From Candidatus Multivoradales bacterium (GTDB lineage Bacteria; Acidobacteriota; Thermoanaerobaculia; Multivoradales; JAHEKO01): a stretch of DNA of 64,000 bases. The DNA lies in the NCBI GenBank assembly GCA_965224065.1, contig CBDCYF010000005.1:3596491-3660490 (forward strand), in the 5' to 3' direction. Positions within the stretch are counted from its first letter, which is position 1; each line of letters starts with the position of its first letter. Shown here piece after piece: positions 1-64,000 of the stretch. The translations under genes were made by a program, and so were the position numbers. The notes beneath the pieces are model-generated. The model was not told where the DNA came from. It was given only the letters and a program-made list of their open reading frames with translations, and did not search any database.

Positions 1-1551
1 GGCAGTGCCGACGTTTCCGCTGGAGTCCTCGACGGCCAGGTCGAGGGTGTAGACACGGCCGTTGCCGCCTCCCTGGCGCTCTTTGCGCAGGTCAACAGAG
101 CGGCAGTCACCGGCGATGACGATGTCGTCGACGGTGTTGCCGTCGCCACCGCCGCCGACATTCTCTTCTTCGTCACTCGATACCGACGTGATCGCGACAT
201 CGTCGGCCGACACGTCCTGATCGCAGATATCGGTGGCGTCAACCACCACGCTGGTCAGATCGATCGTGGCGTACTTGTGGTTGGGCGGCCACAAAACGAT
301 CGGGTCGGCCTCGACGGTGATCTCAGGAGGTGTAGTGTCCTCGACGATGACATCGCGCGTCTCCATGGCCGTGTTGCCCGAGGCGTCGGAGGCGTCGTAG
401 GTCACTTGGTAGGTGCCCACCATGGTTTCGTCGACGGCGCTATTGTCGATCACCAGCGACGGAGTGGGGTCACAATTGTCGGCTACCGTCGCGCCTTCTT
501 CGACGTAAGTATCGATGCTGCACTCGAGCGTCACCGGGTTGTCGCCATTCAAGGTGACGTCCGGTGGCGTGACGTCCACGACGCTTACGGTCTGGTCGCA
601 GGCGTCGGTGTTGCCGCTTCCGTCGGTCGCCGTGTACATGATGATGTTGTCGCCCACGCCGTTGAACTGGGCGGGGAGCACCGGGTTGGCGGCGACTGAG
701 ACACCCGGACAGTTGTCGGTCGCGGTGGCGGGTGGTCCGGCGTAAGTCGCGTCACAGGTGGCATCGGCGTTCAGGGCGACGTTTGCGGGGCAGGTGATCA
801 CCGGATCGGTGTCGTCGATCACGTTGACGGTGATCTCCTTCTCGCATGTTCCTCCGTTGCCGTCATCGGCGCTGACCGTCACCGTGTTGGCGCCCAGAGC
901 GAGAGTCGCCGGGCTCACCATGATGGTCGGGGTGTCGCCGTCCGGGTCGGTCACACCCGTGACGTCGGCGCCGGAGATGGAGGCCTGGCAACTGCCGTCG
1001 GCGCTCTGGTCGGCGATGGCGGCGCCGCTGCAATCCGGAGGCGAGTTCATCGGGTCGTTCTCGACGATGGTGCCGGTCCCGGTGGTGTTGCCGAGGAAGA
1101 GGCACGGTGGGCCGACGGACGGGTTTGCTTCGCCGCCCGGCTGCCCGCCGAGTCCGACCGTAAAGGTCTCGTTCCCCTCGAACATCGTGTCGTCGTTGAG
1201 GGTGACGACGATGTTGTAGGTCTGCAGATCGGCGGAGGTGGTGCCGATGGTGATGAGCTGTCCATTGACGGCGGTGTAGTCGTCGGGGGCGGTGGCGGTT
1301 CCGTCGAAGGTACGCCACCAGGTGTTGGCGTTGACCTTGCCGCAGGGGTTGCAGGTGACGGTAAAGGTGACAGTGCCGTCGTCCTCGTCGGCAACGCCGT
1401 TGCCGATATTGACGTGAGCGTGGCCCCCGTCGGCATTACAGGAGCCCGGGTCGGGATCGTGGGCGCTGACCGCGGTCGGCGCAAGAAGGCCGAGCACGAG
1501 AACGGCGGCAGCAAAGATGCGAGAGATCGGAACGGCTATCGGTCCTGTCAT
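1..1551 (-). CDS. Secreted Calx-beta / HYR-like repeat surface protein with LWPPNHK-type C-terminal domain (3' end runs off the window)
   Basis: Manual translation from ATG at 1551 (AGGAGG RBS upstream): MTGPIAVPISRIFAAAVLVLGLLAPTAVSA signal peptide, Calx-beta-like DGTATAPDDY...DDTMFEGNETFTV, HYR-like DxTxPxITCP and TATDNC repeats, then LWPPNHKYATIDL...ERQGGGNGRVYTL. Open to position 1; absent from the ORF track because it is truncated. Confidence 0.85.
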   Translation of the reverse strand, partial: MTGPIAVPISRIFAAAVLVLGLLAPTAVSAHDPDPGSCNADGGHAHVNIGNGVADEDDGTVTFTVTCNPCGKVNANTWWRTFDGTATAPDDYTAVNGQLITIGTTSADLQTYNIVVTLNDDTMFEGNETFTVGLGGQPGGEANPSVGPPCLFLGNTTGTGTIVENDPMNSPPDCSGAAIADQSADGSCQASISGADVTGVTDPDGDTPTIMVSPATLALGANTVTVSADDGNGGTCEKEITVNVIDDTDPVITCPANVALNADATCDATYAGPPATATDNCPGVSVAANPVLPAQFNGVGDNIIMYTATDGSGNTDACDQTVSVVDVTPPDVTLNGDNPVTLECSIDTYVEEGATVADNCDPTPSLVIDNSAVDETMVGTYQVTYDASDASGNTAMETRDVIVEDTTPPEITVEADPIVLWPPNHKYATIDLTSVVVDATDICDQDVSADDVAITSVSSDEEENVGGGGDGNTVDDIVIAGDCRSVDLRKERQGGGNGRVYTLDLAVEDSSGNVGTA

Positions 1552-1698
1552 GGGCACCCTCCTCACTGAATGCGACCGGAGCCAGGTCTCGCCGACCGTG
1601 GCGGCCGCGGATCTCGGGTCGGGATGGCCGCCGTTTGTCACTCTGCGACGCGCCAGCGGGCAGTCGTAGCAGCGGTCCCCGTTTGCTTTATTACAAAA

Positions 1699-1727
1699 AC
1701 CCTAACATCATTGCGCGGGGCCGGCAA
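1699..1727 (-). promoter_or_regulatory. Possible sigma70 promoter for the Calx-beta/HYR gene
   Basis: Minus strand TTGCCG-17 bp-TAGGGT in an AT-rich intergenic patch. Confidence 0.3.
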
Positions 1728-1784
1728 ATAGACGGTTGGCTATGTTGCCGACGCTGTGGGACGAGAGGCGCCTTTCCGTGCCTC

Positions 1785-4400
1785 TCACCGCAGAAACTTG
1801 TGGAGACGGGCAAAAGCGGCCTCCGGCTCGGGGTCTCCCCCCCAACTCTCCCAGTACTCCGACAGTGGGGTCGTTTCCCGATGGGCTCGCTTTGCGACGT
1901 CGCCTTCGGCGGTCGTGCCCTCCGGCTTCCAGTCCGGTCCGCGCGCAGCGACGGCCTTCTCGAGAAGACCTCTCGCGGCCACCGGATCGCCTTCTTTCCA
2001 CGCCAGATAGCCCCGCAGAAAGAGGGCGCCGACCGAGCGGGAGTGGGTCCGGAGCACCAGCTCCAGCCGCTCCCGGGCCAGGTCGGTCTTGTTTCGCAGC
2101 AGCGCCACTTCCGCGAGGACGAGCAGCGCGCCGATCTCCTCGCGGTTGATCTCGTGCGCCCGCTCGAGAGCTTCTTTGGCCGAGCGGAGGTCGGTGTCCG
2201 ATTCGGCGGAGAACGCCAGAAGGACACCTCGCTGGCGGTGGCCGCGATGGCTCAAGGGGTTTTGCTCGACCAGGGTGTCGAACTCGGCGAGGGCTTCGGC
2301 GGTCCGGCCCTCGGCGGCCAGGAGGTTCGCCAGGTAGTAACGCGAATCGCCGTGCTTTGGGTTGAGCTTCAGAGCCTCCCGAAAGAGTGCGAGCGCGCGG
2401 GGCATGTCACCGTCGCGTTTCATCGCGTCCATCGCGGCGCGCTGGGTGGTCCAGAATCGACGCAGGCGGTCTCGGTCGCCGTTTGTTGGGGTCGAGGGCG
2501 CTCCGGGCTCGGCGGTTGCCGACACTACGGCAACGGGAGCCGATTTTGCACCGTTCCCCGAGGAGACTTTTCTCGGTTCGGGCTCGCCCCGGGTGATCTC
2601 CCAAATCGCGTTGGCCGGCAAACCCGGGAACGTCTGGCGTGGTCCCGCGGGCCAGGCCACCTCGACGTCGTCGACGCTGTCGGCCGTTCCCAGGCCGAAG
2701 TGGAGCGTCTGGCTGCTCTGCGAAAGATAGGACGCCCGTGTGAGGGAGCGCCGCAGCGTCGCGCCCCCGGCCTGGAGAGTGACCGTCGCGCCTTCGACGG
2801 TCCCGGCGGGTTCGCCCCCCGATAGATCCTGCCGGAGCCGGATCTCGATCCAGTTGTTTTGCGGTTCCGAGTCATTGCGCAGGAGCCGCGCGCCGCGCTC
2901 GAGATCGACGACGACGAGGTCGAGGTCGCCGTCTCCGTCATAGTCCGACGTCGCCAGACCCCGCCCGACCCAGGGCTCGGACAAGGCCTCGGTGAGAGGC
3001 GCGACGTCGTGAAAGGACTTGCCCTGCCGATTCCACAGCAGGAAAGGCTTCTGTGGCCTGAGCTGTTTGGGGACCGCATCGGTCTCGAAGGTCGAGCCAT
3101 TGGCGATCACGAGATCGAGCCAACCGTCGGAGTCGAAGTCGGCAAACTCGGTTCCCCAGCCCACCGACTGCAGCGCGATCTGGCCCAGGCCGAGCGGCGC
3201 CGCGACGTCCGAGAAGACCAGCCCGCCCACTGGGCGGCCATCCGAGTCTGGGGTGGGCTCGCGGGGTGCACTCAATCGCCGGGAGTCGTACAGCGCGTTC
3301 TCTTGCGCCACCCAGTGAGTGACAAACAGGTCGTCGTCGCCGTCCCGGTTCCAGTCCCCGGCGGCGAGTCCCATCGCGCCCCGGTAGTCCGCGACCCAGG
3401 CGGCGAGGCTCCGATCCTCGAAGCCATCCTCGCCGTTGAGATACAGGGCATTGTCCGAGATGTCGTTGGCGACATACAGGTCGAGGCGCCCGTCGGCGTC
3501 GAAGTCGTGCCAGAGGGCCGAAAGGCTACGCCCACCGGGATTCGAGATCCCCAGGGCGAGCGCCTCCTCTACGAATTCGACGCGGCCGGTCTCGGCCAGC
3601 CGGTTGCGGAACAGCAGGTTGGGCTCGGGCTCGAACGAGGCGGGGTTCAAGGTGTAGGGGACCGCCTGGCCGTACTGCTCGGAAAGCCGCCGGCGGCCAT
3701 CTTCTTCCACCTCGTAGGCGACATAACCGCAGACATAGAGGTCCAGGTCGCGATCGTTGTCGAAGTCGGCCCAGGCGAGGCCGGCCCAGTATCCCTCCGG
3801 GGCTTGGAGGATCGGATCGCGCACAAAGCCGGTGCCCTCGTTGCGAAACAGGAGCAGCGACCGATAGCCGCTGACGGCGAGGTCGAGCCGGCCGTCGCCG
3901 TCGTAGTCGCCCCAGGCGGCACCCATGCCGTGGACCCGGGTCTCGGGAAACCCTGCGAACTCGCGAAAACCGCCGTCCCCCAGGTTCTCGTAGAGCCTGG
4001 ACCGAGCGATCTCGCCGTCATCGAGGTCGAGACCGCCGCCGGCGCTCACCAGAAACAGGTCGTCGTCGCCGTCGCCGTCGAAATCGCCCCATGCGGCGCC
4101 CGCGCCCATGTCCTCCGGAAGCTGCGAGGTGCGATTGCCGACAAATGAGCGGAAGTCGCCCAGACCGGCCTCCACGGTCGCATCGGTGAACCGGGGGACC
4201 GGGGCGTCGGCGGGCAAATCGAGCGCCAGCTTGGTGGTGATCTCGGGGAGCTCTTCGCCCGGGGTCCGGGTTTCTGGCCGCGCGGCGAGCCACGCCCATA
4301 TCCCGGCCGCGACCGCCAGGACGGCCGTTGCAGCGATGACCCAGGTGGCTCGCCGGAGCCGCCTTTTGCGTCGTCCGAGCGAGGGCTTGTGGGACGTCAC
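1785..4400 (-). CDS. Membrane-anchored FG-GAP repeat / ASPIC-UnbV (CRTAC1-like) protein with C-terminal TPRs
   Basis: N-terminal TM helix; repeated DxDxDGDxDL FG-GAP motifs; GRGLATSDYDGDGDLDL; SYLSQSSQTLHFGLG (ASPIC/UnbV); TPR-like helical C-terminus. Confidence 0.9.
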   Translation of the reverse strand: MTSHKPSLGRRKRRLRRATWVIAATAVLAVAAGIWAWLAARPETRTPGEELPEITTKLALDLPADAPVPRFTDATVEAGLGDFRSFVGNRTSQLPEDMGAGAAWGDFDGDGDDDLFLVSAGGGLDLDDGEIARSRLYENLGDGGFREFAGFPETRVHGMGAAWGDYDGDGRLDLAVSGYRSLLLFRNEGTGFVRDPILQAPEGYWAGLAWADFDNDRDLDLYVCGYVAYEVEEDGRRRLSEQYGQAVPYTLNPASFEPEPNLLFRNRLAETGRVEFVEEALALGISNPGGRSLSALWHDFDADGRLDLYVANDISDNALYLNGEDGFEDRSLAAWVADYRGAMGLAAGDWNRDGDDDLFVTHWVAQENALYDSRRLSAPREPTPDSDGRPVGGLVFSDVAAPLGLGQIALQSVGWGTEFADFDSDGWLDLVIANGSTFETDAVPKQLRPQKPFLLWNRQGKSFHDVAPLTEALSEPWVGRGLATSDYDGDGDLDLVVVDLERGARLLRNDSEPQNNWIEIRLRQDLSGGEPAGTVEGATVTLQAGGATLRRSLTRASYLSQSSQTLHFGLGTADSVDDVEVAWPAGPRQTFPGLPANAIWEITRGEPEPRKVSSGNGAKSAPVAVVSATAEPGAPSTPTNGDRDRLRRFWTTQRAAMDAMKRDGDMPRALALFREALKLNPKHGDSRYYLANLLAAEGRTAEALAEFDTLVEQNPLSHRGHRQRGVLLAFSAESDTDLRSAKEALERAHEINREEIGALLVLAEVALLRNKTDLARERLELVLRTHSRSVGALFLRGYLAWKEGDPVAARGLLEKAVAARGPDWKPEGTTAEGDVAKRAHRETTPLSEYWESWGGDPEPEAAFARLHKFLR

Positions 4401-4452
4401 GAGCCCAACTTTCTCACGGGCACTCTGTCGCCCGACGCGCCGGTCGCTCGGG

Positions 4453-6552
4453 TCAGCCGCCGGCGGCGATGGCGATCGTCGTGCCGCCGGACGCCACGGC
4501 GGCGGTCCGGCGCACGATCGGCACCGTCGCGCTCTGCCGCGTCATCTCGATGACCGGTGCCGTCAAACCCGAATCCTCTCCCAGCAGGAAGTTGATCAGA
4601 AACTGGTCGACCTTGCGGTACATCAACCGCGCTTCGATGGTGATCTCGCCCTCCCGCGCCGGGGCGTCGATGTCGAAGTCCTGGTTTTCCCAGGCCCGGC
4701 GCTCCTCCTCGGACCAGGGCTCGAACGCGCTCGGGCAATCGACCACGTACTCGACGGTGTCCGAGTATCCGGGAAACAGCGCGCGCCGGTATCGCACCCC
4801 CACCATCTCCCACAGGTTGTGTCGGTCGATCAGGTTGCCGTACTGGTCGACCGGCTCCGCCTTGAAGAGAAAGCTTCCCGGCTCTATAAAGTTCTTCTCG
4901 TCGCGCCGGCCGCTGGCGAAGATCTCGTTTCCGTCCTGGTCCTCGACATGCAGCTCGATCCAGCTCTGGATGATGTCGAGCGGTCCGGTGGGGAAGTCGT
5001 GGCCGACCTTGTTTGCGGTCATGACGATCCGGATCGGCAATTTCTCTCCGGGTGCGACCGAGTCGGGCACGTCTAGAGCGACTTGAACGACCGGCCCGGC
5101 GCGCCATTTGTCGCGGATCTCGGGGATTTCGAAGCGGCCTTTTAGCCACTCCTCGGTCAGCCGAACTTGTTCGCGCCAGCCGTCCAGCTCGAGCATCGCC
5201 GGCACCAGGCTGTTGGCGGCGATAAAGCGGTGGCTGCGGTGTTTGGAATCGCCGGCGTGCCGATTGTGGTCGACCGCGTCCCCGCGCGCCGGGTCGGTGG
5301 ACTCCACCAGCGGCATGTGGCACTCGCGGCACTCGACCGTCTCCTCGGGGGAGCCCTCGACAAACCAGTGGCTCGCTTTCCAGTTGTCGTACTGGTTCTG
5401 CAACTGCACCCAGCCGACGCGGTTGACCTCCTGATCGATGAACTGCTTGTGGCACGCGGCGCAGTACTCCGGAGCCTTGAACATGCGCTTCGAGAGCTTC
5501 TGGTGTTCGTCGGGATAGGTGCGGATCAGAAAATCGCTCACGAATTTGGCCGCCGGGCGCTCGCTCCACTGCCACAAGTAAGTCGACGGCTGGGTCATCA
5601 CATAGTTGGCGTTGCCCTGCAGATCGGTCTCGCGCACGCCGTGACAGGCCAGACACGAAATGCCTTCCTGATAACCGTGGAGCTCGGTGAGGTTCTCGAC
5701 AAAGAGGTTTTTTGTGCCCGAGAAGAGCGAAAGCGGATCGTGGCAGCCCGCGCAGTAGCGGGTCGACTCCGGCCCGTTTTGCTCGGCCATAACGCTCTGG
5801 ACCTTTTGGAACAGTGGATCCATGGCGGCGTAACGATGGGCGCTGGGTCGCCATTCTTCGAGGATCTGGGTATGACATCGGCTCGTGCCACAGCTCTCCG
5901 AGCCGGCCAGGGACTCGGCATCAAAGGCGCCGCCGGTCGAGGTCACCGCCAGGCTGGGCGCAAACGGGCGGTCTTCGCCGTAGAGAAAGTTGTAGTCCTC
6001 GGGCAGTTGGTTGACGTATTCAGCGCCGCCGTAGGCGAGCGGCAGCAGAAATCCGAGCGCTACCACCGCCGCGCTCACCCCGACGGTGACCCCTGCCAGC
6101 CGGCCCGCCCGGGCTTCGGTGCGCCGCTTGCCCAGCCGCAGAAACACCAACACGACGTGGGGGAGCGTGCAGGCGAGGACCGCGAAGGTGGAGTAGAGAT
6201 GGATGTTGCGCCACAGTGGCGACATGCGCAATCCAAAAAGTCCTTGCCAGGTGACGACGAGCCCGGAGAGCGCGCAGAGCAAGAGGGCGGCGGCTGCCAG
6301 ATAGCCCAGCAGCAGCGCGTCGGAGAAGCTGTAGTGCTTGTAGTCCGACCAATGAGCGCAGGTGTACCAGGTCAGGGGGGCCAATATCGCCAGACCCAGC
6401 ACGGTGTGGAGGAGCACCGTCCACTCGATGGCTGCCGAGAACGGGGCAAACGTGATCAAGAGGCCGGTCGCCGCTTCGATGAGCAGCGCCGATAGGGCGA
6501 TCCGGCTGATCGCCGCCGACCATCCGGTTCGGATCTCCTGCGGTCTCGGCAT
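4453..6552 (-). CDS. Multiheme c-type cytochrome (c554-like) fused to an N-terminal multi-pass, His-containing cytochrome b-like membrane anchor
   Basis: CAGCH, CLACH, CAACH, CRECH plus an atypical CGTSRCH (CX4CH); N-terminal hydrophobic helices with four His; GHDFPTG motif near the C-terminus. Confidence 0.85.
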   Translation of the reverse strand: MPRPQEIRTGWSAAISRIALSALLIEAATGLLITFAPFSAAIEWTVLLHTVLGLAILAPLTWYTCAHWSDYKHYSFSDALLLGYLAAAALLLCALSGLVVTWQGLFGLRMSPLWRNIHLYSTFAVLACTLPHVVLVFLRLGKRRTEARAGRLAGVTVGVSAAVVALGFLLPLAYGGAEYVNQLPEDYNFLYGEDRPFAPSLAVTSTGGAFDAESLAGSESCGTSRCHTQILEEWRPSAHRYAAMDPLFQKVQSVMAEQNGPESTRYCAGCHDPLSLFSGTKNLFVENLTELHGYQEGISCLACHGVRETDLQGNANYVMTQPSTYLWQWSERPAAKFVSDFLIRTYPDEHQKLSKRMFKAPEYCAACHKQFIDQEVNRVGWVQLQNQYDNWKASHWFVEGSPEETVECRECHMPLVESTDPARGDAVDHNRHAGDSKHRSHRFIAANSLVPAMLELDGWREQVRLTEEWLKGRFEIPEIRDKWRAGPVVQVALDVPDSVAPGEKLPIRIVMTANKVGHDFPTGPLDIIQSWIELHVEDQDGNEIFASGRRDEKNFIEPGSFLFKAEPVDQYGNLIDRHNLWEMVGVRYRRALFPGYSDTVEYVVDCPSAFEPWSEEERRAWENQDFDIDAPAREGEITIEARLMYRKVDQFLINFLLGEDSGLTAPVIEMTRQSATVPIVRRTAAVASGGTTIAIAAGG

Positions 6553-6616
6553 CTTGACCTCCGGCAGGAGCCTAGCCAGGAGATGGTGAAAATCGCACCA
6601 CCCGCCGGGGTAGTGT

Positions 6617-6654
6617 AAAAAAGCCCGCCGGAGCCACAGGCTCGGCGGGCTTTT
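6617..6654. terminator. Intrinsic terminator downstream of the RRM gene (A/T tracts on both sides)
   Basis: AAAAAAGCCCGCCGGAGC-CACAG-GCTCGGCGGGCTTTT hairpin with a 1-nt bulge. Confidence 0.8.
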
Positions 6655-6673
6655 GCTGGATTCCGGTTAGGGA

Positions 6674-6952
6674 CTACCAGCCGTGACGCTGCGGCCGCGG
6701 GCCGCGGTCGGTGCGCGGACGCGCCTCGTTGACGTTGAGGCTCCGGCCACCCATCTCGGTCTGGTGAAGGGCCTGGATCGCCTCGTCGGCGCCGTCGGCC
6801 ATTTCGACAAAACCAAAACCCCGCGGACGCCCGGTCTCCCGATCGGTGATCAGGTTTACCGACTCGACGGTGCCGTATGGAGCGAATAGCTCGCGGACCT
6901 CTTCGTCGGTGGCGCTGAAGGGAAGGTTACCTACGTAGATCTTCTTCGACAT
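6674..6952 (-). CDS. RNA-binding protein, single RRM domain
   Basis: MSKKIYVGNL (RNP-2), RGFGFVEM (RNP-1), NVNEARPR; real start is the ATG at 6952, 92 aa. Confidence 0.95.
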   Translation of the reverse strand: MSKKIYVGNLPFSATDEEVRELFAPYGTVESVNLITDRETGRPRGFGFVEMADGADEAIQALHQTEMGGRSLNVNEARPRTDRGPRPQRHGW

Positions 6953-7428
6953 GTCTCTGTTCTCCTGCCCCGCCTCATCGTGGCGAGAAAGATGCTTCGA
7001 TCTCCAGCCACTGCGGCCGGACGGTTCGGGTGGGCGCAACCCCGGATACGGCACTACTCATCTGCTGTCAGGAAACGGAACTGAAAGGTCGCTTACTGGA
7101 GGAGGGGAGTAACTCGCGGTCCGTTGGATGAACCCAACGCGAGAACGCTAGCAGCTTGGAGCGGAAAGCGCAAGGAGATGGGGTCGAGTGGGCGGACCTG
7201 CCACCCACCCCTGGGAGTAGGGTCGCCCATCCCTTGGATATCGGTCACCCTGCCCGGTCGGCGGGTGCGTCGATGTCTTGACGCCGCGTAGGTTCTCGGT
7301 GGGGAGATGAGTTAGCAGAAAAAGTACCGACATTCCGGTCGCACAGCGTTCCCATCCTCCTTTCTCAAGTGGCGGCGGGGCAGAGAGCCCCCCTCGAAAC
7401 TCCGCGACCACTGCGACGGCCGGAGCAA

Positions 7429-7454
7429 GGGGGCAGGCGTTTCTCGCCTGCCCC
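7429..7454 (+). promoter_or_regulatory. Perfect 10-bp hairpin in the leader of the tryptophanase gene
   Basis: GGGGCAGGCG-TTTTCT-CGCCTGCCCC, 28 nt upstream of the ATG, followed by a short T-rich run. Confidence 0.45.
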
Positions 7455-7482
7455 CGGATTTTCTTGCCGCCGAGGAGCGACC

Positions 7483-8880
7483 ATGTCCCGGATCATCGAG
7501 CCGTTTCGAATCAAGATGGTCGAGCCGATTCGGATGTCCACCCGTGAGGAGCGGGAGCGCCACCTCGCGCGGGCCGGCTTCAACCTGTTTAAGCTCCCGG
7601 CCGACACCATCCTCATCGATCTGTTGACCGACAGTGGCACCGGGGCGATGAGCTCCGAACAGTGGGCGGCGCTGATGCGGGGAGACGAGTCTTACGCTGG
7701 TAGCTCCAGCTGGGTCCGTTTCGAGCAAGCCGTGCAGGATATCTTTGGCTTCCGGCACGTGATCCCGACCCATCAGGGTCGCGCCGCCGAGAGAATTCTG
7801 GCGGCCACTCTCTGCCGGCCGGGCGCAGTGGTTCCAAACAACACGCATTTCGACACGACACGAGCCAACATCGAAGCAACGGGCACCGAAGCGGTGGATC
7901 TCCCCTGCGTCGAATCCCACCGGCTCGACTCCTCTTTTCCTTTCAAGGGAAACACCGACGTCGAAGGGCTGGAGCGGTGCCTCGATGAGAATCCCGGCAG
8001 GGTCCCATTCGCCATGGTGACGATCACCAACAACGGCGGGGGTGGGCAGCCGGTGTCGATGGAGAACATTCAGGACGTGTCTCGCATCTGCCGCGCGCAA
8101 GGCGTGCCGTTCTACATCGACGCCTGCCGGTTCGCTGAGAACGCCTATTTCATCCAGCAGCGCAGCGCCAAACACCGGGACAAGACTCTGCTGGAGATCG
8201 CCCGGGAGATGTTCTCCCATGCGGACGGCTGCACCATGAGCGCAAAAAAGGATGGGCTGGCGAACATCGGCGGCTTTCTGTGCAGCAACGACGATGCGGT
8301 GGCGCGCCACGAAGAGGAGCTGTTGATCCTGACCGAAGGCTTCCCGACCTACGGCGGCCTGGCCGGTAGGGATCTGGAGGCCATCGCGGTGGGTCTGTAC
8401 GAGGCCCTGGACCCCGACTACCAGCGCTACCGTACTGCGTCTACCCGGTATTTGGGCCAGCGCCTCGCGGCCGGTGGCGTGCCGATCGTTCAACCACCCG
8501 GCGGGCACGCTATCTACATCGACGCCGCCCAGTTACTGCCTCACATCCCGCGGTCGCAGTATCCGGGGCAGGCATTGGCGGTCGCGCTGTATTGGCACGG
8601 CGGTATCCGCTCGGTCGAGGTCGGGTCGGTCATGCTGGGCCGCTGGGATCCGGCGACCGGCGCCGAGACACCCGCGCGGCACGAGCTCCTGCGGCTGGCC
8701 ATACCACGCCGGGTCTATACCAAAAGTCACATCGATTATGTGATCGAGGTCATCCTGGAGGTCGTGGCGAGCAAGAATGACATCCCGGGAGTACGGATCG
8801 TCGAGGAGCCCGAGACGCTACGGCACTTCAGCGCAACGTTCGAGCCGATTGCAGGTGCCGCCGCGACGTCCGGCCGCTGA
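7483..8880 (+). CDS. tnaA: Tryptophanase / tyrosine phenol-lyase family PLP beta-eliminating lyase
   Basis: EPFRIKMVEP, IDLLTDSGT, PTHQGRAAE, MSAKKDG (PLP lysine), LRLAIPRRVY; GAGGAG RBS before the ATG at 7483. Confidence 0.88.
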   Translation: MSRIIEPFRIKMVEPIRMSTREERERHLARAGFNLFKLPADTILIDLLTDSGTGAMSSEQWAALMRGDESYAGSSSWVRFEQAVQDIFGFRHVIPTHQGRAAERILAATLCRPGAVVPNNTHFDTTRANIEATGTEAVDLPCVESHRLDSSFPFKGNTDVEGLERCLDENPGRVPFAMVTITNNGGGGQPVSMENIQDVSRICRAQGVPFYIDACRFAENAYFIQQRSAKHRDKTLLEIAREMFSHADGCTMSAKKDGLANIGGFLCSNDDAVARHEEELLILTEGFPTYGGLAGRDLEAIAVGLYEALDPDYQRYRTASTRYLGQRLAAGGVPIVQPPGGHAIYIDAAQLLPHIPRSQYPGQALAVALYWHGGIRSVEVGSVMLGRWDPATGAETPARHELLRLAIPRRVYTKSHIDYVIEVILEVVASKNDIPGVRIVEEPETLRHFSATFEPIAGAAATSGR

Positions 8881-8987
8881 CGGCTTCCCGAGCTGAGCTT
8901 GGGCCGGGTCCGCACCTGGCCCAGGTGGCGAGCGGCACACCGTGCTGAAGGGGTGCACCAGATCTTGTACCCCGTCAAGAGCGAGGA

Positions 8988-9770
8988 CTAAGTGTCTGCC
9001 CAGATCGGCTTGCGCTTGGCCAGAAACGCCTCGAGCCCCTCGGTAGCGTCTCGGGTTTCCATCAGTTCGCCGAGGTAGAGCGCTTCGATCTCGGGTAGCC
9101 GCTCCGCCATCTCGCGGTCGAGCCGGGCACGCGAGGCGCGGGTCGCCAGCCGGAGCGCAGCAGCCGAGTAGGGCCGCAGCCTGCGGTCGACAAACGACTC
9201 GATGGTGGCCTCGAGCCCTCCCGGCGGCGAGATCTCAGTGACCAGGCCGATTTTGTGTCCCTCTTCGGCGGTGAGCTCGCGGCCGGTGAGGATCAGGCTG
9301 TCGGCGACGGCGCCGCCAAAGCGTAAGGGGAAGAAGACGCAGGCAGCCGGCGGGAACACACCGAGCTGGATCTCGGGAACCGCAAAGACCGCGTCCGGCT
9401 CGGCGATCAGAAAGTGACAGAACGCGGCGAGCTCCAGGCCACCACCCAGACAGCGCCCGCGGACCGCGGCGACCGCCGGGACATGGGTCTCGGCCAGCGA
9501 CCGCAGGACGTCGTGAAACGCTGGCAAGAAGATCTCGACCTCGCCCCGGCGGTGCTCCTGGATGCTCGCTCCATAGGAGAAGTTGGGACCCGCGGCCGAG
9601 AAGACAAAGGCCTTGAGGCTTCGGTCCTCGCTCTGTTCACGGATCGCCGCGACCAGCTCCACGCAGGTCGCGCGGTCGAGAATGTTGGCCGGCGGGGAAT
9701 CGAGCCTCAGCTCGCAGATACCCGGGCGACTCTGGACCGTGACACTCACTTGGTGGCTCTCCGTGTCCAA
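8988..9770 (-). CDS. dch: Enoyl-CoA hydratase, closely resembling cyclohexa-1,5-diene-1-carbonyl-CoA hydratase (benzoyl-CoA pathway)
   Basis: PPANILD, GPNFSYGASIQEH, GRCLGGGLE, PEIQLGVFPPAA, IEALYLGELM, DATEGLEAFLAKRKPIW match the Dch subfamily pattern as I recall it; probable TTG start at 9770 (260 aa). Confidence 0.7.
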   Translation of the reverse strand: MDTESHQVSVTVQSRPGICELRLDSPPANILDRATCVELVAAIREQSEDRSLKAFVFSAAGPNFSYGASIQEHRRGEVEIFLPAFHDVLRSLAETHVPAVAAVRGRCLGGGLELAAFCHFLIAEPDAVFAVPEIQLGVFPPAACVFFPLRFGGAVADSLILTGRELTAEEGHKIGLVTEISPPGGLEATIESFVDRRLRPYSAAALRLATRASRARLDREMAERLPEIEALYLGELMETRDATEGLEAFLAKRKPIWADT

Positions 9771-9810
9771 GTATGCCCGAGTCGAAGGTGCATCCGGTAC
9801 AGTTTGGTCG

Positions 9811-10275
9811 ATGGCGTCTCGGGATGACCTCGCCGGCGACTCCGCCCGCCAGAGCGGCGGATTGCGAATCAACGGCCGGCTGACCCTTCCCACCAACGAG
9901 ATCTCCTATGCCACCTCGCGCAGCTCGGGGCCCGGTGGCCAGAACGTCAACAAAGTCGAGACTCGGGTGACGCTTTTGTTCGACGTCGAGGCTTCACCCA
10001 CGCTCAGCGAAGCCCAAAAGGCCCGTCTGAAACGGCGTCTCGCGACCCGGATCAACAAACACGGCGTGATGCGGGTGGTCTCGAGCAAGCATCGAACGCA
10101 AAAGGCAAACCGCGAAGCGGCGCGCCGGCGGTTTGTCGATCTGCTCGCCGGCGCCCTCAAACGCCGGCGCAAGCGGCGCAAGACCCGCGTACCGGAAGCC
10201 ACCAAACGTAGGCGTCTGGAAAACAAACGTCGCCGGTCGGAAGTCAAGCGTCGCCGTCGGCGCGTCGAGGAATAG
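9811..10275 (+). CDS. arfB: Alternative ribosome rescue factor / peptidyl-tRNA hydrolase ArfB (YaeJ)
   Basis: RSSGPGGQNVNKV (GGQ motif), RTQKANRE, basic RRRLENKRRRS tail; ATG at 9811. Confidence 0.95.
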   Translation: MASRDDLAGDSARQSGGLRINGRLTLPTNEISYATSRSSGPGGQNVNKVETRVTLLFDVEASPTLSEAQKARLKRRLATRINKHGVMRVVSSKHRTQKANREAARRRFVDLLAGALKRRRKRRKTRVPEATKRRRLENKRRRSEVKRRRRRVEE

Positions 10276-10410
10276 GCACCGCCCTACGCGGGACCAGCGG
10301 CACCGCCCCGGCGGGCTGGCCGGCCGCTACCCGGGGGTTTCTCGATCTCAGCCCGCGCGGGTGTGGTTTGGTTCGGCGCCGGGCCGTAGCTTGGGGTCGA
10401 GGAGGACGCC

Positions 10411-11430
10411 ATGAAGTCCACGACAACGTCCCACGGAGAAGCCCTCGGACGCGTCGAGACGGTCCTGGTGGGCGCGTCCCTCGGCGCAGAAAACGACTGG
10501 CTGTTGCAAAGTGCTCTCGAGCTGGCGGCCGCTCTCGGCGCCCGGACCTATGTGGCCCACGCCGCGCCGCTCGAACCGCTCAGCCCACGGCTGGGCGCCG
10601 GTTGGGCGGAGTCGGACTACTTCCGCGAGCTCACGCAGGCGCGGTGGGCCGAGCTACGACGACGGCTCGAGCGGCTGGAGGTCCCGCCGGGTCCGCGGAT
10701 CGAGTCGTTTGTGCGCACCGGTGCGCCACATTGGGTGCTGGCGTCGACCGCGCGAGAAGTCGGCGCGGATCTGATCGTCGTAGGGGCGTCGGAGAAGCCC
10801 CACGGTCTCGGGCGCGTGCTTGGATCGACCGCCGAGCGCGTGCTGCGCCGGGCCGAGTGCCCGGTGCTTGTCTTGCGGGCGCCGCACGAACTGCCCTGGA
10901 ACCGGGTGCTGGCGCCGGTCGATCTGTCGATGCACTCGGGCGACTCGCTCCGCTGTGGCCTGAGTTTTCTGTCGCAGCTCGAGACCGCTGAACCCTCCGT
11001 GCGCGGGGTCTTGGTGCTGCCCGAGCTCCAGCGCAGCCTGCTCGAAGACCTAACATCGGCGGAGCGCGTGGACGCTTTCGCGCAGCGCGAGCTCGAACGT
11101 TTTGTCGAAGAACTGGTGATCGACGAGTCTTTTGGCGTGGAGACCCAGGTGAGGACCGGAGAGCCCCGGGCCGAGATCCTGGCCGAAGCCGAGAACTGGG
11201 ATGCAGATCTGATCGTCATCGGCACACACGGTTGGAGCGGGCTCGAACGCGCCATGATCGGCAGCGTGGCGTCGGGTGTCGTCGGCAAGGCTTCGACCAG
11301 TGTGCTGGTGATCCCGCCGTTGACGGCCCTGGGGGCGTCGATTGCCCAGGCTGTGTACGAGCAGACCGAGCCCCACTGGCCGGCGCCGGAGGCGCCGGTC
11401 GCGACCACACGAGAGGAGGGCAATCCATGA
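10411..11430 (+). CDS. Universal stress protein (tandem USP domains)
   Basis: ADLIVVGA...LGSTAERVLRRAECPVLVLR and DLIVIGTHG...IGSVASGVV..VLVIPP. Confidence 0.9.
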   Translation: MKSTTTSHGEALGRVETVLVGASLGAENDWLLQSALELAAALGARTYVAHAAPLEPLSPRLGAGWAESDYFRELTQARWAELRRRLERLEVPPGPRIESFVRTGAPHWVLASTAREVGADLIVVGASEKPHGLGRVLGSTAERVLRRAECPVLVLRAPHELPWNRVLAPVDLSMHSGDSLRCGLSFLSQLETAEPSVRGVLVLPELQRSLLEDLTSAERVDAFAQRELERFVEELVIDESFGVETQVRTGEPRAEILAEAENWDADLIVIGTHGWSGLERAMIGSVASGVVGKASTSVLVIPPLTALGASIAQAVYEQTEPHWPAPEAPVATTREEGNP

Positions 11431-12386
11431 GCCTGGAAATTCGCAAGATCCTTTGCCCGACCGACTTCTCCGCCGCGTCTCGCCAAGTGCTGGGGCACGC
11501 GCTTTTTCTGGCCGAGAAGCTCGATGCCGAGATCCACATGCTCAACGCGCTGGTTCTGCACGAAGACGACCCCAGCGCTTCGGCCGAGCACTTTGTCGAG
11601 CCCGCGGAGATTTTCGAGCGTCTCTTTGAGATCTCGGGCTCCAGGCTCAAGTCGCTGCTGGACGACCAGCCGACCGGAGCGCTGACGATCCACGAGGTGA
11701 CGCGCAGGGGGTTTTCCATCCCCGAGGTGATCCTCGACTACGCTGAAGAGATCGAGGCCGACCTCATCGCCATGGGGACACATGGCCGGCGCGGCGCCAG
11801 GCGGTTCTTTCTCGGCAGCGTGGCGGAGTCGGTCGTGCGGCACGCCGACTGTCCGGTTCTGACGCTCAAGGCGCGCGAGCACCCCGGGAAGATCCAGGCG
11901 GTGGCCAATATTCTGGTGCCGGTCGATTTCTCCGAGCCATCCCGCGAGGCGTTGCTGGTCGCACGCGATCTGGCGGCCGTTTACGGCGCGCGGCTGCAAT
12001 TGCTTTACGTCGTGGAGATGACCGCGTACCCCTATTTCTATGTCCCGACGCAGACCGAGGTCTGGGAGAACCGGCGCACGCGGGGCCGCGAGGCTCTGGC
12101 CAGGCTGGCCGCCGAGGTGTTGGGCGAGGACGTGCCCTACGAGACGTTTGTGGTCGACGGCCGCGCCGCGCGAGAGATCGCGCGATTCTGCAGTTCCGGG
12201 GGTGCCGATCTCATCGTGATCGCAAGCCAGGGTCTGGGCGCCGTGGGGCGGTTGCTGATGGGGAGCACGGCAGCCGAGGTCGTGCGGACCGTGGACTGCC
12301 CGGTCCTCACCGTGCGTCCGGACGGCCGCGAGTCGGCCAGCGCACCGGCGGTCGGTGACGGCGGCGAGCGCGCAAAGACAGCCTGA
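11427..12386 (+). CDS. Universal stress protein (tandem USP domains)
   Basis: KILCPTDFS, DLIAMGTHGRRG..FLGSVAESVVRHADCPVLT, ILVPVDFS, GSTAAEVVR; ATGA overlap with the previous gene. Confidence 0.92.
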   Translation: MSLEIRKILCPTDFSAASRQVLGHALFLAEKLDAEIHMLNALVLHEDDPSASAEHFVEPAEIFERLFEISGSRLKSLLDDQPTGALTIHEVTRRGFSIPEVILDYAEEIEADLIAMGTHGRRGARRFFLGSVAESVVRHADCPVLTLKAREHPGKIQAVANILVPVDFSEPSREALLVARDLAAVYGARLQLLYVVEMTAYPYFYVPTQTEVWENRRTRGREALARLAAEVLGEDVPYETFVVDGRAAREIARFCSSGGADLIVIASQGLGAVGRLLMGSTAAEVVRTVDCPVLTVRPDGRESASAPAVGDGGERAKTA

Positions 12387-12454
12387 GTCGTAGCCCTACG
12401 TGTCCGGTGGGGACGGGGCTTGCCGGCCGGGACCTAGACCGCGACAATGGGGGA

Positions 12455-12829
12455 GTGAAGGATCGTCGGATCTCGCGCTTGCTGCACCTTGCGCCGGTCT
12501 TTGCGCTGGCCGGCCTCGTTGCCGCCTGCGGCACGCCGGAGGTGGTCTCCGAGGACGTCGCGGCCGGTCAACAGTTGTTCCGCCGCACCTGTGCCATCTG
12601 TCACGGCTCGGACGCCGAGGGGATGCCGAGTCTGGGCAAGGGGCTCCACGACAACGCGTTTGTCCAGGGTCTGTCGGACGCAGAGCTGGTCGAGTTTCTC
12701 CGCGTGGGCCGCCGCGCCGATCACCCGCTCAACGAGCGGCGTGTGGACATGCCGCCCAGGGGTGGCAACCTGGCCCTGAGCGACCGGGATCTGGCGTTGA
12801 TCGCCGCCTACCTCCGTTCGATTCAGTAG
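12455..12829 (+). CDS. Monoheme cytochrome c lipoprotein
   Basis: Lipobox LVAAC, CAICH heme motif, MPPRGG axial Met; GTG start after GGGAG. Confidence 0.85.
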   Translation: MKDRRISRLLHLAPVFALAGLVAACGTPEVVSEDVAAGQQLFRRTCAICHGSDAEGMPSLGKGLHDNAFVQGLSDAELVEFLRVGRRADHPLNERRVDMPPRGGNLALSDRDLALIAAYLRSIQ

Positions 12830-12860
12830 CTCCCGAGGCCGAACGGACCCGTCCGCCGCC

Positions 12861-12889
12861 TTGACACCTTTCGCGCCATCGCGTAGAAA
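12861..12889 (+). promoter_or_regulatory. Sigma70-type promoter of the Rieske/cytochrome b operon
   Basis: TTGACA-17 bp-TAGAAA upstream of 12953. Confidence 0.6.
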
Positions 12890-12952
12890 AGCGGCGTCGC
12901 GTTTAGCGAGTTTTGCGATGGGCGGGCGAGAGCCGGTGTCAGACGAGCCTCG

Positions 12953-13567
12953 ATGAGTGAAGAAAGCAAGACATCCCCGGCGTCGGCATCGGAGGCAGCG
13001 GAGCCTGCGTCGACCAAGAAGCCCTCTCCCAAGCCAGCCCCAAAGCCCGCGCCGAAAGCCGCAAAGCCCGATCCCGAGCTGACCCGCCGGGGGCTGTTCT
13101 CGTGGGCCGCGGTGGCGTGGGTCGGGTTTACCGCCGCGATCGGCGGGTGTGTGACCGCAATGGGGCGCTTTATGTTTCCCAACGTGCTGTTCGAGCCGCC
13201 GACCTCGTTCAAGGTCGGGCCACCGGACGATTTTCCCGATGGCGTGGTGGACGTACGTTTTGTCGAAGCCAACGGGGTCTTTGTGGTCCACAGCGAAGGC
13301 ATGATCTACGCGCTGATCGCGATCTGTACCCATCTCGGGTGCCCACCCAACTGGCTCGATGCACAGAACAAGTTCAAGTGTCCGTGCCACGGCAGCGGCT
13401 ACTACAAGAACGGAATCAACTTCGAGGGGCCGACACCGCGGCCGCTCGAGCGGGCCAAGATCTTTGTCGATCCAGCCGATGGCCAGTTGGTGGTGGATAA
13501 GGCACAGAAATACCAATGGGAGCTCGGGCAGTGGGAAGACCCCGACTCCTTTGTGACTCTCAGCTAG
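12953..13567 (+). CDS. Rieske 2Fe-2S subunit of a quinol:cytochrome c oxidoreductase
   Basis: TAT-like TRRGLF plus TM helix; CTHLGC and CPCHGS boxes; GPTPRPL. Confidence 0.95.
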   Translation: MSEESKTSPASASEAAEPASTKKPSPKPAPKPAPKAAKPDPELTRRGLFSWAAVAWVGFTAAIGGCVTAMGRFMFPNVLFEPPTSFKVGPPDDFPDGVVDVRFVEANGVFVVHSEGMIYALIAICTHLGCPPNWLDAQNKFKCPCHGSGYYKNGINFEGPTPRPLERAKIFVDPADGQLVVDKAQKYQWELGQWEDPDSFVTLS

Positions 13568-13589
13568 CACCCAGTCGGCCGGGGGGTTG

Positions 13590-14369
13590 ATGCTCAAAGA
13601 GCTACAGAAATCGATCGTCAAGTCTCAGATCTGGAAGTCCATCTTCCGGGTCGGAATCCCCACCGACAGCCGCAAGCGCGCGCTCGCGATGCTCGGCAAC
13701 GTGGTGCTCCACATGCACCCCATCAAGGTCAAGAAGTCGGGCCTCAGGATGTCCTACACCTGGTGCATGGGGGGGACGTCCTTCTTCCTGTTCCTGGTCG
13801 AGACCATCACCGGGCTGCTGCTGATGTTTTACTATCGGCCGACCGTCGAGTACGCCTACTTCGACATGGTGGATCTGCGCGAGGTGGCGGCCTTTGGGAT
13901 CATGCGCGAGCTGCACCGTTGGGGCGCTCACGCCATGGTCATCACGGTCTGGCTCCACATGTTCCGGGTCTTTATGACCGGCTCGTACAAGCCGCCGCGG
14001 GAGTTCAACTGGAACGTCGGCGTGATCCTGCTGGTTCTGACCCTGCTGCTGTCGTTCACCGGCTACTTGCTGCCCTGGGATCAATTGGCGATCTGGGCGA
14101 TTACCGTTGGGTCCAACATGGCCCGCGCCACGCCGCTGCTCGGTTACGAAGGGCCGGGCGCAGCCTTATTGGAGTTAGGAGGGCAGAAGCTGATTCACGT
14201 CGGCAGTGATGCCCGGTTTGCCTTGATTGCCGGCCGCACCATCGGTGGCGGCACCTTGAATCGCTTCTACGTACTTCACTGCGTCGGGATTCCGATCGTG
14301 GCGGCGTTCCTGATGGCCGTTCACTTCTGGCGTGTCAGAAAGGATGGCGGGATCTCGGGTCCGATGTGA
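13590..14369 (+). CDS. Cytochrome b N-terminal part (cytochrome b6-like)
   Basis: WCMGG (heme ci Cys position), TGLLLMFYYRP, LHRWGAH, LHMFRVF, FTGYLLPWDQ, LHCV..VHF. Confidence 0.95.
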   Translation: MLKELQKSIVKSQIWKSIFRVGIPTDSRKRALAMLGNVVLHMHPIKVKKSGLRMSYTWCMGGTSFFLFLVETITGLLLMFYYRPTVEYAYFDMVDLREVAAFGIMRELHRWGAHAMVITVWLHMFRVFMTGSYKPPREFNWNVGVILLVLTLLLSFTGYLLPWDQLAIWAITVGSNMARATPLLGYEGPGAALLELGGQKLIHVGSDARFALIAGRTIGGGTLNRFYVLHCVGIPIVAAFLMAVHFWRVRKDGGISGPM

Positions 14370-15448
14370 TGGAAGCGATCAAGGGTTTCATCAACACTCT
14401 CTCCTACCCGCAGTTCTCTTTCAGCCTCTCGCTGATTCTGTTTGCGCTGGCCCTGTGGTCGCGCCGGCTGTGGACCAAGGCGGGCGCCTGGTTCTTGATG
14501 ATCCTCATCACGGCCTTTTTTGGCGTCAGCATGTTGGATTCGAGCTTCCGGCAAGTCGTCGCCAAGCCGGACAACGTGCCCATCGTGATGATGGTGTACC
14601 TGGTTACGTTTTTCTGGTGGTACTCGATGTACAAGGGGCTCAAGAACGACGACGCCATCGCCCGCGGCGAGCCCACCTTCGAGGAGTCCGAGGCCGAAGA
14701 CAAGATCTTCACCTGGCCCGATCTGGTATTCACCGAATTCATCTGCATGGTGATCCTGACCGTGGGGATGGTGGTCTGGTCGATCCTGCTGCAGGCGCCG
14801 CTCGAGGAACCCGCCAACCTGGCGGTGGCGCCCAATCCTTCGAAGGCCCCGTGGTACTTCCTCGGGCTGCAGGAGATGCTGGTCTACTTCGATCCGTGGA
14901 TGGCCGGAGTCGTCCTGCCCGGGCTGATCATCATCGGCCTGATGGCGATCCCGTATATCGACACCAACCCCAAGGGCAACGGCTACTACACCTACAAGGA
15001 GCGTAAGCCGGAGATCATCATCTTTCTCTTTGGCTATGTCGTGCTCTGGACCCAGTTGATCGTCATCGGGACGTTTTTGCGCGGGCCCAACTGGAACTTC
15101 TTCGGTCCCTATGAGTTTTGGGACATCAACAAGATCGAGCCGCTGGTCAACGTCGATCTCTCCGAGATCATCTGGATCAAGATCCTGGGGATCGGGCTGC
15201 CCGGCAATTGGTTTATCCGCGAGATCTTTGGGATTCTCTTGATTGGCGCGTACTTTTTTGTGCTTCCCGTGGTGCTTCTCAAGATCAAGTACTTCAAGCA
15301 TTTTTTCGAGAAGCTGGGGCCGCCGCGCTACTACGTCGCCATGAGCTTGTTTCTGACCATGATGCTCCTGCCGATCAAGATGTACTTCCGCTGGCTGTTC
15401 AACCTCAAGTACTTCATCCACATCCAGGAGTTCTTCCTCAACCTCTGA
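14369..15448 (+). CDS. Cytochrome b C-terminal part (subunit IV / PetD-like) with extra TM helices
   Basis: FTWPDL, APLEEPAN..PNPSKAPWYFLGLQE (PEWY-equivalent); TGATG coupling to the previous gene. Confidence 0.9.
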   Translation: MEAIKGFINTLSYPQFSFSLSLILFALALWSRRLWTKAGAWFLMILITAFFGVSMLDSSFRQVVAKPDNVPIVMMVYLVTFFWWYSMYKGLKNDDAIARGEPTFEESEAEDKIFTWPDLVFTEFICMVILTVGMVVWSILLQAPLEEPANLAVAPNPSKAPWYFLGLQEMLVYFDPWMAGVVLPGLIIIGLMAIPYIDTNPKGNGYYTYKERKPEIIIFLFGYVVLWTQLIVIGTFLRGPNWNFFGPYEFWDINKIEPLVNVDLSEIIWIKILGIGLPGNWFIREIFGILLIGAYFFVLPVVLLKIKYFKHFFEKLGPPRYYVAMSLFLTMMLLPIKMYFRWLFNLKYFIHIQEFFLNL

Positions 15449-15457
15449 TCGGCGACC

Positions 15458-18400
15458 ATGGCCAAGGCACCCAAAAAGACGCCGGACCGGCACTACGACT
15501 TCAAAGGGCTCAACATTGCCTTCGCGTGGAGCTCGCTGGCGCTCCTGATCGTCACGGTGTGGATGGTCTTTGCCGACTACGCTAAGCCCTGGAAGCGGTT
15601 CCAGGCCGAGTTTCGCGACCGCGAGCAGCAGGCGCTGCTCGCCGAGGCGCAGGCCGAGCGGCAAAAGCTCAACCAGGGCGAGCTCCAGCAGCTCCAACAG
15701 GAGATCGCCGCCGAGGAGCAGTCGTTGGCCGACCAGCGCGAGGAGATCCGCCAGCTCGAAAAGCAGCGAACCGGCTTTGCCAAAAAGGTCTACGCGGCCG
15801 ATGCCGACTCACGACAGACCAAGTCGCTTCTGGACACGGAGCGCTACGAGTACGACGTCGCTCTCCAGAGCGGGGTGGAGGCCAAGATCACCAAGGCGCG
15901 CGCGGCGGTCGACAAGCTGGCGGCGCAACTGGTCGAGGACCGGATCGAGCTCGAGGGCTTTATCGAGGCGCGCAAAGGGATCGAGCAGACGCTCGAGGCC
16001 AAGCGGGCCGGTCTGGCGGCGGCGGAGAAGCGTCTCGATGCGCTCAACAGCGGCGTCGATTCGCTCAACCAGAGAATCACCGCCCTAGACAAGAAGATCG
16101 ACTACTTTCTGCTCAACGCGCCGGTCATGGACTTTGTCCAGCCGAGTCTCAAGGTGGAGCAGGTCATCCTGTCGGGGCTCTACCAGAACATCAACTTCAC
16201 CAACGTCGACCGCGTCGACCGCTGTGTGACTTGTCATGTGGCGGCCCCTCGAGCGGGCTTTGACGGCGAGGAGTGGGAGGAGCCCTTCCGCAGCCATCCG
16301 CGTCTCGATCTCTACCTGAGCGCGGCCTCCCCGCATCCCTATACCAAGTTCGGCTGCACTACCTGCCACCAGGGTCTGGATCGCGCCACCGACTTCGCCC
16401 GCGCCGGCCACTCGCCGGAGACCGAGCACGAGCGCGAGGAATGGATCGAGAAGTGGGGCTGGAAGCCGCAGAAGTACCTCGACACGCCGATCCTGCCGGC
16501 CAAGAACACCGAGGCCGGCTGTGTTACCTGCCACGCTGCCGACGTCTGGACGCCCAACTCGGCCCAGCAGGATGCGGGTCGCGAGCTGGTGAGCCGCTTT
16601 GGCTGTTTCACCTGCCACGCGATCGAATACCCGGCGTTTACCGACCTGCCGCGACCGGGGCCGGCGCTGCGCAAGATCGCCGGCAAGACCAACCCGGCCT
16701 GGGCTTACCGATGGATCGAAGCGCCGCGGGACTTCCACCCGACCACCTGGATGCCGCATTTCTTCTACCAGGAGAACATCCAGGGTGAGGCCAACCTCGA
16801 GCGGCAAAAGGCCGAGATCGCGTCGATGGTCGCCTACATCTGGGACAAATCCGACACACCGACCTACCCGGACCCGCCGGCCGGCAATGCGGCCCGTGGG
16901 GAGGAGCTGTTCAAAACGATCGGCTGCGAGGGCTGTCACGTGCTCGACTCGGACGCCCGGCGCGACCAGTTCTATCCCCTGTTCAACCGGATGAACGGCC
17001 CCAACCTGGTGCGCACCGGGAGCAAGGTCTCCGCCGGTTGGCTCTACGCCTGGATTCGCGACCCGCATGTCTACAACCCGGATACGCGAATGCCGTCGCT
17101 GCGTTTGACCGACTCGGAGGCTGCGGACCTCACCGCCTATCTGATGGCGGACCGGGATCAAGCGTTCGAGAACCTGTCGATTCCGGCGGTCGACGGGGAG
17201 ATCCGCGACGGCCTGGTGCTCGAGTATCTACAGGAGACCCAGACGATCGAGCAGAGCCAGGCGGCCATGGAGAAGATGGCGCCGGCCGAGCGCGACGTCT
17301 ATCTGGGCGGCCGCACGATCCGCAAGTACGGGTGCTTCGGCTGCCACGAGCTCGACGGGTTCGATGATGCGAAACCGATCGGTGTCGAGCTGACCGAAGC
17401 GGGCTCGAAGCCGGTCCACCAGTTCGACTTCGGCCACGTCCACGAAGTGGCGTTCCGTACCGATCGGCTCGACATCCGGGAAGCCGCCGGCGGCGCCGGG
17501 GAAGGCGGCGGACGCGGCGAGGCGGCCGGCGACGAGCACCACGCGGCTCCCGAGGGCACCACGGTGCGCGAGATCCAGCACACTCGCGCCGACTGGCTCA
17601 AGACCAAGTTCATGCGGCCCCGGGTGTGGGACAAGGGCAAGGAGCTGGTCAAGAACTATGGCGAGCTCTACAAGATGCCGGACTACGGTATGTCCGAGCG
17701 CGAGGCCGAAGCGGTTCTGACCAATGTTCTCGGATTCACCAAGGAGTCGGTACGGGCGCACCGCAAAGCCGGGCAGGAGCCGCGGTCCGCGGCGCTCGCC
17801 GAAGGCCGCAAGCTGGTCACTTGGTACAACTGCCAGGGTTGCCACCTGATCGAGGACAAGGGACACGCCATCTCCAGCGCGATCGACGACGTCGGGCTGC
17901 TGCCGCCCAACCTGGCCGCCCAGGGCGCTCGTGTCCGGGGGGATTGGCTTTTCGAGTATCTCCACGATCCGGGATCCGTGACCCTGCGGCCCTGGCTCGG
18001 GGTGCGGATGCCGACCTTCGGGTTAACCGACGACCAGGTCAACACCATCGTCGGCTACTTTGCGACCCGCGAGGGCCGCGAGACGTTCCTGTCGGAGCCC
18101 GAGCGGCCCGACACTCGCAGCCTGGAGGTCGGCAAGCAGGTCTACGAGATGCTCCAGTGCGCCAAGTGCCACCCGGACGGTCCAGCGGTGGCCGGGGCCG
18201 GTACGAGCTCCGCCGAGCTGGCCCCGTCCTTGGAGTTGGCGCGCGAGCGGCTGCGTCACGATTGGGTGCCCGACTGGATCCTGGATCCGCAGAGCTGGGT
18301 CGCCGGCACCAAGATGCCGGCCAACTTTCCGTTACAAAAGGACGGCACCTATCAGTCGCCCCTGCCTTTTGGCATCGACGCCCCTATGTGGCGCGGGCAG

Positions 18401-18517
18401 AAAGACAGGATGCTGCGGCAGTTCGCGACCGAGCCCGAGCTCAAAGAGTTCCTGGCGGACGCCGATCGGGTGGCGGTTGCGCTACGTGACCATATCTGGT
18501 GGAATCTCGACCGCTGA
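15458..18517 (+). CDS. Octaheme c-type cytochrome subunit of the Rieske/cytochrome b complex, with N-terminal TM helix and coiled coil
   Basis: Eight CxxCH motifs: CVTCH, CTTCH, CVTCH, CFTCH, CEGCH, CFGCH, CQGCH, CAKCH; repeated MP axial-Met motifs. Confidence 0.92.
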   Translation: MAKAPKKTPDRHYDFKGLNIAFAWSSLALLIVTVWMVFADYAKPWKRFQAEFRDREQQALLAEAQAERQKLNQGELQQLQQEIAAEEQSLADQREEIRQLEKQRTGFAKKVYAADADSRQTKSLLDTERYEYDVALQSGVEAKITKARAAVDKLAAQLVEDRIELEGFIEARKGIEQTLEAKRAGLAAAEKRLDALNSGVDSLNQRITALDKKIDYFLLNAPVMDFVQPSLKVEQVILSGLYQNINFTNVDRVDRCVTCHVAAPRAGFDGEEWEEPFRSHPRLDLYLSAASPHPYTKFGCTTCHQGLDRATDFARAGHSPETEHEREEWIEKWGWKPQKYLDTPILPAKNTEAGCVTCHAADVWTPNSAQQDAGRELVSRFGCFTCHAIEYPAFTDLPRPGPALRKIAGKTNPAWAYRWIEAPRDFHPTTWMPHFFYQENIQGEANLERQKAEIASMVAYIWDKSDTPTYPDPPAGNAARGEELFKTIGCEGCHVLDSDARRDQFYPLFNRMNGPNLVRTGSKVSAGWLYAWIRDPHVYNPDTRMPSLRLTDSEAADLTAYLMADRDQAFENLSIPAVDGEIRDGLVLEYLQETQTIEQSQAAMEKMAPAERDVYLGGRTIRKYGCFGCHELDGFDDAKPIGVELTEAGSKPVHQFDFGHVHEVAFRTDRLDIREAAGGAGEGGGRGEAAGDEHHAAPEGTTVREIQHTRADWLKTKFMRPRVWDKGKELVKNYGELYKMPDYGMSEREAEAVLTNVLGFTKESVRAHRKAGQEPRSAALAEGRKLVTWYNCQGCHLIEDKGHAISSAIDDVGLLPPNLAAQGARVRGDWLFEYLHDPGSVTLRPWLGVRMPTFGLTDDQVNTIVGYFATREGRETFLSEPERPDTRSLEVGKQVYEMLQCAKCHPDGPAVAGAGTSSAELAPSLELARERLRHDWVPDWILDPQSWVAGTKMPANFPLQKDGTYQSPLPFGIDAPMWRGQKDRMLRQFATEPELKEFLADADRVAVALRDHIWWNLDR

Positions 18518-18591
18518 TACTCGGCGGGTGCCCGACGTGGTCCTCGCTTTTCCATTGAACAACTCTCGCTAAAACTCAAGGAGGACCTCCC

Positions 18592-19371
18592 ATGGTCAAG
18601 AATCGAACCCTGATGACGCTGGCCGTGTTCGCGGCGCTGGCGGTGGTGGCAACCGGCTGTGGTGGCGGCGGCGGAGAGCGACAGGCCGAGGCGCCGGCTC
18701 CCACCGCGGCACCCCCCGCGGCGGCCCCCGCCGGTCCCACCGGCACGGTGACCGGCACGGTGAGCTACACCAACGGCGACCCCGACACGCCGATCAAGAT
18801 GGACGCCGACCCGGTCTGTGCCGGGCTCCACGCCGAGCCCGTTTTGACCGAGACGATCGTCGCCGACGCCGGCAAGCTGGCCAACGCGTTTGTCTATGTC
18901 AAGTCCGGTCTATCCGGCAACTATTCGCCGCCCGCCGAAGCCCATGTGCTCGACCAGAAGGGCTGCCGGTACATGCCCCATGTCTCCGGTGTCCAGGTCG
19001 GTCAGACGCTCAAGATCACCAACAGCGACGACACCCTCCACAACGTCCATGCGCTGGAGGGGGCCAACCCGGAATTCAACCAGGGCCAGCCGTTCAAGGG
19101 GATGGAGATCGAGAAGACTTTCGACAACCCCGAGGTCATGGTGCGTTTCAAGTGTGACGTCCACCCGTGGATGGGCGCCTACATGGCGGTGCTCGACCAT
19201 CCATTCTTTGCGGTCAGCGGCACCGATGGCTCCTTCACCATTGACGGCCTGCCGCCGGGCGAGTACGAGCTCGAGGCCTGGCACGAGACGCTGGGCGCGC
19301 AGACCACCACCGTCACGGTGGCCGCCGACACCGCGTCCGCGGCGAGCTTCGAGTTCGCGCCCGCGGCCTAG
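18592..19371 (+). CDS. Lipoprotein with carboxypeptidase-regulatory-like beta-sandwich and a cupredoxin-like copper site
   Basis: Lipobox ATGC; HNVH and CDVHPWM motifs; AAGGAGG RBS. Confidence 0.75.
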   Translation: MVKNRTLMTLAVFAALAVVATGCGGGGGERQAEAPAPTAAPPAAAPAGPTGTVTGTVSYTNGDPDTPIKMDADPVCAGLHAEPVLTETIVADAGKLANAFVYVKSGLSGNYSPPAEAHVLDQKGCRYMPHVSGVQVGQTLKITNSDDTLHNVHALEGANPEFNQGQPFKGMEIEKTFDNPEVMVRFKCDVHPWMGAYMAVLDHPFFAVSGTDGSFTIDGLPPGEYELEAWHETLGAQTTTVTVAADTASAASFEFAPAA

Positions 19372-19394
19372 AGCATTCTCCAGCGGATCGACCC

Positions 19395-19423
19395 AGGCGG
19401 GGCCTCTGGCCCCGCCTTTTTTT
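19395..19423 (+). terminator. Rho-independent terminator ending the Rieske/cyt b operon
   Basis: AGGCGGGGCC-TCT-GGCCCCGCCT followed by a T tract. Confidence 0.85.
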
Positions 19424-19476
19424 CTTTTTGGGCGCCATCCGGTTTCGTTTTTGCGCTCGGGCGAGTCTAATGGGAC

Positions 19477-20124
19477 ATGGAGACGATGTCGGTCAGCCGG
19501 TTCCCAGGTCCGAAGGCGGTGCCAGCTCCCTCGCTACCCAGCAGCGAGCGCGAGCTCTGGCCGCTGGTGGCCGGCGGAGACCGGCAGGCCGCCGAACGTC
19601 TGGTCGAGCTGTCGTACCGGAAAATCTTTGCCTCATTGGTCCAACTCGCCGGCGGCGATGTCGAGCTGGCCGCGGACCTGACCCAGGAGACCTATCGCAA
19701 GGCCTGGACCTCGCTCGGCCGCTTCCAGGGCGGAGCCCGGTTCTCCACCTGGCTCTATCGGATCGCCTACAACACCTTTGTCACCCATGTCCGCAAACCG
19801 GCCCCACTGGCGCCGCTCGACGAGCGCCAGGTCGACGCGATTCCCGACGCCGGTGAGTCCCAGCTCGACGGTCTGACCCGCTCGGCCGACGCCGGCCGGG
19901 TGCGCCGGGCGGTGCTCAAGCTACCCGAGACGCTGCGGTTCGCGGTGACGGCCCGTTACTGGGCCGAGCTGCCGGTCCGCGAGATCGCCCGGCTACAGGG
20001 GATCTCCGAGGTCGGTGTCCGCAAACGGCTCAAGCGCGCGCTCCGTCTGCTGTCCGAACGGCTGTCCGACGAGCCGGTCGATGTCGCGCATCGCCCAAAC
20101 GAATCGAAAGAAGAAGCACCATGA
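19477..20124 (+). CDS. ECF RNA polymerase sigma factor
   Basis: ADLTQETYRKAW, FSTWLYRIAYN (region 2), LPETLR...REIARLQGISEVGVRKRLKRA (region 4). Confidence 0.92.
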   Translation: METMSVSRFPGPKAVPAPSLPSSERELWPLVAGGDRQAAERLVELSYRKIFASLVQLAGGDVELAADLTQETYRKAWTSLGRFQGGARFSTWLYRIAYNTFVTHVRKPAPLAPLDERQVDAIPDAGESQLDGLTRSADAGRVRRAVLKLPETLRFAVTARYWAELPVREIARLQGISEVGVRKRLKRALRLLSERLSDEPVDVAHRPNESKEEAP

Positions 20125-22394
20125 AGAAGGCCCTCGAAACCCACGAGATCGAAGAGCTGCTGGCGAAGACACGCACGGCTCCCGAGCCCCCCGAGAATCT
20201 GTTGGCCCTGCTCAAAGAGGACATTCCCGAGCCGCTGCCCGCGGTAGAGGAACGCTCTACGAAACCCACGCGGCGACCGATGTATCTCATTGCGGCGTCG
20301 ATCTTTCTGGCGGTCGTCGGCGCGGTGGTCGTTTCCCGGGTGCGCGAGACGCTGCCCGACCCGGCGAGCGCGGTGGGCGATGACAACCGGGAGACGCCGT
20401 TCGTGGCCGTGGAGATCGGCGTGCCGGTCGATGAGGAAACCCCGGTGGCTGCGGCGGTCGAGCCGCGTGCGGAGTCCGAATCCCGGGACGAGAGAGTGGA
20501 CGGGGGCGCCGATCAAGATGTCGCCAATGCGCAGGTTGTCTCCGAGACCCCGTCCTCGCCGGTGACGCCCGGGAAGTCCGGGCGCTCGGAAGAAACAATC
20601 GCCGGCCCGGTTTCCACAGAGGTCCCAAAGCTCGAGGCCGATGCGGCCGATGAGATGGTCGCGCGCGACCGCGTTGCGGATGGCAAGAAGAGAGATCTGT
20701 CCGGGGCCGGCTCGCCGGCGCGGAGCCCAGTGGTGCCGTCCGAAGTCGAGCCGGTCCTGAAGGAAAGGACGACGAGAGCAGAGGTCTTTTCCGATGGGCG
20801 GGTCGTGGTCCAGGGCCGTCCGCCGCAAAGGCGGGTGGAGGAGAACTCCGCCCAGGAGATTCGGCAGCAGATCCCGAAGCCCACCGTGCGCGGCCCCGAG
20901 GCCGACGTAGTTTTCTCTACGTCGGTGCCGGCGCCACCCTCCACCGGCGGAACCGCGGAGCCCAACGACCAGCCCTACGGCGACATGTTCTTTCGCTCCT
21001 ACGGCACCAACCCGTTTGTGGACACCGAGGTGGACGCGCTGTCGACCTTTGGCCTGGACGTGGACACCGGTGCCTACACCGTGGCGCGGAGTTATCTCGA
21101 GCGCGGCCACCTGCCGCCCGCCGAGGCCATCCGGGTCGAAGAGTTCGTCAACTACTTCGACTACGAAGACAGGGCGCCGCGCCGGGGTGACTTCGCGGTG
21201 ACCGCCGAGGGTACCCCTTCGCCGTTTACCGAAGGCCGTGGCTATCAGCTTCTGCGCTTTGGCCTCCACGGCCGCGAGATTCCTGTCCGCGACCGCAAGC
21301 CGGCCGTTCTCACCTTTGTGATCGACGTCTCGGGCTCGATGGGTCGCGAGAACCGGCTCGGGCTGGTCAAGCGCTCGCTCCACCTGCTGCTCGACGAGTT
21401 GGAGGAGCTGGAGTACCGGAAGCGGGGGCGTCCGGGCGATCGGGTCGGTCTGGTGGTCTACGGCAGCCGCGGAGATGTCCTCATCGAGCCCACCGGCGAC
21501 TTCCGAGAGGTTCGGCGCGCAATCGATCGTCTTCGCACCGGCGGCTCGACCAACGCCGAGGAAGGTCTGGTCCTGGGGTACCGGCTGGCCCGCGACCACT
21601 TCCGCCGCGGCGCGGTCAACCGGGTCATCCTGTGCTCGGACGGCGTCGCCAACGTCGGCCGCACGGGTCCCGACTCGATTCTCGAGCGCATCGAGCGCGA
21701 GGCGGATGCGGGAGTCGAGCTCACCACCGTGGGTTTTGGCATGGGCAACTACAACGATGTCCTGATGGAGCAACTGGCCGATCGGGGCGACGGACGCTAT
21801 GCCTATGTCGACACCTACGCCGAGGCCCGGCGTCTTTTTGTGCACGATCTCTCCGGAACCCTGGAGACGATCGCGTCCGACGCCAAGGCCCAGGTCGAGT
21901 TCGACCCGGGGGTGGTGAGCCTCTACCGGCTGCTCGGCTACGAGAACCGCGACATCGCCGACGAGCGCTTTCGCGACGACACCGTCGACGCCGGTGAGGT
22001 CGGCGCCGGCCACCAGGTCACTGCGCTCTACGAGATCAAGCTCGCCAGCGATGCCTCACCGAGCGACACCGTGGCCACCCTGCGGCTTCGCTACCGGTCC
22101 GAGCGCACCGGCCGGGTCGAAGAAGAGGCTGTTCGGTTGCGGGTACGGGATCTCGAGTCGAGCTGGCGCTCGGCCTCGCCCTCGTTGCGGCTGGCCTCGG
22201 TGGCGGCCGAGTTCGCCGAAATCCTCAAGGGCTCCTACTGGGCCAAGAACGCCGACCTCGGCGACCTTCAACGCCGTGCCCGCCGGCTCGAGGACGAGCT
22301 CCGCGGCGACCGCGACGTCGCCGAGCTGGCCGATCTGATCGAGACCGCGACACACCTGATCGGGCCCGGCAGGCCAGCCGATTTCGAAGACTAG
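20121..22394 (+). CDS. YfbK-like vWA protein with a short cytoplasmic N-terminus and one TM helix (probable anti-sigma/sensor)
   Basis: ATGA-coupled to the sigma gene; TM YLIAASIFLAVVGAVVV; STFGLDVDTGAY, VIDVSGSM (MIDAS), ILCSDGVANVG, LLGYENRDI..DAGEVGAGHQVTALYEI. Confidence 0.85.
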   Translation: MKKALETHEIEELLAKTRTAPEPPENLLALLKEDIPEPLPAVEERSTKPTRRPMYLIAASIFLAVVGAVVVSRVRETLPDPASAVGDDNRETPFVAVEIGVPVDEETPVAAAVEPRAESESRDERVDGGADQDVANAQVVSETPSSPVTPGKSGRSEETIAGPVSTEVPKLEADAADEMVARDRVADGKKRDLSGAGSPARSPVVPSEVEPVLKERTTRAEVFSDGRVVVQGRPPQRRVEENSAQEIRQQIPKPTVRGPEADVVFSTSVPAPPSTGGTAEPNDQPYGDMFFRSYGTNPFVDTEVDALSTFGLDVDTGAYTVARSYLERGHLPPAEAIRVEEFVNYFDYEDRAPRRGDFAVTAEGTPSPFTEGRGYQLLRFGLHGREIPVRDRKPAVLTFVIDVSGSMGRENRLGLVKRSLHLLLDELEELEYRKRGRPGDRVGLVVYGSRGDVLIEPTGDFREVRRAIDRLRTGGSTNAEEGLVLGYRLARDHFRRGAVNRVILCSDGVANVGRTGPDSILERIEREADAGVELTTVGFGMGNYNDVLMEQLADRGDGRYAYVDTYAEARRLFVHDLSGTLETIASDAKAQVEFDPGVVSLYRLLGYENRDIADERFRDDTVDAGEVGAGHQVTALYEIKLASDASPSDTVATLRLRYRSERTGRVEEEAVRLRVRDLESSWRSASPSLRLASVAAEFAEILKGSYWAKNADLGDLQRRARRLEDELRGDRDVAELADLIETATHLIGPGRPADFED

Positions 22395-22583
22395 CGAGTC
22401 CGTCCGAATGAGTGGCCGGCGTCCCTGCCGGCCGTCTTGGGGTTGGAGGCAAGCCCGCCTCGAACGGCCGCCAGGGGCGGCGGCCGCTTCAAATGGTCGT
22501 GTCCGCGTAGGACGCACCCCTTCAAAGCGAAGGGCGACCCCGAAACGCACACGGGATAGACTGCCTCTTCCGAGGCGCCCACT

Positions 22584-23546
22584 GTGACCCCTTCCGATCG
22601 CCGCCGCCATCGTTTTACCGTTTTTCTGGCCTGTTGTGTCCTCGGCCTGATCTCCGCCGGAGCGCTCGTCACCAGCAGGGAGGCCGGACTGTCGGTGCCC
22701 GACTGGCCGACCTCGTACGGGGGCCTCAATCCGCCGCGGTGGTGGGCGATCGCGAACGTCCGCGCAGAGCACGGACACCGGTTGATCGCCGGCACGGTCG
22801 CGCTCCTGACCATCGGGATGGCGGTGTGGACCGGCCGGCGGGAGGAGCGTCGGTGGGTCCGCCGGCTTTCGTACCTGGCGGTCGTAGCGGTGCTGGCCCA
22901 AGCGCTCCTGGGAGGTCTCACGGTCCTCTTCTTTCTGCCGACGCCGATCTCGGTCAGCCACGCGGGGCTGGCCCAGTTGTTTTTTTGCATGACCGTGACG
23001 CTGGCGGTTGCGACTTCGCGGTGGTGGAAGCGAGAGCGCGCACCGCGGAAGGAGTGGAGGAGCGTACGGGACGCCGCCACGGCCACGACGGCTCTGGTCT
23101 ACGGACAGATCCTGATCGGCGCGGTGATGCGGCACAGCGGCGCCGGTCTGGCGATTCCTGATTTTCCGCTCGCCTTTGGGCGTCTGATCCCGCCGCGATT
23201 CGATTTTCCGATCGGTATCCACTTCACGCATCGTCTGGGGGCGCTGGTGGTCACGGCTGCGATCGTGTGGCTGTTTGTCCGCATCCGGCGGACCGGCTCG
23301 AAGGACCGTCTGGTCACCGTTCCCGCGGGGCTGTTGCTCGCCCTGGTCGCATTGCAGATCGGCCTGGGGGCGGCGGTGGTCCTGACCGAAAAGGCGGTGG
23401 TTCCCAATACCGTCCACGTCGCCACCGGGGCCTCGATCCTGGCGACCAGCTTGATCGTGGCCCTCGCTTCCTGGCGTCTGGTCGGATCGGTCGAGTCGGC
23501 CGCGCCCGCGAGCCGGCCGGTGGAGTTGCGGGGAGCGGAGTCTTGA
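22584..23546 (+). CDS. ctaA: Heme A synthase (COX15/CtaA)
   Basis: AGLSVPDWP, EHGHRL, SHAGLA, HRLGA, HVATG; 8 TM helices. Confidence 0.9.
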   Translation: MTPSDRRRHRFTVFLACCVLGLISAGALVTSREAGLSVPDWPTSYGGLNPPRWWAIANVRAEHGHRLIAGTVALLTIGMAVWTGRREERRWVRRLSYLAVVAVLAQALLGGLTVLFFLPTPISVSHAGLAQLFFCMTVTLAVATSRWWKRERAPRKEWRSVRDAATATTALVYGQILIGAVMRHSGAGLAIPDFPLAFGRLIPPRFDFPIGIHFTHRLGALVVTAAIVWLFVRIRRTGSKDRLVTVPAGLLLALVALQIGLGAAVVLTEKAVVPNTVHVATGASILATSLIVALASWRLVGSVESAAPASRPVELRGAES

Positions 23547-24439
23547 AGACGGCGACCGCCCCGTCCCGACAATCAGCCCTTCCCAGCGAATGGAGTGACT
23601 ACTTCGAGCTGACCAAGCCGCGGATCACCGTCATGGTGCTGGTGACCACCGTGCTGGGGTTTGTGCTCGGCAAAGAGTCGGACCTCTCGTTCGGGCTCCT
23701 GGCGCTGACCCTGACGGGGACTGGACTCCTGTCGGCGGGCAGTTCCGCCCTCAACCACTTCTGGGAGCGTCGCTCGGACGCCCTGATGGAGCGAACGGCT
23801 TCCCGGCCAGTCGCCGCCGGAAGGATGGACTGGCGGCGAGCCCTGGCGTTCGGGCTGACGCTGTCGCTTGCCGGAGTGGTCCTGCTGGCGCTCACGGTCA
23901 ACCTGCTCACCGCGGCGCTGGGTCTGGCGGCGGTCCTCAGCTATGTGCTGGTCTACACACCGCTCAAGAAGGTCACTTCGTTGGCCACGCTGGTGGGGGC
24001 GGTGCCGGGGGCGCTGCCGCCGATGATGGGCTGGACCGCGGCCCGCAACGATCTGTCGGCGGGGGCCTGGATCCTCTTTGGCATCCTGTTTCTCTGGCAG
24101 CTCCCGCATTTTCTCGCCATCGCCTGGCTGTGTCGCGGGGACTACGCGCGGGCCGGTTTCCCGATGCTGCCGGTCGTCGAGCCGGACGGCCGCTCGACCG
24201 CGCGGCAGGCGGTGCTCTATGGCGCGGCGCTCCTGCCCGTTTCGCTTCTTCCGACTTTTGCGGGTCTTGCCGGCGGACCGTACTTTTTTGGCGCGATGTT
24301 GCTCAGCGTGGCCTTTCTTGCCGTGTGCGTGGCGTTCTATCGCTCCGCCGACAACCGTTCGGCCCGCCGCGTGCTGCTGGTCTCGGTGATCTACCTGCCG
24401 GCGGTGCTCGCGGTGATGACTCTCGACCGCTTTGTCTGA
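23543..24439 (+). CDS. ctaB: Heme O synthase (protoheme IX farnesyltransferase)
   Basis: LTKPRI, DALMERTASRP, YTPLKK, GALPPMMGW, WQLPHF, DYARAGFPMLP; TTG start overlapping the ctaA stop. Confidence 0.93.
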   Translation: MKTATAPSRQSALPSEWSDYFELTKPRITVMVLVTTVLGFVLGKESDLSFGLLALTLTGTGLLSAGSSALNHFWERRSDALMERTASRPVAAGRMDWRRALAFGLTLSLAGVVLLALTVNLLTAALGLAAVLSYVLVYTPLKKVTSLATLVGAVPGALPPMMGWTAARNDLSAGAWILFGILFLWQLPHFLAIAWLCRGDYARAGFPMLPVVEPDGRSTARQAVLYGAALLPVSLLPTFAGLAGGPYFFGAMLLSVAFLAVCVAFYRSADNRSARRVLLVSVIYLPAVLAVMTLDRFV

Positions 24440-24461
24440 GCGTCGTGCGAAGCTCGATTCG

Positions 24462-25625
24462 ATGACCGACTACGAGAAACGCTTCGACTCTCTCGAGACC
24501 AACGTAGTACACGCCGGGGCGCCGCATCCCCGCATACGCGGCGCGGTGGTGTCGCCGATCTTCCAATCGGCAAATTTCCTGATGGCCGAAGAGGGCGCGT
24601 ACGACGAGGTGCGCTACCTCAGGTTGAGCAACTCGCCCAGCCACTTGACGCTCCAGGCGCGCCTGGCGGCGATCGAGTCCGGTGAGGCGGCGCTGGTAAC
24701 CGCCAGCGGCATGGCGGCGATCTCGAGCTCGATCCTGACCTTTGTCTCCAAGGGCGACCATCTGCTCGCCCAGACCACGCTCTACGGAGGCACCCAGAGT
24801 CTGTTCGACGAAAACTTGCCGCGGTTCGGGGTGTCCCACACGCCGATCGACCTGGCGGCGCCGGATACCTGGGGCGAGGCGCTGCGGCCCGAGACGCGGC
24901 TCTTGTATGTCGAATCGATCTCCAATCCATTGATGGAAGTGGGCGACCTGCGGGCGGCGGTCGAGTTCGCGCGCGCCAATGGCCTGATTACGGTGATCGA
25001 CTCGACCTTTGCCACCCCGGTCAACTTCCGGCCGCTCGAGCTCGGCTTCGACGTGGTGGTCCACAGCGCGACCAAGTACTTGAACGGTCACAGCGACGTC
25101 GTCGCCGGCGCGGTCATGGGGTCGGCCGACAAGGTGGGCAAGATCCGGCACTGGACCCTCCACGCAGGCGGTTCGGCGGATCCTCATGCTTGTTTTTTGT
25201 TCGAGCGCGGTCTCAAGACGCTGGCGCTGCGAGTGGAGCGCCAGAACGCCAACGCCCAACGGTTGGCCGAGTTTCTGAGTGGCCGCGCCGAAGTGCGCCG
25301 GGTCAACTACCCGGGACTGCCCGACGACCCCGGACACGGTCATGCAAAAGACCTCTTTTCGGGTTTTGGCGGGATGCTCTCCTTCTATGCGGCCGACGCC
25401 GAGGCGGCCGAGCGGTTTCTCGGCCGCGTGCGCATCCCTCTCCACGCCGCGAGTCTCGGAGGAGTCGAGACTCTGGTGGTTCGGCCGTCGCGCAGCTCGC
25501 ACCTGGGGCAGAGTCCCGAAGAGCGCGAGCGGCTGAGGATCACTGACGATCTGATCCGGGTGTCGGTCGGGATCGAGAACGCCGACGAGTTGATCGCGGA
25601 CTTCGAACGGGCCTTGGCCGGGTAG
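24462..25625 (+). CDS. Cys/Met metabolism PLP enzyme (cystathionine gamma-synthase/lyase family)
   Basis: SGMAAIS, YGGT, ESISNP, DSTFATP, HSATKYLNGHSD, SLGGVE, RVSVGIE. Confidence 0.92.
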   Translation: MTDYEKRFDSLETNVVHAGAPHPRIRGAVVSPIFQSANFLMAEEGAYDEVRYLRLSNSPSHLTLQARLAAIESGEAALVTASGMAAISSSILTFVSKGDHLLAQTTLYGGTQSLFDENLPRFGVSHTPIDLAAPDTWGEALRPETRLLYVESISNPLMEVGDLRAAVEFARANGLITVIDSTFATPVNFRPLELGFDVVVHSATKYLNGHSDVVAGAVMGSADKVGKIRHWTLHAGGSADPHACFLFERGLKTLALRVERQNANAQRLAEFLSGRAEVRRVNYPGLPDDPGHGHAKDLFSGFGGMLSFYAADAEAAERFLGRVRIPLHAASLGGVETLVVRPSRSSHLGQSPEERERLRITDDLIRVSVGIENADELIADFERALAG

Positions 25626-25631
25626 CGATTG

Positions 25632-26207
25632 GTGGCGAGGGCCAAAAAAAAGCGCTGCGAGTGGGCGGGGGACGACCCACTGATGATCGCCTACCACGAC
25701 GAGGTGTGGGGCGTACCGGTCCACGACGATCGGGAGCTTTTCGAGTTCTTGATCCTGGAGGGCGCCCAGGCCGGTCTCTCCTGGTCGACGGTGCTCAAGA
25801 AGCGCGAGCGGTACCTCGAGGTCTTTGCGGGCTTTGACCCGGCGAAGGTGGCGCGTTTTGACAGCCGTAAGAAAAAGAGGCTGCTCGCCGATCCCGGGAT
25901 CATCCGCAACCGGTTGAAAGTCGATTCCGCGGTCCGCAATGCGTGTGCGTTTCTGAAAGTACAGAAGGAATTCGGATCGTTTGACGACTATCTCTGGTCG
26001 TTTGTGGACGGAAAGCCGATCAGAAACCGCTGGAAGAGCCTGCGGGAGATCCCGGCCAAAACCGAGCTTTCGGACCGGTTGAGCAAGGACCTCAAAAAGC
26101 GCGGCTTCAATTTTGTCGGCTCGACCATCTGCTACGCCTTTCTCCAGGCCACCGGAGTGGTCAACGATCACGTGGTTTCCTGCTTTCGCTACAAATCCAT
26201 CCGGTAA
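25632..26207 (+). CDS. tag: DNA-3-methyladenine glycosylase I
   Basis: [50 protein letters not shown]. Confidence 0.95.
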
Positions 26208-26233
26208 CAGCAAACGGACCAGTTGATGGGCCG

Positions 26234-28516
26234 ATGAGAGCGATCCTGCCAGGATGGGCGAGCCGGATCGGCGCGCTGGGCCTGTCGCTGGCTCTGCTCG
26301 CCACGATGCCGGCCTGGGCGGGGGAGCCCGGCGACCGAGAGCCCAACCGACTGATCCACGAGAGCAGCCCCTATCTCAGGCTCCACGCCTACAACCCGGT
26401 CGACTGGTACCCGTGGGGGTCCGAAGCCCTCGAACGCGCGCGCGAAGAAGGCAAGCCGATCTTTCTCTCGATCGGCTACTCGACCTGCTACTGGTGCCAC
26501 GTCATGGAGCGCGAGGTGTTCGCCGACTCCGAGATCGCCGAGCGGATGAATCGATGGTTCGTCAACATCAAGGTCGACCGGGAAGAGCGTCCCGACCTGG
26601 ACGAGATCTACATGGTCGCGACCCAGTTGGTGACCCGCCGCGGCGGGTGGCCCAATTCGGTCTTTCTGACCCCCGAGCTCGAGCCGTTCTTCGCCGGCAC
26701 TTATTTCCCGCCGGAGGATCGAGGTGGTCGACCGGGTTTCCCGACCGTTCTCGAGTCGCTCCACCAAGCCTGGGAGACCAAGAGGGGCGAGGTAAAAGCC
26801 CATGCGGCGCGGATCGCGCGGGCCATCGAGCGGGCCATTGGGGGCCCGTTGGGGAGTGCCGCGGCTGCGCCCGAGCTCGAAGACGCCGAGGCCGTGGCCG
26901 CGGGCCTCGCCAAGAGCTTTGACGCGCAGCGGGGCGGGTTCGGAGGTGGACCCAAGTTCCCGTCGCCCTCGAATCTCTTTCTGTTGTGGGGTCGCGCTCG
27001 CGCCGGAGATGCCCAAGCCCGTGAGATCGTGCTTACGACCCTGCACAAGATGGGGGAGGGGGCGATCTACGACCAGCTCGATGGTGGGTTCCATCGCTAC
27101 ACCCTGGATGCGGCGTGGCGGATCCCGCACTTCGAGAAGATGCTTTACGACAACGCGCTGCTGGCCGATCTTCTCGCGGTCGTGGGGACCGAGGCTTCGG
27201 CCGCCGAGCTGGTCCGGTTGGCGCGGGGCACGCTCGACTTTGTGCTGCGCGAGCTGACGCTTCCCAACGGGGCCTTCAAGTCGGCGATCGACGCCGAGAC
27301 CGACGCGGTCGAGGGCGCGTTTTATGTCTGGACCCGGAACGAGCTGGACCAGGTCCTGGGAGAAGAGGGGGCGAAGCTGCTCGGTCCCATCCTTGGCTTC
27401 GACGGCAAGCCGAATTTCGAACACGATCGCTACACCCTCTATCTGACGGCGTCGCTGGACGAGCACGCCGAGCGGTTGGGGATCTCCCGCGAAGCCCTGC
27501 TCGGCCGGCTGACACCGCATCTCGAGAAATTGCGCGCCCACCGCGCCCGGCGCGAGTTTCCGCTGGTCGACGACAAGGTCCTGACGGACTGGAACGGACT
27601 GATGATCGCGGCGATGGCCCGTGCCGGCTCGCTTCTGGAGGAAGAGCGCTATCTCGACGCCGCCGTGCGCGCGGCGGAGTTTGCTCTGGCCATGGTGGAT
27701 GATGACGGCACGCAGCTCCACGTTTGGCGCGGCGGCGAGGCCCGGATCGTGGCCTTTGTCGACGACTACGCCTTTCTGATCCGGGCGCTGCTGGTCCTGC
27801 GCGAGGCCACCGGCGAGGGCCGCTGGCTCGACCAGGCGCGGCGGCTCTCCGAGCAGATGGAGAGGCGTCTGGCGGCCCCCGGCGGGGGCTACTATTCGAG
27901 TGGCGAGCAAAGCGACCTGCTGGTGCGCGCGCTCAGTGCCAGCGACGGCGCCATCCCGTCGGGCAACGGGATCGCCGTTCTCAACCACCTGGAGCTTGCC
28001 CGGTGGACCGGCGACGCGGAATATCGTCGTCGGGCGGGAGCCGCGCTGCACGGCTTTGCCGCCGATCTGGCGAGCGGATCGCGCTCGGCCGCAACCCTGG
28101 CCGAAGCGCTTTTTCGATATAGGTCCTCGACGGGTGCCCGGTCTTCACCGTTCGGCGAGCTCGCTCAGAGAGTCGTCAGCGCAAACGCCCGTCGGACCGG
28201 GGAAACCGAGGATGGCAGCCGGCCCTTCGAAATCCGGCTCGAGATCGAAGCCGGCTGGCACGTCAACGCCAACCCGGCGTCGCTCGACTTTCTCGTGCCG
28301 ACCAGCATCGAGGGAGAGGTGAGTCGCCTGGTCTACCCCGATCCGCAGGCCTTTCGTTTCGAATTCGCACCCAAAGCGATCGACGTCTACAGCGGGTCGG
28401 TTCGGATCCGGGGCGAGCTCGGCGAAGGAGCCGACGAGCTTCGCCTCACCTACCAGGCCTGCGACGATACCCGGTGTCTCCCGCCAGTGACCCGGGATCT
28501 CCGACTGGACGGCTGA
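26234..28516 (+). CDS. YyaL/SPATA20-family thioredoxin + alpha/alpha-barrel protein with signal peptide and C-terminal DsbD-N-like domain
   Basis: [55 protein letters not shown]; C-terminal GWHVNAN...[12 protein letters not shown]. Confidence 0.9.
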
Positions 28517-28759
28517 CCGCTATAGGACTTTCCGTTCCAGCGATTCGGGGTCCCCCTTCCAACTCTGAGGCGGCCGGCGCCCTCCCGGCCGCCGGGCCGC
28601 CGTCTCCGGTGCGCGCACGGGCGGGGGCAAGGTCGGCCCCAGCACCCGAAACGGGTTCCGTTGAAGCGGCCGCCGTCTCTGGCGGCCGTAGCCGTTGGGC
28701 CAACCGTCGCTAAAACACCGGCAATAATCGGTTGAAGTCGGACGAAAAGCCCCAGAAGC

Positions 28760-30597
<1,838 letters not shown>

Positions 30598-30601
<4 letters not shown>

Positions 30602-30963
30602 TCAGTCGCACCGTCGAGGGGGGCGCCCGCCCCCGGCTCTTCGAGCTCGCGCAGCTCGACGAGCTCCCGATGGTGGCGAGCGTCTAGGCGGTTGAGCGCC
30701 AGCGCGTAGACCAGGATCAAGAGAACAAACGTCAGGATGCTCCCCTGCTGGGCAAACCAGAACCCCAGCGGAAAACCTCCAATGCTGTACTGGTTGAGGA
30801 CATCCGCCAGCAGCACTCCACAGCCCAGGCCGATCGCGGCCCAGATCGCGAGCAGGATCGCCATCACCCGCAGGTTGGAACGCCAGTACCGGTCGATCGA
30901 CGCCGCCACCTTGGGGTCGCGGACGTCGATCGCCGTCCGATCGGGCTTTGCCTCACCGGTCAT
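30598..30963 (-). CDS. DUF4212 small membrane protein, partner of the SSS transporter
   Basis: YWRSNLR, GGFPLGFWFAQQGSI; ATGA-coupled to the symporter. Confidence 0.9.
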
Positions 30964-30993
30964 TCACTCACCTGGTCACGCTCGAGTCGATCG

Positions 30994-31050
30994 ATGGTAC
31001 AAGACGGGTACCATTTCGTGTTGAATCCACGCCCGCCGCTGTCGTAGACT
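30994..31050 (+). promoter_or_regulatory. Palindromic operator plus sigma70-like promoter of the oxidase operon (divergent from the SSS operon)
   Basis: ATGGTAC-N7-GTACCAT (30994-31014) just upstream of TTGAAT-18 bp-TAGACT (31021-31050). Confidence 0.45.
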
Positions 31051-31115
31051 CCGCCAGACCACGGAAGCGGAGGGGCCTCCCTCACCCACACAGGACCTGT
31101 TCCCGAGGAGTCGCG

Positions 31116-32912
31116 ATGAGCGTTCTCGAAAAGGAAGAACACGAAGCCGAGGAACACTCCGAGCACCCCCACGAGCCGTTCTGGAAGAGGTACATCTTCT
31201 CCCAGGACCACAAGGTGATCGGCATCCAGTACGGCTTGACCGCCCTGCTGTTCCTGCTGTTTGGCTTCAGCTTGATGCTCTTGATGCGCTGGCAGCTCGC
31301 CTTCCCGGGCAAGCCGATTCCGTTGATCGGCGGGCTTTTGGGCGAGGCCAACGCCCCGGGCGGCATCATGCTCCCCGAGTTCTATAACCAGCTCGGGGCG
31401 ATGCACGGCACGATCATGGTGTTTCTGGCGGTCGTCCCGCTGGCCGTGGGCGCGTTTGGCAACTATGTCGTCCCGCTCCAGATCGGTGCCCCCGACATGG
31501 CGTTTCCCAAGCTCAACATGGCGAGCTACTGGGTCTACTTCCTCGGCGGGGTGATCATGTTCGCCAGCTTTTTTGTTCCCGGCGGCGCGGCCAACTCGGG
31601 CTGGACCTCTTATCCGCCGCTATCGGAGATCGCCACGGAAGGCCAGACCTGGTGGCTCGTCGGGATGGTCTTTTTGATCACTTCGTCGCTCTTGGGCTCG
31701 GTCAACTTCATCGTCACCATCTTCCACCTGCGGGCCAAGGGGCTGACCCTGATGCGGCTGCCGTTTTTTGTCTGGTCGCAGTTGGTGACGGCTTTTCTCC
31801 TGTTGTTGGCTTTCCCGCCGCTCGAGGCTGCGGGTGTGTTCCAGCTCATGGACCGGGTCTTCGGGACCAGCTTTTTTATGCCCAGCGGCCTGGTGGTGAG
31901 TGGAGAGGTCGTGGAGGTGGCCGGCGGGGGCAGCCCGCTCCTGTGGCAGCACCTGTTCTGGTTTCTGGCCCACCCCGAGGTCTACGTGCTCATCTTGCCG
32001 GCGCTCGGCATTGTCGCCGAGGTGATCGCCAACAACACTCGCAAGCCCCTTTGGGGTTACAAGTCGATGGTCTACGCGTCGATCTTCCTGGGCTTCATGT
32101 CGTTCATCGTCTGGGCGCACCACATGTTCCTGACCGGCATGGGCACCACCATCAGTGCCTTCTTCCAGACCACGACCATGATCATCTCGATCCCATCGGT
32201 GGTGATTCTGACCGCGCTGCTGATGTCGCTCTGGGGCGCTTCGATCCGCTTTACGACGCCGATGCTCTTTGCGCTGGCGTTTCTACCGATGTTCGGGATC
32301 GGTGGCTTGACCGGCTTGCCGCTCGGTCTCTCGCCCTCGGACATCCACCTGCACGACACCTACTACGTCATCGGCCATTTCCATTACGTGGTGGCGCCGG
32401 GGACGATCTTTGCGTTGTTCGCCGGCATCTACTACTGGTTCCCCAAGATCACCGGCCGCAAGATGAGCGACTTTCTCGGCAAGCTGCACTTCTACCCCTC
32501 GTTTGTGTTCATCAACATGATCTTTATGCCGATGTTCATCCAGGGGCTGGCCGGGGTGTCGCGCCGGTTGTGGGACGGTGGAGAGCAGTATTCGCACGCC
32601 CAGGACGTGTTGAAGTGGAACGAGTTCATGTCCTGGGGTGCCTGGCTGCTGCTGGTCGCCCAGTTGCCGTTCATCTTCAACCTGTTCTGGAGCATCAAGA
32701 AGGGCAAGAAGGTGGACGCGAATCCCTGGCAGGCGACGACGCTCGAATGGTCCGCCGCGCCGTCGCCACCGGTCGGCCACGGCAATTTTGTCGAGGTCCC
32801 GGTGGTCCACCGACCTGCCTACGAGTACAGCGTGCCCGGGGCCGCGGAGGGTTTTCTACCGCAGAACATCTCGGATAGGGCTGCGCCCAGCGCGTCCGGC
32901 GAGGAGGGATAG
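31116..32912 (+). CDS. ctaD: Cytochrome c oxidase subunit I, A-type
   Basis: DHKVIG, AMHGTIM, APDMAFP, HPEVY, WAHHM, HDTYYVIGHFHY, GVSRR; ATG at 31116 after GAGGAG. Confidence 0.96.
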   Translation: MSVLEKEEHEAEEHSEHPHEPFWKRYIFSQDHKVIGIQYGLTALLFLLFGFSLMLLMRWQLAFPGKPIPLIGGLLGEANAPGGIMLPEFYNQLGAMHGTIMVFLAVVPLAVGAFGNYVVPLQIGAPDMAFPKLNMASYWVYFLGGVIMFASFFVPGGAANSGWTSYPPLSEIATEGQTWWLVGMVFLITSSLLGSVNFIVTIFHLRAKGLTLMRLPFFVWSQLVTAFLLLLAFPPLEAAGVFQLMDRVFGTSFFMPSGLVVSGEVVEVAGGGSPLLWQHLFWFLAHPEVYVLILPALGIVAEVIANNTRKPLWGYKSMVYASIFLGFMSFIVWAHHMFLTGMGTTISAFFQTTTMIISIPSVVILTALLMSLWGASIRFTTPMLFALAFLPMFGIGGLTGLPLGLSPSDIHLHDTYYVIGHFHYVVAPGTIFALFAGIYYWFPKITGRKMSDFLGKLHFYPSFVFINMIFMPMFIQGLAGVSRRLWDGGEQYSHAQDVLKWNEFMSWGAWLLLVAQLPFIFNLFWSIKKGKKVDANPWQATTLEWSAAPSPPVGHGNFVEVPVVHRPAYEYSVPGAAEGFLPQNISDRAAPSASGEEG

Positions 32913-32915
32913 GCG

Positions 32916-33557
32916 ATGCAGATTCCCTACACCGTCGAAGAGCGGCCCGACACCGGGCTCTACAACGCCAAGCTGGGCGTCTGGCTGTTCCTGGCCTCCG
33001 AGGTGATGCTGTTTGGCGCGCTGTTTTCCTCGTACGTTCTGCTGCGCACCGGCGATCCGGCGTTTATGACCATCCCGCATTCGATCGCCGACGCCTTGCA
33101 CCTGGGTGAGGGAACACACCGCTGGCCCGACGAGCTCAACGTGCCGCTGGCCTTTGTCAACACTCTGGTGCTGATCTTCTCCAGTGTCACCATCGTGATG
33201 TCGTGGGCCTCGCTGAAGCTCAAAGAGTTCGACAAGTACCGGTTGTGGATGGGGTTGACGCTGCTCTGCGCGCTGGCCTTTATGTGCATCAAGGCGGTGG
33301 AGTACAACGCCAAGTTCTCGCACGGTCTTTTCCCGGCGACGAGCAACTTTCTCGGCATCTATTTCGCGCTCACCGGCCTTCACGCTCTGCACGTGATCGG
33401 TGGGCTGATCGTCAACGGTTATCTCTGGGGACCGGGCGCCAAGATGTGGAAGACCGAGCCCGAGCGGTTTACCAACCGGGTCGAGGTTGCCGGTCTCTAC
33501 TGGCACTTTGTCGATCTGGTGTGGATCTTTCTTTTTCCCTGTCTTTATCTACTGTAG
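32916..33557 (+). CDS. ctaE: Cytochrome c oxidase subunit III
   Basis: WLFLASEVMLFG, NTLVLIFSS, LTGLHALHV, GLYWHFVDLVWIFLFP. Confidence 0.95.
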   Translation: MQIPYTVEERPDTGLYNAKLGVWLFLASEVMLFGALFSSYVLLRTGDPAFMTIPHSIADALHLGEGTHRWPDELNVPLAFVNTLVLIFSSVTIVMSWASLKLKEFDKYRLWMGLTLLCALAFMCIKAVEYNAKFSHGLFPATSNFLGIYFALTGLHALHVIGGLIVNGYLWGPGAKMWKTEPERFTNRVEVAGLYWHFVDLVWIFLFPCLYLL

Positions 33558-33569
33558 GAGCGACCGAGC

Positions 33570-33875
33570 ATGGGTGGACACACAGCCGAAGAGATCCGGA
33601 GTGAGATGCGCCGGTATTGGGTCGTGGGCACGGCCCTGTTTCTGCTCACCGTCGTTACCGTCGCGGTGAGCTATCTGGACGTGTCGGCGGGGCTGGCGAT
33701 TTTTATCGCCCTGCTGATCGCCTGTCTCAAGGGCGGGCTGGTCGCCGCGGTCTTTATGCATCTGATCTCGGAGAAGCAGGCGATCTATTCACTCTTGCTT
33801 CTGACCTTGATCTTTTTTGTCGCGCTGATGCTCGGTCCACTGGGTGCGCGCTTGGGGTCGGTCGTCGCCGGGTAA
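33570..33875 (+). CDS. Cytochrome c oxidase subunit IV family protein
   Basis: Three TM helices, LIACLKGGLVAAVFMHL. Confidence 0.88.
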   Translation: MGGHTAEEIRSEMRRYWVVGTALFLLTVVTVAVSYLDVSAGLAIFIALLIACLKGGLVAAVFMHLISEKQAIYSLLLLTLIFFVALMLGPLGARLGSVVAG

Positions 33876-33882
33876 CCTCGAG

Positions 33883-34086
33883 ATGTCGCTGCGCGCCTTC
33901 CATCTCTTTTTTGTCGCCGTGTCGATCGTCATGTGCGGCCTGGTAGCGGCGTGGGGACTGCACGACTACCGGCATCACGCCGCCGGCGGCAGCCTGGGCC
34001 TGGCGGTCCTCTGCGCCGTGCTGGGCCTTGGATTGGTGTACTACTGGCTCCGCGTCTATCGCAAGTTTCAGGAGCTCGGCCGTTGA
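33883..34086 (+). CDS. Small two-TM protein in the oxidase operon
   Basis: MSLRAFHLFFV...YYWLRVYRKF, 67 aa, inside the operon. Confidence 0.7.
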   Translation: MSLRAFHLFFVAVSIVMCGLVAAWGLHDYRHHAAGGSLGLAVLCAVLGLGLVYYWLRVYRKFQELGR

Positions 34087-34349
34087 GGGTTCGCTCGGCG
34101 CTGGCGTTCGTTTTCACGCTCGGCCTGCTGGTCCTACCGGAGTCGGCCGACGCCTGCGCCGTCTGCTACGGAGGCGCCGATACGGCGCTCACCCAGGGGA
34201 TGAACAACGGCATTCTGGTGCTGCTCGGGGTCGTCGGGCTGGTCCAAGGTGGCCTGCTGGCTATGTTCTATACGTTTTGGCGGCGCGCTCGAGACCTCAG
34301 AGCTCGGCGTGACAGCTTTCGGGTTCTGGACGGAGGTGTGAATCGATGA
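34083..34349 (+). CDS. Small exported/membrane protein with an N-terminal CxxC motif in the oxidase operon
   Basis: TTG start overlapping the previous TGA; signal peptide ending ADA-CAVCYG; TM helix; ATGA-coupled to subunit II. Confidence 0.72.
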   Translation: MRVRSALAFVFTLGLLVLPESADACAVCYGGADTALTQGMNNGILVLLGVVGLVQGGLLAMFYTFWRRARDLRARRDSFRVLDGGVNR

Positions 34350-35254
34350 AGGACTTTCTGGCGCGTTGGATGCCGATCGATGCCTCGGAGCACGGCGCGG
34401 CGCTCGACAACATGAACGCCCTGATTCACTGGCTGATGGCCTTGCTGTTCGTCGGTTGGGGGATCTACTTCATCTATGTGCTGTTCCGCTTCCGGGCCAA
34501 GAAGAACCCGCAGGCCAGCTACACGGGATCGAAGTCCCATTTTTCGACCTGGATCGAGGGTGGTGTCATTCTGTTCGAGGCGATCCTTCTGATCGGTTTT
34601 GCGATCCCGGCCTGGGCGCGTTGGGTGACCCCCCACGAGCCCGATGACAATCCTCTGGTGGTGCGTGTCGTCGGTCAGCAGTTCGCCTGGAACATCCACT
34701 ATTCCGGGGCCGACGGGGTCTTTGGCCCGACCGACGTCCATCTGGTCAATGAGGCATCGAATCCCATCGGGCTCGACCGGAGCCATCCCACCGCGGTGGA
34801 CGACATCGTCACCATCAACCAGCTCCACCTGCCCGTCGATCGGCCGGTGACCGTGCTGCTGAGCACCAAGGACGTGATCCACAGCTTTGCGTTGCCGGTC
34901 ATGCGGGTCAAGCAGGACGCGATCCCCGGTCAGGAGATTCCGGTGCACTTCACTCCCACTGCCGCCACGCCGCCCGAGGGGCGCTTCCCGGCATGTGCGG
35001 CAGGGAAGGAGTGCTGGGAGATCGCTTGCGCCCAGCTCTGCGGGCTCGGGCACTACCGGATGCGAGGTTTTCTGACGGTCCACGAGCCGGACGGCTTCGA
35101 GGCCTGGCTGGCGGCCGAGGCGCCGGCGCCCGCACCGGCACCGGCTCAGTCCCAGCCGGCGGCGACCGAGGAGAGCGCCGCGGAAGCCCCGTCGGACGAG
35201 CACGCCGACCACGACGCACACACCGATCACTCACAGCATCGGGCCGCCGGTTAG
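34346..35254 (+). CDS. ctaC: Cytochrome c oxidase subunit II (CuA)
   Basis: Two TM helices, GQQFAWNIHY, DVIHSF, CAQLCGLGHYRM; His-rich tail. Confidence 0.93.
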   Translation: MKDFLARWMPIDASEHGAALDNMNALIHWLMALLFVGWGIYFIYVLFRFRAKKNPQASYTGSKSHFSTWIEGGVILFEAILLIGFAIPAWARWVTPHEPDDNPLVVRVVGQQFAWNIHYSGADGVFGPTDVHLVNEASNPIGLDRSHPTAVDDIVTINQLHLPVDRPVTVLLSTKDVIHSFALPVMRVKQDAIPGQEIPVHFTPTAATPPEGRFPACAAGKECWEIACAQLCGLGHYRMRGFLTVHEPDGFEAWLAAEAPAPAPAPAQSQPAATEESAAEAPSDEHADHDAHTDHSQHRAAG

Positions 35255-35301
35255 CCGGAAGAGCGCACCGGGCGGCGATTTCCGCCTGACACAATGGAGA
35301 G

Positions 35302-36690
35302 ATGAGGCGTTGGGCCGGCGCTGCCGTCGGAGTCCTTCTCGGGTTCGTCTGGGCGGTTTCTTGGGGGCCCCTGAGCTCCGGGTTGGTGGCTGAACCCCTC
35401 CCGGCGGCCGTCGCGCCCGCGACCTTCGAGATTGTGGACGTTGCCCCGGTGTGGTCGGGGCACCCGGTTCGCTTTGCCCTCGAGACGCACGGTGGCCGCC
35501 AGTACGTGGCGTTCTATGACGCGAAACGGCGGATGACGGTCGCCATGCGACGACTCGATTCGACCCATTGGCGGTTTCACCGCTTGCCATCGAAGCTCGG
35601 ATGGGACAGCCACAGCGATCTGGCGCTGGCGGTCGACGAACGCGGCCATATCCACATCAGCGGCAACATGCACGGGGACCCGCTGGTCTATTTTCGCTCG
35701 CGCTCTCCGCACGACATTTCGGTGTTCGAGCGTCCGGGGATGGTGGGGGATCGGGAGAAACGAGTGACCTACCCGGGTTTTCTCAACAGCCCGGACGGGC
35801 AACTCGTCTTTCACTACCGCGATGGGAGAAGCGGCGAGGGGGTGCGGATCTTCAACACCTATGACGCGGATTCGAAGACCTGGCGCCGGTTGATGTCCCA
35901 GCCGCTGTTCGACGGCGGTGGCGAAATGAGCGCTTATCTCGCCGGACCGGTTCTCGGGCCGGACGGTGCGTTTCACCTGGTCTGGATGTGGCGCGACACC
36001 CCCAGCGGCGATACCTGCCACGACATCTCCTACGCACGCAGCTCCGATCTGTCGCGCTGGCAGACCGCAGCGGGCGAGCCGCTGGAGACCCCGCTGCGGC
36101 CGGGCCACCGGAAGGCAGTCGTCGACCCGGTGCCGGCCGGGGGAGGCCTCGCCGGCGCGGCCTACGGCGTCGGCTGGGATTCCGAGGGCAGCCCGGTGGT
36201 GACCTACTCGAAGTACGACGGCGCCGGGAAGAGCCAGGCGTTCAACGCCCGCTGGGAAGACACCCGGTGGGAGGTGTACCGGACCAGCGACTGGGACCAC
36301 CGTTGGGAGCTGGGCAAGACCGGCTCCCTTGTCGAGGAGGTGGTGGCGCGCCCGGTGCGCGTGGATGCCGCGGGGCGGCTGGTCCAGCCGTTCCGGCACG
36401 TCCGCCACGGGCGCGGGATCTGGGTTCTGGACCAAAACACCCTGCGGCCGACCGAGATTCTCGATCCACCGCGAGACTTGGAGGCTGTGCGGACGGTAGA
36501 ATCCGGCTTTCCGGGAATGGAAGTGCGCGAGCTCATCCACGATCGAACCGGGAAGTTTTTTTTGCGGTGGGAGACGCTGCCGACAAACCGCGACCGGCGC
36601 CGCAAGAGACCCTACCCGCCGCCGAGCATGTTGCGGGTGTACCGGAAACCGGCCCCTGCATCCAGCGGACTCCAGGGAGCCGGCCGGTGA
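35302..36690 (+). CDS. Secreted BNR-4 repeat beta-propeller protein
   Basis: Signal peptide; QYVAFYD, WDSH, HISGNMH, TYPGF, YRDGRSGEG, HLVWMWR, HDISYARS. Confidence 0.75.
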   Translation: MRRWAGAAVGVLLGFVWAVSWGPLSSGLVAEPLPAAVAPATFEIVDVAPVWSGHPVRFALETHGGRQYVAFYDAKRRMTVAMRRLDSTHWRFHRLPSKLGWDSHSDLALAVDERGHIHISGNMHGDPLVYFRSRSPHDISVFERPGMVGDREKRVTYPGFLNSPDGQLVFHYRDGRSGEGVRIFNTYDADSKTWRRLMSQPLFDGGGEMSAYLAGPVLGPDGAFHLVWMWRDTPSGDTCHDISYARSSDLSRWQTAAGEPLETPLRPGHRKAVVDPVPAGGGLAGAAYGVGWDSEGSPVVTYSKYDGAGKSQAFNARWEDTRWEVYRTSDWDHRWELGKTGSLVEEVVARPVRVDAAGRLVQPFRHVRHGRGIWVLDQNTLRPTEILDPPRDLEAVRTVESGFPGMEVRELIHDRTGKFFLRWETLPTNRDRRRKRPYPPPSMLRVYRKPAPASSGLQGAGR

Positions 36691-38357
36691 GCCTTCCCCT
36701 TCGCGTCCGACTCACGGCAAGCGCGGTCTTTTGGGTCATTCTGACGCTGGCCGCGCCCGGCGCGCGTGCCAACGAGGCCTCGGCGGTGGATGCCCCGGAG
36801 CCCGATCCGCTGCCGGAGGACGAGGCGCTCGAGGCCAATGGCGCTCGCATCGGCAAGATCTCGATCCAGGTGAGCGATGTCTTCGACATGCGGGACCCGG
36901 ACCAGAACAAAAAGATCTTTCGGTTTGTCAACCGGTTGCACCGCAAGACGCGCGACGGGGTGATCCTCGAGGAGTTGCTCTTCGAGCCCGGGGATCCGTA
37001 CTCGAGCCGGTTGTTGGCGGAGTCCGAAAGAAGGCTGCGCGAAAAACGGTACCTCTACGACGCCGAGATCAGACCAGTCGCCTATCGAGACGGCACGGTG
37101 GACATCCACGTCGACACCCGCGACGTGTGGACCTTGAATGGGGGGGTGGCGTTCTCGCGCAGCGGCGGTGAGAACACCACGCGATTCAGCGTGTCGGACA
37201 CCAATTTTCTCGGCACCGGCAAGGAAGTGGGGATCAGCCGCAAGGAGAACGTCGACCGGGTCCGCGCCGAGGCGCACTATCGCGACTTCAACCTCTTCGG
37301 CAATCACAGTGAGATCGAGATCTCGGTGTCCGACAACAGCGACGGCGACCGCTATCTTCTGCACCTGCGGCGGCCCTTTTTCGCGCTCGACACCCGCCGC
37401 TCGAAGGGCATCACGCTGCTCACCGAGGAACGGATCGACCCGATCTTCGATCGCGGTCAGGCGATTGCCGAGTTCCAGCACAAGATCGATGTGTTCGACG
37501 GCCACTGGGGGTTTTCCAGGGGGCTGAAAAACGGCTCGGTCAAGCGGTGGAAGTTCGGCTACACATTTATCAGGGACCGTTTCTTCGCCCTGCCGGATCG
37601 TCCGTCGACGATCCCGGTGCCGCCGGATCGGACGCTCTCCTACCCCTGGGTCGATTTCGAGTTCGTCCAGGATCGATTTATCGAGACCCGCGACCTCGAC
37701 AAGATCGCGCGTACCGAGGATTTGAATCTCGGGACGCGCTTCCAGACGCGGCTCGGTTTCTCGGCGCCGGCGTTTGGCGGTGACGAGGATCTGGCGATCT
37801 TTGGCACCAACGTTTCGTCCGGGTTCCACGTCGGTACCGGCAAGCTGTTGCTTGCGGACGCAAACGCCGGTCTGCGTTGGGGCCGGGACGGCCTCGACAC
37901 GCTGGCAGCGGGGATCAACGGCCGCTTCTACTGGCGCAACGGCAAGAACAAGGTCTTCTACTCGACGCTCCAGGCCGCGGCGGTAGAGGATCTCGACCCC
38001 GAGCGGCAGCTCCTGATCGGAGGCGACAGCGGCCTCCGTGGTTACCCACTGCGTTTCGAGAGCGGCGACCGCCGGGTCCTGCTCACCCTCGAGCAGCGAT
38101 TTTTCACCGGGCGGGAGTTTTTCAAGCTCGCCACGGCCGGTGCGGCGATTTTTTTCGACGCCGGGCGCGCCTGGTTTGTCGGGCAGGACCGAGCCGACGA
38201 TTTTGGCGTCCTCAAGGACATCGGCATCGGTCTGCGGCTCAGCCCGACGCGGTCGGGCGGCAAGACCATGGTGCATCTCGACGTCGCCTTTCCGCTCGAC
38301 GGGGACGGCTCGTTCGAGAGCGTCCAGTGGCTGGTCTCGACCCACGAGACTCTATGA
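36687..38357 (+). CDS. Omp85 (BamA/TamA) family outer-membrane protein with POTRA-like domain
   Basis: Signal peptide; LLAESERRLR; beta-barrel pattern; GGDSGLRGYP, FFDAGRAW, GIGLR, HLDVAFP; GTGA overlap with the previous gene. Confidence 0.85.
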   Translation: MSLPLRVRLTASAVFWVILTLAAPGARANEASAVDAPEPDPLPEDEALEANGARIGKISIQVSDVFDMRDPDQNKKIFRFVNRLHRKTRDGVILEELLFEPGDPYSSRLLAESERRLREKRYLYDAEIRPVAYRDGTVDIHVDTRDVWTLNGGVAFSRSGGENTTRFSVSDTNFLGTGKEVGISRKENVDRVRAEAHYRDFNLFGNHSEIEISVSDNSDGDRYLLHLRRPFFALDTRRSKGITLLTEERIDPIFDRGQAIAEFQHKIDVFDGHWGFSRGLKNGSVKRWKFGYTFIRDRFFALPDRPSTIPVPPDRTLSYPWVDFEFVQDRFIETRDLDKIARTEDLNLGTRFQTRLGFSAPAFGGDEDLAIFGTNVSSGFHVGTGKLLLADANAGLRWGRDGLDTLAAGINGRFYWRNGKNKVFYSTLQAAAVEDLDPERQLLIGGDSGLRGYPLRFESGDRRVLLTLEQRFFTGREFFKLATAGAAIFFDAGRAWFVGQDRADDFGVLKDIGIGLRLSPTRSGGKTMVHLDVAFPLDGDGSFESVQWLVSTHETL

Positions 38358-38435
38358 CCCCTGGACGGCACATGTTCATTGCCGGGTGTCGAGCCCTCTG
38401 CTAGCCTGTCTGTCTCACCCCAAACAAGGAGAACT

Positions 38436-39260
38436 ATGAAATCGAAACAGATCGCCGTCGTGGCTTGCTCGCTTCTGGCCCTGGCCGTTCCGTTGGCGGC
38501 CGACGGGGGCAAGAAGGATCTCCGCGAGGAGATCGAGGAGCTCAAAGCCGGCCAGCAGAAGATCCAAAAGGACCTGGCGGAGATCAAAAAGCTTCTCGAG
38601 GCCAGGCCGGCGCCGGCCGCTCAGGGGGCCGCGCGTCGCAGCGGAGCCAATGTCGAGAATGTGGTCTTTGACCTCGGGGACAACCCGGTCAAGGGCGAAT
38701 CCACGGCCAAGCTGACACTGGTCGAATTCTCCGACTATCAGTGACCGTTCTGCAGCCGTCACGTCCGTGAGACGTACCCGCAGATTGCCAAGGAATACAT
38801 CGACACCGGAAAGATCCGCTACGCTATGCTCGATCTGCCGCTCGAGCGCATCCACCCGTTGGCCTTCAAGGCCGCTGAGGCGACCGCTTGCGCCGCCGAT
38901 CAAGGCAAGTTCTGGGAGATGCACGACCGGCTCTTCGCCAACACCCGTAATCTCCAACAGTTGAGCCCGCACGCCGAGGCCGTCGGCCTCGACGTCGCCG
39001 CGTTCGACGAATGCATGGAGAGCAATCGTCACGCCACGGCGGTGCGCAAGGACATGGCCCAGGCCCGCAAGGCGGGCGCCACCGGCACGCCGGCCTTCCT
39101 GCTGGCCCTGACCGATCCGTCTGACCCGACCAAGGTCAAGGGGTTGACCACCTTCCGAGGAGCGCAACCGTTCAACACGTTCAAGACCCAGATCGATGGA
39201 GCGTTGCGCGATCTGGCCAAGGATGCGGCGCAGCCTGGTACGGGCTCGGCGACTCAGTAG
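38436..39260 (+). CDS. Secreted DsbA-like thioredoxin, predicted selenoprotein (U-P-F-C; in-frame TGA at 38742-38744)
   Basis: AAGGAG RBS, signal peptide, LVEFSDYQ-TGA-PFC; the same frame continues into the 38826-39260 ORF (DLPL..IHP, KFWEMHD, GATGTPAF cis-Pro loop). Confidence 0.88.
38750..38783 (+). promoter_or_regulatory. Predicted bacterial SECIS element of the DsbA-like gene
   Basis: CGTC-AC-[GTCC]-GT-ga-GACG stem-loop (38757-38774) inside an outer CTGC/GCAG stem; loop GU at +19/+20 after the UGA. Confidence 0.6.
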
Positions 39261-39290
39261 CGACGCTCTCCCAAAATCGACCTCAAAAAG

Positions 39291-39322
39291 AAAGGCCGGA
39301 GCCCGTCGGGGCTCCGGCCTTT
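39291..39322. terminator. Bidirectional intrinsic terminator between the convergent DsbA-like and M36 genes
   Basis: AAAGGCCGGAGCCC-GTCG-GGGCTCCGGCCTTT with A/T tracts on both sides. Confidence 0.9.
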
Positions 39323-39343
39323 TGGTTGTGGTCGATCAGACCG

Positions 39344-42223
39344 TCAGCAATCCGGGTCGGCCCCGTCGATGAGACCGTCGCAGTCGTTGTCGAGACCGTC
39401 CGAACACCGCGGACCTTTCTCCTTGGCGTGGGTCGGCACACAACCCTGACATGCGGGGTCGATGCCGTCACAATCGTCATCGTCGCAGTCGGTGGCCTGG
39501 TCACAGTCATTGTCGAGACTGTCCTGACAGGTCAGGTTGGGAATCTCGCTCAATGCAGGAGCGCCGCAGTCGAGCTCGCACGAGCAGCTATCTTCGCCCG
39601 CGTCGCACGACAGGTCGCCGCAGCAGAACCCCGGAACCGGGGTCGACGAGCAGGTGTTTCCCTGGCCGGTACAGCGAGAGTCGCTGCAGTCGACCATATT
39701 GCTGCCGCTGCCGGTTCCATCTCCGCTGCAACAGTAGCGATTGTTGGGGTTCCCGTTCTGCTGGCCGTTGCAATCGGACGGGCAACTGCCTGCAGTGCAG
39801 TCCTCACCCGGCTCGCAGACGCCGTTGCCGCAGATCGGCCCGGGAGCCTGACTCGGACAGTCGCTCGGACAGGCGATCGTTCCGCCGGTGCCGTCGCAGC
39901 TTTCGCCCGGATCGCAAACGCCATTGCCGCATCCGGTGGTGCACTGGGATGGCAGGTCGAACGCTTCGGTCACGGCGAGGCTGCTCGAGCTCCCGCCGTC
40001 GTCGGCACTAAAGCCCATGCCGCGCTTGGCGAATCCATCCCAAATCAGACACTCGTTGGCGCCACCGTTGTTGGCCTGGTCTGCCGCCAGGATGGCGTCG
40101 CGGGCATCCAGGAACGTCGGGTTGCACCCCTGGAGCTTGAGACCGTCCACGACGAGCTGGATGGCGACGTTGTTGCCTCCCGTTCCGTTGTAGAGATCGG
40201 CATCAAAACCCTGATCGTTGACCAGGTTCCAGTACACCTCCCACACCGCTGTGGCCCAGACCGTTCCGACGCCGTGGGGGATCGAAAGCGGATCGCCCGG
40301 CTGGCCGGCGGTCTGGATGTCGCCATAGGTCAGCGGGTTGTCGACCATATCCGTGGTGTAGGGATAGGCACGGATGCCGGCGCCCGGCGTGTTGTCAAAG
40401 ATCAGATACGAGCCGACGCCGCGAAGAGTCGTCTCCGTATCGGCCGCATCGGGGGTGAAAAAGAGCGTGCACAGGTCGCTCCAACCTTCGCCCGCTTGCT
40501 GGTCGCCACCCAGACAGTTGGTGCTGGGACCGCCGGTCAACCGGGTCGACAGGCCATGGCAATACTCGTGGGCGATCACGCCGGCGTCGAAGTCGCTGTC
40601 CCGGTTCGGCTGGGTGCTGCGAAGCGTGGCGTTGAGGCCTGCGCCCAGCGCCGCCTTGATGGTGTTTCCGTCGTTCTGGCTCACCATGACCGAGGGGATG
40701 GTCACCAGCTCGCCATCCACTCCGGGTCCCATGGCGAACGTCTCGGTACCTCCCTGGTTGTTGGCCACGATCGCCGCGATGGCGCCGGCGTTTTCTGCGT
40801 TGAGCACCTTGGTTCCGAACTCGCAGTTGCCTCGGTCGATCATTGCGATCCGGCCGGGGGTGAAACCGCTCAAAGACGAGCAGGCGTCAGCCGGGCTGGC
40901 CATCTCGACGTCCCCGGTGACTCCGGTGCCGTCCAGAAACGCTCCGAAAGAAGCCTGCGGGGCCCCGTAGATTCCCGCGGCGGTAGAAGGGGGATTGACC
41001 TCGACCTCGGCGGGAGCCCGCCAGACATACATCTGCATTCTTGGGTTGGTCGTGAACGGGCCATTGGGCTCGGGGGGAGTCGCCATATTGGCGTTGTCGG
41101 AGCTGGGTCGGATGCTCCCCGCGTTGTCCTGAGCATCGGCGTTCACCGAATCGCTGGCGAGGCCGCCGCGGCCGTAGTTGTTCTCCTGAAAATTGCCGCT
41201 GGCCTCGTCAAAGCCATACTGGTACAACAAGTCGTGCATGATGTTGTTCCAGTAGAACAAGTTGACGACCGCCGCGTCGACGTACTGGTCGGGCTCGTCG
41301 GCAAAGTTCAGCGGCACGACGGCACTGGTGAAGTCGAGCGAGCCGCCGCCGTCGGGTTGGGTCACGCCCCCGCAGGACGTATTGTTGCCGTCGCGGTCTT
41401 CCTGGGCGCAGACGTTGTTGCCGCGTGTCGTGGTGAACTCGGCACCCGCGGCCCCGTTGGTGTCGTGCCAGCCAAAGGGTGATGCAGTGCTTTCCGCGGG
41501 GTTGACTTCGATGGTTCGGCCGCCGTCGTTGGGCGACTCCTTGGGCAACGCAAAGACCTCATACTGGTCGTGGGCGACCCAGTCGTTCCGGGCCAGGATC
41601 TGCCCGTTCTCGGTGTCGACCCAGAGGTTCCACCAATGGCGGTTGTCGGCCTGGCGAATCGTCATCTCCCAAGCCAAGCGCACGTCGCCGGAATCGAGGG
41701 CATAGAAGGCCAGCTTGACCGGGATCTCGTCCTGCGACAGGCCGGCTCCGCTAAAGCGAGCCTCTCTCGCGGGCCCGCCGATGGAGGCGGTCTCAAAAAG
41801 CGTCTCCGGGATCTCCAGGCCGAGCTGCTCGGCTGCTTGCCGGATCGCGGTCTCCGCGTCGAGCCTTGGCCGGCGTGTGTTGATCTTGCCGGTGAGGTTG
41901 CCGACGAAACGGTTGCCGACGTGGAGCACGCGCCCGTCGGACGTTACGTTGACGTTGATGTGGCCATTTGCGACCTCGATGCCTTGAGAGCGCTGGCGAA
42001 AGTGAATGTGCGTGATTCCGTTGTTGCTGGACCGGTACTGGTTTTTGAGGAGTTTGTCGGCCACGTCCTCGGTCGTCAGGCCGAGGGCCGTGGCGTTGGC
42101 GTTGAGATGGCTCAAGGCGATGTCGAGGGGGGGCTGGGCCTGTGCCGTCGCCATGCCCGCGAGGGCAAGCGTCACCAAGGCCACGCTACAGCAGGTGGTG
42201 ATCTGTCGATGAAACCTCTTCAA
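39344..42223 (-). CDS. Secreted M36 (fungalysin) metallopeptidase with FTP propeptide, PA domain and Cys-rich C-terminal repeats
   Basis: Signal peptide; HIHFRQ propeptide; LFYWNNIMHD; NFQENN; NANMATP; PA domain DRGNCEF..KVLNAE; AHEYCH (HExxH); AGEGWSD; CGNGVCxxGExC and CxDxLDNDCD repeats. Confidence 0.93.
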   Translation of the reverse strand: MKRFHRQITTCCSVALVTLALAGMATAQAQPPLDIALSHLNANATALGLTTEDVADKLLKNQYRSSNNGITHIHFRQRSQGIEVANGHINVNVTSDGRVLHVGNRFVGNLTGKINTRRPRLDAETAIRQAAEQLGLEIPETLFETASIGGPAREARFSGAGLSQDEIPVKLAFYALDSGDVRLAWEMTIRQADNRHWWNLWVDTENGQILARNDWVAHDQYEVFALPKESPNDGGRTIEVNPAESTASPFGWHDTNGAAGAEFTTTRGNNVCAQEDRDGNNTSCGGVTQPDGGGSLDFTSAVVPLNFADEPDQYVDAAVVNLFYWNNIMHDLLYQYGFDEASGNFQENNYGRGGLASDSVNADAQDNAGSIRPSSDNANMATPPEPNGPFTTNPRMQMYVWRAPAEVEVNPPSTAAGIYGAPQASFGAFLDGTGVTGDVEMASPADACSSLSGFTPGRIAMIDRGNCEFGTKVLNAENAGAIAAIVANNQGGTETFAMGPGVDGELVTIPSVMVSQNDGNTIKAALGAGLNATLRSTQPNRDSDFDAGVIAHEYCHGLSTRLTGGPSTNCLGGDQQAGEGWSDLCTLFFTPDAADTETTLRGVGSYLIFDNTPGAGIRAYPYTTDMVDNPLTYGDIQTAGQPGDPLSIPHGVGTVWATAVWEVYWNLVNDQGFDADLYNGTGGNNVAIQLVVDGLKLQGCNPTFLDARDAILAADQANNGGANECLIWDGFAKRGMGFSADDGGSSSSLAVTEAFDLPSQCTTGCGNGVCDPGESCDGTGGTIACPSDCPSQAPGPICGNGVCEPGEDCTAGSCPSDCNGQQNGNPNNRYCCSGDGTGSGSNMVDCSDSRCTGQGNTCSSTPVPGFCCGDLSCDAGEDSCSCELDCGAPALSEIPNLTCQDSLDNDCDQATDCDDDDCDGIDPACQGCVPTHAKEKGPRCSDGLDNDCDGLIDGADPDC

Positions 42224-42484
42224 TCTGTCCTCCGATGTTGGTCTCCGATTACGTGGAGAAAGTGGACGGCTCCCGACCCCTCATGGGCAGGCGCCGCAGT
42301 TCCTGACCGGGTTGAGACCCCCTACCACTCGACCTGATCTGTTTCGCTTGACGAGAATGCTCCTAGACGAGGGTCGTCTTGTCAAGTCGTGAGATCGTGG
42401 ATTTTTCGGCGGATATTCTGATCAGCTCGCAAGTAATATTTGCAATCTTGCAACGCAAGGGCCCCCGCTGTAGGGTCGGCCCCC

Positions 42485-42853
42485 ATGCCGGAGCCCATCA
42501 CCCTGGACTTCGACTCCTTCTGGGGTTGGCTGGTCACCCACCCCAACTGCATCCTGCGGGCCGGTACCCCGGAGGCAGTGCTCTACGACGACGACGATCT
42601 GCATTGGCATTTCGCATCCGAGAGCCCGGAGACCCTTCTGGTCCAGGTCATGCGGGGCAAGCGATTTGTCGGTGAGCTGCTGCTGCAGCCCGAACAGGTG
42701 AGTTATGTGCAGGGCACCGAGGCCGAGCAGGAAGGCGAGTACGCCTTCGAGCTGGTGGCCGAGAACGAGAAGGGCCGATTTGCGGTCTACTTTTTTGTCC
42801 TGACCCACGGTTTCGACGAGGAGGGCACGCTCCACAAAGAGCGGGTTCACTGA
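42485..42853 (+). CDS. Hypothetical cytoplasmic protein (122 aa)
   Basis: Coding-like composition, acidic, plausible beta-rich fold; no recognised motif. Confidence 0.65.
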   Translation: MPEPITLDFDSFWGWLVTHPNCILRAGTPEAVLYDDDDLHWHFASESPETLLVQVMRGKRFVGELLLQPEQVSYVQGTEAEQEGEYAFELVAENEKGRFAVYFFVLTHGFDEEGTLHKERVH

Positions 42854-42905
42854 CGGCTCCGAGGTCGCCACGCTCGGTCCCGGCCGCTGGTACGATTCCG
42901 GTCCC

Positions 42906-45900
42906 GTGGCATCTCCCTCTTCCATCGCGAGGCTTGCCGGCTGGGCCGTGCTGGCATTGGCCTTGGGCGCGATTCTGACGGGCTGTTCCGGGGAGTCCAC
43001 CGCGGACCGGCCGCGCGCCGAAGCCCTATCCGAGGACGGCGGCTCCACGGTGGCGCTGGTCCGGCGCGAAACGGCGCGCCGGCCCCCGACGCTGGTGGAG
43101 GCCATGGCCGAGAACGTCGATCCCTCGCGGGACGGCTGGAACAGCGAAGTGCTGAGCGCGGCGGCGTCCAAGCGGCTCAAGGAAATCGGGAAGATCCTGG
43201 AGGCGCCCCCCGGCACCCCTCTGGAGGGCGTCGAGGCGTGGGTCGACGAGGAGTTTGTCGGCCGCGCGCTCCGCCCCAACGTTCTCGAGGAGGCTTACTC
43301 CGACGGCGTCTTCACCATCCGCCGCTGGCAGAAGGACCGTGCCACCGGCGAGTCGCATCGCGGAGCCAAGGGGTTCGAGCTCGCTCTCGAGACCCTACGC
43401 ATGGCACGGGCCGCCGACGGCGAGGTTCGCGTGACGCTCAAGCCGGTGGCGATCGAAGAGGGGAGCGATTCGTTCTCGACCCACGTCTTCTTCGACTCGA
43501 GCCTCAGGGAGCGCGGTAGGGGGCTGCAGCGGAACGCGCTGTGGAATGTCGAATGGGCTTATCCGGTGGGGAAGCAGCCACCGCGGTTGCGCGCGGTCGA
43601 GATCGAGCGCTACGAAGAAGTCTCGTTTGCCGGCGACGGCGGCAGGCTTTTCGACGACTGCACACAGTCGGTTCTGGGCGCAAACGAATCCTATGAAACG
43701 CAGGTGCTGCCCGGGATCAACCATTGGCTGGGCCGGGTGAGCCTGATCGCCGGCATGACCATCGTCGGCTTCCATGGTCTGGCGGTGGGCGATGTCGATG
43801 GGGACGGGCTGGAAGACCTCTATGTCTGCGACGCCGCCGGTCTTCCCAACCGTTTGTTCGTGCAGAACCCCGACGGCACCGCGAGGGACGAGTCGGCCGC
43901 GGCCGGGGTCGATTGGCTGGAAGCCAGCTCGTCGGCGCTTTTTGTGGATCTGGACGGTGACGGCGACCAAGACCTGGCCGTGGCGCTGCGGCGTGGGCTG
44001 CTGCTGCACGAGAACGACGGTCGGGGCCGCTTTACGCTTCGCGCCGATCACAAGAACCTCGTCACTCGCTCGTCGTCACTCTCGGCGGCCGACTACGACG
44101 AAGACGGCGACCTCGATCTCTATGTGTGCGGCTACGATGGCGACCCCGACAACAAGGGTCTGCCCGGGCCGGTCCCCTACAACGACGCGGAGAACGGCGG
44201 AGCCAACGTCCTGCTGGCAAACCGCGGTGGTTTTCGCTTTGAAGACGTCACGGCCGAGAGCGGTCTCGACGTCAACAACACCCGCTGGAGCTTTGCCTCG
44301 GCATGGGACGACTACGACGGCGACGGCGACCTCGATCTGTATGTCGCCAATGACTACGGGCGCAACAATCTGTACCGCAACCGTGGAGCGGGCGCCCGGC
44401 CGCGATTTGAGGACGTGGCGCCCGAGACCGGCGTTGAGGACGTCGCCTCCGGCATGTCCGCGGCCTGGGGGGACTACAACCGCGACGGCCGCCCCGACAT
44501 CTATGTGAGCAACATGTTCTCTTCTGCCGGCGGTCGGATCGCGGACAAGACCCGGTTTGCAGAGTCCGCCTCCGAGCCTACGACCCGCGATCTGCAGCGC
44601 ATGGCCAGGGGAAACACCTTGTTCGAAAACGCCGGTGGCCACTTTCGCGACGTCAGTGTCGAATCCGGCGCCACCATGGGGCGCTGGGCCTGGGGCTCCA
44701 AGTTTGCGGACCTGAACAACGACTCCTGGCCCGACGTGGTGGTGACCAACGGCTATGTGACCAATGACGACAGCGGCGACTTGTGAAGCTTTTTCTGGCG
44801 GCAGGTCGTGTCGCGCTCACCCAAGGCCGAGAAAGCGCGCCAGGCGCTGGACGAGTACATCGCGAGCTGGCGAGCGATCACTCGGCTCCTGCGGGAGGGC
44901 CTCTCGTGGAGCGGCTACGAGAGAAACTGCGCATACCTCAATTGCGGTGACGGGCGGTTTGCCGATGTCTCCGCCGCTACCGGTCTGGATTTCGACGACG
45001 ACGGGCGGGCGCTGGCGGTGGTCGACTGGGATCACGACGGCGACCTGGATCTCTGGCTCTACAATCGAACCGGCCCACGCCTGCGGCTGATGCTCAACCA
45101 GAGCCCGGCCGACGGCGACCGCTCGGTGGCCTTCCGGCTGCGTGGCACCCACGCCAACCGCGATGGCGTCGGCGCCCGTGTCGAGGTCGAGTTGGAGGGC
45201 GACCGGCGGCGGCTGGTCGAGACTCTTTACGCCGGTGACGCCTACCTCTCGCAGTCTAGTAAGTGGGTGCACTTCGGCCTCGGGGAGAGCCCCGAGATCC
45301 GCCGCGTCACCGTCGCCTGGCCGGGTGGCGACCGCGAGGCGTTTGCCGGTGTCGTCCCCGGCGGTCGCTATCTGTTGGTAGAGGGCTCGGGCCGCGCCGA
45401 GGAGACGCCACGCCGCGCGGCCGTGACCCTGGCGCCGTCGCCGCCGTCCGGCTCGGTGCCGGGTGGCGGCGTCAAAGAAAGCGCGGAAACGAGGCTGTTT
45501 CTGCCTTCGCGAGTGCCGCTGCCGAGCCTGAGCTATGAGACCGGCGGCGACACGCCGGGTGTGTCGGCTCCGGTCCACCCGGGGCCAGGGCCCGACACGC
45601 CGGCGCTACTGCTCAACTTGTGGGCCAGTTGGTGTGGTCCCTGTGTGACCGAGCTGAAGGGACTGACAGAGCGGCGGGATGAGGTCCGGGCCGCCGGTCT
45701 CGACGTCATCGCACTCACCGTCGAAGAGGTAGACGGCGACGAAGCGACCGGCGCCGCTGACGCCGCGCGCCTTCTCGACCGTATTGACTTTCCCTTTCGC
45801 AGCGGTGTCGCCACCACCGAGCTGCTGGAGAAGATCGAGCTGGTGGAAGCCGTCCTCTACGACCGCAAGTGGCCGTTGGGGGTTCCGGTCAGCTTTTTGC

Positions 45901-46817
45901 TCGACCGGCAAGGGCGCCTGGCGGCGACCTATCGCGGCCCGGTCGACCTCGATGCTCTGCTCGAAGACGTCGCCGCGCTCGACGGGTCTTCCGCCGAGTT
46001 GCACAGTCGCTCCGCTCCGATTCCCGGCCGCTGGCACGCCCGCACCGCGGATGTCGATCTTCTCTGGCTGGGCAGTCAGTTCCGCGACCTCTATCCCCGC
46101 GAGATGGAGCACTACTACGAGTTGGAGCTCGAGCGCCAGACACGGCTCGCCACGCGATCGGGGGCTCCCACCGAGCACCAGCAGAGACGGCGAGGCGTGA
46201 TGTATCTGGACCTGGCGCAAGCGGCCTTCGAGAACGGGCGTATCGAGGATTCGATGACTCAACTGCGCAAAGCGATCGAAGTCGATCCCGGCTCGACCGT
46301 GGCGCGTCTCAATCTGGCCCAACTGCTGCGCTCCGCGGGCCGGACCCCTGAAGCCGTCGATCAGTATCGCGGCGCGCTGAAGGTGAATCCCGCCGACGCC
46401 GAGGCCCACTACGGCCTGGGCACGACCTTACTGGCGGCCGGCGAGGTCGGGGTCGCCTTCGATCATCTGCGCGAGGCCGCGCGTCTGTCGCCCGAATCCC
46501 CGGCACCGCTCCACGCCATGATCTGGGTGTTGCTCAATTACTCGAACCCGGACGATCGGCGGCAGCTCGGCGAAGCGCTCGAGCTTGCGGAGCGCGGCGT
46601 GGAGATGACGGACCGGCAGGACGCGAGGATGCTCGACGCGCTGGCAGCCGCCCAGGCAGCGATGGGGGAGTACGATCTCGCCGTCGAGACCGCGGAGCAG
46701 GCGGGTACCCTGGCGCGGGCCGCCGGGGAAGCCGCGCTGTTATCGCAGATCGAGCTGCGGCTCCGGTTTTTCCGTCGCGGTCTGCCGTTCCGGGAAGGCG
46801 CCACACCACCAGCTTGA
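42906..46817 (+). CDS. Lipoprotein FG-GAP / ASPIC-UnbV / TlpA-thioredoxin / TPR protein, predicted selenoprotein (in-frame TGA at 44784-44786)
   Basis: ORFs 42906-44786 and 44808-46817 share a frame; the junction reads NGYVTNDDSGDL-TGA-SFFWRQVVSRSP; lipobox LTGC; FG-GAP repeats on both sides of the TGA; YLSQSSKWVHFGLG; NLWASWCGPC; TPRs; fdhF-like SECIS follows. Confidence 0.82.
44798..44814 (+). promoter_or_regulatory. Predicted bacterial SECIS element
   Basis: GCGGCA-[GGTCG]-TGTCGC 6-bp stem starting 12 nt after the UGA; contains GCAGGTC, as in the E. coli fdhF SECIS apical loop. Confidence 0.72.
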
Positions 46818-46858
46818 GCCATGGGGCGCCGGTGCCGGCGAGCCGATAACATCCGCGG

Positions 46859-47281
46859 GTGCTCGATGTCTCGCTGCTTCCAACCGTCAACGCGGCCCTC
46901 AACGGAACCGCCGCGGTGCTGCTGGTCTGCGGCTACTTCCTGATCCGAGCCCGGCGGGTCAAGGCCCATCGCGCGGTCATGCTGTCTGCCTTTGTTTGCT
47001 CGGTCCTGTTCTTGACGTCCTATCTCTACTACCACTCGCAGGCGGGGAGCGTGCGTTTCCCCGGGACCGGGCCGGTGCGCACGCTCTACCTCACCATCCT
47101 CCTCACCCACACCGTGTTGGCTGCGGCGGTGCCGTTTCTCGCCGTCATCACGTTGGTGCGCGCGCTCCGGCGGCGGTTCGACCGGCATCGTGCCATCGCC
47201 CGCTGGACCCTGCCGATCTGGCTCTATGTCTCGGCGACCGGCGTGGTCATTTACTGGATGCTGTACCGGATGAGCTGGTAG
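46859..47281 (+). CDS. DUF420 family membrane protein
   Basis: LPTVNAALN, HRAVMLSAF, FLTSYLYYH, LTHTVLA, HRAIARWTLPIWLYVSATGVVIY. Confidence 0.9.
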   Translation: MLDVSLLPTVNAALNGTAAVLLVCGYFLIRARRVKAHRAVMLSAFVCSVLFLTSYLYYHSQAGSVRFPGTGPVRTLYLTILLTHTVLAAAVPFLAVITLVRALRRRFDRHRAIARWTLPIWLYVSATGVVIYWMLYRMSW

Positions 47282-47286
47282 CGGCG

Positions 47287-47341
47287 GTCATCTTCCCTTC
47301 ATCTGCCGGTCATCCTCCCGTCATCTTCTCTCTCCTACTGT
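47287..47341 (+). promoter_or_regulatory. Four 11-bp-phased direct repeats (PhoB/OmpR-type box) plus a -10 element
   Basis: TCATC at 47288, 47299, 47310 and 47321 (GTCAT in three of four); TACTGT at 47336-47341. Confidence 0.6.
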
Positions 47342-47396
47342 CTCGTTCGGCAAGCGGGTGTTGCGCCGATGCAAGGCAAAAGCGAAAGGAGAAACG

Positions 47397-47804
47397 ATGA
47401 GAAGAGTGATTACCAAGGCAATCCTGGCGCTGGCCGTGGCGGCCCTAGTTGGCGGCGCCGTCGTCGAGGCCGGCGGCGACGAAGACCGGTACCGCGCGCG
47501 GCTTACCGTGCCACGCGGATCGGGAGACGTCTCGGGACAGGCCGATTTCAGGGAACGTGGCTCGCGGCGGAAGTTCTCGGTCGAAGTCGAGGGCTTTCGC
47601 CCAGGTCAGCTTTTTGATGTGATGGTCGCTGGCGAGGTCGTAGGGACTGTCCTGATCAACAATTTCGGCGTCGGTGAGCTCGATTTCGACGATCGTGCCG
47701 ACCCCGACGATGAGGACGAGCCTTTCCCGCCAAAGTTCCCCGCGATCAACGGTGGCGAGCTTGTCCAAGTCGGTACAGTCAGCGGGACGCTACAGCCTAA
47801 GTAG
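47397..47804 (+). CDS. Small secreted hypothetical protein
   Basis: AAGGAG RBS; signal peptide MRRVITKAILALAVAALVGGAVVEA; beta-rich body with an acidic DFDDRADPDDEDE loop. Confidence 0.75.
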   Translation: MRRVITKAILALAVAALVGGAVVEAGGDEDRYRARLTVPRGSGDVSGQADFRERGSRRKFSVEVEGFRPGQLFDVMVAGEVVGTVLINNFGVGELDFDDRADPDDEDEPFPPKFPAINGGELVQVGTVSGTLQPK

Positions 47805-47886
47805 GCAGCGCCGGGTGCGGCCTGCACCTGAAGCTTGAGACCTCACGACTCCGGGCGGCGGATCCGGCAAGCGTCGCCCGGAGTCG

Positions 47887-49104
47887 TCAGCTCGCCGGCG
47901 GCCGGCAGAGTCGGGCGACAAGTCGCGCATAGTTTGTGGGCTGTGTCAGCAGACTGCGGTAGTCGTCTTGTCCTGCGAAGACCCTCGCCAACGCTCGGCC
48001 GAGCGCGGTCCCGGCGCGGCGGAAGAGCAGATGGCGCAGGCGCGGCCGCTCGTAGAGGATCCAGGCCAGGGCACGGCCCAGGCGCAGCTCGGAGAGGATC
48101 TCGCGCTCGAGGACTCGTTGATAGGCGCGCGCGACGGTCTTGGGTCGATCGAACGAAGTCCCGCGCCCCTGGACGATCGACCGGGCCGCCAGGCGGCCGC
48201 TCAGAATCGCGTACGAGATCCCCTCGTAAGTCACCGGATCGGCCAGACCGGCGGCGTCGCCGGTTAACAGTACGCGGCCGTGGGCGAGCCGGCGTGAGCG
48301 GGGCCGGGCGGGGATGGCGAAGCCGTGGTCTTGGCGTTCGATCACCCGGTCGATTCCCAGTCGATCGAGATAGGCGTCGAGGCCACGCTTGAGCTCCCCG
48401 CCCGTGGCGTGCCGCGAAAGGCACCCGACCGACAGATGGTCCTTCTTGGGAAAGACCCAGGCATAACCCCGTGGGACGAGGCCGAAATCGAAACGGGCGC
48501 TCGCGGCCAGCCGCGCAAAGTCATCTGGTCCCACACGAATCTCGCTTTCGAGCGCCGGGGTGCCATCGCGCAGCGGAGGCCAGCCGGCCAGCCGCGCCGT
48601 CGGTCCGCCAGCGCCGTCGGCGGCGACCACAAAACGGGTCTCGAAGTCCCCCCGATCGGTCCTCAACCGGCCGTGTCCACCGCTCCGGCTCGGTTCCACG
48701 ATCGCCAGCGGCCGGCACGGCGTCACCCGGCTTGCGCCGGCGGCCACGGCGGCGTCGAACAGATGCCGATCCAGCTCCGCCCGCATGGTCAACGTGAGGA
48801 TCGGCTCACTTCCCCGAACGCGAACGAGAGTCTCGGACACGATGTCGTCGGAGCCTTTCCCCGGGGACCGGTGCAGCCGGACCTCGGCGTCGAGAAACTC
48901 TCGTTCGGCCACGGGGCGGAGGTCGACACCCGCCCAGCGGCGCGCCCGTAGCACCAGACCGCCGCCGCACGTCTTGTAGCGCGGCGGCGGAGATTTGTCG
49001 ATTACCACGACCGACACGCCGGCGCGGGCGAGATGGAGCGCCGCCGCGGAGCCGGCGGGTCCGCCGCCCACTACGACGACGTCGAATCTTCGCGCGCTAG
49101 CTAT
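47887..49104 (-). CDS. Geranylgeranyl reductase family flavoprotein (start codon uncertain)
   Basis: DVVVVGGGPAG, RYKTCGGG, VAADGA, GYAWVFPK, GDAAGLADP..EGISYA; no canonical start near the expected N-terminus, an ATA at 49104 overlaps the mvaS stop. Confidence 0.85.
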   Translation of the reverse strand: MASARRFDVVVVGGGPAGSAAALHLARAGVSVVVIDKSPPPRYKTCGGGLVLRARRWAGVDLRPVAEREFLDAEVRLHRSPGKGSDDIVSETLVRVRGSEPILTLTMRAELDRHLFDAAVAAGASRVTPCRPLAIVEPSRSGGHGRLRTDRGDFETRFVVAADGAGGPTARLAGWPPLRDGTPALESEIRVGPDDFARLAASARFDFGLVPRGYAWVFPKKDHLSVGCLSRHATGGELKRGLDAYLDRLGIDRVIERQDHGFAIPARPRSRRLAHGRVLLTGDAAGLADPVTYEGISYAILSGRLAARSIVQGRGTSFDRPKTVARAYQRVLEREILSELRLGRALAWILYERPRLRHLLFRRAGTALGRALARVFAGQDDYRSLLTQPTNYARLVARLCRPPAS

Positions 49105-50216
49105 TTTCCCGAACCGTTGCGGATCCGTGCGTAGCCCGGGCCGTCGAGCTGCTGCCGCCCCTTGAGGTCCGCCTCGACATCCTCTTCCCATGCGCCGGCG
49201 GCCGCACTGGGCCCGGCTTCGAGCATCAGCAGCTCGGCGCCAAATCCCGATCCGTACGAAAACGCCGCCACTCGCTGGCCGACGCCGAGGCCCTTGAGCG
49301 CGTTGGCGACGGAGATCCAGAGGCTGGCGGTGTAGGCGTTGCCGCACAGGCGGTTCCACACCATGGTCGGGCTCACCTTGTCGACAAAGAACTGCTCGAT
49401 GCGCTCGGCGTCCCAGCCGAAGAACTCTCCGATCCGGTAAACGGCTTTCTTGACCATCTTGGGAAACGGAACGTGGAAGCAGATGGCCGCAAGCTCCGAC
49501 ATGACCTTTTCCGGGTTCTCCTTGCCCACCAGTGCCTTGAAGCAGTTCTCGGCCGCGCGCTTGTAGCAGTCCAGCGACAGCGGGCCGTCGACCCGGGGAT
49601 AGCTTTCGCCGATCGGACGCCAGAAGTCGAACTCGGGCTCGCTCCACGGATAGGAGACCGGGTCGATCGAGGCAACACGGGGCTCGTCGATGACCATCGC
49701 TACGGCGCCGGCGCCCTGGGTCGGTTCCCCCGGGTCCCCCTGCTCATAAAGCGCCACATCCGCCGCCACGACCAGCGCCGCCTGATCGCGTGCCGCGCCC
49801 GACATTCGCCACTCGGTGGCCTGGCGGACCGCCAGCGTGCCGCCATAACAGGCGTGCTTGACCTCGTAAGAACGGACCGCGCCCTTGAGACCGAGCCGGT
49901 CGGCCACCCAGGCCGAGAGCGGACGGCTCATGTCCACCGCGGTCTCGGTCCCGACGGCGACCATGCCGATCTTTTTGAGATCGCCGCCCCAGCGCCGGAT
50001 GGCCCGCCGTGCCGCTTCGGTCGCCAGCTCGACGACGCCGTAGCCCGGGGGGCAGAGCGACATGGCCTCACAGCCCAGACCTTGGGTGTACTTCTTGGGG
50101 TCCTGACCGCGCAGCGGCGCCAGCTCGGCGACCGGCATCGCCAGCGGCGGGAAATGGAGGCCGATCGAAGAGATCCCGGTCGGGGCGATCGCGGGGGCTG
50201 CGGTGGTCATTTCCAT
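49101..50216 (-). CDS. mvaS: Hydroxymethylglutaryl-CoA synthase
   Basis: GTETAVD, KHACYGGT (catalytic Cys), GEPTQGAGAVAM, DFWRP, FHVPFPKM, GNAYTASL. Confidence 0.88.
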   Translation of the reverse strand: MEMTTAAPAIAPTGISSIGLHFPPLAMPVAELAPLRGQDPKKYTQGLGCEAMSLCPPGYGVVELATEAARRAIRRWGGDLKKIGMVAVGTETAVDMSRPLSAWVADRLGLKGAVRSYEVKHACYGGTLAVRQATEWRMSGAARDQAALVVAADVALYEQGDPGEPTQGAGAVAMVIDEPRVASIDPVSYPWSEPEFDFWRPIGESYPRVDGPLSLDCYKRAAENCFKALVGKENPEKVMSELAAICFHVPFPKMVKKAVYRIGEFFGWDAERIEQFFVDKVSPTMVWNRLCGNAYTASLWISVANALKGLGVGQRVAAFSYGSGFGAELLMLEAGPSAAAGAWEEDVEADLKGRQQLDGPGYARIRNGSGK

Positions 50217-50225
50217 GTCCTCCCT

Positions 50226-50245
50226 TCAACGGCATAAACCGTTGA
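50226..50245. promoter_or_regulatory. Inverted repeat upstream of the mvaS RBS (operator or leader hairpin)
   Basis: TCAACGG-CATAAA-CCGTTGA. Confidence 0.35.
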
Positions 50246-50317
50246 GCCATAGAAAGTTGGCGGAGCCTAGCATAGTTCCGACCGGGCGGTTAAGTAAGCC
50301 CTTTAGAATGCCGCCCT

Positions 50318-52795
50318 GTGGCGGCTCGAGGGAATACCCGCAGACGGTGGCTGGGGGTCGGGGTTCTTGTGGCTTTCGCCGCCCTGCTCCTCGCGATCGT
50401 CTTTGCGGCCTGGGCCGCCCGGCGGCTGCGTGCCAGCCTGCCGCAACTCGACGGCGAGATCGTCCTGGACGGCCTCGAGGCACCGGTACGGATCGAGCGC
50501 GACGAGTTGGGTGTCCCCACGATCCGGGCCGCAAGCGAGGCCGACGCGGTTCGCGCCCTGGGGTTTCTTCACGCCCAGGATCGTTTCTTCCAGATGGATC
50601 TGACGCGCCGCCAGACCGCCGGCGAGCTGGCGGAGGTGCTGGGCGAGGCGGCGCTACCTTCCGACCGGCGGTTCCGCGTCCACCGTCTCCGGTACCGCGC
50701 GCGAACCCTCCTCGATGAGCTCCCGCGTGAGGAGCGGGTCCTGGCCGAGGCCTACACCCAGGGGGTCAACGCTGGACTGGCCTCGCTCGGTGCAAGGCCC
50801 TTCGAGTACGACGTGCTGCGGGCCGACCCGCGGCCGTGGAGCACGGAGGACACTTTTCTGACGGTCTACGCGATGTACTTTCAGCTCAACGACTACCGGG
50901 CCAACCGCGAGTCCTTTGGCGGATTGATCTACGACCTCCTCGGTCCCGAGATGTACGATTTTCTTCTTCCGCTGGGGACCGAGTGGGACGCGGCGATCGA
51001 TGGGACACTCTTCGAGCAACCGCTGGTGCCACCGGCGGAGATCTTCGATCTGCGGGAGTTGCCCCAACCGGATACCGAAGTGGCGACGCTTGGTCCGCCG
51101 CCGCGCCTGGCCGGAGGGGAGCGGATGCCGCCGGCCGCGGGAAGCAACAATTGGGCGGTGGCCGGCGCTCACACCGTCCATGGTGGCGCGCTGCTGGCCA
51201 ACGACATGCACCTCGGCCTGAGCGTCCCGAACATCTGGTATCGAGCCTCGATCGTCATACCCCCGGTGGATGGCGGGGAGTCTGTCGGCCGAGAGGCCGA
51301 AGGCGGGTCGCGGATTCCCACGCTGACCGGCGTGACCCTGCCCGGCACGCCGTTTGTGATCGCCGGCAGCAACGGCGCGGTCGCCTGGGGGTTCACCAAC
51401 ACCTGGGGGGATTGGGAGGACCTGGTGGTGTTGGAGCCCGTCCCGGGCGATCCCGACGCCTACCGGTCTCCCGGTGGCCCGCGGACCCTCGAACGGCACC
51501 ACGAGCGCATCGTCGTTCGAGACGGCGAAGACGATGTGGTCGAGGTCGAAGCGACGATCTGGGGACCGGTGGTCGACACCGATCATCGCGGCCGGAAGCG
51601 CGCCCTGCGCTGGATCGCCCATGACCGCCGGGGCGTGACCTTCGCCCTGCGCGAGCTGCGAACCGCGGCCACCGTAGAGGAAGCGATCGGAATCGCCAAC
51701 CGGGTGGGGGCGCCGCCCCAGAATTTTGTGGTCGCCGATTCCTCCGGGCGAATCGGCTGGACGGTCATGGGGCCTGTCCCGCGACGCTTTGGCCACGACG
51801 GGCGCCGGCCGGCGTCGTGGGCCGACGGCGCCCGGGGATGGGACGGGTGGCTCGAGCCGTCCGAGTACCCGCGGATCCTCGACCCCCCGGTTGGGCGCAT
51901 CTGGACCGCCAACAGCCGGGTGGTGGGCGGAGAGATGATGGAGAAGATCGGCGTCGGGGTCTACCGGTTGGGGGCGCGCGGCCGGCAGATCCGCGACGAT
52001 CTGATGGAGCTCGATCGGGCCTCGGAGACGGCCCTCCTGGCGGTCCAGCTCGACGACCGCGCGCTGTTCCTCGAGCGCTGGCGCCGGCTGCTCCTCGACG
52101 TGCTCGACGAGGACGCGCTCGCCGGCGAGCCCGCCCGCCGGGAGCTACGCCGCTTGGCCGAACACTGGGGTGGCCGCGCCACAGTCGACTCCGCCGGCTA
52201 CCGCCTGGTGCGGGCGTTTCGGCTGTTTCTGGCGGACGACTTGCTGGGCGCCATCACCGCCGTGTGCAAGAAGGCCGACGATCGGTTCGACTTCGGTCTG
52301 CTGGGTCAATACGAGGGCCCGTTGTGGACGCTGGTGAGCGAGCGGCCGGCGCACTTTGTGGCGCCGCCACACGAAAGCTGGGACCGGCAGCTCCTGGCGG
52401 CCGTCGACCGTGTCCTCGAATACTTCTCGCAGGATGGCGAGCCGCTGGCGGAGCAGACGTGGGGCCGGCGAAACACCGCGCGGATTCAGCATCCGCTGAG
52501 CCGTGTCGCGCCGTTTGCCGGCCGGTGGCTCGACATGCCGTCCGACCGGCTCCCGGGCGACGCCAACATGCCGCGTTACCAAGCGCCGGCCGAAGGCGCG
52601 TCCGAGCGGATGGTGGTCTCACCCGGGCGCGAAGAGGACGGCATCTTTCACATGCCGACGGGTCAGAGCGGTCATCCGCTGTCGCCCTTCTATCGCAAGG
52701 GGCACGACGCCTGGGTTCACGGCAAGCCGACGCCGTTTCTGCCCGGGCCGGTGGCGCATACCCTGACCCTGGTGCCGCGGGACTCGGGATCCTGA
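50318..52795 (+). CDS. Penicillin acylase / AHL acylase family Ntn-hydrolase (S45)
   Basis: N-terminal TM; GFLHAQDRFFQMD; GSNNWAV (catalytic Ser); LANDMHL; IWTANSR; ASERMVV, GQSGHPLSPFY. Confidence 0.93.
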   Translation: MAARGNTRRRWLGVGVLVAFAALLLAIVFAAWAARRLRASLPQLDGEIVLDGLEAPVRIERDELGVPTIRAASEADAVRALGFLHAQDRFFQMDLTRRQTAGELAEVLGEAALPSDRRFRVHRLRYRARTLLDELPREERVLAEAYTQGVNAGLASLGARPFEYDVLRADPRPWSTEDTFLTVYAMYFQLNDYRANRESFGGLIYDLLGPEMYDFLLPLGTEWDAAIDGTLFEQPLVPPAEIFDLRELPQPDTEVATLGPPPRLAGGERMPPAAGSNNWAVAGAHTVHGGALLANDMHLGLSVPNIWYRASIVIPPVDGGESVGREAEGGSRIPTLTGVTLPGTPFVIAGSNGAVAWGFTNTWGDWEDLVVLEPVPGDPDAYRSPGGPRTLERHHERIVVRDGEDDVVEVEATIWGPVVDTDHRGRKRALRWIAHDRRGVTFALRELRTAATVEEAIGIANRVGAPPQNFVVADSSGRIGWTVMGPVPRRFGHDGRRPASWADGARGWDGWLEPSEYPRILDPPVGRIWTANSRVVGGEMMEKIGVGVYRLGARGRQIRDDLMELDRASETALLAVQLDDRALFLERWRRLLLDVLDEDALAGEPARRELRRLAEHWGGRATVDSAGYRLVRAFRLFLADDLLGAITAVCKKADDRFDFGLLGQYEGPLWTLVSERPAHFVAPPHESWDRQLLAAVDRVLEYFSQDGEPLAEQTWGRRNTARIQHPLSRVAPFAGRWLDMPSDRLPGDANMPRYQAPAEGASERMVVSPGREEDGIFHMPTGQSGHPLSPFYRKGHDAWVHGKPTPFLPGPVAHTLTLVPRDSGS

Positions 52796-52856
52796 ACGGG
52801 CGGGGGCAAGCCCCGCCCCTCGGGATCCTGAACGGGCGGGGGCAAGCCCCGCCCCT
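52783..52856 (+). repeat. Perfect 36-bp tandem duplication spanning the acylase stop codon and a REP
   Basis: CTCGGGATCCTGAACGGGCGGGGGCAAGCCCCGCCC twice (52783-52818, 52819-52854). Confidence 0.9.
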
Positions 52857-52938
52857 ACACAAACGGGAAGCCGTTGGGCCGGGCTTGCCCCGGTCCCAAA
52901 AAAAAAAGAATTTGTAGGGGCGGGGCTTGCCCCCGCCC
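52834..52938. repeat. GTAG-family REP doublet (BIME/REPIN-like)
   Basis: GGGCGGGGGCAAGCCCCGCCCCTAC (52834-52858) and its exact reverse complement GTAGGGGCGGGGCTTGCCCCCGCCC (52914-52938), with a degenerate copy between them (about 52876-52897). Confidence 0.85.
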
Positions 52939-52944
52939 GCCGCC

Positions 52945-53958
52945 CTAGAGCTCCAACTGCTCGGGGCCGTTCTCGGCGTCCCCCGATTCCGACTCCTCGT
53001 CGGACCCCTCGATGAACATGTAGCGGCCGATGCCGCGCACGTACTGGAACCCTCGCGCGGTCCGGCCGGCGTCGCGCAGTTGCGCGAGCTTGGAGTCCAG
53101 GTTGTCGATCATGTGGAGCGCCAGCGCCTCGGCGGTCATCGGCTCGACCGGCGCGCCGTATTCACGACGCCCCTGGTGCGAGAGTACGAGGTGCTCCAGA
53201 TGGAGCTTGGTCTCCTCTGGAATCTCGGGCACCTCGGGCCACAGCTCGCGGAGCAGGTCGCGCCCGATCACGATGTGCCCCACCAGACGCCCGTTGGGGG
53301 TGTATTCGTTGGTCGGCATGGCGCCGATCTCGAGCAGCTTCCCGAGATCGTGGAACAGCACCCCGAGCAGCAGCAACTCGTGATCCAGCTCTTTGTAGTG
53401 CTTGCCGAGCGCGAGAGCGAGCTCGGCCATCGACACCGTGTGCTCGAGCAGACCGCCTCGGTAGGCGTGGTGAATCGACTTGGCCGCCGGGTGCTCGCGC
53501 AGCTTGCCGCCGTGGAGATCGAGCGCCAGCGCCGCGAGCTTGGCATAGCCGGGGTGGGTGATCTCGCCGCCGCGGTAGATCTTCTCCAGACGCGTCCAGA
53601 GGTCGTCGATGTTCTCCCGTGTCGTAGGAACGAGCGCCGCTTCGTCGAAACCCAGCTCCCGGTCGGCCTCCGTGACCTTGCGGCAGTTGAGGACCGAAAG
53701 CTGGATGCGGTCCCGAAAGCTCTTGACCAGTCCTTTGAAGGCGACAAAGTCGCCCGCTTCGTAGTCGCCGTTTATAGCCTTGCTGTCGCCCCACACCTTG
53801 CCGACGATGCGCCCGGTGGCGTCCACCAGATCGAGATCCAAGTAGTCGTTGGCGTTGCGATCCTGACGCTTTTCCTTGCGCGCCAGCAGCGCGAATCCCG
53901 CCACCGTCTCGCCGGACTGCCACTCGGCGATGGGTCGCGCCTTTTTTGTGTCGGGCAC
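52945..53958 (-). CDS. yhaM: YhaM-family 3'-5' exoribonuclease (OB fold + HD domain)
   Basis: DATGRIVGKVW OB fold; PAAKSIHHAYRGGLLEHT; LFHDLGK; LVGHI; LSHQG; LHMIDNLDSK. Confidence 0.88.
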   Translation of the reverse strand: MPDTKKARPIAEWQSGETVAGFALLARKEKRQDRNANDYLDLDLVDATGRIVGKVWGDSKAINGDYEAGDFVAFKGLVKSFRDRIQLSVLNCRKVTEADRELGFDEAALVPTTRENIDDLWTRLEKIYRGGEITHPGYAKLAALALDLHGGKLREHPAAKSIHHAYRGGLLEHTVSMAELALALGKHYKELDHELLLLGVLFHDLGKLLEIGAMPTNEYTPNGRLVGHIVIGRDLLRELWPEVPEIPEETKLHLEHLVLSHQGRREYGAPVEPMTAEALALHMIDNLDSKLAQLRDAGRTARGFQYVRGIGRYMFIEGSDEESESGDAENGPEQLEL

Positions 53959-54125
53959 CGGTTTTTGGTTCCGTCGGAAACTCGGTCAACCGTATCTTCG
54001 GTTGCGAGCGTAGGTACTATAGCCCGGATCCGGGACGCGTTTACCGGACCCGGAACCCGCGGTAGGGACGATCTGGCAGTCGACTTGCAGTCCCTCGCAA
54101 GGGAGAACAAAAGGGGAACGAGTTG

Positions 54126-56723
54126 ATGGTGGAGAATCCAGATCGAGGCGACCTGCGAGCCGTTCAAAGAGCTGTCGTGTTGGGGGCTACGGTGGCCCTC
54201 GCGCTGTGGTTGGCGCTGCCAGCCGGAGTGGCCGGCTCGCCGCCGGGCTCGCCCGACGGCGAGGACGATCCCGTCCTCTGGCCGGAGCGCCAGCGCGAGT
54301 TTCTTCTCGACGGGGCGGGGTTCCTGCTGTCCCGCGAGGAGCGGGCCGAGTTGCTGGCTACGGCACCCGACGAGCGGCAGGCCTGGATCGATGCGTTTCT
54401 GGGCCGTGATCCGGCGCCCGAGACGAAGGCCAATGAGCTGGAGCTGGCCATCGCATCGCGCCGGCGACTGGTTGAAGCCGACTTCCTCAGTTACCTCGAC
54501 GATCGCGCGAGGGTGCTTTTTTTGCACGGTCCGCCGAGCGAAAAACACGTCATCGAGTGCGGGCAGACGTTCGAGCCCCTCGAGATCTGGCGCTACGGGG
54601 AAGAGGAAATAAAACGCAGCCTGCTCTTCTACCGTGATGGTGAGGGGGGAATCTACCGGCTGTGGCGGCCGCTCGACTCCAAGCGGGTGCTCTACACACG
54701 CGAGATGGAATATTGGCTGGAGCAGTGGGAGGAGATCCGGAAATTTACGTGGGTCAGGCGTTTTGACCTCCAGTCGTGTGAAGAGACCCCACTGGTGGAC
54801 AACGCCACCGGGGTCGAGGCCCTCTACGGATTTCGCAAGCAGCGCCCGACCAACACTGAGATCGAGAGGTTCATCGCGCCGCCGAAAGACATCGCCCGCT
54901 GGGCGCTCGGCGTGCGCGAGGACGAAACCGGTACCACGGGTGAGCTGACGATTTCGGCCGTGGACATCCAGTTTCCCGACCGCGTCCGGCAGCGGATCGT
55001 CACCCGGCTCTTCTTGACCGTGCCACCCGAGGCCGAGCTGGGTGTCGAAGCACCCGACGAGGACTCGGATCCCGAGCACCGACTGACGGTGGAAGGGTTG
55101 GTCGAGCAGGAAGGAGATGTCTTTGAGGACTTCCGGGCGCGTTTTCGGTTGCCGGCCTCCGCAGAGGAACGGCAACCCATCGCTCTGGCGATCGAACGAG
55201 CCCTTCGGCCGGGGCGCGCGTATTTGCTCCGGCTTCGCGTCGTCGACGAGATCGGCGGCGGCCAGACGGTGATCGCGAATGGCATCCGGGTACCCGCCGA
55301 GCCCGAGGAGATTGAAGAGTTGCCGGTGCCCGAGGATGTCATCGTCTCGATGGGTGAACGGTTGGCAGAAAATCGCCTCGCCGGCAGAGACAGCCTGTTG
55401 CTGGCGCCGCCCAACACCGATGTCATCCTCGGTGTCTGGCGGGCCGATACCCTGATCTCGGGCGAGAGCATCAAGAAGGTGGTCTTCTTGGTCGACGGCG
55501 AGCCCCAGCTCTCGAAGACCAAGCCGCCGTTCTCGGTCGAGCTGCGGCTGGCCGAGTACCCGCGCGAGCAGGTGATCCGGGCGGAGGGCTACGATTCCGA
55601 AGGCAACCTCGTGGCTTCGGATGAAGTCGTCCTCAACCAGCCGAGGGGGAGCTTCCGGGTCCGAATCGTCGAACCGCGCCGGGGCGCGAAGGCGAACGGT
55701 CCAACGACGGCCCGTGCCGAAATCGTGCTGCCCGAAGAGCGGCGTGTCGAAAAGGTCGAGTTCCATCTCGACAACGAGATGGTCGCCACCGTGACCAAGC
55801 CACCCTGGGAAGCCGAAGTAAACGTCCCGGAGAGCGCCGAGACCTCGTATCTGAGCGCGGTCGTGATCCTCGACGACGGCAGCCGCGCCGAAGACGTGCG
55901 TTTCTTGAACGCGCCTCTCTATCTGGAAGAGGTGGACGTCGACCTGGTGGAGCTGATGACCACGGTGCTCGACTCCACGACTAACCGGCCGGTCTCCGGG
56001 CTGGAGCGGGAGAGCTTTCAGGTCTTCGAGGACGGCCGTCCGCAAGAGATCGATAAATTCGAGCTGGTCGAGGATCTGCCGCTGGCGCTCGGGATCGCGA
56101 TCGATACCTCGGGCTCGATGGCTTCGTCGCTGGGCATCGCCAAGGAGGCGGCCAATGGCTTTCTTTCCAAGGTCATCACCAGCCGCGACCGCGTCTTCGC
56201 TCTGAGCTTCGCCGGCGAGCCGGTTCTGCTCATCCCACCGACCGACGATCTGCGGGCGATCGAGGCATCGCTAGAGGGCCTGCAGTCGGTTGGCTGGACC
56301 GCGCTTCACGACGCGGTGGTCACCAGCCTCTACTACTTCCGCGCCACCCGCGGCCGGCGAGCGCTCATCCTGCTCTCCGACGGCGACGACACTTCGAGCT
56401 TCTACGCCTACCGCGATGTTCTGGAATACGCGCGCCGGAGCGGCGTGGTGATCTATTCGATCGGGGTCGGGGTAGGAGCCAACGTGGGCCTCAGGCGCAA
56501 GCTCGGTTCGCTGGCGTCCGAGACCGGCGGGCGGGCCTTTTACATCAAGGGCATCGAGGAGCTGACCTCTGTCTACCGGCAGATCGAAGACGAGCTGCGC
56601 AGCCAGTATCTGCTGACCTATACCTCTGACAACACCGCCGACCGTGAGTCCTTCCGCGAGGTGGAGGTCAAGGTCAAAGGCGGTAGAATGAAAGCCCGCA
56701 CCCTCCGCGGGTACTATCCTTAG
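54126..56723 (+). CDS. GWxTD-like domain + Ig-like + acidobacterial VWFA domain protein
   Basis: Signal/TM; DDRARVLFLHGPP..EIWRY; Ig-like repeats; FEDGRPQEI, IAIDTSGSM, TALHDA, LSDGDD, TGGRAF, ELRSQYLLTY, RTLRGYY. Confidence 0.85.
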   Translation: MVENPDRGDLRAVQRAVVLGATVALALWLALPAGVAGSPPGSPDGEDDPVLWPERQREFLLDGAGFLLSREERAELLATAPDERQAWIDAFLGRDPAPETKANELELAIASRRRLVEADFLSYLDDRARVLFLHGPPSEKHVIECGQTFEPLEIWRYGEEEIKRSLLFYRDGEGGIYRLWRPLDSKRVLYTREMEYWLEQWEEIRKFTWVRRFDLQSCEETPLVDNATGVEALYGFRKQRPTNTEIERFIAPPKDIARWALGVREDETGTTGELTISAVDIQFPDRVRQRIVTRLFLTVPPEAELGVEAPDEDSDPEHRLTVEGLVEQEGDVFEDFRARFRLPASAEERQPIALAIERALRPGRAYLLRLRVVDEIGGGQTVIANGIRVPAEPEEIEELPVPEDVIVSMGERLAENRLAGRDSLLLAPPNTDVILGVWRADTLISGESIKKVVFLVDGEPQLSKTKPPFSVELRLAEYPREQVIRAEGYDSEGNLVASDEVVLNQPRGSFRVRIVEPRRGAKANGPTTARAEIVLPEERRVEKVEFHLDNEMVATVTKPPWEAEVNVPESAETSYLSAVVILDDGSRAEDVRFLNAPLYLEEVDVDLVELMTTVLDSTTNRPVSGLERESFQVFEDGRPQEIDKFELVEDLPLALGIAIDTSGSMASSLGIAKEAANGFLSKVITSRDRVFALSFAGEPVLLIPPTDDLRAIEASLEGLQSVGWTALHDAVVTSLYYFRATRGRRALILLSDGDDTSSFYAYRDVLEYARRSGVVIYSIGVGVGANVGLRRKLGSLASETGGRAFYIKGIEELTSVYRQIEDELRSQYLLTYTSDNTADRESFREVEVKVKGGRMKARTLRGYYP

Positions 56724-56737
56724 CCTTCGCCTTATTG

Positions 56738-57499
56738 ATGTTTCTTTCGATCGAACCCCTACGCCCGGCGTGCTTCACACGCCGTAGCGTCGCGGCGGGC
56801 TTTGTGGCCTCGCTGTTGTGCTTTGCGGTCGTTCTTTCGGCGTCGGGGCCGCCCGACGAGAGGGCGTCGGACAGGGGTGCTCTGGTGATGGAGTTTCCTC
56901 GGTACAACACCGAGTATCGGGGTCTGGTGGCCGAGCTTCAAGCGGTGGATGCGGGCGGACTGACCGTCGAGCTCACATCGCCCGAGCACGAGCTCACCGT
57001 TCTCGGCCACCGACTGTCCCTGTGGGCCGGAAAAGACGGTCTCCACGACGCCCGGCTGGAAGCAACCTTTCGCGGCAGCGGAGAGCTCATCGCCGAGGTT
57101 CGCATGGGGTCATTTCCGGCCCGTCTGGACGACCGGGTGACCATTCTCGAGCAGAGCAAGATCGTCGACGCCGTGGTGCGGGTCGTACCCGATCCCGAGG
57201 GGTACATGGTCACCCTCGAGGAACGGCCCGACTCCGTCGATGTGGCGATCGAAAGCGAGCTGGCCGACGGGCTGGTGTCGCTCTGTGGTGGCTTCTCGCT
57301 TTTTCTCGGCAGCCGCGCCGCCTGCGATGGCTTGGAGACCTTGCTCAACAACCCCAGGGTGCCCATGCCGGAGCCGGGCACCGAGTTCCTGGTCCACCGG
57401 GACTACTTCACCGAGGCCGAACGGGCACGGATCGATGGATTTCTCGGCTTCCCGACCGAAGGAACTGAGCGGCAAACTCCCAAAGAGGGACGAGTATGA
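56738..57499 (+). CDS. Hypothetical exported protein
   Basis: Hydrophobic N-terminus, coding-like composition; ATGA-coupled to the next gene. Confidence 0.6.
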   Translation: MFLSIEPLRPACFTRRSVAAGFVASLLCFAVVLSASGPPDERASDRGALVMEFPRYNTEYRGLVAELQAVDAGGLTVELTSPEHELTVLGHRLSLWAGKDGLHDARLEATFRGSGELIAEVRMGSFPARLDDRVTILEQSKIVDAVVRVVPDPEGYMVTLEERPDSVDVAIESELADGLVSLCGGFSLFLGSRAACDGLETLLNNPRVPMPEPGTEFLVHRDYFTEAERARIDGFLGFPTEGTERQTPKEGRV

Positions 57500-57864
57500 G
57501 TGAGAAGGGCGCCAAGCGGTTCGCGGGCCGGCTGGACCCGGCCAACTACTCCGGCGACGCGCAGGTTCACTTTGGGGTCTCGGCTCCGGGCGGCGAGCCG
57601 GAAGAGTGGTCGGGTTTCCCCGAAAGGCTCGTGGCGCGCCTCAACAACCTGGGTGTCGCCTACGAGCTCCATCACGTCTCGCTTCTCGATATCTACGACG
57701 ACACGCGCTTCAACAGCACCCAGTGCCGGAAGCTCCGCGACGAGCTGGCCTTTCTCTCCGGAGTCGTCAAAGACCCGACGCTCACCGATCTGGTCAAGAC
57801 CGTTCACGCCCTCGCGGGTCAGGTCTCCTCGACCGGCAGTCGTTTGGTCATCAGCGGGAACTGA
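57496..57864 (+). CDS. Hypothetical protein (122 aa)
   Basis: GAGGGA RBS, ATGA overlap, coding-like composition. Confidence 0.65.
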   Translation: MSEKGAKRFAGRLDPANYSGDAQVHFGVSAPGGEPEEWSGFPERLVARLNNLGVAYELHHVSLLDIYDDTRFNSTQCRKLRDELAFLSGVVKDPTLTDLVKTVHALAGQVSSTGSRLVISGN

Positions 57865-57888
57865 AGCGGCCGGCGTGGCCGGACGCCC

Positions 57889-57913
57889 GGGCCGGGGCAA
57901 GCCCGGCCCCTAC
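57889..57913 (-). repeat. GTAG-family REP element
   Basis: Minus strand GTAGGGGCCGGGCTTGCCCCGGCCC, a close variant of the REPs at 52834-52938. Confidence 0.8.
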
Positions 57914-57958
57914 ACGGCGAAGATCCTCCCGCCACCGGCTTATGATCTGGAGAGGCGA

Positions 57959-58510
57959 ATGGTGAACAATCGTCGCGATCTGACCCACAGACTCGCCACC
58001 ATGGCGGACCTCGATGGTCTCGAGGCCCTGATGGACGCGTCGATCCGGGGGCTGATCGGAGCGTACTTCGACCGCGAGCACGTGGAGGCGTCGTTCGAGA
58101 TCATGGGTGTCGATACGCAACTGATCCAGGACGGAACGTACTTTGCCGTAGAGAGTGACCACCGGCTTGCCGGTTGCGGAGGCTGGAGCCGGCGCGCCAC
58201 ACTCTTTGGCGGCGACCACTCGGCAGGCCGGGACGCCCGGCTCCTCGATCCGGCGACCGAGCCGGCCCGCATTCGGGCGATGTACACGCACCCGGACTAT
58301 GCGCGGCGAGGTGTCGGGCGGTTGGTTCTGTCTCTGTGTGAAGCGGCGGCAGCCGAAGAGGGCTTTGGATCACTCGAGCTGGTGGCGACGGTGGCGGGTG
58401 AGCCCTTCTATCGGGCCTGCGGGTTTTCGATCACCGAGAGAATCGACGTGCCGACCTCCAAGGGAGTCACGATTCCGTGTGCCCGTATGGTGAAGGCTAT
58501 CCGCAAGTGA
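57959..58510 (+). CDS. GNAT family N-acetyltransferase
   Basis: GVDTQLIQDGTY, GCGGWSRR, IRAMYTHPDYARRGVGR (acetyl-CoA motif A), GEPFYRACGF. Confidence 0.9.
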   Translation: MVNNRRDLTHRLATMADLDGLEALMDASIRGLIGAYFDREHVEASFEIMGVDTQLIQDGTYFAVESDHRLAGCGGWSRRATLFGGDHSAGRDARLLDPATEPARIRAMYTHPDYARRGVGRLVLSLCEAAAAEEGFGSLELVATVAGEPFYRACGFSITERIDVPTSKGVTIPCARMVKAIRK

Positions 58511-58591
58511 TGTTTCTTTTCCCCTCTCTGATTTTGATCGTCGCCGTTGTGAGATGAGTACAAAAGGCACACATTATGCTAATATGCCGTA

Positions 58592-58867
58592 GTGAAGTAC
58601 TTCTCTTGGAACGCGGAGAAGAACGACCAGCTACGTGCCGAGAGAGGAATTACCTTTGAGGAGATCGTCTTTCATATCGAACGCGGCGACATTCTGGACC
58701 TACTCGAACACCCGAACCAGGACCGCTATGCAGGCCAGCGCGTTTTTGTAGTCGAGGTGAATGAATACGCTTACATCGTGCCGTTTGTCGAGGCGGAGAC
58801 GGAGATTTTTTTGAAGACCATCATTCCGAGCCGGAAGGCAACTAAGAAGTATCTGGGAGACTCGTGA
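58592..58867 (+). CDS. brnT: BrnT-family RNase toxin (type II TA)
   Basis: FSWNAEKNDQLRAERGITFEEI, VPFVE, FLKTIIPSRKATK; AT-richer than its neighbours. Confidence 0.85.
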   Translation: MKYFSWNAEKNDQLRAERGITFEEIVFHIERGDILDLLEHPNQDRYAGQRVFVVEVNEYAYIVPFVEAETEIFLKTIIPSRKATKKYLGDS

Positions 58868-59145
58868 TGACGAAGCTGGACAAGGACGAGCGCGAGTTGT
58901 TGGAGGCGATAGAAGCCGGCAAGCTGAAATCGGTTCGCCGAAAGAAGGGTGAGATTTCGCGCTACCGAGAGTACGCGAAGGCCACTTTCAAAAAGGATCG
59001 CCGGATCAATATCCGAATCTCGACAAAGGATCTCGAGGCGCTTCAAAAAAGAGCGCTGGAGGAGGGTATTCCCTACCAAACTCTGGTTTCCAGTGTTTTG
59101 CACAAGTATGTGTCCGGCCGGCTGGAAGAGCGTGGTCTCAGATAG
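58867..59145 (+). CDS. RHH/CopG-type antitoxin
   Basis: TGATG-coupled to the toxin; KDRRINIRIS..DL..LQKRALEEGIPYQTLVSSVLHKY. Confidence 0.85.
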   Translation: MTKLDKDERELLEAIEAGKLKSVRRKKGEISRYREYAKATFKKDRRINIRISTKDLEALQKRALEEGIPYQTLVSSVLHKYVSGRLEERGLR

Positions 59146-59166
59146 TCAGCTTTGAGGTAGACCGCC

Positions 59167-60090
59167 ATGTCGATCCGACCCATCAAGCAACTGATCAAGG
59201 CCAAGCCCACCATCGAGGGTGCGGGGGTTCACTTGAACCGCGCCTTCGGGTTTGGCAAGACTCGCGAGTTCGATCCGTTTCTGCTCCTGGATGACTTCCG
59301 CAACGAGCGCCCCGAGGACTATCTCGCCGGTTTTCCGTGGCACCCGCACCGCGGTATCGAGACCATCACCTATGTGCTTTCGGGAAGCGTCGATCACGCC
59401 GACAGCCTGGGCAACGCGGGAACGATCGGCGGCGGCGACGTCCAGTGGATGACCGCCGGGAGCGGCATCATTCATCAGGAGATGCCGCACGGCGACGCCG
59501 AGGGCCGTATGCACGGCTTTCAGCTCTGGGCCAATCTGCCCTCGTCGCTCAAGATGACGCCACCGCGTTATCAGGAGATTCCCAGCGGTGGGATCCCCGA
59601 GGTGACCGAGGATGACGGCACCAAGATCCGGGTCATCTGCGGCGAGATCTGGGGCGCGCGGGGGCCGGTGGATGGAATTGCCGCCGACCCGCAATACATC
59701 GATGTCTCGGTGCCGCCCAACCGCCGGCGAAGCCTTCCGGTCGAGACCACGCGGCACGCCTTTGCCTATGTGTTTGCGGGCTCCGGCCGGTTTTGCAACG
59801 CATCGGGGCCGCTCGACGTCCCGACCGAGGGTATGGGCTGGGCCGACACTTCGCTCTCCGAGGAAGCCGACAACCGCTCGCTGGTGCTCTTCGATCGCGG
59901 TGACGAGGTGACCGTCCAGGCGGGCGAGGAGGGGATCCGGTTTTTGCTGGTCTCGGGCAAGCCGCTCAAGGAGCCGGTGGCCTGGTACGGACCGATCGTG
60001 ATGAACACGCAGGCGGAGCTTCGCCAAGCCTTCGAGGAGTACCAGGCCGGGACTTTTCTCAAGGAAGGCGACGCCAGAAGCGATCGCTGA
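59167..60090 (+). CDS. Pirin family protein
   Basis: EGAGV, DPFLLLD, HPHRGIETITY, MTAGSGIIHQE, GFQLWANL, YGPIVMNT. Confidence 0.95.
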   Translation: MSIRPIKQLIKAKPTIEGAGVHLNRAFGFGKTREFDPFLLLDDFRNERPEDYLAGFPWHPHRGIETITYVLSGSVDHADSLGNAGTIGGGDVQWMTAGSGIIHQEMPHGDAEGRMHGFQLWANLPSSLKMTPPRYQEIPSGGIPEVTEDDGTKIRVICGEIWGARGPVDGIAADPQYIDVSVPPNRRRSLPVETTRHAFAYVFAGSGRFCNASGPLDVPTEGMGWADTSLSEEADNRSLVLFDRGDEVTVQAGEEGIRFLLVSGKPLKEPVAWYGPIVMNTQAELRQAFEEYQAGTFLKEGDARSDR

Positions 60091-60096
60091 GCGTCG

Positions 60097-60714
60097 TTGC
60101 CGCCGGTGGATTCGGTTGTTTTCGAGAACGGTCTCGGCGACTCGGACCGCGCACGGGCGGCCAATCTCTACTTCGAAGCGTTCCGGCAGAAGCTCGGCCC
60201 GATTCTCGGGGACGACGGGGAAGCCCTTCTGGCCGAGACTTTTTGTCTCGACCGGGCGATTGTCGCCAGACACGCCGGCGAAGTCGTGGGGCTGGCTGGG
60301 TTCCACTACGACGGCCGCGCGTTGGTGGGCATCGAGTGGCCGGATCTGCGTCGCAGATACGGCTGGCTCGGCGGGGCGACGCGCGCCTTCTGGTTGTCGC
60401 TTTTCGAGCGGAAGCCCGCAGAGGGCGAGCTGTTGATGGACGGAATCGTGGTGGCCGCGTCGGGCCGCGGGCGGGGAGTCGGGTCCGAGCTCTTGCGGCG
60501 GATCGTGGATGTCGCGCAAGGTCATGGCTGCACTCAGGTGCGTCTGGATGTAGTCGACACGAACCCAGGAGCCAGGCGGCTGTACGAGCGCCACGGGTTC
60601 GAGGCGGTCAAGACCGAATCGATCCCGTGGCTGCGGCGGAGGTTCGGTTTTGGCGCCTCGACGACGATGGTCCGGAAGATCCACCCGAAAAACGGGGACA
60701 GTCCCCTTTTTTAG
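60097..60714 (+). CDS. GNAT family N-acetyltransferase
   Basis: LMDGIVV..GRGRGVGSELL, LDVVDTNPGARRLYERHGF. Confidence 0.88.
   Translation: MPPVDSVVFENGLGDSDRARAANLYFEAFRQKLGPILGDDGEALLAETFCLDRAIVARHAGEVVGLAGFHYDGRALVGIEWPDLRRRYGWLGGATRAFWLSLFERKPAEGELLMDGIVVAASGRGRGVGSELLRRIVDVAQGHGCTQVRLDVVDTNPGARRLYERHGFEAVKTESIPWLRRRFGFGASTTMVRKIHPKNGDSPLF
60688..60712. repeat. GGGGACAGTCCCC palindrome with A/T flanks where two convergent genes meet
   Basis: AAAAAC-GGGGAC-A-GTCCCC-TTTTTT; encodes the last residues of the GNAT (KNGDSPLF). Confidence 0.55.
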
Positions 60715-61856
60715 TCGAGCTCGATGACCTGGCTCGCGGCCAGCAGCCAGGCGCCGGCTCCGTACGGCGCAGTGTCGCGGCGCGATACCTTGCCGGGCTC
60801 GGAGGCGGGCCGTTGGACCCAGCCCAGCCGGCCTTCGCCGTCGATGTTGCGGTGCAGCCCGGACCAGGCGCGCCGGATTGCGGGGAGGTAGGTCTCACGG
60901 TGGAGAACGCCGTGGTTGACGCCCCAGGAGAGCGCGTAGCAAAAAAGCGCCGAACCGCTGCTCTCGCCGGGGGCACCGGAAGCCGTCGCCAGCAGGTCGG
61001 TGCGCCACAGCCCGTCGGCCGCTTGCAACGCCGCGATCCTCGAGGCCATCTGGGTGAACACCGCGAGGTAAAACGCGCGGCTGTCCCGCTCCTCGGGAAG
61101 CTCGTCGAGAAGCAGTGCCAATCCGGCAAGGACCCAGCCGTTGGCGCGTGACCAGAACACCTTGCCGTCGACGTCGTCGAACGCGTCCGGCCGTCCGGAC
61201 AGGTAGCGAGAATCGCGGTAGAAGAGTCGCTCTTCCGGGTCGTAGAGCAGATCGTGGGCCTCGCGCCACTTGCGATCCAGAAAGTCGAGATAGCGGCTAT
61301 CCCGTGTCACCGTCGCCAGCTTCGCCACCGCGGGTGGTGACATAAACAGCGCGTCGGCCCACCAGTAGTCGATGGGCTGGTGCCGCTTGGGCCAGCCGGC
61401 GGGCTCCGCCATCATTTGCTCGATGACTTTGCGAAAGGGCTCGGCCATCCGGGGTTCGTCGTGGAGACGCGCAAGCTCCACGTAAGTCTGGGCGATGACA
61501 TGGTCATCGGCGTGGCGAAGCCGCGGCCCGGGAAGCCAGTTTTGCGCTTCCGCAATGCGAGTGACCTCTGCCAGGTACTCTGGGTCGCCGGTCGCATCGT
61601 AGGCCGCAGTCAGCCCGACCAGAAAGACCGCGTTGGTCCACTCCCGAGGGTCGCCCCGGAGATGGGCGAGTTGCCAGCCCGCGACTCTCCGGATCGCGGC
61701 TCGAATCTCGTCCTCTTGGGTGGGGACCGGGTACGGAACAGCCGCTGGTTCGGTTTTTGCCTGTCCGGTCTCGAACTGGCAGGCGCACAGGACGAGGAGA
61801 CAGCCGGTGGCGGCGAGCGTGCGCCCCTTCAAGTCGAGACGCTCATGCGGTCTCAC
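60711..61856 (-). CDS. Glycoside hydrolase family 105/88 (unsaturated uronyl hydrolase) lipoprotein
   Basis: Lipobox LCAC; WTNAVF, HADD, WWADALFM, FWSRANGWV, GLW..LL, ESSGSALF, YGAGAWLLA. Confidence 0.88.
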   Translation of the reverse strand: MRPHERLDLKGRTLAATGCLLVLCACQFETGQAKTEPAAVPYPVPTQEDEIRAAIRRVAGWQLAHLRGDPREWTNAVFLVGLTAAYDATGDPEYLAEVTRIAEAQNWLPGPRLRHADDHVIAQTYVELARLHDEPRMAEPFRKVIEQMMAEPAGWPKRHQPIDYWWADALFMSPPAVAKLATVTRDSRYLDFLDRKWREAHDLLYDPEERLFYRDSRYLSGRPDAFDDVDGKVFWSRANGWVLAGLALLLDELPEERDSRAFYLAVFTQMASRIAALQAADGLWRTDLLATASGAPGESSGSALFCYALSWGVNHGVLHRETYLPAIRRAWSGLHRNIDGEGRLGWVQRPASEPGKVSRRDTAPYGAGAWLLAASQVIELD

Positions 61857-64000
61857 GCCCCGGCCAGCCCCTTTTCGGTAGCTTCGGTGACGATCTCCTG
61901 GTTGTCGCGGATCTGGAACAGGTACCGGTGACGCTGCTCGTGGCTCAGGTGACCCGCTTTTTCGAGCACGCCTTGGTAGGCCTTGTCGAGATAGGTCAAT
62001 GGGTCCCCAACCTTGAGACCGGCGGCCGTGAGGTGGTCGAGCCCTTGATAGAGACGGTGGGAAAGGTGGTCGCCGACGTCGGATGACGGCAGGTCGGCCA
62101 GTAGATTCTTGAGCTCGGTGGTGTGCTGCCGCACCGCTCCGGTGTCGCCCTCGGCCAGGGCGATCGCCAGCAGGCTGGACAAATCGAGCGCCGTCCCCTC
62201 GAGGTCGCCCTCGGCGCGGTGCCGGTCGGCCGCAGCCTGGCAGCGTGTTTTGGCGCGGTCGTGGTGTCGCCGGCTCAGGTGAACGCGACCGATCAACGCC
62301 TCGGCGTCGGCCAGGTGTCCTTCATCGGAGATCATGCTGAGCTGGAAGTGGGCTTCGCGTGCCCGCTCCAATGCGGCGTCCGGCTGGCCGATGTCGAAAT
62401 AGTTTTGTGCCACCGCGAGCTGCGCGATGGCCACGCCGGCGGCGTCGTCCCGATCCATGCGTAGCGCCAGCGCGCGCCGTACCGGCCCGGTGGCACCGGT
62501 GTAGTCGCCCATGCGGCTCATCGCCTTGGCGACTCCGAGGAGGGCGTAGCTGGCGTCGGCCGCCTTGCCGTGCTCCTCAAGGAGCCGCTGGGCTTCGCTG
62601 TATCGCTCGAGGGCGGTGGGGTAGTGGCCACGCGCGATGGCCACCGCGCCGAGCGCCGAAAGCGAGGCACCGGTCGGCCCCGCCAGGTCGTGGCGGCGGC
62701 GTTCTTCCAGCGCGGCCAGGTGGTTTCGCTCGGCGTCTTCGTGTCGACCCTGTCGAAGGGCGATGTTCCCGAGGTAGAAATCGCAGCTCGCCGTCAGCGG
62801 GCTGGCCCCCCCCTGGCCGACCGCTTCCCGGACATTGATGAACAGTTCGTGCGCCTCGTCGAGACGTTGCTGGCGCTGGAGCAAGCGGCCCAGTTGAATC
62901 AATAGCAGGGCCTTGCGTGCCGGCTCCGCGCCGGACGCCGCCTCGAGCGCTTTCTTGATCGTCCGCTCGGCGATCTCCAGCCGTCCGGCCTCTTGCTCCA
63001 TCTCGGCCTTGATGCTGGCCAGGGCGATCAGCCGCAGCGGCTCCGATTCTCCCAGCTCGACGCCGCGCGCCAGCTCCTTTTCATAGTTCCGAAGCAGGCC
63101 CTGCCGCCGAGCCAGCGGCAGCAGCCGCCACAACAGCTCCAGCTCGATCGCCGGATCGCCGCCACTGTCGTGATGACGTCTGAGCTCGTCGGTCAGGGCG
63201 TCGAGCAGCTCGCGCTGCGGCAATTTGGCGGCGTGCGCGCTTTTGACCAGTTTGAGCAGCGGTTCGATCGCCTCGGGCGTTCCCGCCAGCAGCCGGTAAG
63301 CGCGCCAGTGCGCCTCACCGCCCTCTCCGGTCTCGGCCAGCAGCTCTCCGACCCGCCGTTTGAGCCTGTCGCGGTCGTCTTCGGTGAGCGTTTGTTCGAG
63401 CGCCTCTCGTTGCGCGATCGTTGCAAGAGTCACCCCCGGTCCCCAGGGCGAGTCGGCGGCCGTCAGGATCCCGGCGTCGGTCAGCGGTGCCGCCCAGCCG
63501 GCGCCGGTGTCGTGACCGATCAAAGAAGCGGCGGACGCCAGCTCGGCCTCCGGAGCGGCTTCGTCGAGCAGGCTCAGGAGGCGAACCGGCCAGGGGTCGG
63601 TCAGCCGACCGACCTCGGATTCGAGGTGGCGAACAAACCGATGAGACGGAGCAAAGGGCCGCTCGGGGTTTCCGGCGAAGAAGAAACTGCCGTAGACCCG
63701 CCGCAGGCTCTTGTCGTGCACGAGCGCGAAGAGCCCTTCCTCGAGGGCAAACGGGTTGCCACCGATCTCGCCCAGAAATCGGTCCAGGAGCTTGCCGGGC
63801 AGGGCGAAGCCGACCGTGAGCTGTTCGGCGAGCTCGCGAATCTCGCTTTTGCTCATGACGTCGACCGGAATTTCGGCCGCCGACGAAAAACGATCGCTCC
63901 AGCGAGTCCCGGTACGGCCGATCAGGACGAGCCGCAAGGACCCCGCCACCGTCTCGATGTTGGCGATTCGGTCCAGAAACTCCGCATCGAGATCCCCCAG
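61853..64000 (-). CDS. Large NTPase-associated / TPR-repeat protein, C-terminal part (5' end outside the window)
   Basis: Frame stays open to 64000; GGNPFALEE (helical domain of STAND-like ATPases) followed by many TPR-like helices. Confidence 0.75.
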   Translation of the reverse strand: MGDLDAEFLDRIANIETVAGSLRLVLIGRTGTRWSDRFSSAAEIPVDVMSKSEIRELAEQLTVGFALPGKLLDRFLGEIGGNPFALEEGLFALVHDKSLRRVYGSFFFAGNPERPFAPSHRFVRHLESEVGRLTDPWPVRLLSLLDEAAPEAELASAASLIGHDTGAGWAAPLTDAGILTAADSPWGPGVTLATIAQREALEQTLTEDDRDRLKRRVGELLAETGEGGEAHWRAYRLLAGTPEAIEPLLKLVKSAHAAKLPQRELLDALTDELRRHHDSGGDPAIELELLWRLLPLARRQGLLRNYEKELARGVELGESEPLRLIALASIKAEMEQEAGRLEIAERTIKKALEAASGAEPARKALLLIQLGRLLQRQQRLDEAHELFINVREAVGQGGASPLTASCDFYLGNIALRQGRHEDAERNHLAALEERRRHDLAGPTGASLSALGAVAIARGHYPTALERYSEAQRLLEEHGKAADASYALLGVAKAMSRMGDYTGATGPVRRALALRMDRDDAAGVAIAQLAVAQNYFDIGQPDAALERAREAHFQLSMISDEGHLADAEALIGRVHLSRRHHDRAKTRCQAAADRHRAEGDLEGTALDLSSLLAIALAEGDTGAVRQHTTELKNLLADLPSSDVGDHLSHRLYQGLDHLTAAGLKVGDPLTYLDKAYQGVLEKAGHLSHEQRHRYLFQIRDNQEIVTEATEKGLAGA

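What the first reader, a model, noticed from the sequence alone, without database searches (positions are those of the whole stretch)
38436..39260. Secreted DsbA-like thioredoxin with a U-P-F-C active site hidden by an in-frame TGA
Seen: EFSDYQ-TGA-PFC sits where DsbA/DsbG-like proteins have EFSDYQCPFC, and the frame continues through the rest of the fold (HP, KFWEMHD, GTP cis-Pro loop) to 39260. A SECIS-like hairpin follows. Established: Sec replaces the attacking N-terminal Cys of CxxC in thioredoxin-fold selenoproteins, and DsbA-like selenoproteins are a known class. The signal peptide and coiled-coil N-terminus imply an exported selenoprotein, directly downstream of an Omp85 gene. Automated annotation would call this a split gene or pseudogene.
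Basis: partly seen in the sequence, partly recalled or inferred. Interest (0 to 1): 0.68.

Follow-up and report, generated by a model that had tools for sequence, protein, structure and literature searches.

The report
Exported DsbA-like selenoprotein, mis-annotated as two genes
This is a real gene for an exported thiol-disulfide enzyme whose active-site cysteine is replaced by selenocysteine, encoded by a UGA that gene callers read as a stop; it is a well-supported new member of a known class of selenoproteins.

Summary
ORF 38436-39260 (+) has one in-frame TGA (38742-38744) inside EFSDYQ-U-PFC. Thioredoxin_4 and DSBA Pfam matches span both sides of it.

Evidence that the TGA encodes selenocysteine:
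- 60 homologues have TGC or TGT at that column.
- 19 orthologues in other assemblies (Acidobacteriota, Nitrospirota) keep TGA.
- Only the TGA forms share a sequence-conserved hairpin 21 nt downstream, (A)CGUC-CGUGA-GACG(U). Its synonymous sites are frozen and it shows compensatory changes. It meets the published bacterial SECIS constraints.
- The genome has selA, selB, selD and tRNA-Sec.
- Three independent sequencing runs give the identical sequence.
- Public gene calls split the gene into 102-aa and 144-aa proteins.

The product has a type I signal peptide, a conserved heptad helix (residues 26-56), an Ala/Pro linker and a DsbA-fold domain (AlphaFold2 pLDDT 88.5). This layout matches the trimeric ScsC/BcfH reductase-isomerases. 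The genome has a DsbD/ScsB-like protein, but no DsbB or VKOR was detected. I therefore infer a reducing or isomerising role; this is not shown.

UxxC DsbA-like and DsbG-like selenoproteins are already catalogued. The nearest curated model, NF041057, scores 111.6 bits against a cut-off of 190. I file this as a new member of a known kind. Linkage to the upstream POTRA/Omp85-like gene is not conserved.

The parts
38426..38431 (+). Shine-Dalgarno-like AAGGAG, 4 nt before the ATG
   Evidence: Read directly from the sequence.
38436..39260 (+). Complete selenoprotein gene: 274 codons plus TAG, read through the TGA at codon 103
   Evidence: Translation. Pfam Thioredoxin_4 and DSBA matches span the TGA. 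Full-length alignment to 25 homologues.
38436..38504 (+). Type I signal peptide, about residues 1-22/23 (MKSK, hydrophobic core, PLAA|DGG); the exact cleavage site is inferred
   Evidence: Orthologues have the same layout, ending in A-x-A before Q (for example PALAQ, AAQAQ), with no conserved lipobox Cys. AF2 confidence is low here.
38511..38603 (+). Conserved amphipathic heptad helix, residues 26-56 (L..IE.LK.GQ..I...L.EIK.LL); the presumed oligomerisation stalk
   Evidence: AF2 helix 26-56 with block pLDDT of 92-96 over residues 31-50. The motif is conserved in Sec and Cys homologues. The same helix-linker-DsbA layout is found in ScsC and BcfH structures.
38742..38744 (+). Sec codon UGA (U103), the first position of the U-P-F-C redox motif
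   Evidence: 60 homologues have TGC or TGT at this column and 19 orthologues have TGA. Five more TGA orthologues are in related genomes. Contigs from sequencing runs are identical.
38751..38753 (+). Resolving Cys106 (TGC) of the UxxC motif
   Evidence: Invariant column C106.
38750..38783 (+). SECIS element. Lower stem CUGC/GCAG (38750-38753 with 38780-38783). Upper stem GU.ACGUC/GACGUAC (38758-38765 with 38771-38777). Apical loop CGUGA (38766-38770), 21 nt after the UGA
   Evidence: Third-codon-position information is 1.7-2.0 bits at codons +6 to +10 in Sec forms, against 0.01-1.25 in Cys forms. Per-sequence folds. 86.6% of cells are paired, against 22-44% when partners are slid. The closing pair changes C:G to G:C in L098. 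The element meets the bSECIS constraints quoted.
38889..38891 (+). Cys152, one half of a second invariant Cys pair (with Cys193) in the helical insert
   Evidence: Invariant columns C152 and C193. The top structural match, Wolbachia alpha-DsbA1, also has a second Cys pair, as shown by its C97A/C146A mutant entry. That the pair forms a disulfide is inferred.
39012..39014 (+). Cys193, partner of Cys152
   Evidence: Invariant column.
39087..39092 (+). Thr218-Pro219, the conserved 'cis-Pro' loop of the thioredoxin fold
   Evidence: T218 and P219 are invariant and lie just before strand 220-226 of the model. The cis conformation is not testable here.
39291..39322 (.). GC-rich 14-bp hairpin with a T-run on either strand: a bidirectional intrinsic terminator shared with the convergent M36 peptidase gene (39344-42223, minus strand)
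   Evidence: Terminator scan and sequence.

Best explanation
38436-39260 is one intact gene for an exported thiol-disulfide oxidoreductase of the DsbA fold (Pfam Thioredoxin_4). The attacking N-terminal cysteine of its CxxC motif is selenocysteine (U-P-F-C).

Decoding. The UGA at 38742 is decoded by SelB and Sec-tRNA(Sec). They are recruited by a SECIS hairpin inside the coding sequence at 38750-38783, whose apical loop CGUGA lies 21 nt after the UGA. This step is inferred from the shown SECIS conservation and the presence of the Sec machinery.

Product. After signal-peptide cleavage the mature protein has a heptad-repeat helix (residues 26-56), a flexible Ala/Pro linker and a catalytic DsbA-like domain with a second, probably structural, Cys pair (C152/C193).

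Function (inferred, about 50% likely). The helix oligomerises the protein, as in trimeric ScsC and BcfH. The enzyme then works on the reducing or isomerising side, with the selenolate attacking wrong or unwanted disulfides in envelope or secreted proteins. The genome's DsbD/ScsB-like membrane reductase would recycle it, rather than a DsbB or VKOR oxidase.

Origin (inferred). Sec probably arose once in this clade, because the SECIS sequence is shared across Acidobacteriota and Nitrospirota, and it was replaced by Cys several times.
For: Gene and fold. The Pfam matches span the TGA. The alignment has invariant C103(U), C106, T218-P219, C152 and C193. The AF2 model has pLDDT 88.5. The top Foldseek matches are Wolbachia alpha-DsbA1 (E 2.8e-14), C. 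diphtheriae DsbA and TsdA, and BdbD. ScsC (7rgv, 4xvw) and BcfH (7jve) align over 247-268 columns including the N-terminal helix.

Sec decoding.
- Cys/Sec pairing: 60 homologues have TGC or TGT and 20 sequences have TGA at this column.
- Only the TGA forms conserve CACGUCCGUGAGACG. Synonymous positions carry 1.7-2.0 bits there. In Cys forms the third position of the same conserved Thr codon carries 0.01 bit.
- 86.6% of helix cells are paired, against 22-44% for slid controls. Pair 18:35 occurs as AU, GC and UA.
- The closing pair changes C:G to G:C in L098.
- The bSECIS constraints are met: loop of 5 nt with G at position 2 followed by U, upper stem of 7 bp, spacing of 21 nt, MFE -11.9 kcal/mol.
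- The machinery is present: selA 378 bits, selB 340 bits, selD 265 bits, all above their cut-offs. tRNA-Sec is found by ARAGORN and by Rfam at 71.3 bits.
- Contigs from runs X1, X2 and X4 are identical.

Export. Signal peptides of the A-x-A type are conserved in orthologues.

Reducing or isomerising side. No VKOR and no DsbB were found. One DsbD_N + DsbD_TM + thioredoxin protein of about 900 aa is present.

Single origin. With correct labels, the 21 Sec rows need 7 label changes on the tree, against 19 when labels are shuffled, and they share a SECIS sequence.
Against: No experimental evidence of selenium incorporation or of expression is available. All runs found are stored as assembled contigs of unknown library type.

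The single-sequence fold is no more stable than shuffled sequence (z = -0.43), and Rfam reports nothing here. The four apical stem pairs are invariant in the first 20 sequences, so most of the support comes from synonymous-site freezing and from the lower pairs, plus one compensatory change (L098).

The functional direction (reductase-isomerase or oxidase) rests on three weak points. Architecture resemblance holds only at the monomer level, with rmsd of 10-18 A over the full length because the helix orientation is free. DsbB and VKOR are absent only by HMM search, which could miss divergent forms. The DsbD-like gene is not adjacent. The closest sequence relatives with solved structures (C. diphtheriae DsbA, BdbD) are named as DsbA-type or disulfide-bond-formation proteins in PDB and, from my own knowledge, act as oxidases. 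Gene neighbourhood is not conserved, so context gives no functional clue.
Confidence: 0.88

Rival explanations
1. It is a genuine selenoprotein, but it works as a DsbA/BdbD/MdbA-type oxidase that introduces disulfides into exported proteins. An unidentified oxidant would re-oxidise it.
For: The best sequence matches among solved structures are C. diphtheriae DsbA (E 3e-17) and B. subtilis BdbD (E 1.7e-12). The top fold match is Wolbachia alpha-DsbA1. From my own knowledge these act as oxidases.
Against: No DsbB or VKOR partner was detected in a 99% complete genome. The N-terminal heptad helix plus linker is the hallmark of oligomeric ScsC and BcfH, not of monomeric DsbA or BdbD. From my own knowledge, a selenenylsulfide is a weaker oxidant than the matching disulfide, while a selenolate is the better nucleophile. 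The neighbourhood is not conserved.
Confidence: 0.3
2. The TGA is a true stop. The locus is a pseudogene or two separate genes (102 aa and 144 aa), as public gene calls have it.
For: Gene callers annotate exactly these two products. TGA is a normal stop in this genome, as shown by the upstream gene's stop at 38355-38357.
Against: Neither fragment is a complete thioredoxin fold, and the Pfam domains span the TGA. TGA is kept at the same column in 19 or more other assemblies across two phyla, with both halves under protein-level conservation. The 3' flank shows RNA-level constraint only in TGA forms. The genome has the full Sec machinery.
Confidence: 0.03
3. The UGA is read through, but by a near-cognate tRNA (Cys or Trp) or some other recoding, not by Sec-tRNA(Sec).
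For: Nothing here measures which residue is inserted. From my own knowledge, low-level Cys or Trp insertion at UGA is known when selenium is limiting.
Against: The conserved downstream hairpin fits the SelB-dependent bSECIS model in loop, spacing and stability. The position is the catalytic Cys of a redox motif, the classic Sec site. The genome keeps selA, selB, selD and selC.
Confidence: 0.04
4. A sequencing or assembly error turned TGC or TGT into TGA.
For: None was found.
Against: Contigs from three runs of different samples are identical over 1101 nt at 4.7x, 23x and 23x. A fourth run from another study also covers the TGA. The orthologues have TGA as well.
Confidence: 0.01

Closest known systems
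'DsbG-like protein' selenoprotein family, which is NCBIfam NF041057 'Rcas_1661 family thioredoxin-like (seleno)lipoprotein' (listed with a UxxC motif in PMC13188914)
   Same: It is the best NCBIfam hit (E 4e-32). Both have a DsbA/Thioredoxin_4-type fold, a UxxC motif with Sec in the first position, and are exported.
   Different: The window protein scores 111.6 bits against a curated cut-off of 190. All eight clade members and paralogues tested score 101-140 bits. It has a type I signal peptide with no conserved lipobox, so it is not a lipoprotein. It also has an N-terminal heptad helix.
'DsbA-like protein (form 1)' selenoproteins of the Sargasso Sea and deltaproteobacterial surveys (COG2761/PF01323, UxxC; PMC1088965, PMC1794560)
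   Same: Both have a UxxC motif in a DsbA-fold protein with widespread Cys homologues and a SECIS directly after the UGA. PF01323 matches at 66.7 bits.
   Different: From my own knowledge, COG2761 is the FrnE-type branch. FrnE structures match only residues 144-224 here (E about 3e-6). The stronger family match is Thioredoxin_4 (91 bits). The hosts are Acidobacteriota and Nitrospirota.
Trimeric ScsC (Proteus mirabilis 4xvw/5id4, Caulobacter 7rgv) and BcfH (Salmonella 7jve) disulfide reductase-isomerases
   Same: Both are laid out as signal peptide, N-terminal helix, flexible linker and DsbA-like catalytic domain. Foldseek aligns 247-268 columns including the helix. A ScsB/DsbD-like partner is encoded in the genome.
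   Different: Sequence identity is only 19-23%. The active site has Sec instead of Cys. The oligomeric state is not tested. The DsbD-like gene is not adjacent, and no copper-resistance context was seen.
Wolbachia alpha-DsbA1 (3f4r), C. diphtheriae DsbA and TsdA (4pwo, 7unn), B. subtilis BdbD (3eu3)
   Same: These are the closest solved catalytic domains (TMt 0.79-0.80 for alpha-DsbA1 and BdbD, 0.57-0.60 for the C. diphtheriae DsbA and TsdA entries). The EFSD[FY][EQ]CPFC motif is shared. The alpha-DsbA1 entry for the C97A/C146A mutant shows that it too has a second Cys pair.
   Different: All have Cys, not Sec, and none has the N-terminal heptad helix.
E. coli fdhF-type bacterial SECIS and the bSECISearch consensus model (as summarised in PMC13188914)
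   Same: The hairpin lies in the coding sequence right after the UGA. It has a small apical loop with G then U among its first positions, a spacing of 21 nt (allowed 16-37), an upper stem of 4 bp or more, and an MFE of -7.5 kcal/mol or lower.
   Different: The primary sequence is unrelated. Here the element is conserved at sequence level across two phyla, which is unusual for bSECIS elements. [quoted passage not shown]

Membership tests
Bacterial selenoprotein gene (SelB/SECIS-dependent UGA recoding) | In-frame UGA aligned with a conserved Cys in homologues (Cys/Sec pair) | tested here: met
   60 homologous loci have TGC or TGT at the column. C103 is invariant in the protein alignment.
Bacterial selenoprotein gene (SelB/SECIS-dependent UGA recoding) | TGA-containing orthologues in other organisms | tested here: met
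   19 loci from Acidobacteriota and Nitrospirota MAGs, plus TGA orthologues in 6 of 24 same-family genomes. At least one of these, G023/L099, appears to be the same contig as L018.
Bacterial selenoprotein gene (SelB/SECIS-dependent UGA recoding) | [quoted passage not shown] | tested here: met
   Loop CGUGA, upper stem of 5+2 bp, spacing of 21 nt, MFE -11.9 kcal/mol, against the constraints quoted.
Bacterial selenoprotein gene (SelB/SECIS-dependent UGA recoding) | Genome encodes selA, selB, selD and tRNA-Sec (selC) | tested here: met
   all above curated cut-offs; ARAGORN, anticodon tca; Rfam RF01852, 71.3 bits against a threshold of 47.
Bacterial selenoprotein gene (SelB/SECIS-dependent UGA recoding) | Selenium actually incorporated at the UGA position | not testable with these tools
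   This needs 75Se labelling or mass spectrometry.
DsbA-like thioredoxin-fold oxidoreductase (Pfam PF13462 Thioredoxin_4 / PF01323 DSBA) | Profile match above the gathering threshold | tested here: met
   PF13462 scores 91 bits (cut-off 23.2) and PF01323 scores 66.7 bits (cut-off 25.6).
DsbA-like thioredoxin-fold oxidoreductase (Pfam PF13462 Thioredoxin_4 / PF01323 DSBA) | CxxC-type redox motif at the start of helix 1, and a conserved Pro loop before strand 3 of the thioredoxin core | tested here: met
   U103-P-F-C106 lies at the start of helix 104-122. T218-P219 are invariant and lie before strand 220-226. The cis conformation itself is not testable.
DsbA-like thioredoxin-fold oxidoreductase (Pfam PF13462 Thioredoxin_4 / PF01323 DSBA) | Thioredoxin core with an inserted helical domain | tested here: met
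   The AF2 model has helices 143-212 between strands 128-133 and 220-226. Foldseek probability is 1.00 to DsbA-class structures.
NF041057 Rcas_1661 family thioredoxin-like (seleno)lipoprotein ('DsbG-like' selenoprotein family) | Score at or above the curated equivalog cut-off (190 bits) | tested here: not met
   111.6 bits. Orthologues and paralogues score 101-140 bits.
NF041057 Rcas_1661 family thioredoxin-like (seleno)lipoprotein ('DsbG-like' selenoprotein family) | Lipoprotein signal (lipobox Cys) | tested here: not met
   Orthologue N-termini end in A-x-A followed by Q, with no conserved Cys. The window's Cys11 is not conserved.
Trimeric ScsC/BcfH-type reductase-isomerases | N-terminal oligomerisation helix, flexible linker and DsbA-like domain | tested here: met
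   Helix 26-56, a low-pLDDT linker at about residues 57-72, and the catalytic domain. Full-length alignment to 7rgv, 4xvw, 5id4 and 7jve. A heptad pattern is conserved.
Trimeric ScsC/BcfH-type reductase-isomerases | Forms a trimer and is kept reduced by ScsB or DsbD | not testable with these tools
   A DsbD_N + DsbD_TM + thioredoxin protein exists in the genome. Neither the interaction nor the oligomeric state can be computed here.
Trimeric ScsC/BcfH-type reductase-isomerases | Genetic linkage to scsB or to a copper-stress or fimbrial operon | tested here: not met
   The neighbours are BNR_4, a POTRA protein and an M36 peptidase. The DsbD-like gene lies about 2.86 Mb away on the contig. The neighbourhood is not conserved.

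The most novel reading that the evidence does not exclude
This clade would be the first selenocysteine-containing version of the oligomeric ScsC/BcfH-type periplasmic disulfide reductase-isomerase. It would operate with a DsbD/ScsB-like reductase in bacteria that appear to lack any DsbB or VKOR oxidase. It would descend from a single ancient Cys-to-Sec switch whose SECIS has stayed conserved at sequence level across Acidobacteriota and Nitrospirota. That conservation would give a natural system for asking what Sec buys in envelope disulfide chemistry, because Sec and Cys orthologues at 55-65% identity exist side by side.
Probability: 0.35. Interest if true: 0.55.

Novelty: new member of a known kind. 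Interest (0 to 1): 0.4.

Why it matters
There are three practical consequences.

1. Annotation. This gene and at least 19 orthologues are recorded as two truncated proteins or are missed. The only curated selenoprotein model for this superfamily (NF041057) does not reach them. A dedicated model, or the conserved SECIS string UGA-N17-ACGUCCGUGAGACG, would recover the clade.

2. Selenoproteome size. The genome carries at least three selenoprotein genes of exported redox proteins: this one, a second DsbA-like paralogue, and the propeller-thioredoxin gene 3.6 kb downstream described in earlier notes. Envelope thiol chemistry therefore appears to be a main use of selenium in these Acidobacteriota.

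3. An experimental handle. Closely related Sec and Cys forms with the same architecture would allow a clean comparison of selenolate and thiolate catalysis in disulfide exchange.

None of this changes the understanding of Sec decoding or of Dsb systems, so the finding is of moderate interest.

Tried and rejected
- Rfam scan of 38000-39800 at E up to 10. It returned only chance-level hits and nothing at the hairpin, so it gave no support for or against the SECIS.
- Single-sequence folding significance of the hairpin. The result was not significant (z = -0.43). The case rests on comparative data instead.
- RNAalifold on the 48-nt alignment recovered only the invariant 4-bp apical stem, because the sub-apical pairs use two registers. 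I tested both registers by explicit pair counts.
- Conserved gene neighbourhood. The BNR_4, POTRA, M36, FG-GAP and COX2 neighbours were searched by tblastn against 80 loci. Only one partial hit appeared (the M36 C-terminal tail in L018), so I dropped the idea of an Omp85-DsbA functional module.
- The first tree used a faulty Sec label, which counted any '*' in the HSP. It wrongly marked L055, L070, L078, L079, L084 and L091. I redid the tree with labels taken from the codon at column 103.
- Lipoprotein reading (AVVAC as a lipobox). Rejected because the hydrophobic stretch before Cys11 is too short and the Cys is not conserved.
- RNA evidence for co-transcription. No RNA runs could be identified. 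All runs are Logan contigs of unknown library type. No promoter-like or terminator-like site was found in the 78-nt gap to the upstream gene, so co-transcription stays open.
- One Pfam call failed on wrong coordinates.
Full report
**1. What is in the sequence**

On the + strand an ATG at 38436, preceded by AAGGAG at 38426-38431, opens a frame that runs to TAG at 39258-39260. The frame has a single in-frame TGA at 38742-38744, codon 103. Read through, the 274-residue product contains LVEFSDYQ-U-PFCSRH. It matches Pfam Thioredoxin_4 (PF13462, E 1.2e-25, residues 82-223) and DSBA (PF01323, E 3.2e-18, residues 94-253). Both matches span the TGA.

TGA is otherwise an ordinary stop here: the upstream gene ends with TGA at 38355-38357. 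A strong GC-rich hairpin with T-runs on both strands (39291-39322) follows the gene. It also serves the convergent M36 peptidase gene at 39344-42223.

**2. The TGA is not an error**

Logan contigs from three runs of different samples (X1, X2, X4) cover 38300-39400 with zero differences, at word depths of 4.7, 23 and 23. A fourth run from another study covers 38698-38816 identically.

**3. Cys/Sec pairing and TGA orthologues**

A scan of one genome per species returned 80 related loci. I extracted the codon aligned to residue 103.
- 19 loci have TGA. They come from Acidobacteriota and Nitrospirota MAGs at 45-71% identity.
- 60 loci have TGC or TGT.
- The protein database returns thousands of full-length Cys homologues at up to about 65% identity.
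- In a 26-sequence alignment the column is invariant Cys/Sec. C106, T218-P219 and a second pair C152/C193 are also invariant.
- In a separate search of 40 related genomes, 6 of 24 same-family genomes carry an orthologue with one internal TGA. Two further orthologue-level matches have no internal TGA and are presumably Cys forms. The distribution is patchy.

**4. The SECIS**

Taken alone, the hairpin after the TGA is no more stable than shuffled sequence (z = -0.43), and Rfam reports nothing there. The comparative signal, however, is strong.

- *Sequence conservation.* All 20 TGA forms share UGA-N17-(A)CGUC-CGUGA-GACG(U).
- *Frozen synonymous sites.* Information at third codon positions is 1.7-2.0 bits for codons +6 to +10 (CAC GUC CGU GAG ACG) in the TGA forms, against 0.01-1.25 bits in the 60 Cys forms. 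The Thr at +10 is conserved as an amino acid in 53 of 60 Cys forms, yet its third position carries 0.01 bit there and 2.0 bits in the Sec forms. That is the signature of an RNA constraint present only when the codon is UGA.
- *Per-sequence folds.* Each gives the same apical hairpin on a CUGC/GCAG lower stem.
- *Explicit pair counts.* 86.6% of cells are paired, against 22-44% when partners are slid by 1-3 columns. Pair 18:35 occurs as AU, GC and UA.
- *Compensatory change.* One further orthologue (L098) changes the loop-closing pair from C:G to G:C, using a synonymous GUC-to-GUG change and a GAG-to-GAC change.
[quoted passage not shown] It also requires an upper stem of 4-16 bp, 16-37 nt from the UGA, and an MFE of -7.5 kcal/mol or lower (PMC13188914). 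The window element has loop CGUGA, an upper stem of 5+2 bp, a spacing of 21 nt and an MFE of -11.9 kcal/mol. All constraints are met.

**5. Sec machinery**

The genome is 4.1 Mb, 65% GC and 99% complete. It encodes:
- selA (378 bits);
- selB (340 bits against a cut-off of 242);
- selD (265 bits against a cut-off of 125);
- a tRNA-Sec with anticodon UCA (ARAGORN; Rfam RF01852 at 71.3 bits against a threshold of 47).

**6. Annotation status**

The exact 102-aa product (38436-38741) and the exact 144-aa product (38826-39257) are on record from NCBI and ENA gene calls of this genome. The full-length protein is not.

**7. The protein**

- *Signal peptide.* Orthologue N-termini are type I signal peptides: a basic n-region, a hydrophobic core, then A-x-A before Q. 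There is no conserved lipobox.
- *Heptad helix.* Next comes a conserved amphipathic motif, L..IE.LK.GQ..I...L.EIK.LL. Hydrophobic residues are spaced 3-4-3-4, with a conserved Gln at one core position.
- *Linker and domain.* An Ala/Pro-rich linker follows, then the catalytic domain.
- *Model.* AlphaFold2 on the 26-sequence alignment gives mean pLDDT 88.5. It shows a helix at 26-56, a disordered linker, and a thioredoxin core with a helical insert at 77-265.
- *Fold matches.* Foldseek against the PDB puts Wolbachia alpha-DsbA1 first (E 2.8e-14, TMt 0.79), followed by C. diphtheriae DsbA and TsdA, and BdbD. The trimeric ScsC proteins (7rgv, 4xvw, 5id4) and BcfH (7jve) align over 247-268 columns. 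That alignment includes the N-terminal helix, with high rmsd because the helix orientation is free (sequence-level matches).

**8. Direction of the redox reaction (inferred)**

HMM searches of the six-frame genome find no VKOR and no DsbB. They find one DsbD_TM hit. It belongs to a protein of about 900 aa with DsbD_N, DsbD_TM and a C-terminal thioredoxin domain, plus a long N-terminal extension.

Three points together favour a reductase-isomerase recycled by the DsbD/ScsB-like protein:
- the helix-linker-DsbA layout;
- the presence of that partner and the apparent absence of an oxidase partner;
- established chemistry (my own knowledge): a selenolate is a better nucleophile and leaving group than a thiolate, and a selenenylsulfide is a weaker oxidant than the matching disulfide.

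I put this at roughly 50%, and a DsbA/BdbD-like oxidase role at roughly 30%. Gene context does not help. The upstream gene passes only the POTRA threshold, with Omp85 at 13.2 bits against a cut-off of 24. None of the window's neighbours is conserved next to the orthologues.

**9. Evolution**

On a tree of 82 domain sequences, with labels taken from the actual codon, the 21 Sec rows need 7 label changes against 19 for shuffled labels. The window sits in a well-supported 19-row clade of 15 Sec and 4 Cys forms. The first tree had the same topology near the window, but some of its labels were wrong.

The acidobacterial and nitrospirotal Sec forms share the same SECIS sequence. The simplest history is therefore one Cys-to-Sec gain followed by several reversions. 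This is an inference.

**10. Comparison with what is known**

UxxC 'DsbA-like' and 'DsbG-like' selenoproteins have been catalogued since 2005-2006 (PMC1088965, PMC1794560). The 2026 review equates 'DsbG-like' with NCBIfam NF041057 and 'DsbA-like form 1' with PF01323/COG2761.

NF041057 is the best NCBIfam hit here, but at 111.6 bits against a cut-off of 190. Four further Sec orthologues, two Cys homologues and both in-genome paralogues score 101-140 bits. That family is also described as lipoproteins, which these are not.

So the protein works like those families and is homologous to them, but it fails the membership test of the curated model. I file it as a new member, a distinct sub-clade, of a known kind.

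**11. Earlier notes of this scan**

An earlier follow-up (e1-5068126) had already judged both this TGA and the one in the gene at 42906-46817 to be Sec codons with unrelated hairpins. My independent tests agree for this gene. I did not re-examine the second gene.

**12. Verdict**

The selenoprotein reading is about 0.9 likely. The specific reductase-isomerase mechanism is plausible but untested. Interest is moderate: this is a clean, unannotated, widely conserved selenoprotein clade with an unusually sequence-conserved SECIS, within an already known class.

Noticed in passing
L094:781-1605 (-), which is G000:C5:328580-329404; TGA at C5:329047-329045: There is a second DsbA-like selenoprotein paralogue in the same genome, with the motif EFSDFQ-U-PFCAR. 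It has an N-terminal membrane anchor and a short helical segment. A different and stronger hairpin follows its UGA (-19.6 kcal/mol). NF041057 scores 101.5 bits. A same-genus genome (G001) has a TGA-containing match at a similar identity level (42%).
   Followed up: partly
L095:808-1863 (-), which is G000:C5:1664207-1665262: There is a Cys-form paralogue (EFSDFECPFCSR) with a long helical N-terminal extension of about 190 residues. Matches at this level (about 44-50% identity, no internal stop) are found in most related genomes.
   Followed up: no
L093:22-2727 (+), which is G000:C5:775950-778655: This is the only DsbD_TM protein in the genome. It is about 900 aa with DsbD_N, DsbD_TM and a C-terminal thioredoxin domain, plus an N-terminal extension of about 340 residues (ScsB-like?). 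No DsbB or VKOR homologue was detected anywhere in the genome.
   Followed up: partly
L098:1554-1601 (+): This orthologue carries a compensatory C:G to G:C change at the loop-closing pair of the otherwise invariant SECIS apical stem (ACGUG-CGUGA-CACGU).
   Followed up: yes
L018:5177-5539 (-): In one orthologous locus the convergent downstream gene shares (52% identity) only the Cys/Asp-rich C-terminal tail (residues 767-893) of the window's M36 peptidase (39344-42223). This is a possible recurring neighbour domain.
   Followed up: no
Omp85 scores 13.2 bits and ShlB 12 bits, both below their cut-offs. It is probably a divergent POTRA-plus-barrel protein.
   Followed up: partly
window 38753-38907: In run X1 one low-depth contig (5.5x) joins 38753 to 38907, skipping 153 nt. 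Several short contigs also pile up on 38892-38947, the KFWEMHD region. These are most likely related paralogues or other strains in a mixed sample.
   Followed up: no
window 42906-46817 (+): Earlier notes describe a second selenoprotein gene (an FG-GAP propeller-thioredoxin lipoprotein) 3.6 kb downstream. Here I confirmed only the FG-GAP domains of its first ORF.
   Followed up: no

What the first reader, a model, noticed from the sequence alone, without database searches (positions are those of the whole stretch)
38742..44814. Two unrelated UGA-containing genes share a position-identical SECIS signature (CAnGUC at +16..+21)
Seen: after TGA 38744 the sequence is ccgttctgcagccgt-CACGTC-cgtg; after TGA 44786 it is agctttttctggcgg-CAGGTC-gtg. 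Both place CA at +16/+17 and GUC at +19..+21 in an apical loop of a short stem, although the encoded peptides differ (HV vs QV). The E. coli fdhF element has CAGGUC one nucleotide further out. Two independent genes matching at the same offset argues for true recoding over two chance nonsense mutations and defines a lineage-specific SECIS consensus. Both products are exported, and they sit near other periplasmic thiol-redox modules (TlpA domain, DsbD-N-fused YyaL), suggesting an extracytoplasmic selenol/thiol redox network.
Basis: partly seen in the sequence, partly recalled or inferred. Interest (0 to 1): 0.75.

Follow-up and report, generated by a model that had tools for sequence, protein, structure and literature searches.

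The report
Two selenoprotein genes, unrelated SECIS hairpins
Both in-frame TGA codons are real selenocysteine codons, but the shared CAnGUC string is a coincidence of two different RNA hairpins; the second gene appears to belong to a large, so far unlisted selenoprotein family that databases annotate as two separate genes.

Summary
Both TGAs are best read as selenocysteine codons.

Gene 1 (38436-39260) is a known kind, a DsbA-like UxxC selenoprotein.

Gene 2 (42906-46817) is a lipoprotein with an FG-GAP propeller, an ASPIC domain, a TlpA-like domain and TPR repeats. Its motif is DL-U-SFFWRQVV. In 85 of 87 aligned homologous sites, from Planctomycetota, Verrucomicrobiota and Acidobacteriota, the codon is TGA and never TAA or TAG. 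The hairpin GCGRCA[GGUCG]UGYCGC follows, with compensatory changes and invariant G22/U23. One such locus carries selD, selB, selA and tRNA-Sec nearby. Public annotation splits these genes in two. A May 2026 inventory of 119 selenoprotein families does not list this family.

The "position-identical signature" does not hold. In gene 2, GUC lies in the loop. In gene 1, ACGUC is the 5' arm of the better-supported hairpin ACGUC[CGUGA]GACGU, so its loop GU lies 4 nt further out. Each hairpin belongs to its gene family across phyla, not to this lineage. Random TGA contexts share such a match with probability 0.10-0.17.

The parts
38436..39260 (+). Gene 1: DsbA-like (Thioredoxin_4/DSBA) selenoprotein, 274 residues, with an N-terminal signal peptide and the active site U103-P-F-C106
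   Evidence: Pfam Thioredoxin_4 scores 91 bits and DSBA 66.7 bits, both above cut-off. The 120 best homologues are full-length CP[FY]C or CG[FY]C proteins. TGA-containing homologues exist in many metagenome contigs.
38742..38744 (+). Selenocysteine codon of gene 1 (UGA), aligned with the first Cys of CxxC in homologues
   Evidence: The reading frame and DsbA similarity continue across it. Twenty-four distinct homologous sequences of the same subfamily have TGA at this position.
38758..38777 (+). SECIS hairpin of gene 1. The core stem is A20-C24 with G30-U34 (38761-38765 with 38771-38775). The pentaloop CGUGA is at 38766-38770. G17 and U18 pair with A35 and C36, leaving C19 bulged. Index 1 is the U of UGA.
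   Evidence: This is the minimum-free-energy structure. Positions 20-33 are invariant in 24 distinct family members except positions 27 (2 G) and 29 (1 C). The invariant positions include wobble sites 21, 24, 30 and 33, while wobble sites outside the zone vary. The probability of pair 22-32 is at least 0.85 in 18 of 24 members. Covariation alone cannot prove the structure, because the core pairs never vary.
42906..46817 (+). Gene 2: a 1303-residue lipoprotein. It has lipobox LTGC at 42975-42986, FG-GAP_3 repeats, a helical insert beginning with Sec627, UnbV_ASPIC (45165-45368), a TlpA/ResA-like thioredoxin domain (45606-45953, with C910-G-P-C913 at 45633-45644) and TPR repeats (46164-46724).
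   Evidence: Pfam hits. There is one continuous frame across the TGA. The conserved motif DL-x-SFFWRQVV spans the TGA. A confident model of the Cys homologue P0416 matches murine CRTAC1, ResA/TlpA and TPR structures.
44784..44786 (+). Selenocysteine codon of gene 2 (UGA), residue 627 in the motif GDL-U-SFFWRQVV
   Evidence: 85 of 87 aligned sites in 79 related genome loci plus the window are TGA, never TAA or TAG; the other two are TAC and GCC. All 120 best N-terminal database homologues end in '..DL'. About 100 of the 120 best C-terminal homologues start just after it.
44798..44814 (+). SECIS hairpin of gene 2: stem G15-A20 with U26-C31, pentaloop GGUCG at 44804-44808, and invariant G22 and U23 at 44805-44806. 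It starts 11 nt after the UGA.
   Evidence: In 82 distinct sequences 96.5% of cells are paired. Pair 18-28 occurs as GU 36, AU 29, GC 9, CG 3, UA 1 and UG 1. Pair 20-26 occurs as AU 71 and GC 8. G22 and U23 are invariant. Seven non-TGA homologues with the same or nearly the same peptide keep only 2-5 of the 6 pairs and use other Val codons.
44928..44930 (+). Cys675 in the motif YERN-C. It is a candidate partner of Sec627; this role is inferred.
   Evidence: This Cys is present in 71 of 85 TGA forms. It is present in 3 of 3 homologues with Cys at the Sec position and in 6 of 42 other non-Sec representatives.

Best explanation
Both TGA codons are selenocysteine codons, presumably decoded by SelB and tRNA-Sec. 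Each is directed by its own hairpin (bacterial SECIS) in the coding sequence just downstream.

Gene 1 is a member of the known DsbA-like UxxC selenoprotein family. Its SECIS is ACGUC[CGUGA]GACGU, with the loop GU at index 26-27 (index 1 is the U of UGA).

Gene 2 belongs to a large family of CRTAC1-like lipoproteins (FG-GAP propeller, ASPIC, TlpA-like domain, TPR repeats). In this family Sec opens a helix in the motif DL-U-SFFWRQVV. Its SECIS is GCGRCA[GGUCG]UGYCGC, which starts 11 nt after the UGA as in E. coli fdhF and has the loop GU at index 22-23.

The shared CAnGUC at +16..+21 is a coincidence of the codon pairs His-Val and Gln-Val. The same letters form a stem arm in gene 1, and a closing pair plus loop in gene 2. 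What the two elements truly share is the general bacterial SECIS design: a G+C-rich stem and a 5-nt loop of the form N-G-U-N-N.

Shown here: TGA conservation, hairpin conservation, covariation for gene 2, and Sec machinery next to one homologue.

Inferred: actual Sec insertion, which hairpin SelB binds in gene 1, and the redox role of Sec627 together with Cys675 and the fused TlpA CxxC.
For: Gene 2:
- TGA occurs at 85 of 87 homologous sites, with no TAA or TAG.
- The motif SFFWRQVV continues in frame after the TGA.
- All 120 best N-terminal homologues end in DL.
- The hairpin is 96.5% paired and has two covarying pairs. G22 and U23 are invariant.
- The hairpin is lost in 7 non-TGA homologues that keep the same or nearly the same peptide.
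- Locus L069 carries tRNA-Sec, selA, selB and a selD fusion within about 10 kb of its TGA-form gene.

Gene 1:
- It has the DsbA fold, and U aligns with the first Cys of CxxC in homologues.
- 24 distinct TGA homologues are invariant at positions 20-33 apart from positions 27 and 29, including synonymous sites 21, 24, 30 and 33, while flanking wobble sites vary.
- The CGUGA-loop hairpin dominates the folding ensemble in 18 of 24 members.

Against a common signature:
- Motif count 3 against 1.78 expected.
- Chance probability of the coincidence 0.10-0.17.
- Other UxxC DsbA subfamilies have loops at other distances.
- The covariance model of the site-2 element finds only 44784 in the window.

Both elements satisfy the published bSECIS model (PMC13188914, Fig. 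2A legend, read).
Against: - No experiment shows Sec insertion here.
- The window has no selA, selB, selC or selD, and its source genome was not found, so the Sec trait of this organism is unverified.
- For gene 1, the core stem never varies, so covariation cannot separate the favoured hairpin from the alternative CAC[GUCC]GUG. The alternative would put GU at index 22-23, exactly as in gene 2. It is populated at 0.06 in the window sequence and 0.70 in one homologue.
- In most non-Sec homologues of gene 2 the aligned residue is E, S, D, N, A or M. It is Cys in only 3 of 45. This is atypical for a catalytic Sec.
- Neither element folds significantly better than shuffled sequence (z-scores -0.70 and +1.62).
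Confidence: 0.75

Rival explanations
1. The organism's SelB recognises one lineage-specific element with GU fixed at +19/+20. Gene 1 would use the small hairpin (U)CAC[GUCC]GUG(A), so both genes present CAnGUC in the same register.
For: The alternative hairpin can form in the window sequence with 4 bp (U18-A29 to C21-G26) and the loop GUCC. Its three inner pairs are kept in 22 of 24 homologues. It would give gene 1 the same GU position as gene 2, one base off the fdhF position. It dominates the ensemble in one homologue, L094, at 0.70.
Against: - It is only 3 bp in 21 of 24 family members, because pair 18-29 does not form. That is below the 4-bp minimum of the bSECIS model.
- Its energy is -0.2 to -2.1 kcal/mol, against -4.0 for the other core. 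Its ensemble probability in the window sequence is 0.06.
- It does not explain the invariance of wobble sites 30 and 33, or the exclusive use of GAG and ACG codons.
- Two homologues (L099, L140) break A20-U27.
- Both elements are family-specific across phyla, not lineage-specific.
- The chance probability of the coincidence is 0.10-0.17.
Confidence: 0.12
2. The TGAs are ordinary stop codons. Gene 2 would be two adjacent genes, as public annotation has it, and gene 1 would be a nonsense-mutated pseudogene.
For: NCBI and other pipelines call the two halves separately, as 'VCBS/FG-GAP repeat protein' and 'ASPIC/UnbV domain-containing protein'. A GTG lies 7 codons after the TGA.
Against: - The stop is always TGA, in 85 of 85 cases.
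- The conserved peptide SFFWRQVV lies between the TGA and the supposed downstream start, and it is contiguous in non-TGA homologues.
- A hairpin with covariation sits exactly there.
- The split would cut a single fold. The model of the unsplit homologue is confident across the site, with pLDDT 95.
- In gene 1 the TGA replaces the catalytic Cys and recurs in at least 24 distinct sequences.
Confidence: 0.02
3. UGA is read through or reassigned by a mechanism that does not use selenocysteine, for example near-cognate Trp or Cys insertion or a suppressor tRNA.
For: One JGI record translated the homologous TGA as W (P0222/L080). The aligned residue in non-Sec homologues of gene 2 is variable.
Against: - Only these two sites in 64 kb look like in-frame TGAs. 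The other same-frame ORF pairs separated by a TGA that I examined are ordinary adjacent genes or out-of-frame ORFs. Gene 2 itself ends in TGA (46815-46817).
- Both sites have SECIS-type hairpins that meet the published model.
- A full sel gene set lies beside a homologue.
- UxxC in a DsbA fold is a listed selenoprotein motif.
Confidence: 0.03

Closest known systems
E. coli fdhF SECIS, and the general bacterial SECIS model of Zhang and Gladyshev as summarised in PMC13188914
   Same: Both are hairpins in the coding sequence directly after the UGA. The gene-2 element occupies index 15-31, the same span as the 17-nt minimal fdhF hairpin, and has GGUC in the loop. Both window elements have 5-nt loops with G then U at loop positions 2-3, and both meet the model's loop, stem, spacing and energy limits.
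   Different: There is no bulged U in gene 2, so its loop GU is at index 22-23 rather than 23-24. In gene 1 the loop is CGUGA, with GU at 26-27 and a bulged C. SelB binding was not tested. No Rfam family matches either element.
DsbA-like selenoprotein form 1 (UxxC, PF01323), listed in Table 1 of PMC13188914
   Same: Gene 1 has the DSBA/Thioredoxin_4 fold and the UxxC motif in place of CxxC. It has many Cys homologues and many TGA homologues.
   Different: None of substance. It falls below the cut-off of the related NCBIfam model NF041057 (111.6 against 190 bits), so it is not that DsbG-like or Rcas_1661 subfamily. Several DsbA UxxC subfamilies with different SECIS hairpins exist.
CRTAC1/ASPIC family (FG-GAP beta-propeller plus UnbV_ASPIC; murine CRTAC1 structure 9etn)
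   Same: Gene 2 has FG-GAP_3 repeats and UnbV_ASPIC. The model of its Cys homologue P0416 matches 9etn with E 2e-22 and target TM-score 0.74. The window also holds an ordinary paralogue at 1785-4400 (-).
   Different: Gene 2 and its relatives carry a helical insert of about 45 residues (x-SFFWRQVV ... SWSGxERN) that the ordinary paralogue lacks. They also carry a fused TlpA-like domain and TPR repeats, and in this clade a Sec. No selenoprotein of this family appears in the 119-family inventory or in the literature searches.
[quoted passage not shown]
   Same: They are extracytoplasmic thioredoxin-fold reductase domains with a W-x-x-x-C/U-x-x-C active site. Gene 2 gives weak hits to NF041054 and to TlpA and ResA models, and fold matches to ResA and TlpA.
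   Different: In gene 2 the TlpA-like domain keeps an ordinary CGPC. The Sec lies about 280 residues upstream, in the propeller insert. The NF041054 score of 37.7 is far below its cut-off of 300.

Membership tests
Bacterial SECIS (published consensus model, PMC13188914 Fig. 2A) - gene 2 element | Apical loop of 3-9 nt on an upper stem of 4-16 bp | tested here: met
   The loop is 5 nt and the stem is 6 bp. 96.5% of cells are paired in 82 sequences, and two pairs covary.
Bacterial SECIS (published consensus model) - gene 2 element | G in one of the first two loop positions, usually followed by G or U | tested here: met
   The loop is G21-G22-U23-C24-G25. G22 and U23 are invariant in 82 sequences.
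Bacterial SECIS (published consensus model) - gene 2 element | 16-37 nt between the UGA and the apical loop; minimum free energy at or below -7.5 kcal/mol | tested here: met
   The spacing is 17 nt (index 4-20). The 49-nt fold is -11.0 kcal/mol. The isolated 17-nt hairpin is -7.3 kcal/mol, so the energy criterion is borderline for the hairpin alone.
Bacterial SECIS (published consensus model) - gene 1 element | Loop of 3-9 nt, stem of at least 4 bp, G in the first two loop positions, spacing 16-37 nt, energy at or below -7.5 kcal/mol | tested here: met
   The loop is CGUGA (G at position 2, then U). The core stem is 5 bp, plus 2 bp beyond a bulged C. The spacing is 21 nt and the fold is -11.9 kcal/mol. 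The zone is invariant in 24 homologues apart from positions 27 and 29. There is no covariation, because the core never varies.
Bacterial SECIS (functional definition) | Binds SelB and directs Sec insertion at the upstream UGA | not testable with these tools
   This needs gel shifts, read-through reporters or 75Se labelling.
E. coli fdhF-type SECIS | 17-nt hairpin starting 11 nt after the UGA, GGUC in the loop with G23/U24, and a bulged U in the 5' arm | tested here: not met
   Gene 2 meets the start at 11 nt and has GGUC in the loop. It has no bulged U, and its GU is at 22-23. Gene 1 starts 13-16 nt after the UGA and has the loop CGUGA. So both resemble the fdhF type without being members.
Proposed lineage-specific consensus (CAnGUC in the apical loop at +16..+21) | The same nucleotides play the same structural role in both genes, and the motif marks Sec-UGAs of this lineage | tested here: not met
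   The structural roles differ. Each element is conserved with its gene family in other phyla. The site-2 covariance model does not find site 1. The chance probability is 0.10-0.17. The rest of the genome was not available.
DsbA-like selenoprotein form 1 (UxxC) | DSBA or Thioredoxin_4 domain above the Pfam cut-off, with U aligned to the first Cys of CxxC | tested here: met
DsbA-like selenoprotein form 1 (UxxC) | TGA-containing orthologues in other organisms, with a conserved downstream hairpin | tested here: met
   24 distinct sequences of the same subfamily from metagenomes.
NF041057 Rcas_1661 / DsbG-like (seleno)lipoprotein | Score above the curated NCBIfam cut-off (190 bits) | tested here: not met
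   The score is 111.6 bits.
Selenoprotein (criteria used in the field) - gene 2 family | In-frame TGA conserved in homologues, with protein similarity on both sides | tested here: met
   85 of 87 sites are TGA, and the motif spans the TGA.
Selenoprotein (criteria used in the field) - gene 2 family | Homologues with Cys at the Sec position | tested here: inconclusive
   Only 3 of 45 unsplit (non-TGA) representatives have Cys (P0416, P0426, P0460). The others have E, S, D, N, A, M, Q, G or R.
Selenoprotein (criteria used in the field) - gene 2 family | The host encodes selA, selB, selC and selD | tested here: inconclusive
   Met for one homologue's contig, L069, which carries all four within about 10 kb. 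They are not found in the other loci or in the window. Whole genomes could not be scanned.
Known prokaryotic selenoprotein families (119 in Table 1 of PMC13188914) | The gene 2 family is listed or matches a selenoprotein NCBIfam model | tested here: not met
   The table has no FG-GAP, ASPIC, CRTAC1 or VCBS entry. There is no family-specific NCBIfam hit. Five literature searches found nothing relevant.
CRTAC1/ASPIC family | FG-GAP propeller plus UnbV_ASPIC domain | tested here: met
   Pfam. Fold match of homologue P0416 to 9etn.

The most novel reading that the evidence does not exclude
Gene 2 represents an undescribed and very widespread selenoprotein family. Its members are CRTAC1-like propeller lipoproteins of Planctomycetota, Verrucomicrobiota and Acidobacteriota, often present in several copies per genome, and are routinely annotated as two genes.

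In this family Sec arose at a position that is not Cys in most relatives. It sits at the N-terminus of a helix. It would work with Cys675 and the always-intact CxxC of the fused TlpA-like domain as an extracytoplasmic selenol/thiol redox relay.

Because Sec/Cys-pair searches would rarely see it, families of this kind may be systematically missed.
Probability: 0.5. Interest if true: 0.7.

Novelty: new member of a known kind. Interest (0 to 1): 0.5.

Why it matters
The claim I was given, a shared lineage-specific SECIS signature, does not hold. This is a useful caution: short sequence identities after UGA codons are weak evidence unless the structure is checked in homologues.

The by-product matters more. 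A large family of exported CRTAC1-like proteins appears to be selenoproteins that genome annotation splits at the Sec codon.
- All 120 best N-terminal database hits end at the same 'DL'.
- The family is absent from the most recent 119-family inventory.

If confirmed, this would have four consequences:
- Many mis-annotated genes could be corrected (the 120 best N-terminal and about 100 best C-terminal database hits are all split; the family's full size was not counted).
- A selenoprotein would be added to the marine Planctomycetota and Verrucomicrobiota selenoproteomes.
- It would show a Sec that mostly aligns with non-Cys residues.
- It would give a very well-defined natural SECIS, with 82 variants and clear covariation, for studying SelB recognition.

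Tried and rejected
- Rfam at gathering threshold on the whole window, and at E up to 10 around both sites, gave no SECIS family.
- ARAGORN found no tRNA in the window.
- A GC3-based scan for further in-frame TGAs gave only these two credible sites; the other same-frame ORF pairs I examined are adjacent genes or out-of-frame ORFs.
- Three MAFFT alignments that mixed half-length fragments were misaligned on the FG-GAP repeats and were discarded (A5 and A7).
I modelled the Cys homologue P0416 instead.
- Model coordinates are not exposed, so the Sec-to-Cys and Sec-to-TlpA distances could not be measured.
- A look-up of the window's source contig through the YyaL-like protein found nothing, and the genome scan found no relative above 63% identity. 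So the organism's own fdh and selD SECIS elements could not be compared.
- A search of all fetched loci for sel genes found them only in L069.
- The third motif hit at 44435, and the hairpin look-alike at 62681-62695, have no in-frame or upstream TGA context and were dismissed as chance.
- A strict Sec-Cys675 pairing rule was rejected, because 14 of 85 TGA forms lack that Cys.

Full report
**1. Observation.**
TGA 38742-38744 is followed by ccgttctgcagccgt-CACGTC-cgtg, and TGA 44784-44786 by agctttttctggcgg-CAGGTC-gtg. The reference statement about E. coli is also correct. The fdhF sequence TGA-CACGGCCCATCGGTTG-CAGGTC is present in 5,419 of 5,426 complete E. coli genomes under the fdhF annotation, so CAGGTC lies at +17..+22. 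A scan for in-frame TGAs flanked by coding-like sequence found only these two credible cases in the 64-kb window. Below, index 1 is the U of UGA.

**2. Gene 1 (38436-39260, +).**
The reading frame continues across the TGA. With C in place of U, the protein matches Pfam Thioredoxin_4 (91 bits) and DSBA (66.7 bits). The TGA replaces the first Cys of the active site, giving EFSDYQ-U-PFC.
- The 120 best database homologues (50-65% identical) are full-length proteins with CP[FY]C or CG[FY]C at that place.
- One of them, P0222, was translated with W. Its DNA (L080) has TGA there.
- An exact-pattern scan of metagenome contigs for F-x-D-[YF]-[QE]-TGA-P-[FY]-C returned 120 stretches.
- These fall into several UxxC DsbA subfamilies, each with its own downstream hairpin.

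The DsbA-like UxxC protein is a listed selenoprotein family (Table 1 of PMC13188914). Gene 1 is therefore a new member of a known family. It is not the NF041057 subfamily, since it scores 111.6 bits against a cut-off of 190.

**3. Gene 2 (42906-46817, +).**
One frame of 1303 codons runs through the TGA.
- Pfam finds five FG-GAP_3 repeats, UnbV_ASPIC, an AhpC-TSA/Redoxin (TlpA-like) domain with WASWCGPC, and TPR repeats.
- The N-terminus has a lipobox (LTGC).
- About 100 of the 120 best database homologues of the region around the TGA begin just after it (MS[PRQ]SP..., the V of QVVSxSP). The unsplit ones, at 39-47% identity, carry the contiguous motif DL-[N/S/A]-SFFWRQVV.
- All 120 best homologues of the upstream half end in '...DL'.
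- NCBI names the halves separately, as 'VCBS/FG-GAP repeat protein' and 'ASPIC/UnbV domain-containing protein'.

At the DNA level I examined 79 loci from one-genome-per-species collections, labelled Planctomycetota, Verrucomicrobiota and Acidobacteriota plus a few oddly labelled MAGs. Of 87 aligned sites, 85 have TGA and none has TAA or TAG. One is TAC (L009) and one is GCC (L023). Several loci hold two or three tandem paralogues, each with its own TGA. An ordinary gene boundary would not always use TGA. Nor would it leave a conserved peptide, SFFWRQV, between the stop and the next start.

**4. The gene-2 hairpin.**
In 82 distinct sequences, index 13-17, 19, 22 and 23 are invariant. The helix 15-20 with 26-31 is formed in 96.5% of cells.
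- Pair 18-28 occurs as GU 36, AU 29, GC 9, CG 3, UA 1 and UG 1.
- Pair 20-26 occurs as AU 71 and GC 8. The GC form couples the amino-acid changes Q to R and V to A.
- Both controls, shuffled partners and slid partners, fall well below the observed values.

The loop is GGUCG, with G22 and U23 never changing. The hairpin is not forced by the protein. Seven non-TGA homologues have the same or nearly the same peptide. Six of them use GTG, GTT or GTA for the first Val and only one uses GTC. They keep 2-5 of the 6 pairs. The element starts 11 nt after the UGA and spans index 15-31, like the minimal fdhF hairpin. It has no bulged U, which is why its GU sits one base closer. It satisfies every item of the published bacterial SECIS model: loop 3-9 nt, stem at least 4 bp, G in the first two loop positions, spacing 16-37 nt, energy at or below -7.5 kcal/mol (PMC13188914, read; energies).

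**5. Sec machinery.**
The window has no tRNA and no sel genes. Its own genome was not in the collections; the best relative was 63% identical, and the contig look-up failed. In locus L069, a Verrucomicrobiota MAG, the TGA-form gene is followed within about 10 kb by four genes:
- an oxidoreductase-SelD fusion (selD, 264.6 bits);
- selB (308.5 bits against a cut-off of 242);
- selA (473.6 bits against a cut-off of 268);
- tRNA-SeC(tca).

No other fetched locus has these genes. So at least one carrier lineage demonstrably has the Sec trait, beside the gene itself.

**6. The gene-1 hairpin, and the 'same offset' question.**
The minimum-free-energy fold of the window sequence pairs A20-C24 (ACGUC) with G30-U34 (GACGU). 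It leaves the loop C25-G26-U27-G28-A29 and bulges C19. The loop GU is at 26-27, four bases beyond the GU of gene 2.

In 24 distinct TGA homologues of this subfamily, index 20-33 is invariant except 27 (two G) and 29 (one C). The invariant positions include wobble sites 21, 24, 30 and 33. In contrast, wobble sites 6, 9, 12, 15, 18, 36, 39, 42, 45 and 48 vary freely. Cys homologues show many different residues at these places (HTKD, YAKQ, HVRD and others), whereas the TGA forms show only [HY]VRET, or once [HY]VRAT.

An alternative small hairpin, (U)CAC[GUCC]GUG(A), would put GU at 22-23 as in gene 2. I tested the two formally.
- The core pairs of the first hairpin never vary, and the three inner pairs of the second are also mostly kept. 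Covariation therefore cannot decide between them.
- The first is favoured by energy: -4.0 against -0.2 to -2.1 kcal/mol.
- It is favoured by ensemble probability: at least 0.85 in 18 of 24 sequences, and 0.85 against 0.06 in the window.
- The invariant zone extends to index 33, which the small hairpin does not use.
- The small hairpin has only 3 bp in 21 of 24 members.

I put about 0.8 on the CGUGA-loop hairpin.

**7. Is the shared CAnGUC meaningful?**
- TGA-N15-CANGTC occurs 3 times in the window against 1.78 expected, and 22 of 100 shuffles reach 3. The third hit (44435) is out of frame, inside gene 2.
- Among the 1,278 TGA triplets of the window, two random downstream contexts share at least 5 of 6 bases at one common offset with probability 0.17 (+1..+39) or 0.10 (+10..+30).
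- Other UxxC DsbA subfamilies carry loops GGUCC at about index 22-26, CGGGU at about 32-36, and AGGU near 40. Distance is therefore not fixed, even within one protein family.
- A covariance model built from the 82 gene-2 elements finds 44784 at 59 bits. With filters off, it finds nothing at 38742 up to E = 10.
- Both elements are nearly identical in distant organisms, so they are properties of the gene families and not of this lineage.

The real common ground is generic: a G+C-rich stem and a 5-nt loop of the form N-G-U-N-N. From memory, not tested here, this also describes the Moorella thermoacetica SECIS whose complex with SelB has been solved.

**8. What gene 2 may do (inference).**
A profile search of 1.84 billion representative proteins returned many unsplit (non-TGA) relatives of 900-1400 residues. 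At the Sec column they have E 15, S 14, D 13, N 9, A 5, M 4, C 3, Q 2, G 1 and R 1. Sec therefore sits at a variable site inside a conserved motif, and Cys is rare there. That would hide the family from Sec/Cys-pair searches.

Two features track Sec.

| Feature | TGA forms | Forms with Cys at the Sec site | Other non-Sec representatives |
|---|---|---|---|
| Cys in ...ERN-C (Cys675 in the window) | 71 of 85 | 3 of 3 | 6 of 42 |
| Intact CxxC in the fused TlpA-like domain | 80 of 80 with enough sequence | 1 of 3 | 6 of 42 |

The window protein itself could not be submitted. I modelled the Cys homologue P0416 instead, and the model is confident (pLDDT 89, pTM 0.90).
- It places the Sec-equivalent Cys644 as the first residue of helix 644-652, directly after a strand. 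This is the usual setting of redox-active Cys or Sec.
- It places Cys692 at the start of a strand.
- The model matches murine CRTAC1 (9etn, E 2e-22), ResA/TlpA and TPR structures.

My best guess, at about 0.4, is an extracytoplasmic selenol/thiol oxidoreductase. Its Sec627 would cycle with Cys675 and be recycled by the fused TlpA-like domain. The substrate is unknown.

**9. Novelty.**
- The May 2026 review that compiles 119 prokaryotic selenoprotein families has no FG-GAP, ASPIC, CRTAC1 or VCBS entry.
- The GOS and deep-Sep papers do not mention one.
- Five full-text searches pairing these names with selenoprotein or selenocysteine found nothing relevant.
- No NCBIfam selenoprotein model covers the protein, and NCBI annotates the halves separately.

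I cannot exclude a description in a paper outside the searchable library. The mechanism (SelB and SECIS) is ordinary, so I file this as a new member of a known kind.

**10. Verdict.**
- Recoding at both sites: strongly supported.
- A position-identical, lineage-specific SECIS signature: not supported, and most likely coincidence.
- Most valuable outcome: gene 2 exemplifies a large, unlisted and mis-annotated selenoprotein family with an exceptionally well-supported SECIS.

Noticed in passing
window 1785-4400 (-): A second FG-GAP_3 / UnbV_ASPIC / TPR protein of 871 residues in the same window. It has no TGA and lacks the x-SFFWRQVV...SWSGxERN insert of about 45 residues and the TlpA-like domain. 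It is an ordinary CRTAC1-like paralogue.
   Followed up: partly
window 26234-28516 (+): A YyaL-like protein with Thioredox_DsbH (DUF255) and a C-terminal DsbD_N domain. It lies about 10 kb upstream of gene 1.
   Followed up: partly
window 13587-18517, 22584-24439, 30948-35254, 46859-47281: Respiratory genes surround the two selenoprotein genes: cytochrome b, a 1019-residue multi-haem cytochrome c, CtaA, CtaB (UbiA family), COX1, COX3, COX2, and a DUF420 gene directly after gene 2. TlpA-type reductases are known to mature the CuA site of oxidases, so the neighbourhood could be meaningful. This was not tested.
   Followed up: no
window 39344-42223 (-): A 959-residue M36 fungalysin-type metallopeptidase with PA and FTP domains lies between the two selenoprotein genes on the opposite strand.
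   Followed up: no
L069 15257-20945: A Verrucomicrobiota MAG contig carries a pyridine-nucleotide-disulfide-oxidoreductase/SelD fusion, selB, selA and tRNA-SeC within about 10 kb downstream of its TGA-form FG-GAP/ASPIC gene.
   Followed up: yes
L016 (3714, 7470, 11519); L017 (4529, 10415, 14203); L008, L014, L042: Tandem arrays of two or three paralogues of the gene-2 family. Each has its own TGA and hairpin, including divergent copies (33-36% identity) whose hairpins are re-registered but still present GU in the loop.
   Followed up: partly
L080 (JGI contig Ga0537303_0315024): The public gene call reads through two TGAs, one of which is the DsbA Sec codon translated as W. It thereby fuses an upstream TlpA-like gene (FFWATWCGPC) to the DsbA-like selenoprotein. 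This is an annotation artefact, and it shows a TlpA-DsbA(U) gene pair in a relative.
   Followed up: partly
L081-L200 (metagenome contigs): There are at least four UxxC DsbA-like subfamilies with distinct SECIS hairpins: ...RVGPTL with GGGUC[GGUCC]GACCC; ...ARLEPLLQQVL with CUCCAGC[AGGU]GCUGGAG about 35 nt downstream; ...GRFATGAGRQ with GGCG[CGGGU]CGCC; and the window type.
   Followed up: partly
window 62681-62695 (+) and 29106-29118 (-): Near-exact copies of the gene-2 hairpin core (CGCCAGGUCGUGGCG and GCCAGGUCGUGGC). The copy at 62681 has no upstream TGA and is probably chance (E 0.14). The copy at 29106 (E 0.89) was not inspected.
   Followed up: partly
window 35988-38357 (+) / 36612-38345 (-): Long overlapping ORFs just upstream of gene 1 have no Pfam match on either strand. 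Which one is the real gene was not resolved.
   Followed up: no
window 44435-44458 (+): The third TGA-N15-CANGTC match in the window. This TGA is out of frame, inside gene 2, about 350 nt upstream of the Sec codon.
   Followed up: yes

What the first reader, a model, noticed from the sequence alone, without database searches (positions are those of the whole stretch)
42906..46817. Candidate selenoprotein with a non-thioredoxin Sec site: FG-GAP/ASPIC-UnbV propeller lipoprotein read through an in-frame UGA
Seen in the sequence: the 626-aa ORF (42906-44786) and the 669-aa ORF (44808-46817) share a frame, separated only by TGA and 7 sense codons. The junction reads NGYVTNDDSGDL-*-SFFWRQVVSRSP. FG-GAP repeats continue on both sides, so the stop cuts the propeller mid-domain. 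The second ORF has no RBS or signal peptide of its own, although its domains (ASPIC/UnbV, WCGPC TlpA thioredoxin, TPR) should be exported with the LTGC lipoprotein N-terminus. A hairpin GCGGCA-GGUCG-UGUCGC starts 12 nt after the UGA. Established: the E. coli fdhF SECIS (GGUUGCAGGUCUGCACC) begins 11 nt after its UGA and carries the same GCAGGUC. Inference: one 1303-aa protein with Sec at residue 627 in a propeller loop rather than a UxxC/CxxU motif, plus a separate CxxC domain that could re-reduce it. This would be a self-contained periplasmic selenol redox enzyme in a family (CRTAC1/ASPIC-UnbV) with no assigned chemistry. I cannot verify whether it has already been reported.
Basis: partly seen in the sequence, partly recalled or inferred. 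Interest (0 to 1): 0.92.

Follow-up and report, generated by a model that had tools for sequence, protein, structure and literature searches.

The report
Selenocysteine-containing CRTAC1-like propeller–thioredoxin lipoprotein
The two adjacent reading frames are almost certainly one exported ~1,300-residue protein in which an in-frame UGA is read as selenocysteine, a widespread bacterial selenoprotein family that databases split into two genes and that current selenoprotein catalogues omit.

Summary
The selenocysteine (Sec) reading is strongly supported.

- **Conserved TGA.** I examined the window plus 80 loci from Planctomycetota, Verrucomicrobiota, Acidobacteriota and one Flavobacteriaceae MAG. 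The codon at this column is TGA 82 times, a sense codon 3 times, and never TAA or TAG. The same genes' real stops are mixed (32 TAG, 21 TGA, 8 TAA).
- **Reading frame.** Translation continues in frame with a conserved SF[FY]WRQVV. Codon variation there is synonymous.
- **SECIS.** An 11-nt spacer is followed by the hairpin GCGRCA-GGUCG-UGYCGC. It is 98% paired and has compensatory changes at 3 of 6 pairs. It meets all four published bacterial SECIS criteria and mirrors E. coli fdhF.
- **Cys homologs.** Natural Cys-form homologs exist. P0129 has the identical domain architecture.
- **Redox context.** All 62 complete Sec forms carry a ResA/TlpA-like CxxC domain. Cys675 co-varies with Sec/Cys at the recoded column. 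In a confident model of P0129, the equivalent Cys starts a helix.
- **Second Sec gene.** A neighbouring DsbA-like gene has TGA at the first Cys of its CxxC motif, so this genome probably decodes Sec.

Sec machinery in the source genome could not be checked, and the chemistry is inferred. The family is absent from the 2026 catalogue (119 families) and from NCBIfam. However, a 2016 supplementary table already listed four such gene pairs as candidates.

The parts
42906..46817 (+). Whole read-through gene, 1303 codons plus stop. The start at GTG 42906 is provisional. The gene caller behind P0001 used a start 14 codons later.
   Evidence: The single-frame translation has one internal TGA. Both halves have high GC3 (0.83 and 0.81).
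42975..42986 (+). Lipobox L-T-G-C (Cys27) at the end of a hydrophobic signal segment.
   Evidence: Read directly from the translation. Signal-like N-termini occur in 59 of 67 family N halves and in 0 of 67 C halves (heuristic).
43773..44765 (+). FG-GAP beta-propeller blades upstream of the Sec codon (approximate limits).
   Evidence: Pfam FG-GAP_3 at 4.6e-37 with 5 stretches, and FG-GAP at 9.6e-20.
44784..44786 (+). UGA read as selenocysteine (residue 627).
   Evidence: TGA at 82 of 85 homologous junctions and never TAA or TAG. Cys at this column in P0003, P0121, P0123 and P0129.
44787..44807 (+). Codons +1 to +7 (SFFWRQV). They are translated and also supply the spacer and 5' arm of the SECIS.
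   Evidence: Variation is synonymous: Ser AGT/AGC/TCG, Arg CGG/CGA/CGC/AGG with 0 non-synonymous pairs, and Trp invariant.
44798..44814 (+). Bacterial SECIS core. The 6-bp stem is GCGGCA/UGUCGC (44798-44803 paired with 44809-44814). The loop GGUCG is at 44804-44808.
   Evidence: 98% paired across 67 distinct sequences, compensatory changes at 3 of 6 pairs, and 0 of 500 shuffles reach the covariation score. RNAalifold predicts the same structure. It meets the bSECIS criteria of PMC13188914. MFE is -8.9 kcal/mol.
44928..44930 (+). Cys675 (TGC), candidate resolving cysteine at the end of the two-helix insertion that begins with Sec627.
   Evidence: Present in 57 of 68 Sec/Cys forms against 14 of 69 forms with another residue at column 627 (Fisher 2.8e-14). 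Its position comes from the secondary structure of the P0129 model.
45165..45368 (+). UnbV_ASPIC domain.
   Evidence: Pfam PF07593 at 1.7e-15. The model matches murine CRTAC1 9etn_A with TM 0.74.
45606..45953 (+). ResA/TlpA-like thioredoxin-fold domain. The WCGPC motif is at 45630-45644 (Cys910, Cys913).
   Evidence: Pfam AhpC-TSA and Redoxin are above cut-off. The CxxC motif is invariant in 62 of 62 complete Sec-clade proteins. The model matches ResA 2f9s and 4nmu.
46164..46724 (+). TPR repeats.
   Evidence: Multiple Pfam TPR families. Foldseek matches TPR structures.
46815..46817 (+). True stop codon (TGA).
   Evidence: Terminal stops of the homologs are mixed: 32 TAG, 21 TGA, 8 TAA.

Best explanation
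Window 42906-46817 is a single gene for an exported lipoprotein of about 1,303 residues. Its parts, in order, are an N-terminal domain, a CRTAC1-like FG-GAP propeller with UnbV_ASPIC, a ResA/TlpA-like CxxC thioredoxin domain, and TPR repeats.

The UGA at 44784-44786 is decoded as selenocysteine (U627). This is directed by a minimal bacterial SECIS hairpin (44798-44814, loop GGUCG) placed 11 nt downstream, as in E. coli fdhF.

Shown here: the recoding signature, the SECIS, the Cys orthologs, the domain architecture, and the helix-N-terminal position of the residue in a homolog model.

Inferred: U627 is a redox-active nucleophile on an insertion in the propeller. After reacting with an oxidised substrate, it forms a selenenylsulfide with Cys675. 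The in-cis CxxC domain reduces that bond. The CxxC domain is in turn recharged from the cytoplasm by a CcdA/DsbD-type membrane reductase. The substrate is unknown.
For: **1. Stop identity.** TGA occurs at 82 junctions, TAA or TAG at none, and sense codons at 3, across at least three phyla. The same genes' terminal stops are mixed.

**2. Reading frame.** Of the top 120 N-half homologs, 102 end at ...DL. All 120 top C-half homologs are separately called fragments. Codons +1 to +7 vary synonymously.

**3. SECIS.** The stem is 98% paired. The fourth pair from the stem base (alignment columns 24/34) is AU 30, GU 23, GC 10, CG 3. Two sequences have CG to AU at the second pair, and three have AU to GC at the loop-closing pair. 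Several of these changes alter the encoded amino acids. None of 500 shuffles reaches the covariation score, and slid controls pair at only 13-66%. The loop bases G27, G28 and U29 are at least 90% conserved. All four bSECIS criteria are met, and 68 of 69 family hairpins fold at or below -7.5 kcal/mol. The geometry equals fdhF. Sense-codon homologs have a decayed stem.

**4. Sec/Cys pair.** P0129 has Cys at the column and the same FG-GAP, UnbV_ASPIC, AhpC-TSA and TPR architecture.

**5. Redox context.** The CxxC motif is present in 62 of 62 Sec forms. Cys675 co-varies with Sec/Cys. In the model of P0129 (pLDDT 90.5, pTM 0.91), the equivalent Cys644 is the first residue of helix 644-654.

**6. 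Export.** Signal-like N-termini occur only on the N halves.

**7. Sec use.** The window's DsbA-like gene has TGA where 100 of 100 matched homologs have the first Cys of CPFC or CPYC. A true SelD lies 9 kb from the copy in L030. Planctomycetes P1 and P2, which carry such gene pairs, have full selA/B/C/D sets (PMC4807772).
Against:
- Most read-through relatives have Glu, Ser, Asp, Ala or Asn rather than Cys at the column: E22, S19, D13, A9, N5, C4. This is atypical for selenoprotein families. It means the residue is not catalytic across the whole superfamily.
- There is no UxxC or CxxU motif.
- The hairpin is short and not energetically exceptional in single-sequence folds.
- Ten Sec forms, a Verrucomicrobia subclade, lack Cys675.
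- There is no experimental evidence of selenium incorporation.
Confidence: 0.85

Rival explanations
1. This is a conserved split gene. Translation terminates at the UGA and restarts at the GTG seven codons downstream, giving two polypeptides that assemble into one propeller. The hairpin would serve coupling or re-initiation.
For: Gene callers in every database start the second ORF at that GTG. GTG is present at codon +8 in 59 of 69 sequences.
Against: - Codons +1 to +7 are under amino-acid selection and match the continuous SFFWRQVV of read-through homologs.
- Codon +8 is not a start codon in 8 of 69 sequences, and 6 of 69 have no in-frame start within 24 codons.
- The GTG is itself part of the covarying stem.
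- The exclusive use of TGA would be unexplained.
- The C half has no export signal although it carries a ResA/TlpA-type domain.
Confidence: 0.04
2. This is programmed UGA read-through that inserts a standard amino acid, such as Trp, Cys, Arg or Gly, through a near-cognate or suppressor tRNA. The downstream hairpin would stimulate it, and no selenium would be involved.
For: Full-length translation and TGA specificity would also fit. One homolog has Trp (P0028) and one has Gly (P0038) at the column. Sec machinery was not seen in the window.
Against: - The hairpin matches the SelB-binding bSECIS consensus in loop sequence (GGU), loop size and spacing, and equals fdhF.
- Cys orthologs, a co-varying partner Cys and an obligatory CxxC domain point to chalcogen redox chemistry.
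- A second gene in the window has TGA at a catalytic Cys.
- Carriers P1 and P2 have full Sec machinery.
Confidence: 0.05
3. This is Sec-containing as in the best explanation, but Sec627 acts as a ligand to a metal or metalloid, as in formate dehydrogenase or [NiFeSe] hydrogenase, rather than cycling through a selenenylsulfide.
For: The residues at this column in relatives (Glu, Asp, Ser, Asn, Cys) are all potential metal ligands. FG-GAP propellers bind Ca2+ through Dx[DN]xDG loops, a context described for CRTAC1-type proteins (PMC3123361, listed). There is no UxxC or CxxU motif.
Against: The CxxC thioredoxin domain is fused in 62 of 62 Sec forms but in only about 12 of 85 non-Sec forms. Cys675 tracks Sec/Cys. 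The helix-N-terminal position is typical of redox-active Cys or Sec (plus general knowledge).
Confidence: 0.15
4. This is a private nonsense mutation, a pseudogene or a sequencing error in this genome.
For: None beyond the presence of a stop codon.
Against: The same TGA is found in 81 other junctions in other genomes, with intact downstream frames of 417-845 codons.
Confidence: 0.005

Closest known systems
E. coli fdhF Sec-UGA with its minimal SECIS
   Same: The in-frame UGA is followed by an 11-nt spacer and a short hairpin whose apical loop contains GGUC. The AGGUC motif starts 17 nt after the UGA here, against 18 nt in fdhF. The element lies inside the coding sequence.
   Different: The stem is a perfect 6-bp helix without the bulged U of fdhF. 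The protein is unrelated. In fdhF, Sec ligates molybdenum (PMC13188914), and no metal site is known here.
Thioredoxin-fold extracytoplasmic selenoproteins: DsbA/DsbG-like UxxC, and UGC-containing TlpA family (NF041054, cd02966)
   Same: These are also exported redox proteins of the same phyla. The window protein carries a ResA/TlpA-like domain. A DsbA-like UPFC gene sits 3.6 kb upstream.
   Different: Here the thioredoxin motif keeps both cysteines (WCGPC). The Sec lies about 280 residues upstream, in the propeller, in the motif DL-U-SFFWRQ. NF041054 scores 40.9 bits against a cut-off of 300.
CRTAC1 / ASPIC-UnbV family (murine CRTAC1, PDB 9etn)
   Same: Both have an FG-GAP propeller plus an UnbV_ASPIC domain. 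Foldseek gives E = 2.9e-23 and TM 0.74 normalised to CRTAC1. Sequence search also hits 9etn.
   Different: No Sec or catalytic role appears for CRTAC1 in the PDB entry title, the Pfam description or the literature searches. The bacterial proteins add an N-terminal domain of about 250 aa, a two-helix insertion carrying Sec, a thioredoxin domain and TPR repeats.
[quoted passage not shown] 2016, PMC4807772, Table S9)
   Same: They have the same domain description. They are annotated as two genes. bSECISearch was positive for 3 of 4. The organisms have full Sec machinery.
   Different: They appear only in a supplementary table, with Gly as the aligned residue in the closest hit. There was no family-wide analysis, Cys ortholog, covariation test or thioredoxin link. 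I did not have those sequences, so identity with this clade is inferred from the description.

Membership tests
Bacterial selenoprotein (Sec-UGA recoding) | An in-frame UGA conserved among orthologs, with coding conservation on both sides | tested here: met
   82 TGA, 0 TAA or TAG, and 3 sense codons at the column. Variation is synonymous in codons +1 to +7.
Bacterial selenoprotein (Sec-UGA recoding) | A bSECIS directly downstream: 3-9 nt loop, 4-16 bp stem, G in the first two loop positions, 16-37 nt from the UGA to the loop, and MFE at or below -7.5 kcal/mol (PMC13188914, Fig. 2) | tested here: met
   The loop is 5 nt (GGUCG), the stem is 6 bp, the distance is 17 nt, and the MFE is -8.9 kcal/mol. 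Covariation supports the stem. 68 of 69 family members fold at or below -7.5.
Bacterial selenoprotein (Sec-UGA recoding) | Homologs with Cys aligned to the UGA | tested here: met
   P0003, P0121, P0123 and P0129 have Cys there, and P0129 has the same architecture. Cys is nevertheless a minority among read-through relatives (4 of about 85).
Bacterial selenoprotein (Sec-UGA recoding) | tRNA-Sec, SelA, SelB and SelD in the same genome | not testable with these tools
   None is in the 64-kb window, and the source genome is not retrievable. Indirect support comes from a second TGA gene at a catalytic Cys, SelD next to the copy in L030, and carriers P1 and P2 with full machinery.
Bacterial selenoprotein (Sec-UGA recoding) | Selenium shown in the protein (75Se labelling or mass spectrometry) | not testable with these tools
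   This needs an experiment.
A catalogued selenoprotein family (119 entries in PMC13188914 Table 1; NCBIfam release 20 models) | A match to a listed family, domain or model | tested here: not met
   The table has no FG-GAP, VCBS, ASPIC/UnbV or CRTAC1 entry. NCBIfam gives 0 hits for the N half and only sub-threshold TPR and thioredoxin hits for the C half.
CRTAC1 / ASPIC-UnbV family | FG-GAP repeats forming a propeller, plus the UnbV_ASPIC domain | tested here: met
   Pfam PF13517, PF01839 and PF07593 all score above their cut-offs. The homolog model matches 9etn_A with TM 0.74.
ResA/TlpA-type thiol-disulfide oxidoreductase (as a domain) | A thioredoxin fold with a CxxC motif, in an extracytoplasmic protein | tested here: met
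   AhpC-TSA scores 29.7 against a cut-off of 26, and Redoxin scores 28.6 against 26.6. The motif is WCGPC. The model matches ResA 2f9s and 1st9, and 4nmu. Export is inferred from the lipobox.
UGC/WAxxUGC TlpA-like selenoproteins (NF041054) | Sec within the thioredoxin active-site motif | tested here: not met
   The motif is WASWCGPC, with Cys. The score is 40.9 bits against a cut-off of 300. No second in-frame TGA was found in the C halves.

The most novel reading that the evidence does not exclude
The Sec clade of bacterial CRTAC1/ASPIC-UnbV proteins would be a self-contained extracytoplasmic selenoenzyme. A selenol on a helical insertion of a beta-propeller (U627) cycles through a selenenylsulfide with Cys675. 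A covalently fused ResA-like CxxC domain regenerates it. This would be the first Sec active site in a propeller fold and the first assigned chemistry for the CRTAC1 superfamily. Several paralogs per genome would suggest substrate diversification in Planctomycetota and Verrucomicrobiota.
Probability: 0.45. Interest if true: 0.75.

Novelty: new member of a known kind. Interest (0 to 1): 0.62.

Why it matters
- **Annotation.** Hundreds of genes in environmental Planctomycetota, Verrucomicrobiota and Acidobacteriota are currently annotated as two unrelated proteins ("VCBS/FG-GAP repeat protein" and "ASPIC/UnbV, TPR or thioredoxin protein"). Recognising the recoded UGA corrects those annotations. 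It also enlarges the selenoproteomes of these phyla, often by several paralogs per genome.
- **Detection.** It supplies a compact, highly conserved SECIS that could seed a detection model.
- **Biochemistry.** A Sec residue marks the functional site of a large exported propeller protein whose superfamily, including vertebrate CRTAC1, has no assigned chemistry. The obligatory in-cis thioredoxin domain and the co-varying Cys suggest a concrete, testable redox cycle.
- **Evolution.** It is an unusual selenoprotein family in which most non-Sec relatives carry Glu, Ser or Asp rather than Cys. This bears on how Sec sites arise.

Tried and rejected
- **Rfam scans** at gathering and at permissive thresholds found nothing relevant. 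Rfam has no general bacterial SECIS model, so this is uninformative.
- **Single-sequence folding z-scores** were not significant. The 6-bp hairpin cannot be told from GC-rich background by energy, and only the comparative analysis was decisive.
- **tRNA search and tblastn** with E. coli SelA, SelB and SelD covered the window and 1.26 Mb of flanks. They gave only SelD in L030. The 'SelB' hit in L076 turned out to be EF-Tu.
- **The look-up of encoding contigs** for the window's own protein returned nothing, so the source genome stayed hidden.
Model coordinates are not exposed, so U627-C675 and U627-CxxC distances could not be measured.
- **Conserved neighbours** were absent. Only the family itself and antisense shadow ORFs recur, so an operon-based functional clue was rejected. 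The local COX1, COX2 and DUF420 context is not conserved.
On inspection all 12 have TGA plus the hairpin.
- **BSepDB supplements** are not held, so its family list could be checked only through the companion review.


Full report
**1. Observation**

The window holds an ORF at 42906-44786 that ends in TGA (44784-44786). An in-frame continuation runs to 46817. The junction reads NGYVTNDDSGDL-*-SFFWRQVVSRSP.

Pfam finds FG-GAP repeats before the stop. After it come one more FG-GAP repeat, UnbV_ASPIC, an AhpC-TSA/Redoxin thioredoxin-fold domain with WCGPC, and TPR repeats. The N-terminus has a hydrophobic segment ending in the lipobox LTGC.

**2. The stop is conserved, and it is always TGA**

A protein search across the junction returned 120 best hits. 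Of these, 102 (57-75% identical, from several phyla) end at exactly the same ...(G/D)DL residue. The 18 that read through are more distant, at 36-51% identity.

I fetched 80 genomic loci from Planctomycetota, Verrucomicrobiota, Acidobacteriota and one Flavobacteriaceae MAG.

| Codon position | TGA | TAG | TAA | Sense codon |
|---|---|---|---|---|
| Recoded column (85 junctions) | 82 | 0 | 0 | 3 (Ser, Tyr, Ala) |
| True terminal stop of the same genes (61 with a complete 3' end, of the 70 junctions found first) | 21 | 32 | 8 | n/a |

Sources: for the column and for the terminal stops. Every downstream half continues in frame for 417-845 codons. This excludes a private mutation or a sequencing error. 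A reassigned genetic code is also unlikely, because TGA terminates many genes here.

**3. The segment after the TGA is translated**

Codons +1 to +7 encode SF[FY]WRQV, and their variation is synonymous. Ser is AGT, AGC or TCG. Arg is CGG, CGA, CGC or AGG, with no non-synonymous pair. Trp is invariant.

Gene callers start the second ORF at the GTG at codon +8. That codon is not a start codon in 8 of 69 sequences, and 6 of 69 have no in-frame start within 24 codons. N halves have signal-like N-termini in 59 of 67 cases, and C halves in 0 of 67 (a simple heuristic). A termination and re-initiation model therefore fits poorly.

**4. A SECIS element**

The 69 junction sequences align without gaps. 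After an 11-nt spacer comes the hairpin GCGRCA-GGUCG-UGYCGC.

- 98% of cells are paired.
- Three of six pairs show changes on both sides. The fourth pair from the stem base (alignment columns 24/34) is AU 30, GU 23, GC 10, CG 3. Two sequences have CG to AU at the second pair. Three have AU to GC at the loop-closing pair.
- None of 500 column shuffles reaches the observed covariation score.
- Sliding the 3' partner drops pairing to 13-66%.
- RNAalifold predicts the same structure independently.
- Some compensating changes alter the encoded residue (Ser to Pro or Ala, Gln to Arg), so the RNA is selected in its own right.

The element meets all four constraints of the published bacterial SECIS model (PMC13188914). 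The loop is 5 nt on a 6-bp stem. The loop starts with G-G. The distance from UGA to loop is 17 nt. The MFE is -8.9 kcal/mol, and 68 of 69 family members fold at or below -7.5.

The spacer is also 11 nt, and AGGUC starts at nt 18 after the UGA, against nt 17 here. In the three sense-codon homologs the stem has decayed to 3-5 of 6 pairs and the loop reads GGUGG. That control is small but agrees.

Single-sequence folding energies are not exceptional, and Rfam has no applicable model.

**5. Cys orthologs and redox context**

A search of representatives with the Cys-form P0003 gave these residues at the column in read-through relatives:

| Residue | Glu | Ser | Asp | Ala | Asn | Cys | Gln | Met | Trp | Gly | Arg |
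|---|---|---|---|---|---|---|---|---|---|---|---|
| Count | 22 | 19 | 13 | 9 | 5 | 4 | 3 | 3 | 1 | 1 | 1 |

One Cys form, P0129, has exactly the window's architecture: FG-GAP, UnbV_ASPIC, AhpC-TSA with WASWCEPC, and TPR. That makes a proper Sec/Cys pair, although Cys is a minority in the wider family.

All 62 complete Sec-clade proteins carry an invariant W[AS]xxCxxC motif. Only about 12 of 85 non-Sec forms do. Cys675 is present in 57 of 68 Sec/Cys forms and 14 of 69 others (Fisher 2.8e-14, not corrected for phylogeny).

An AlphaFold model of P0129 is confident (pLDDT 90.5, pTM 0.91). It places the Sec-equivalent Cys644 as the first residue of helix 644-654. That helix opens a two-helix insertion after a propeller blade. 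The Cys675 equivalent (Cys692) begins the next strand, where the insertion returns. A helix N-terminus is the usual site of redox-active Cys or Sec in thioredoxins, peroxiredoxins, GPx and MsrA (general knowledge).

Foldseek matches the model to murine CRTAC1 (9etn, TM 0.74), to ResA/TlpA proteins and to TPR arrays.

**6. Does the genome decode Sec?**

The window has no tRNA and no selA, selB or selD, and the rest of the genome could not be reached. Three indirect lines support Sec use.

- Window 38742 is an in-frame TGA in a DsbA-like gene. There, 100 of 100 matched homologs have the first Cys of CPFC or CPYC, which makes the window's motif UPFC. This is a catalogued type of selenoprotein.
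- A SelD above the TIGR00476 cut-off lies 9 kb from the copy in L030.
- Planctomycetes P1 and P2, which carry split ASPIC/FG-GAP candidates, have full Sec machinery.

**7. Mechanism**

Shown: one exported polypeptide containing a recoded UGA with a SECIS.

Inferred: U627 is a redox nucleophile. Cys675 resolves it as a selenenylsulfide. The in-cis ResA-like CxxC domain reduces that bond and is recharged by a CcdA/DsbD-type system. The TPR repeats bind a partner or substrate.

The main functional rival is Sec as a metal ligand. It is suggested by the Glu, Asp, Ser and Asn residues at this column in relatives. No conserved neighbour helps to identify a substrate.

**8. Novelty**

Searches pairing selenoprotein or selenocysteine with FG-GAP, ASPIC, UnbV, VCBS or CRTAC1 found nothing relevant in main texts.

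The 2026 review's inventory of 119 families has no such entry. The main text of the BSepDB paper (111 families) does not mention this family, and its family list is not held. NCBIfam release 20 has no model for the family. NCBI and JGI name the halves separately.

However, Table S9 of Kim et al. [quoted passage not shown] The recoding idea therefore has a prior mention.

New here:
- the family-wide proof of the conserved TGA;
- the SECIS covariation;
- the Cys ortholog with the same architecture;
- the obligatory thioredoxin fusion;
- the co-varying Cys675;
- the structural position of the Sec-equivalent residue.

I rate it a new member of a known kind: a selenoprotein family that is uncatalogued and systematically mis-annotated.

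**9. Verdict**

| Item | Rating |
|---|---|
| Observation | confirmed |
| Confidence that this is a Sec-containing single protein | about 0.85-0.9 |
| Confidence in the proposed redox cycle | about 0.45-0.5 |
| Interest | 0.62 |

Noticed in passing
window 38433-39260 (+), TGA at 38742-38744: A second selenoprotein candidate: an exported DsbA-like protein reading ...EFSDYQ-TGA-PFC. All 100 matched homologs have CPFC or CPYC there, so the window's motif is UPFC. It is related to NF041057 ('DsbG-like', 111.6 bits, below the 190 cut-off). A downstream hairpin with loop CGUGA lies 21 nt after the UGA.
   Followed up: yes
L035:11708 and L074:9811: Two Pirellulaceae copies read GDC-TGA-SFFW instead of GDL-TGA-SFFW. 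This puts a Cys directly before the Sec (a CU dyad).
   Followed up: no
L049:11654 (Flavobacteriaceae MAG): A variant hairpin in a shifted register, UUUGGCGAC-AGGUU-GUCGCCAAA, which allows up to 9 bp. It is the only non-PVC, non-Acidobacteriota carrier among the 80 loci, which may indicate horizontal transfer.
   Followed up: partly
L002 (3433 and 11743), L056 (6481 and 10573), L061 (4557 and 11732), L067 (885 and 8504): These contigs each carry two TGA-containing paralogs within about 4-8 kb. The family is expanded within genomes.
   Followed up: partly
L030:75-686: A SelD gene (TIGR00476, 145 bits against a cut-off of 125) lies about 9 kb upstream of the TGA-containing copy in a Verrucomicrobia MAG.
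   Followed up: yes
L008, L023, L037, L040, L045, L052, L073 (Verrucomicrobia: Roseibacillus, Akkermansiaceae): A subclade of Sec forms lacks Cys675. It has a different CxxC context (WSxxCxxC or FSGTCESC) and shorter C halves (429-533 aa). It may use a different resolving partner.
   Followed up: partly
P0028 and P0038 (protein hits): Two read-through homologs with a thioredoxin domain have Trp (a codon one step from TGA) and Gly at the column. Kim et al. also reported Gly in the closest hit. These may be secondary losses of Sec.
   Followed up: no
window 30948-35254 and 46859-47281: Cytochrome oxidase subunits COX1 and COX2 lie upstream. A DUF420 gene starts 42 nt after the stop of the selenoprotein gene. 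This is suggestive, given the roles of ResA/TlpA proteins in cytochrome maturation, but the arrangement is not conserved in other loci.
   Followed up: partly
P0003 (protein hit), residues 914-989: The Cys-form homolog ends in a fragment of a short-chain dehydrogenase (PF13561). This is probably a gene-calling or assembly fusion.
   Followed up: no
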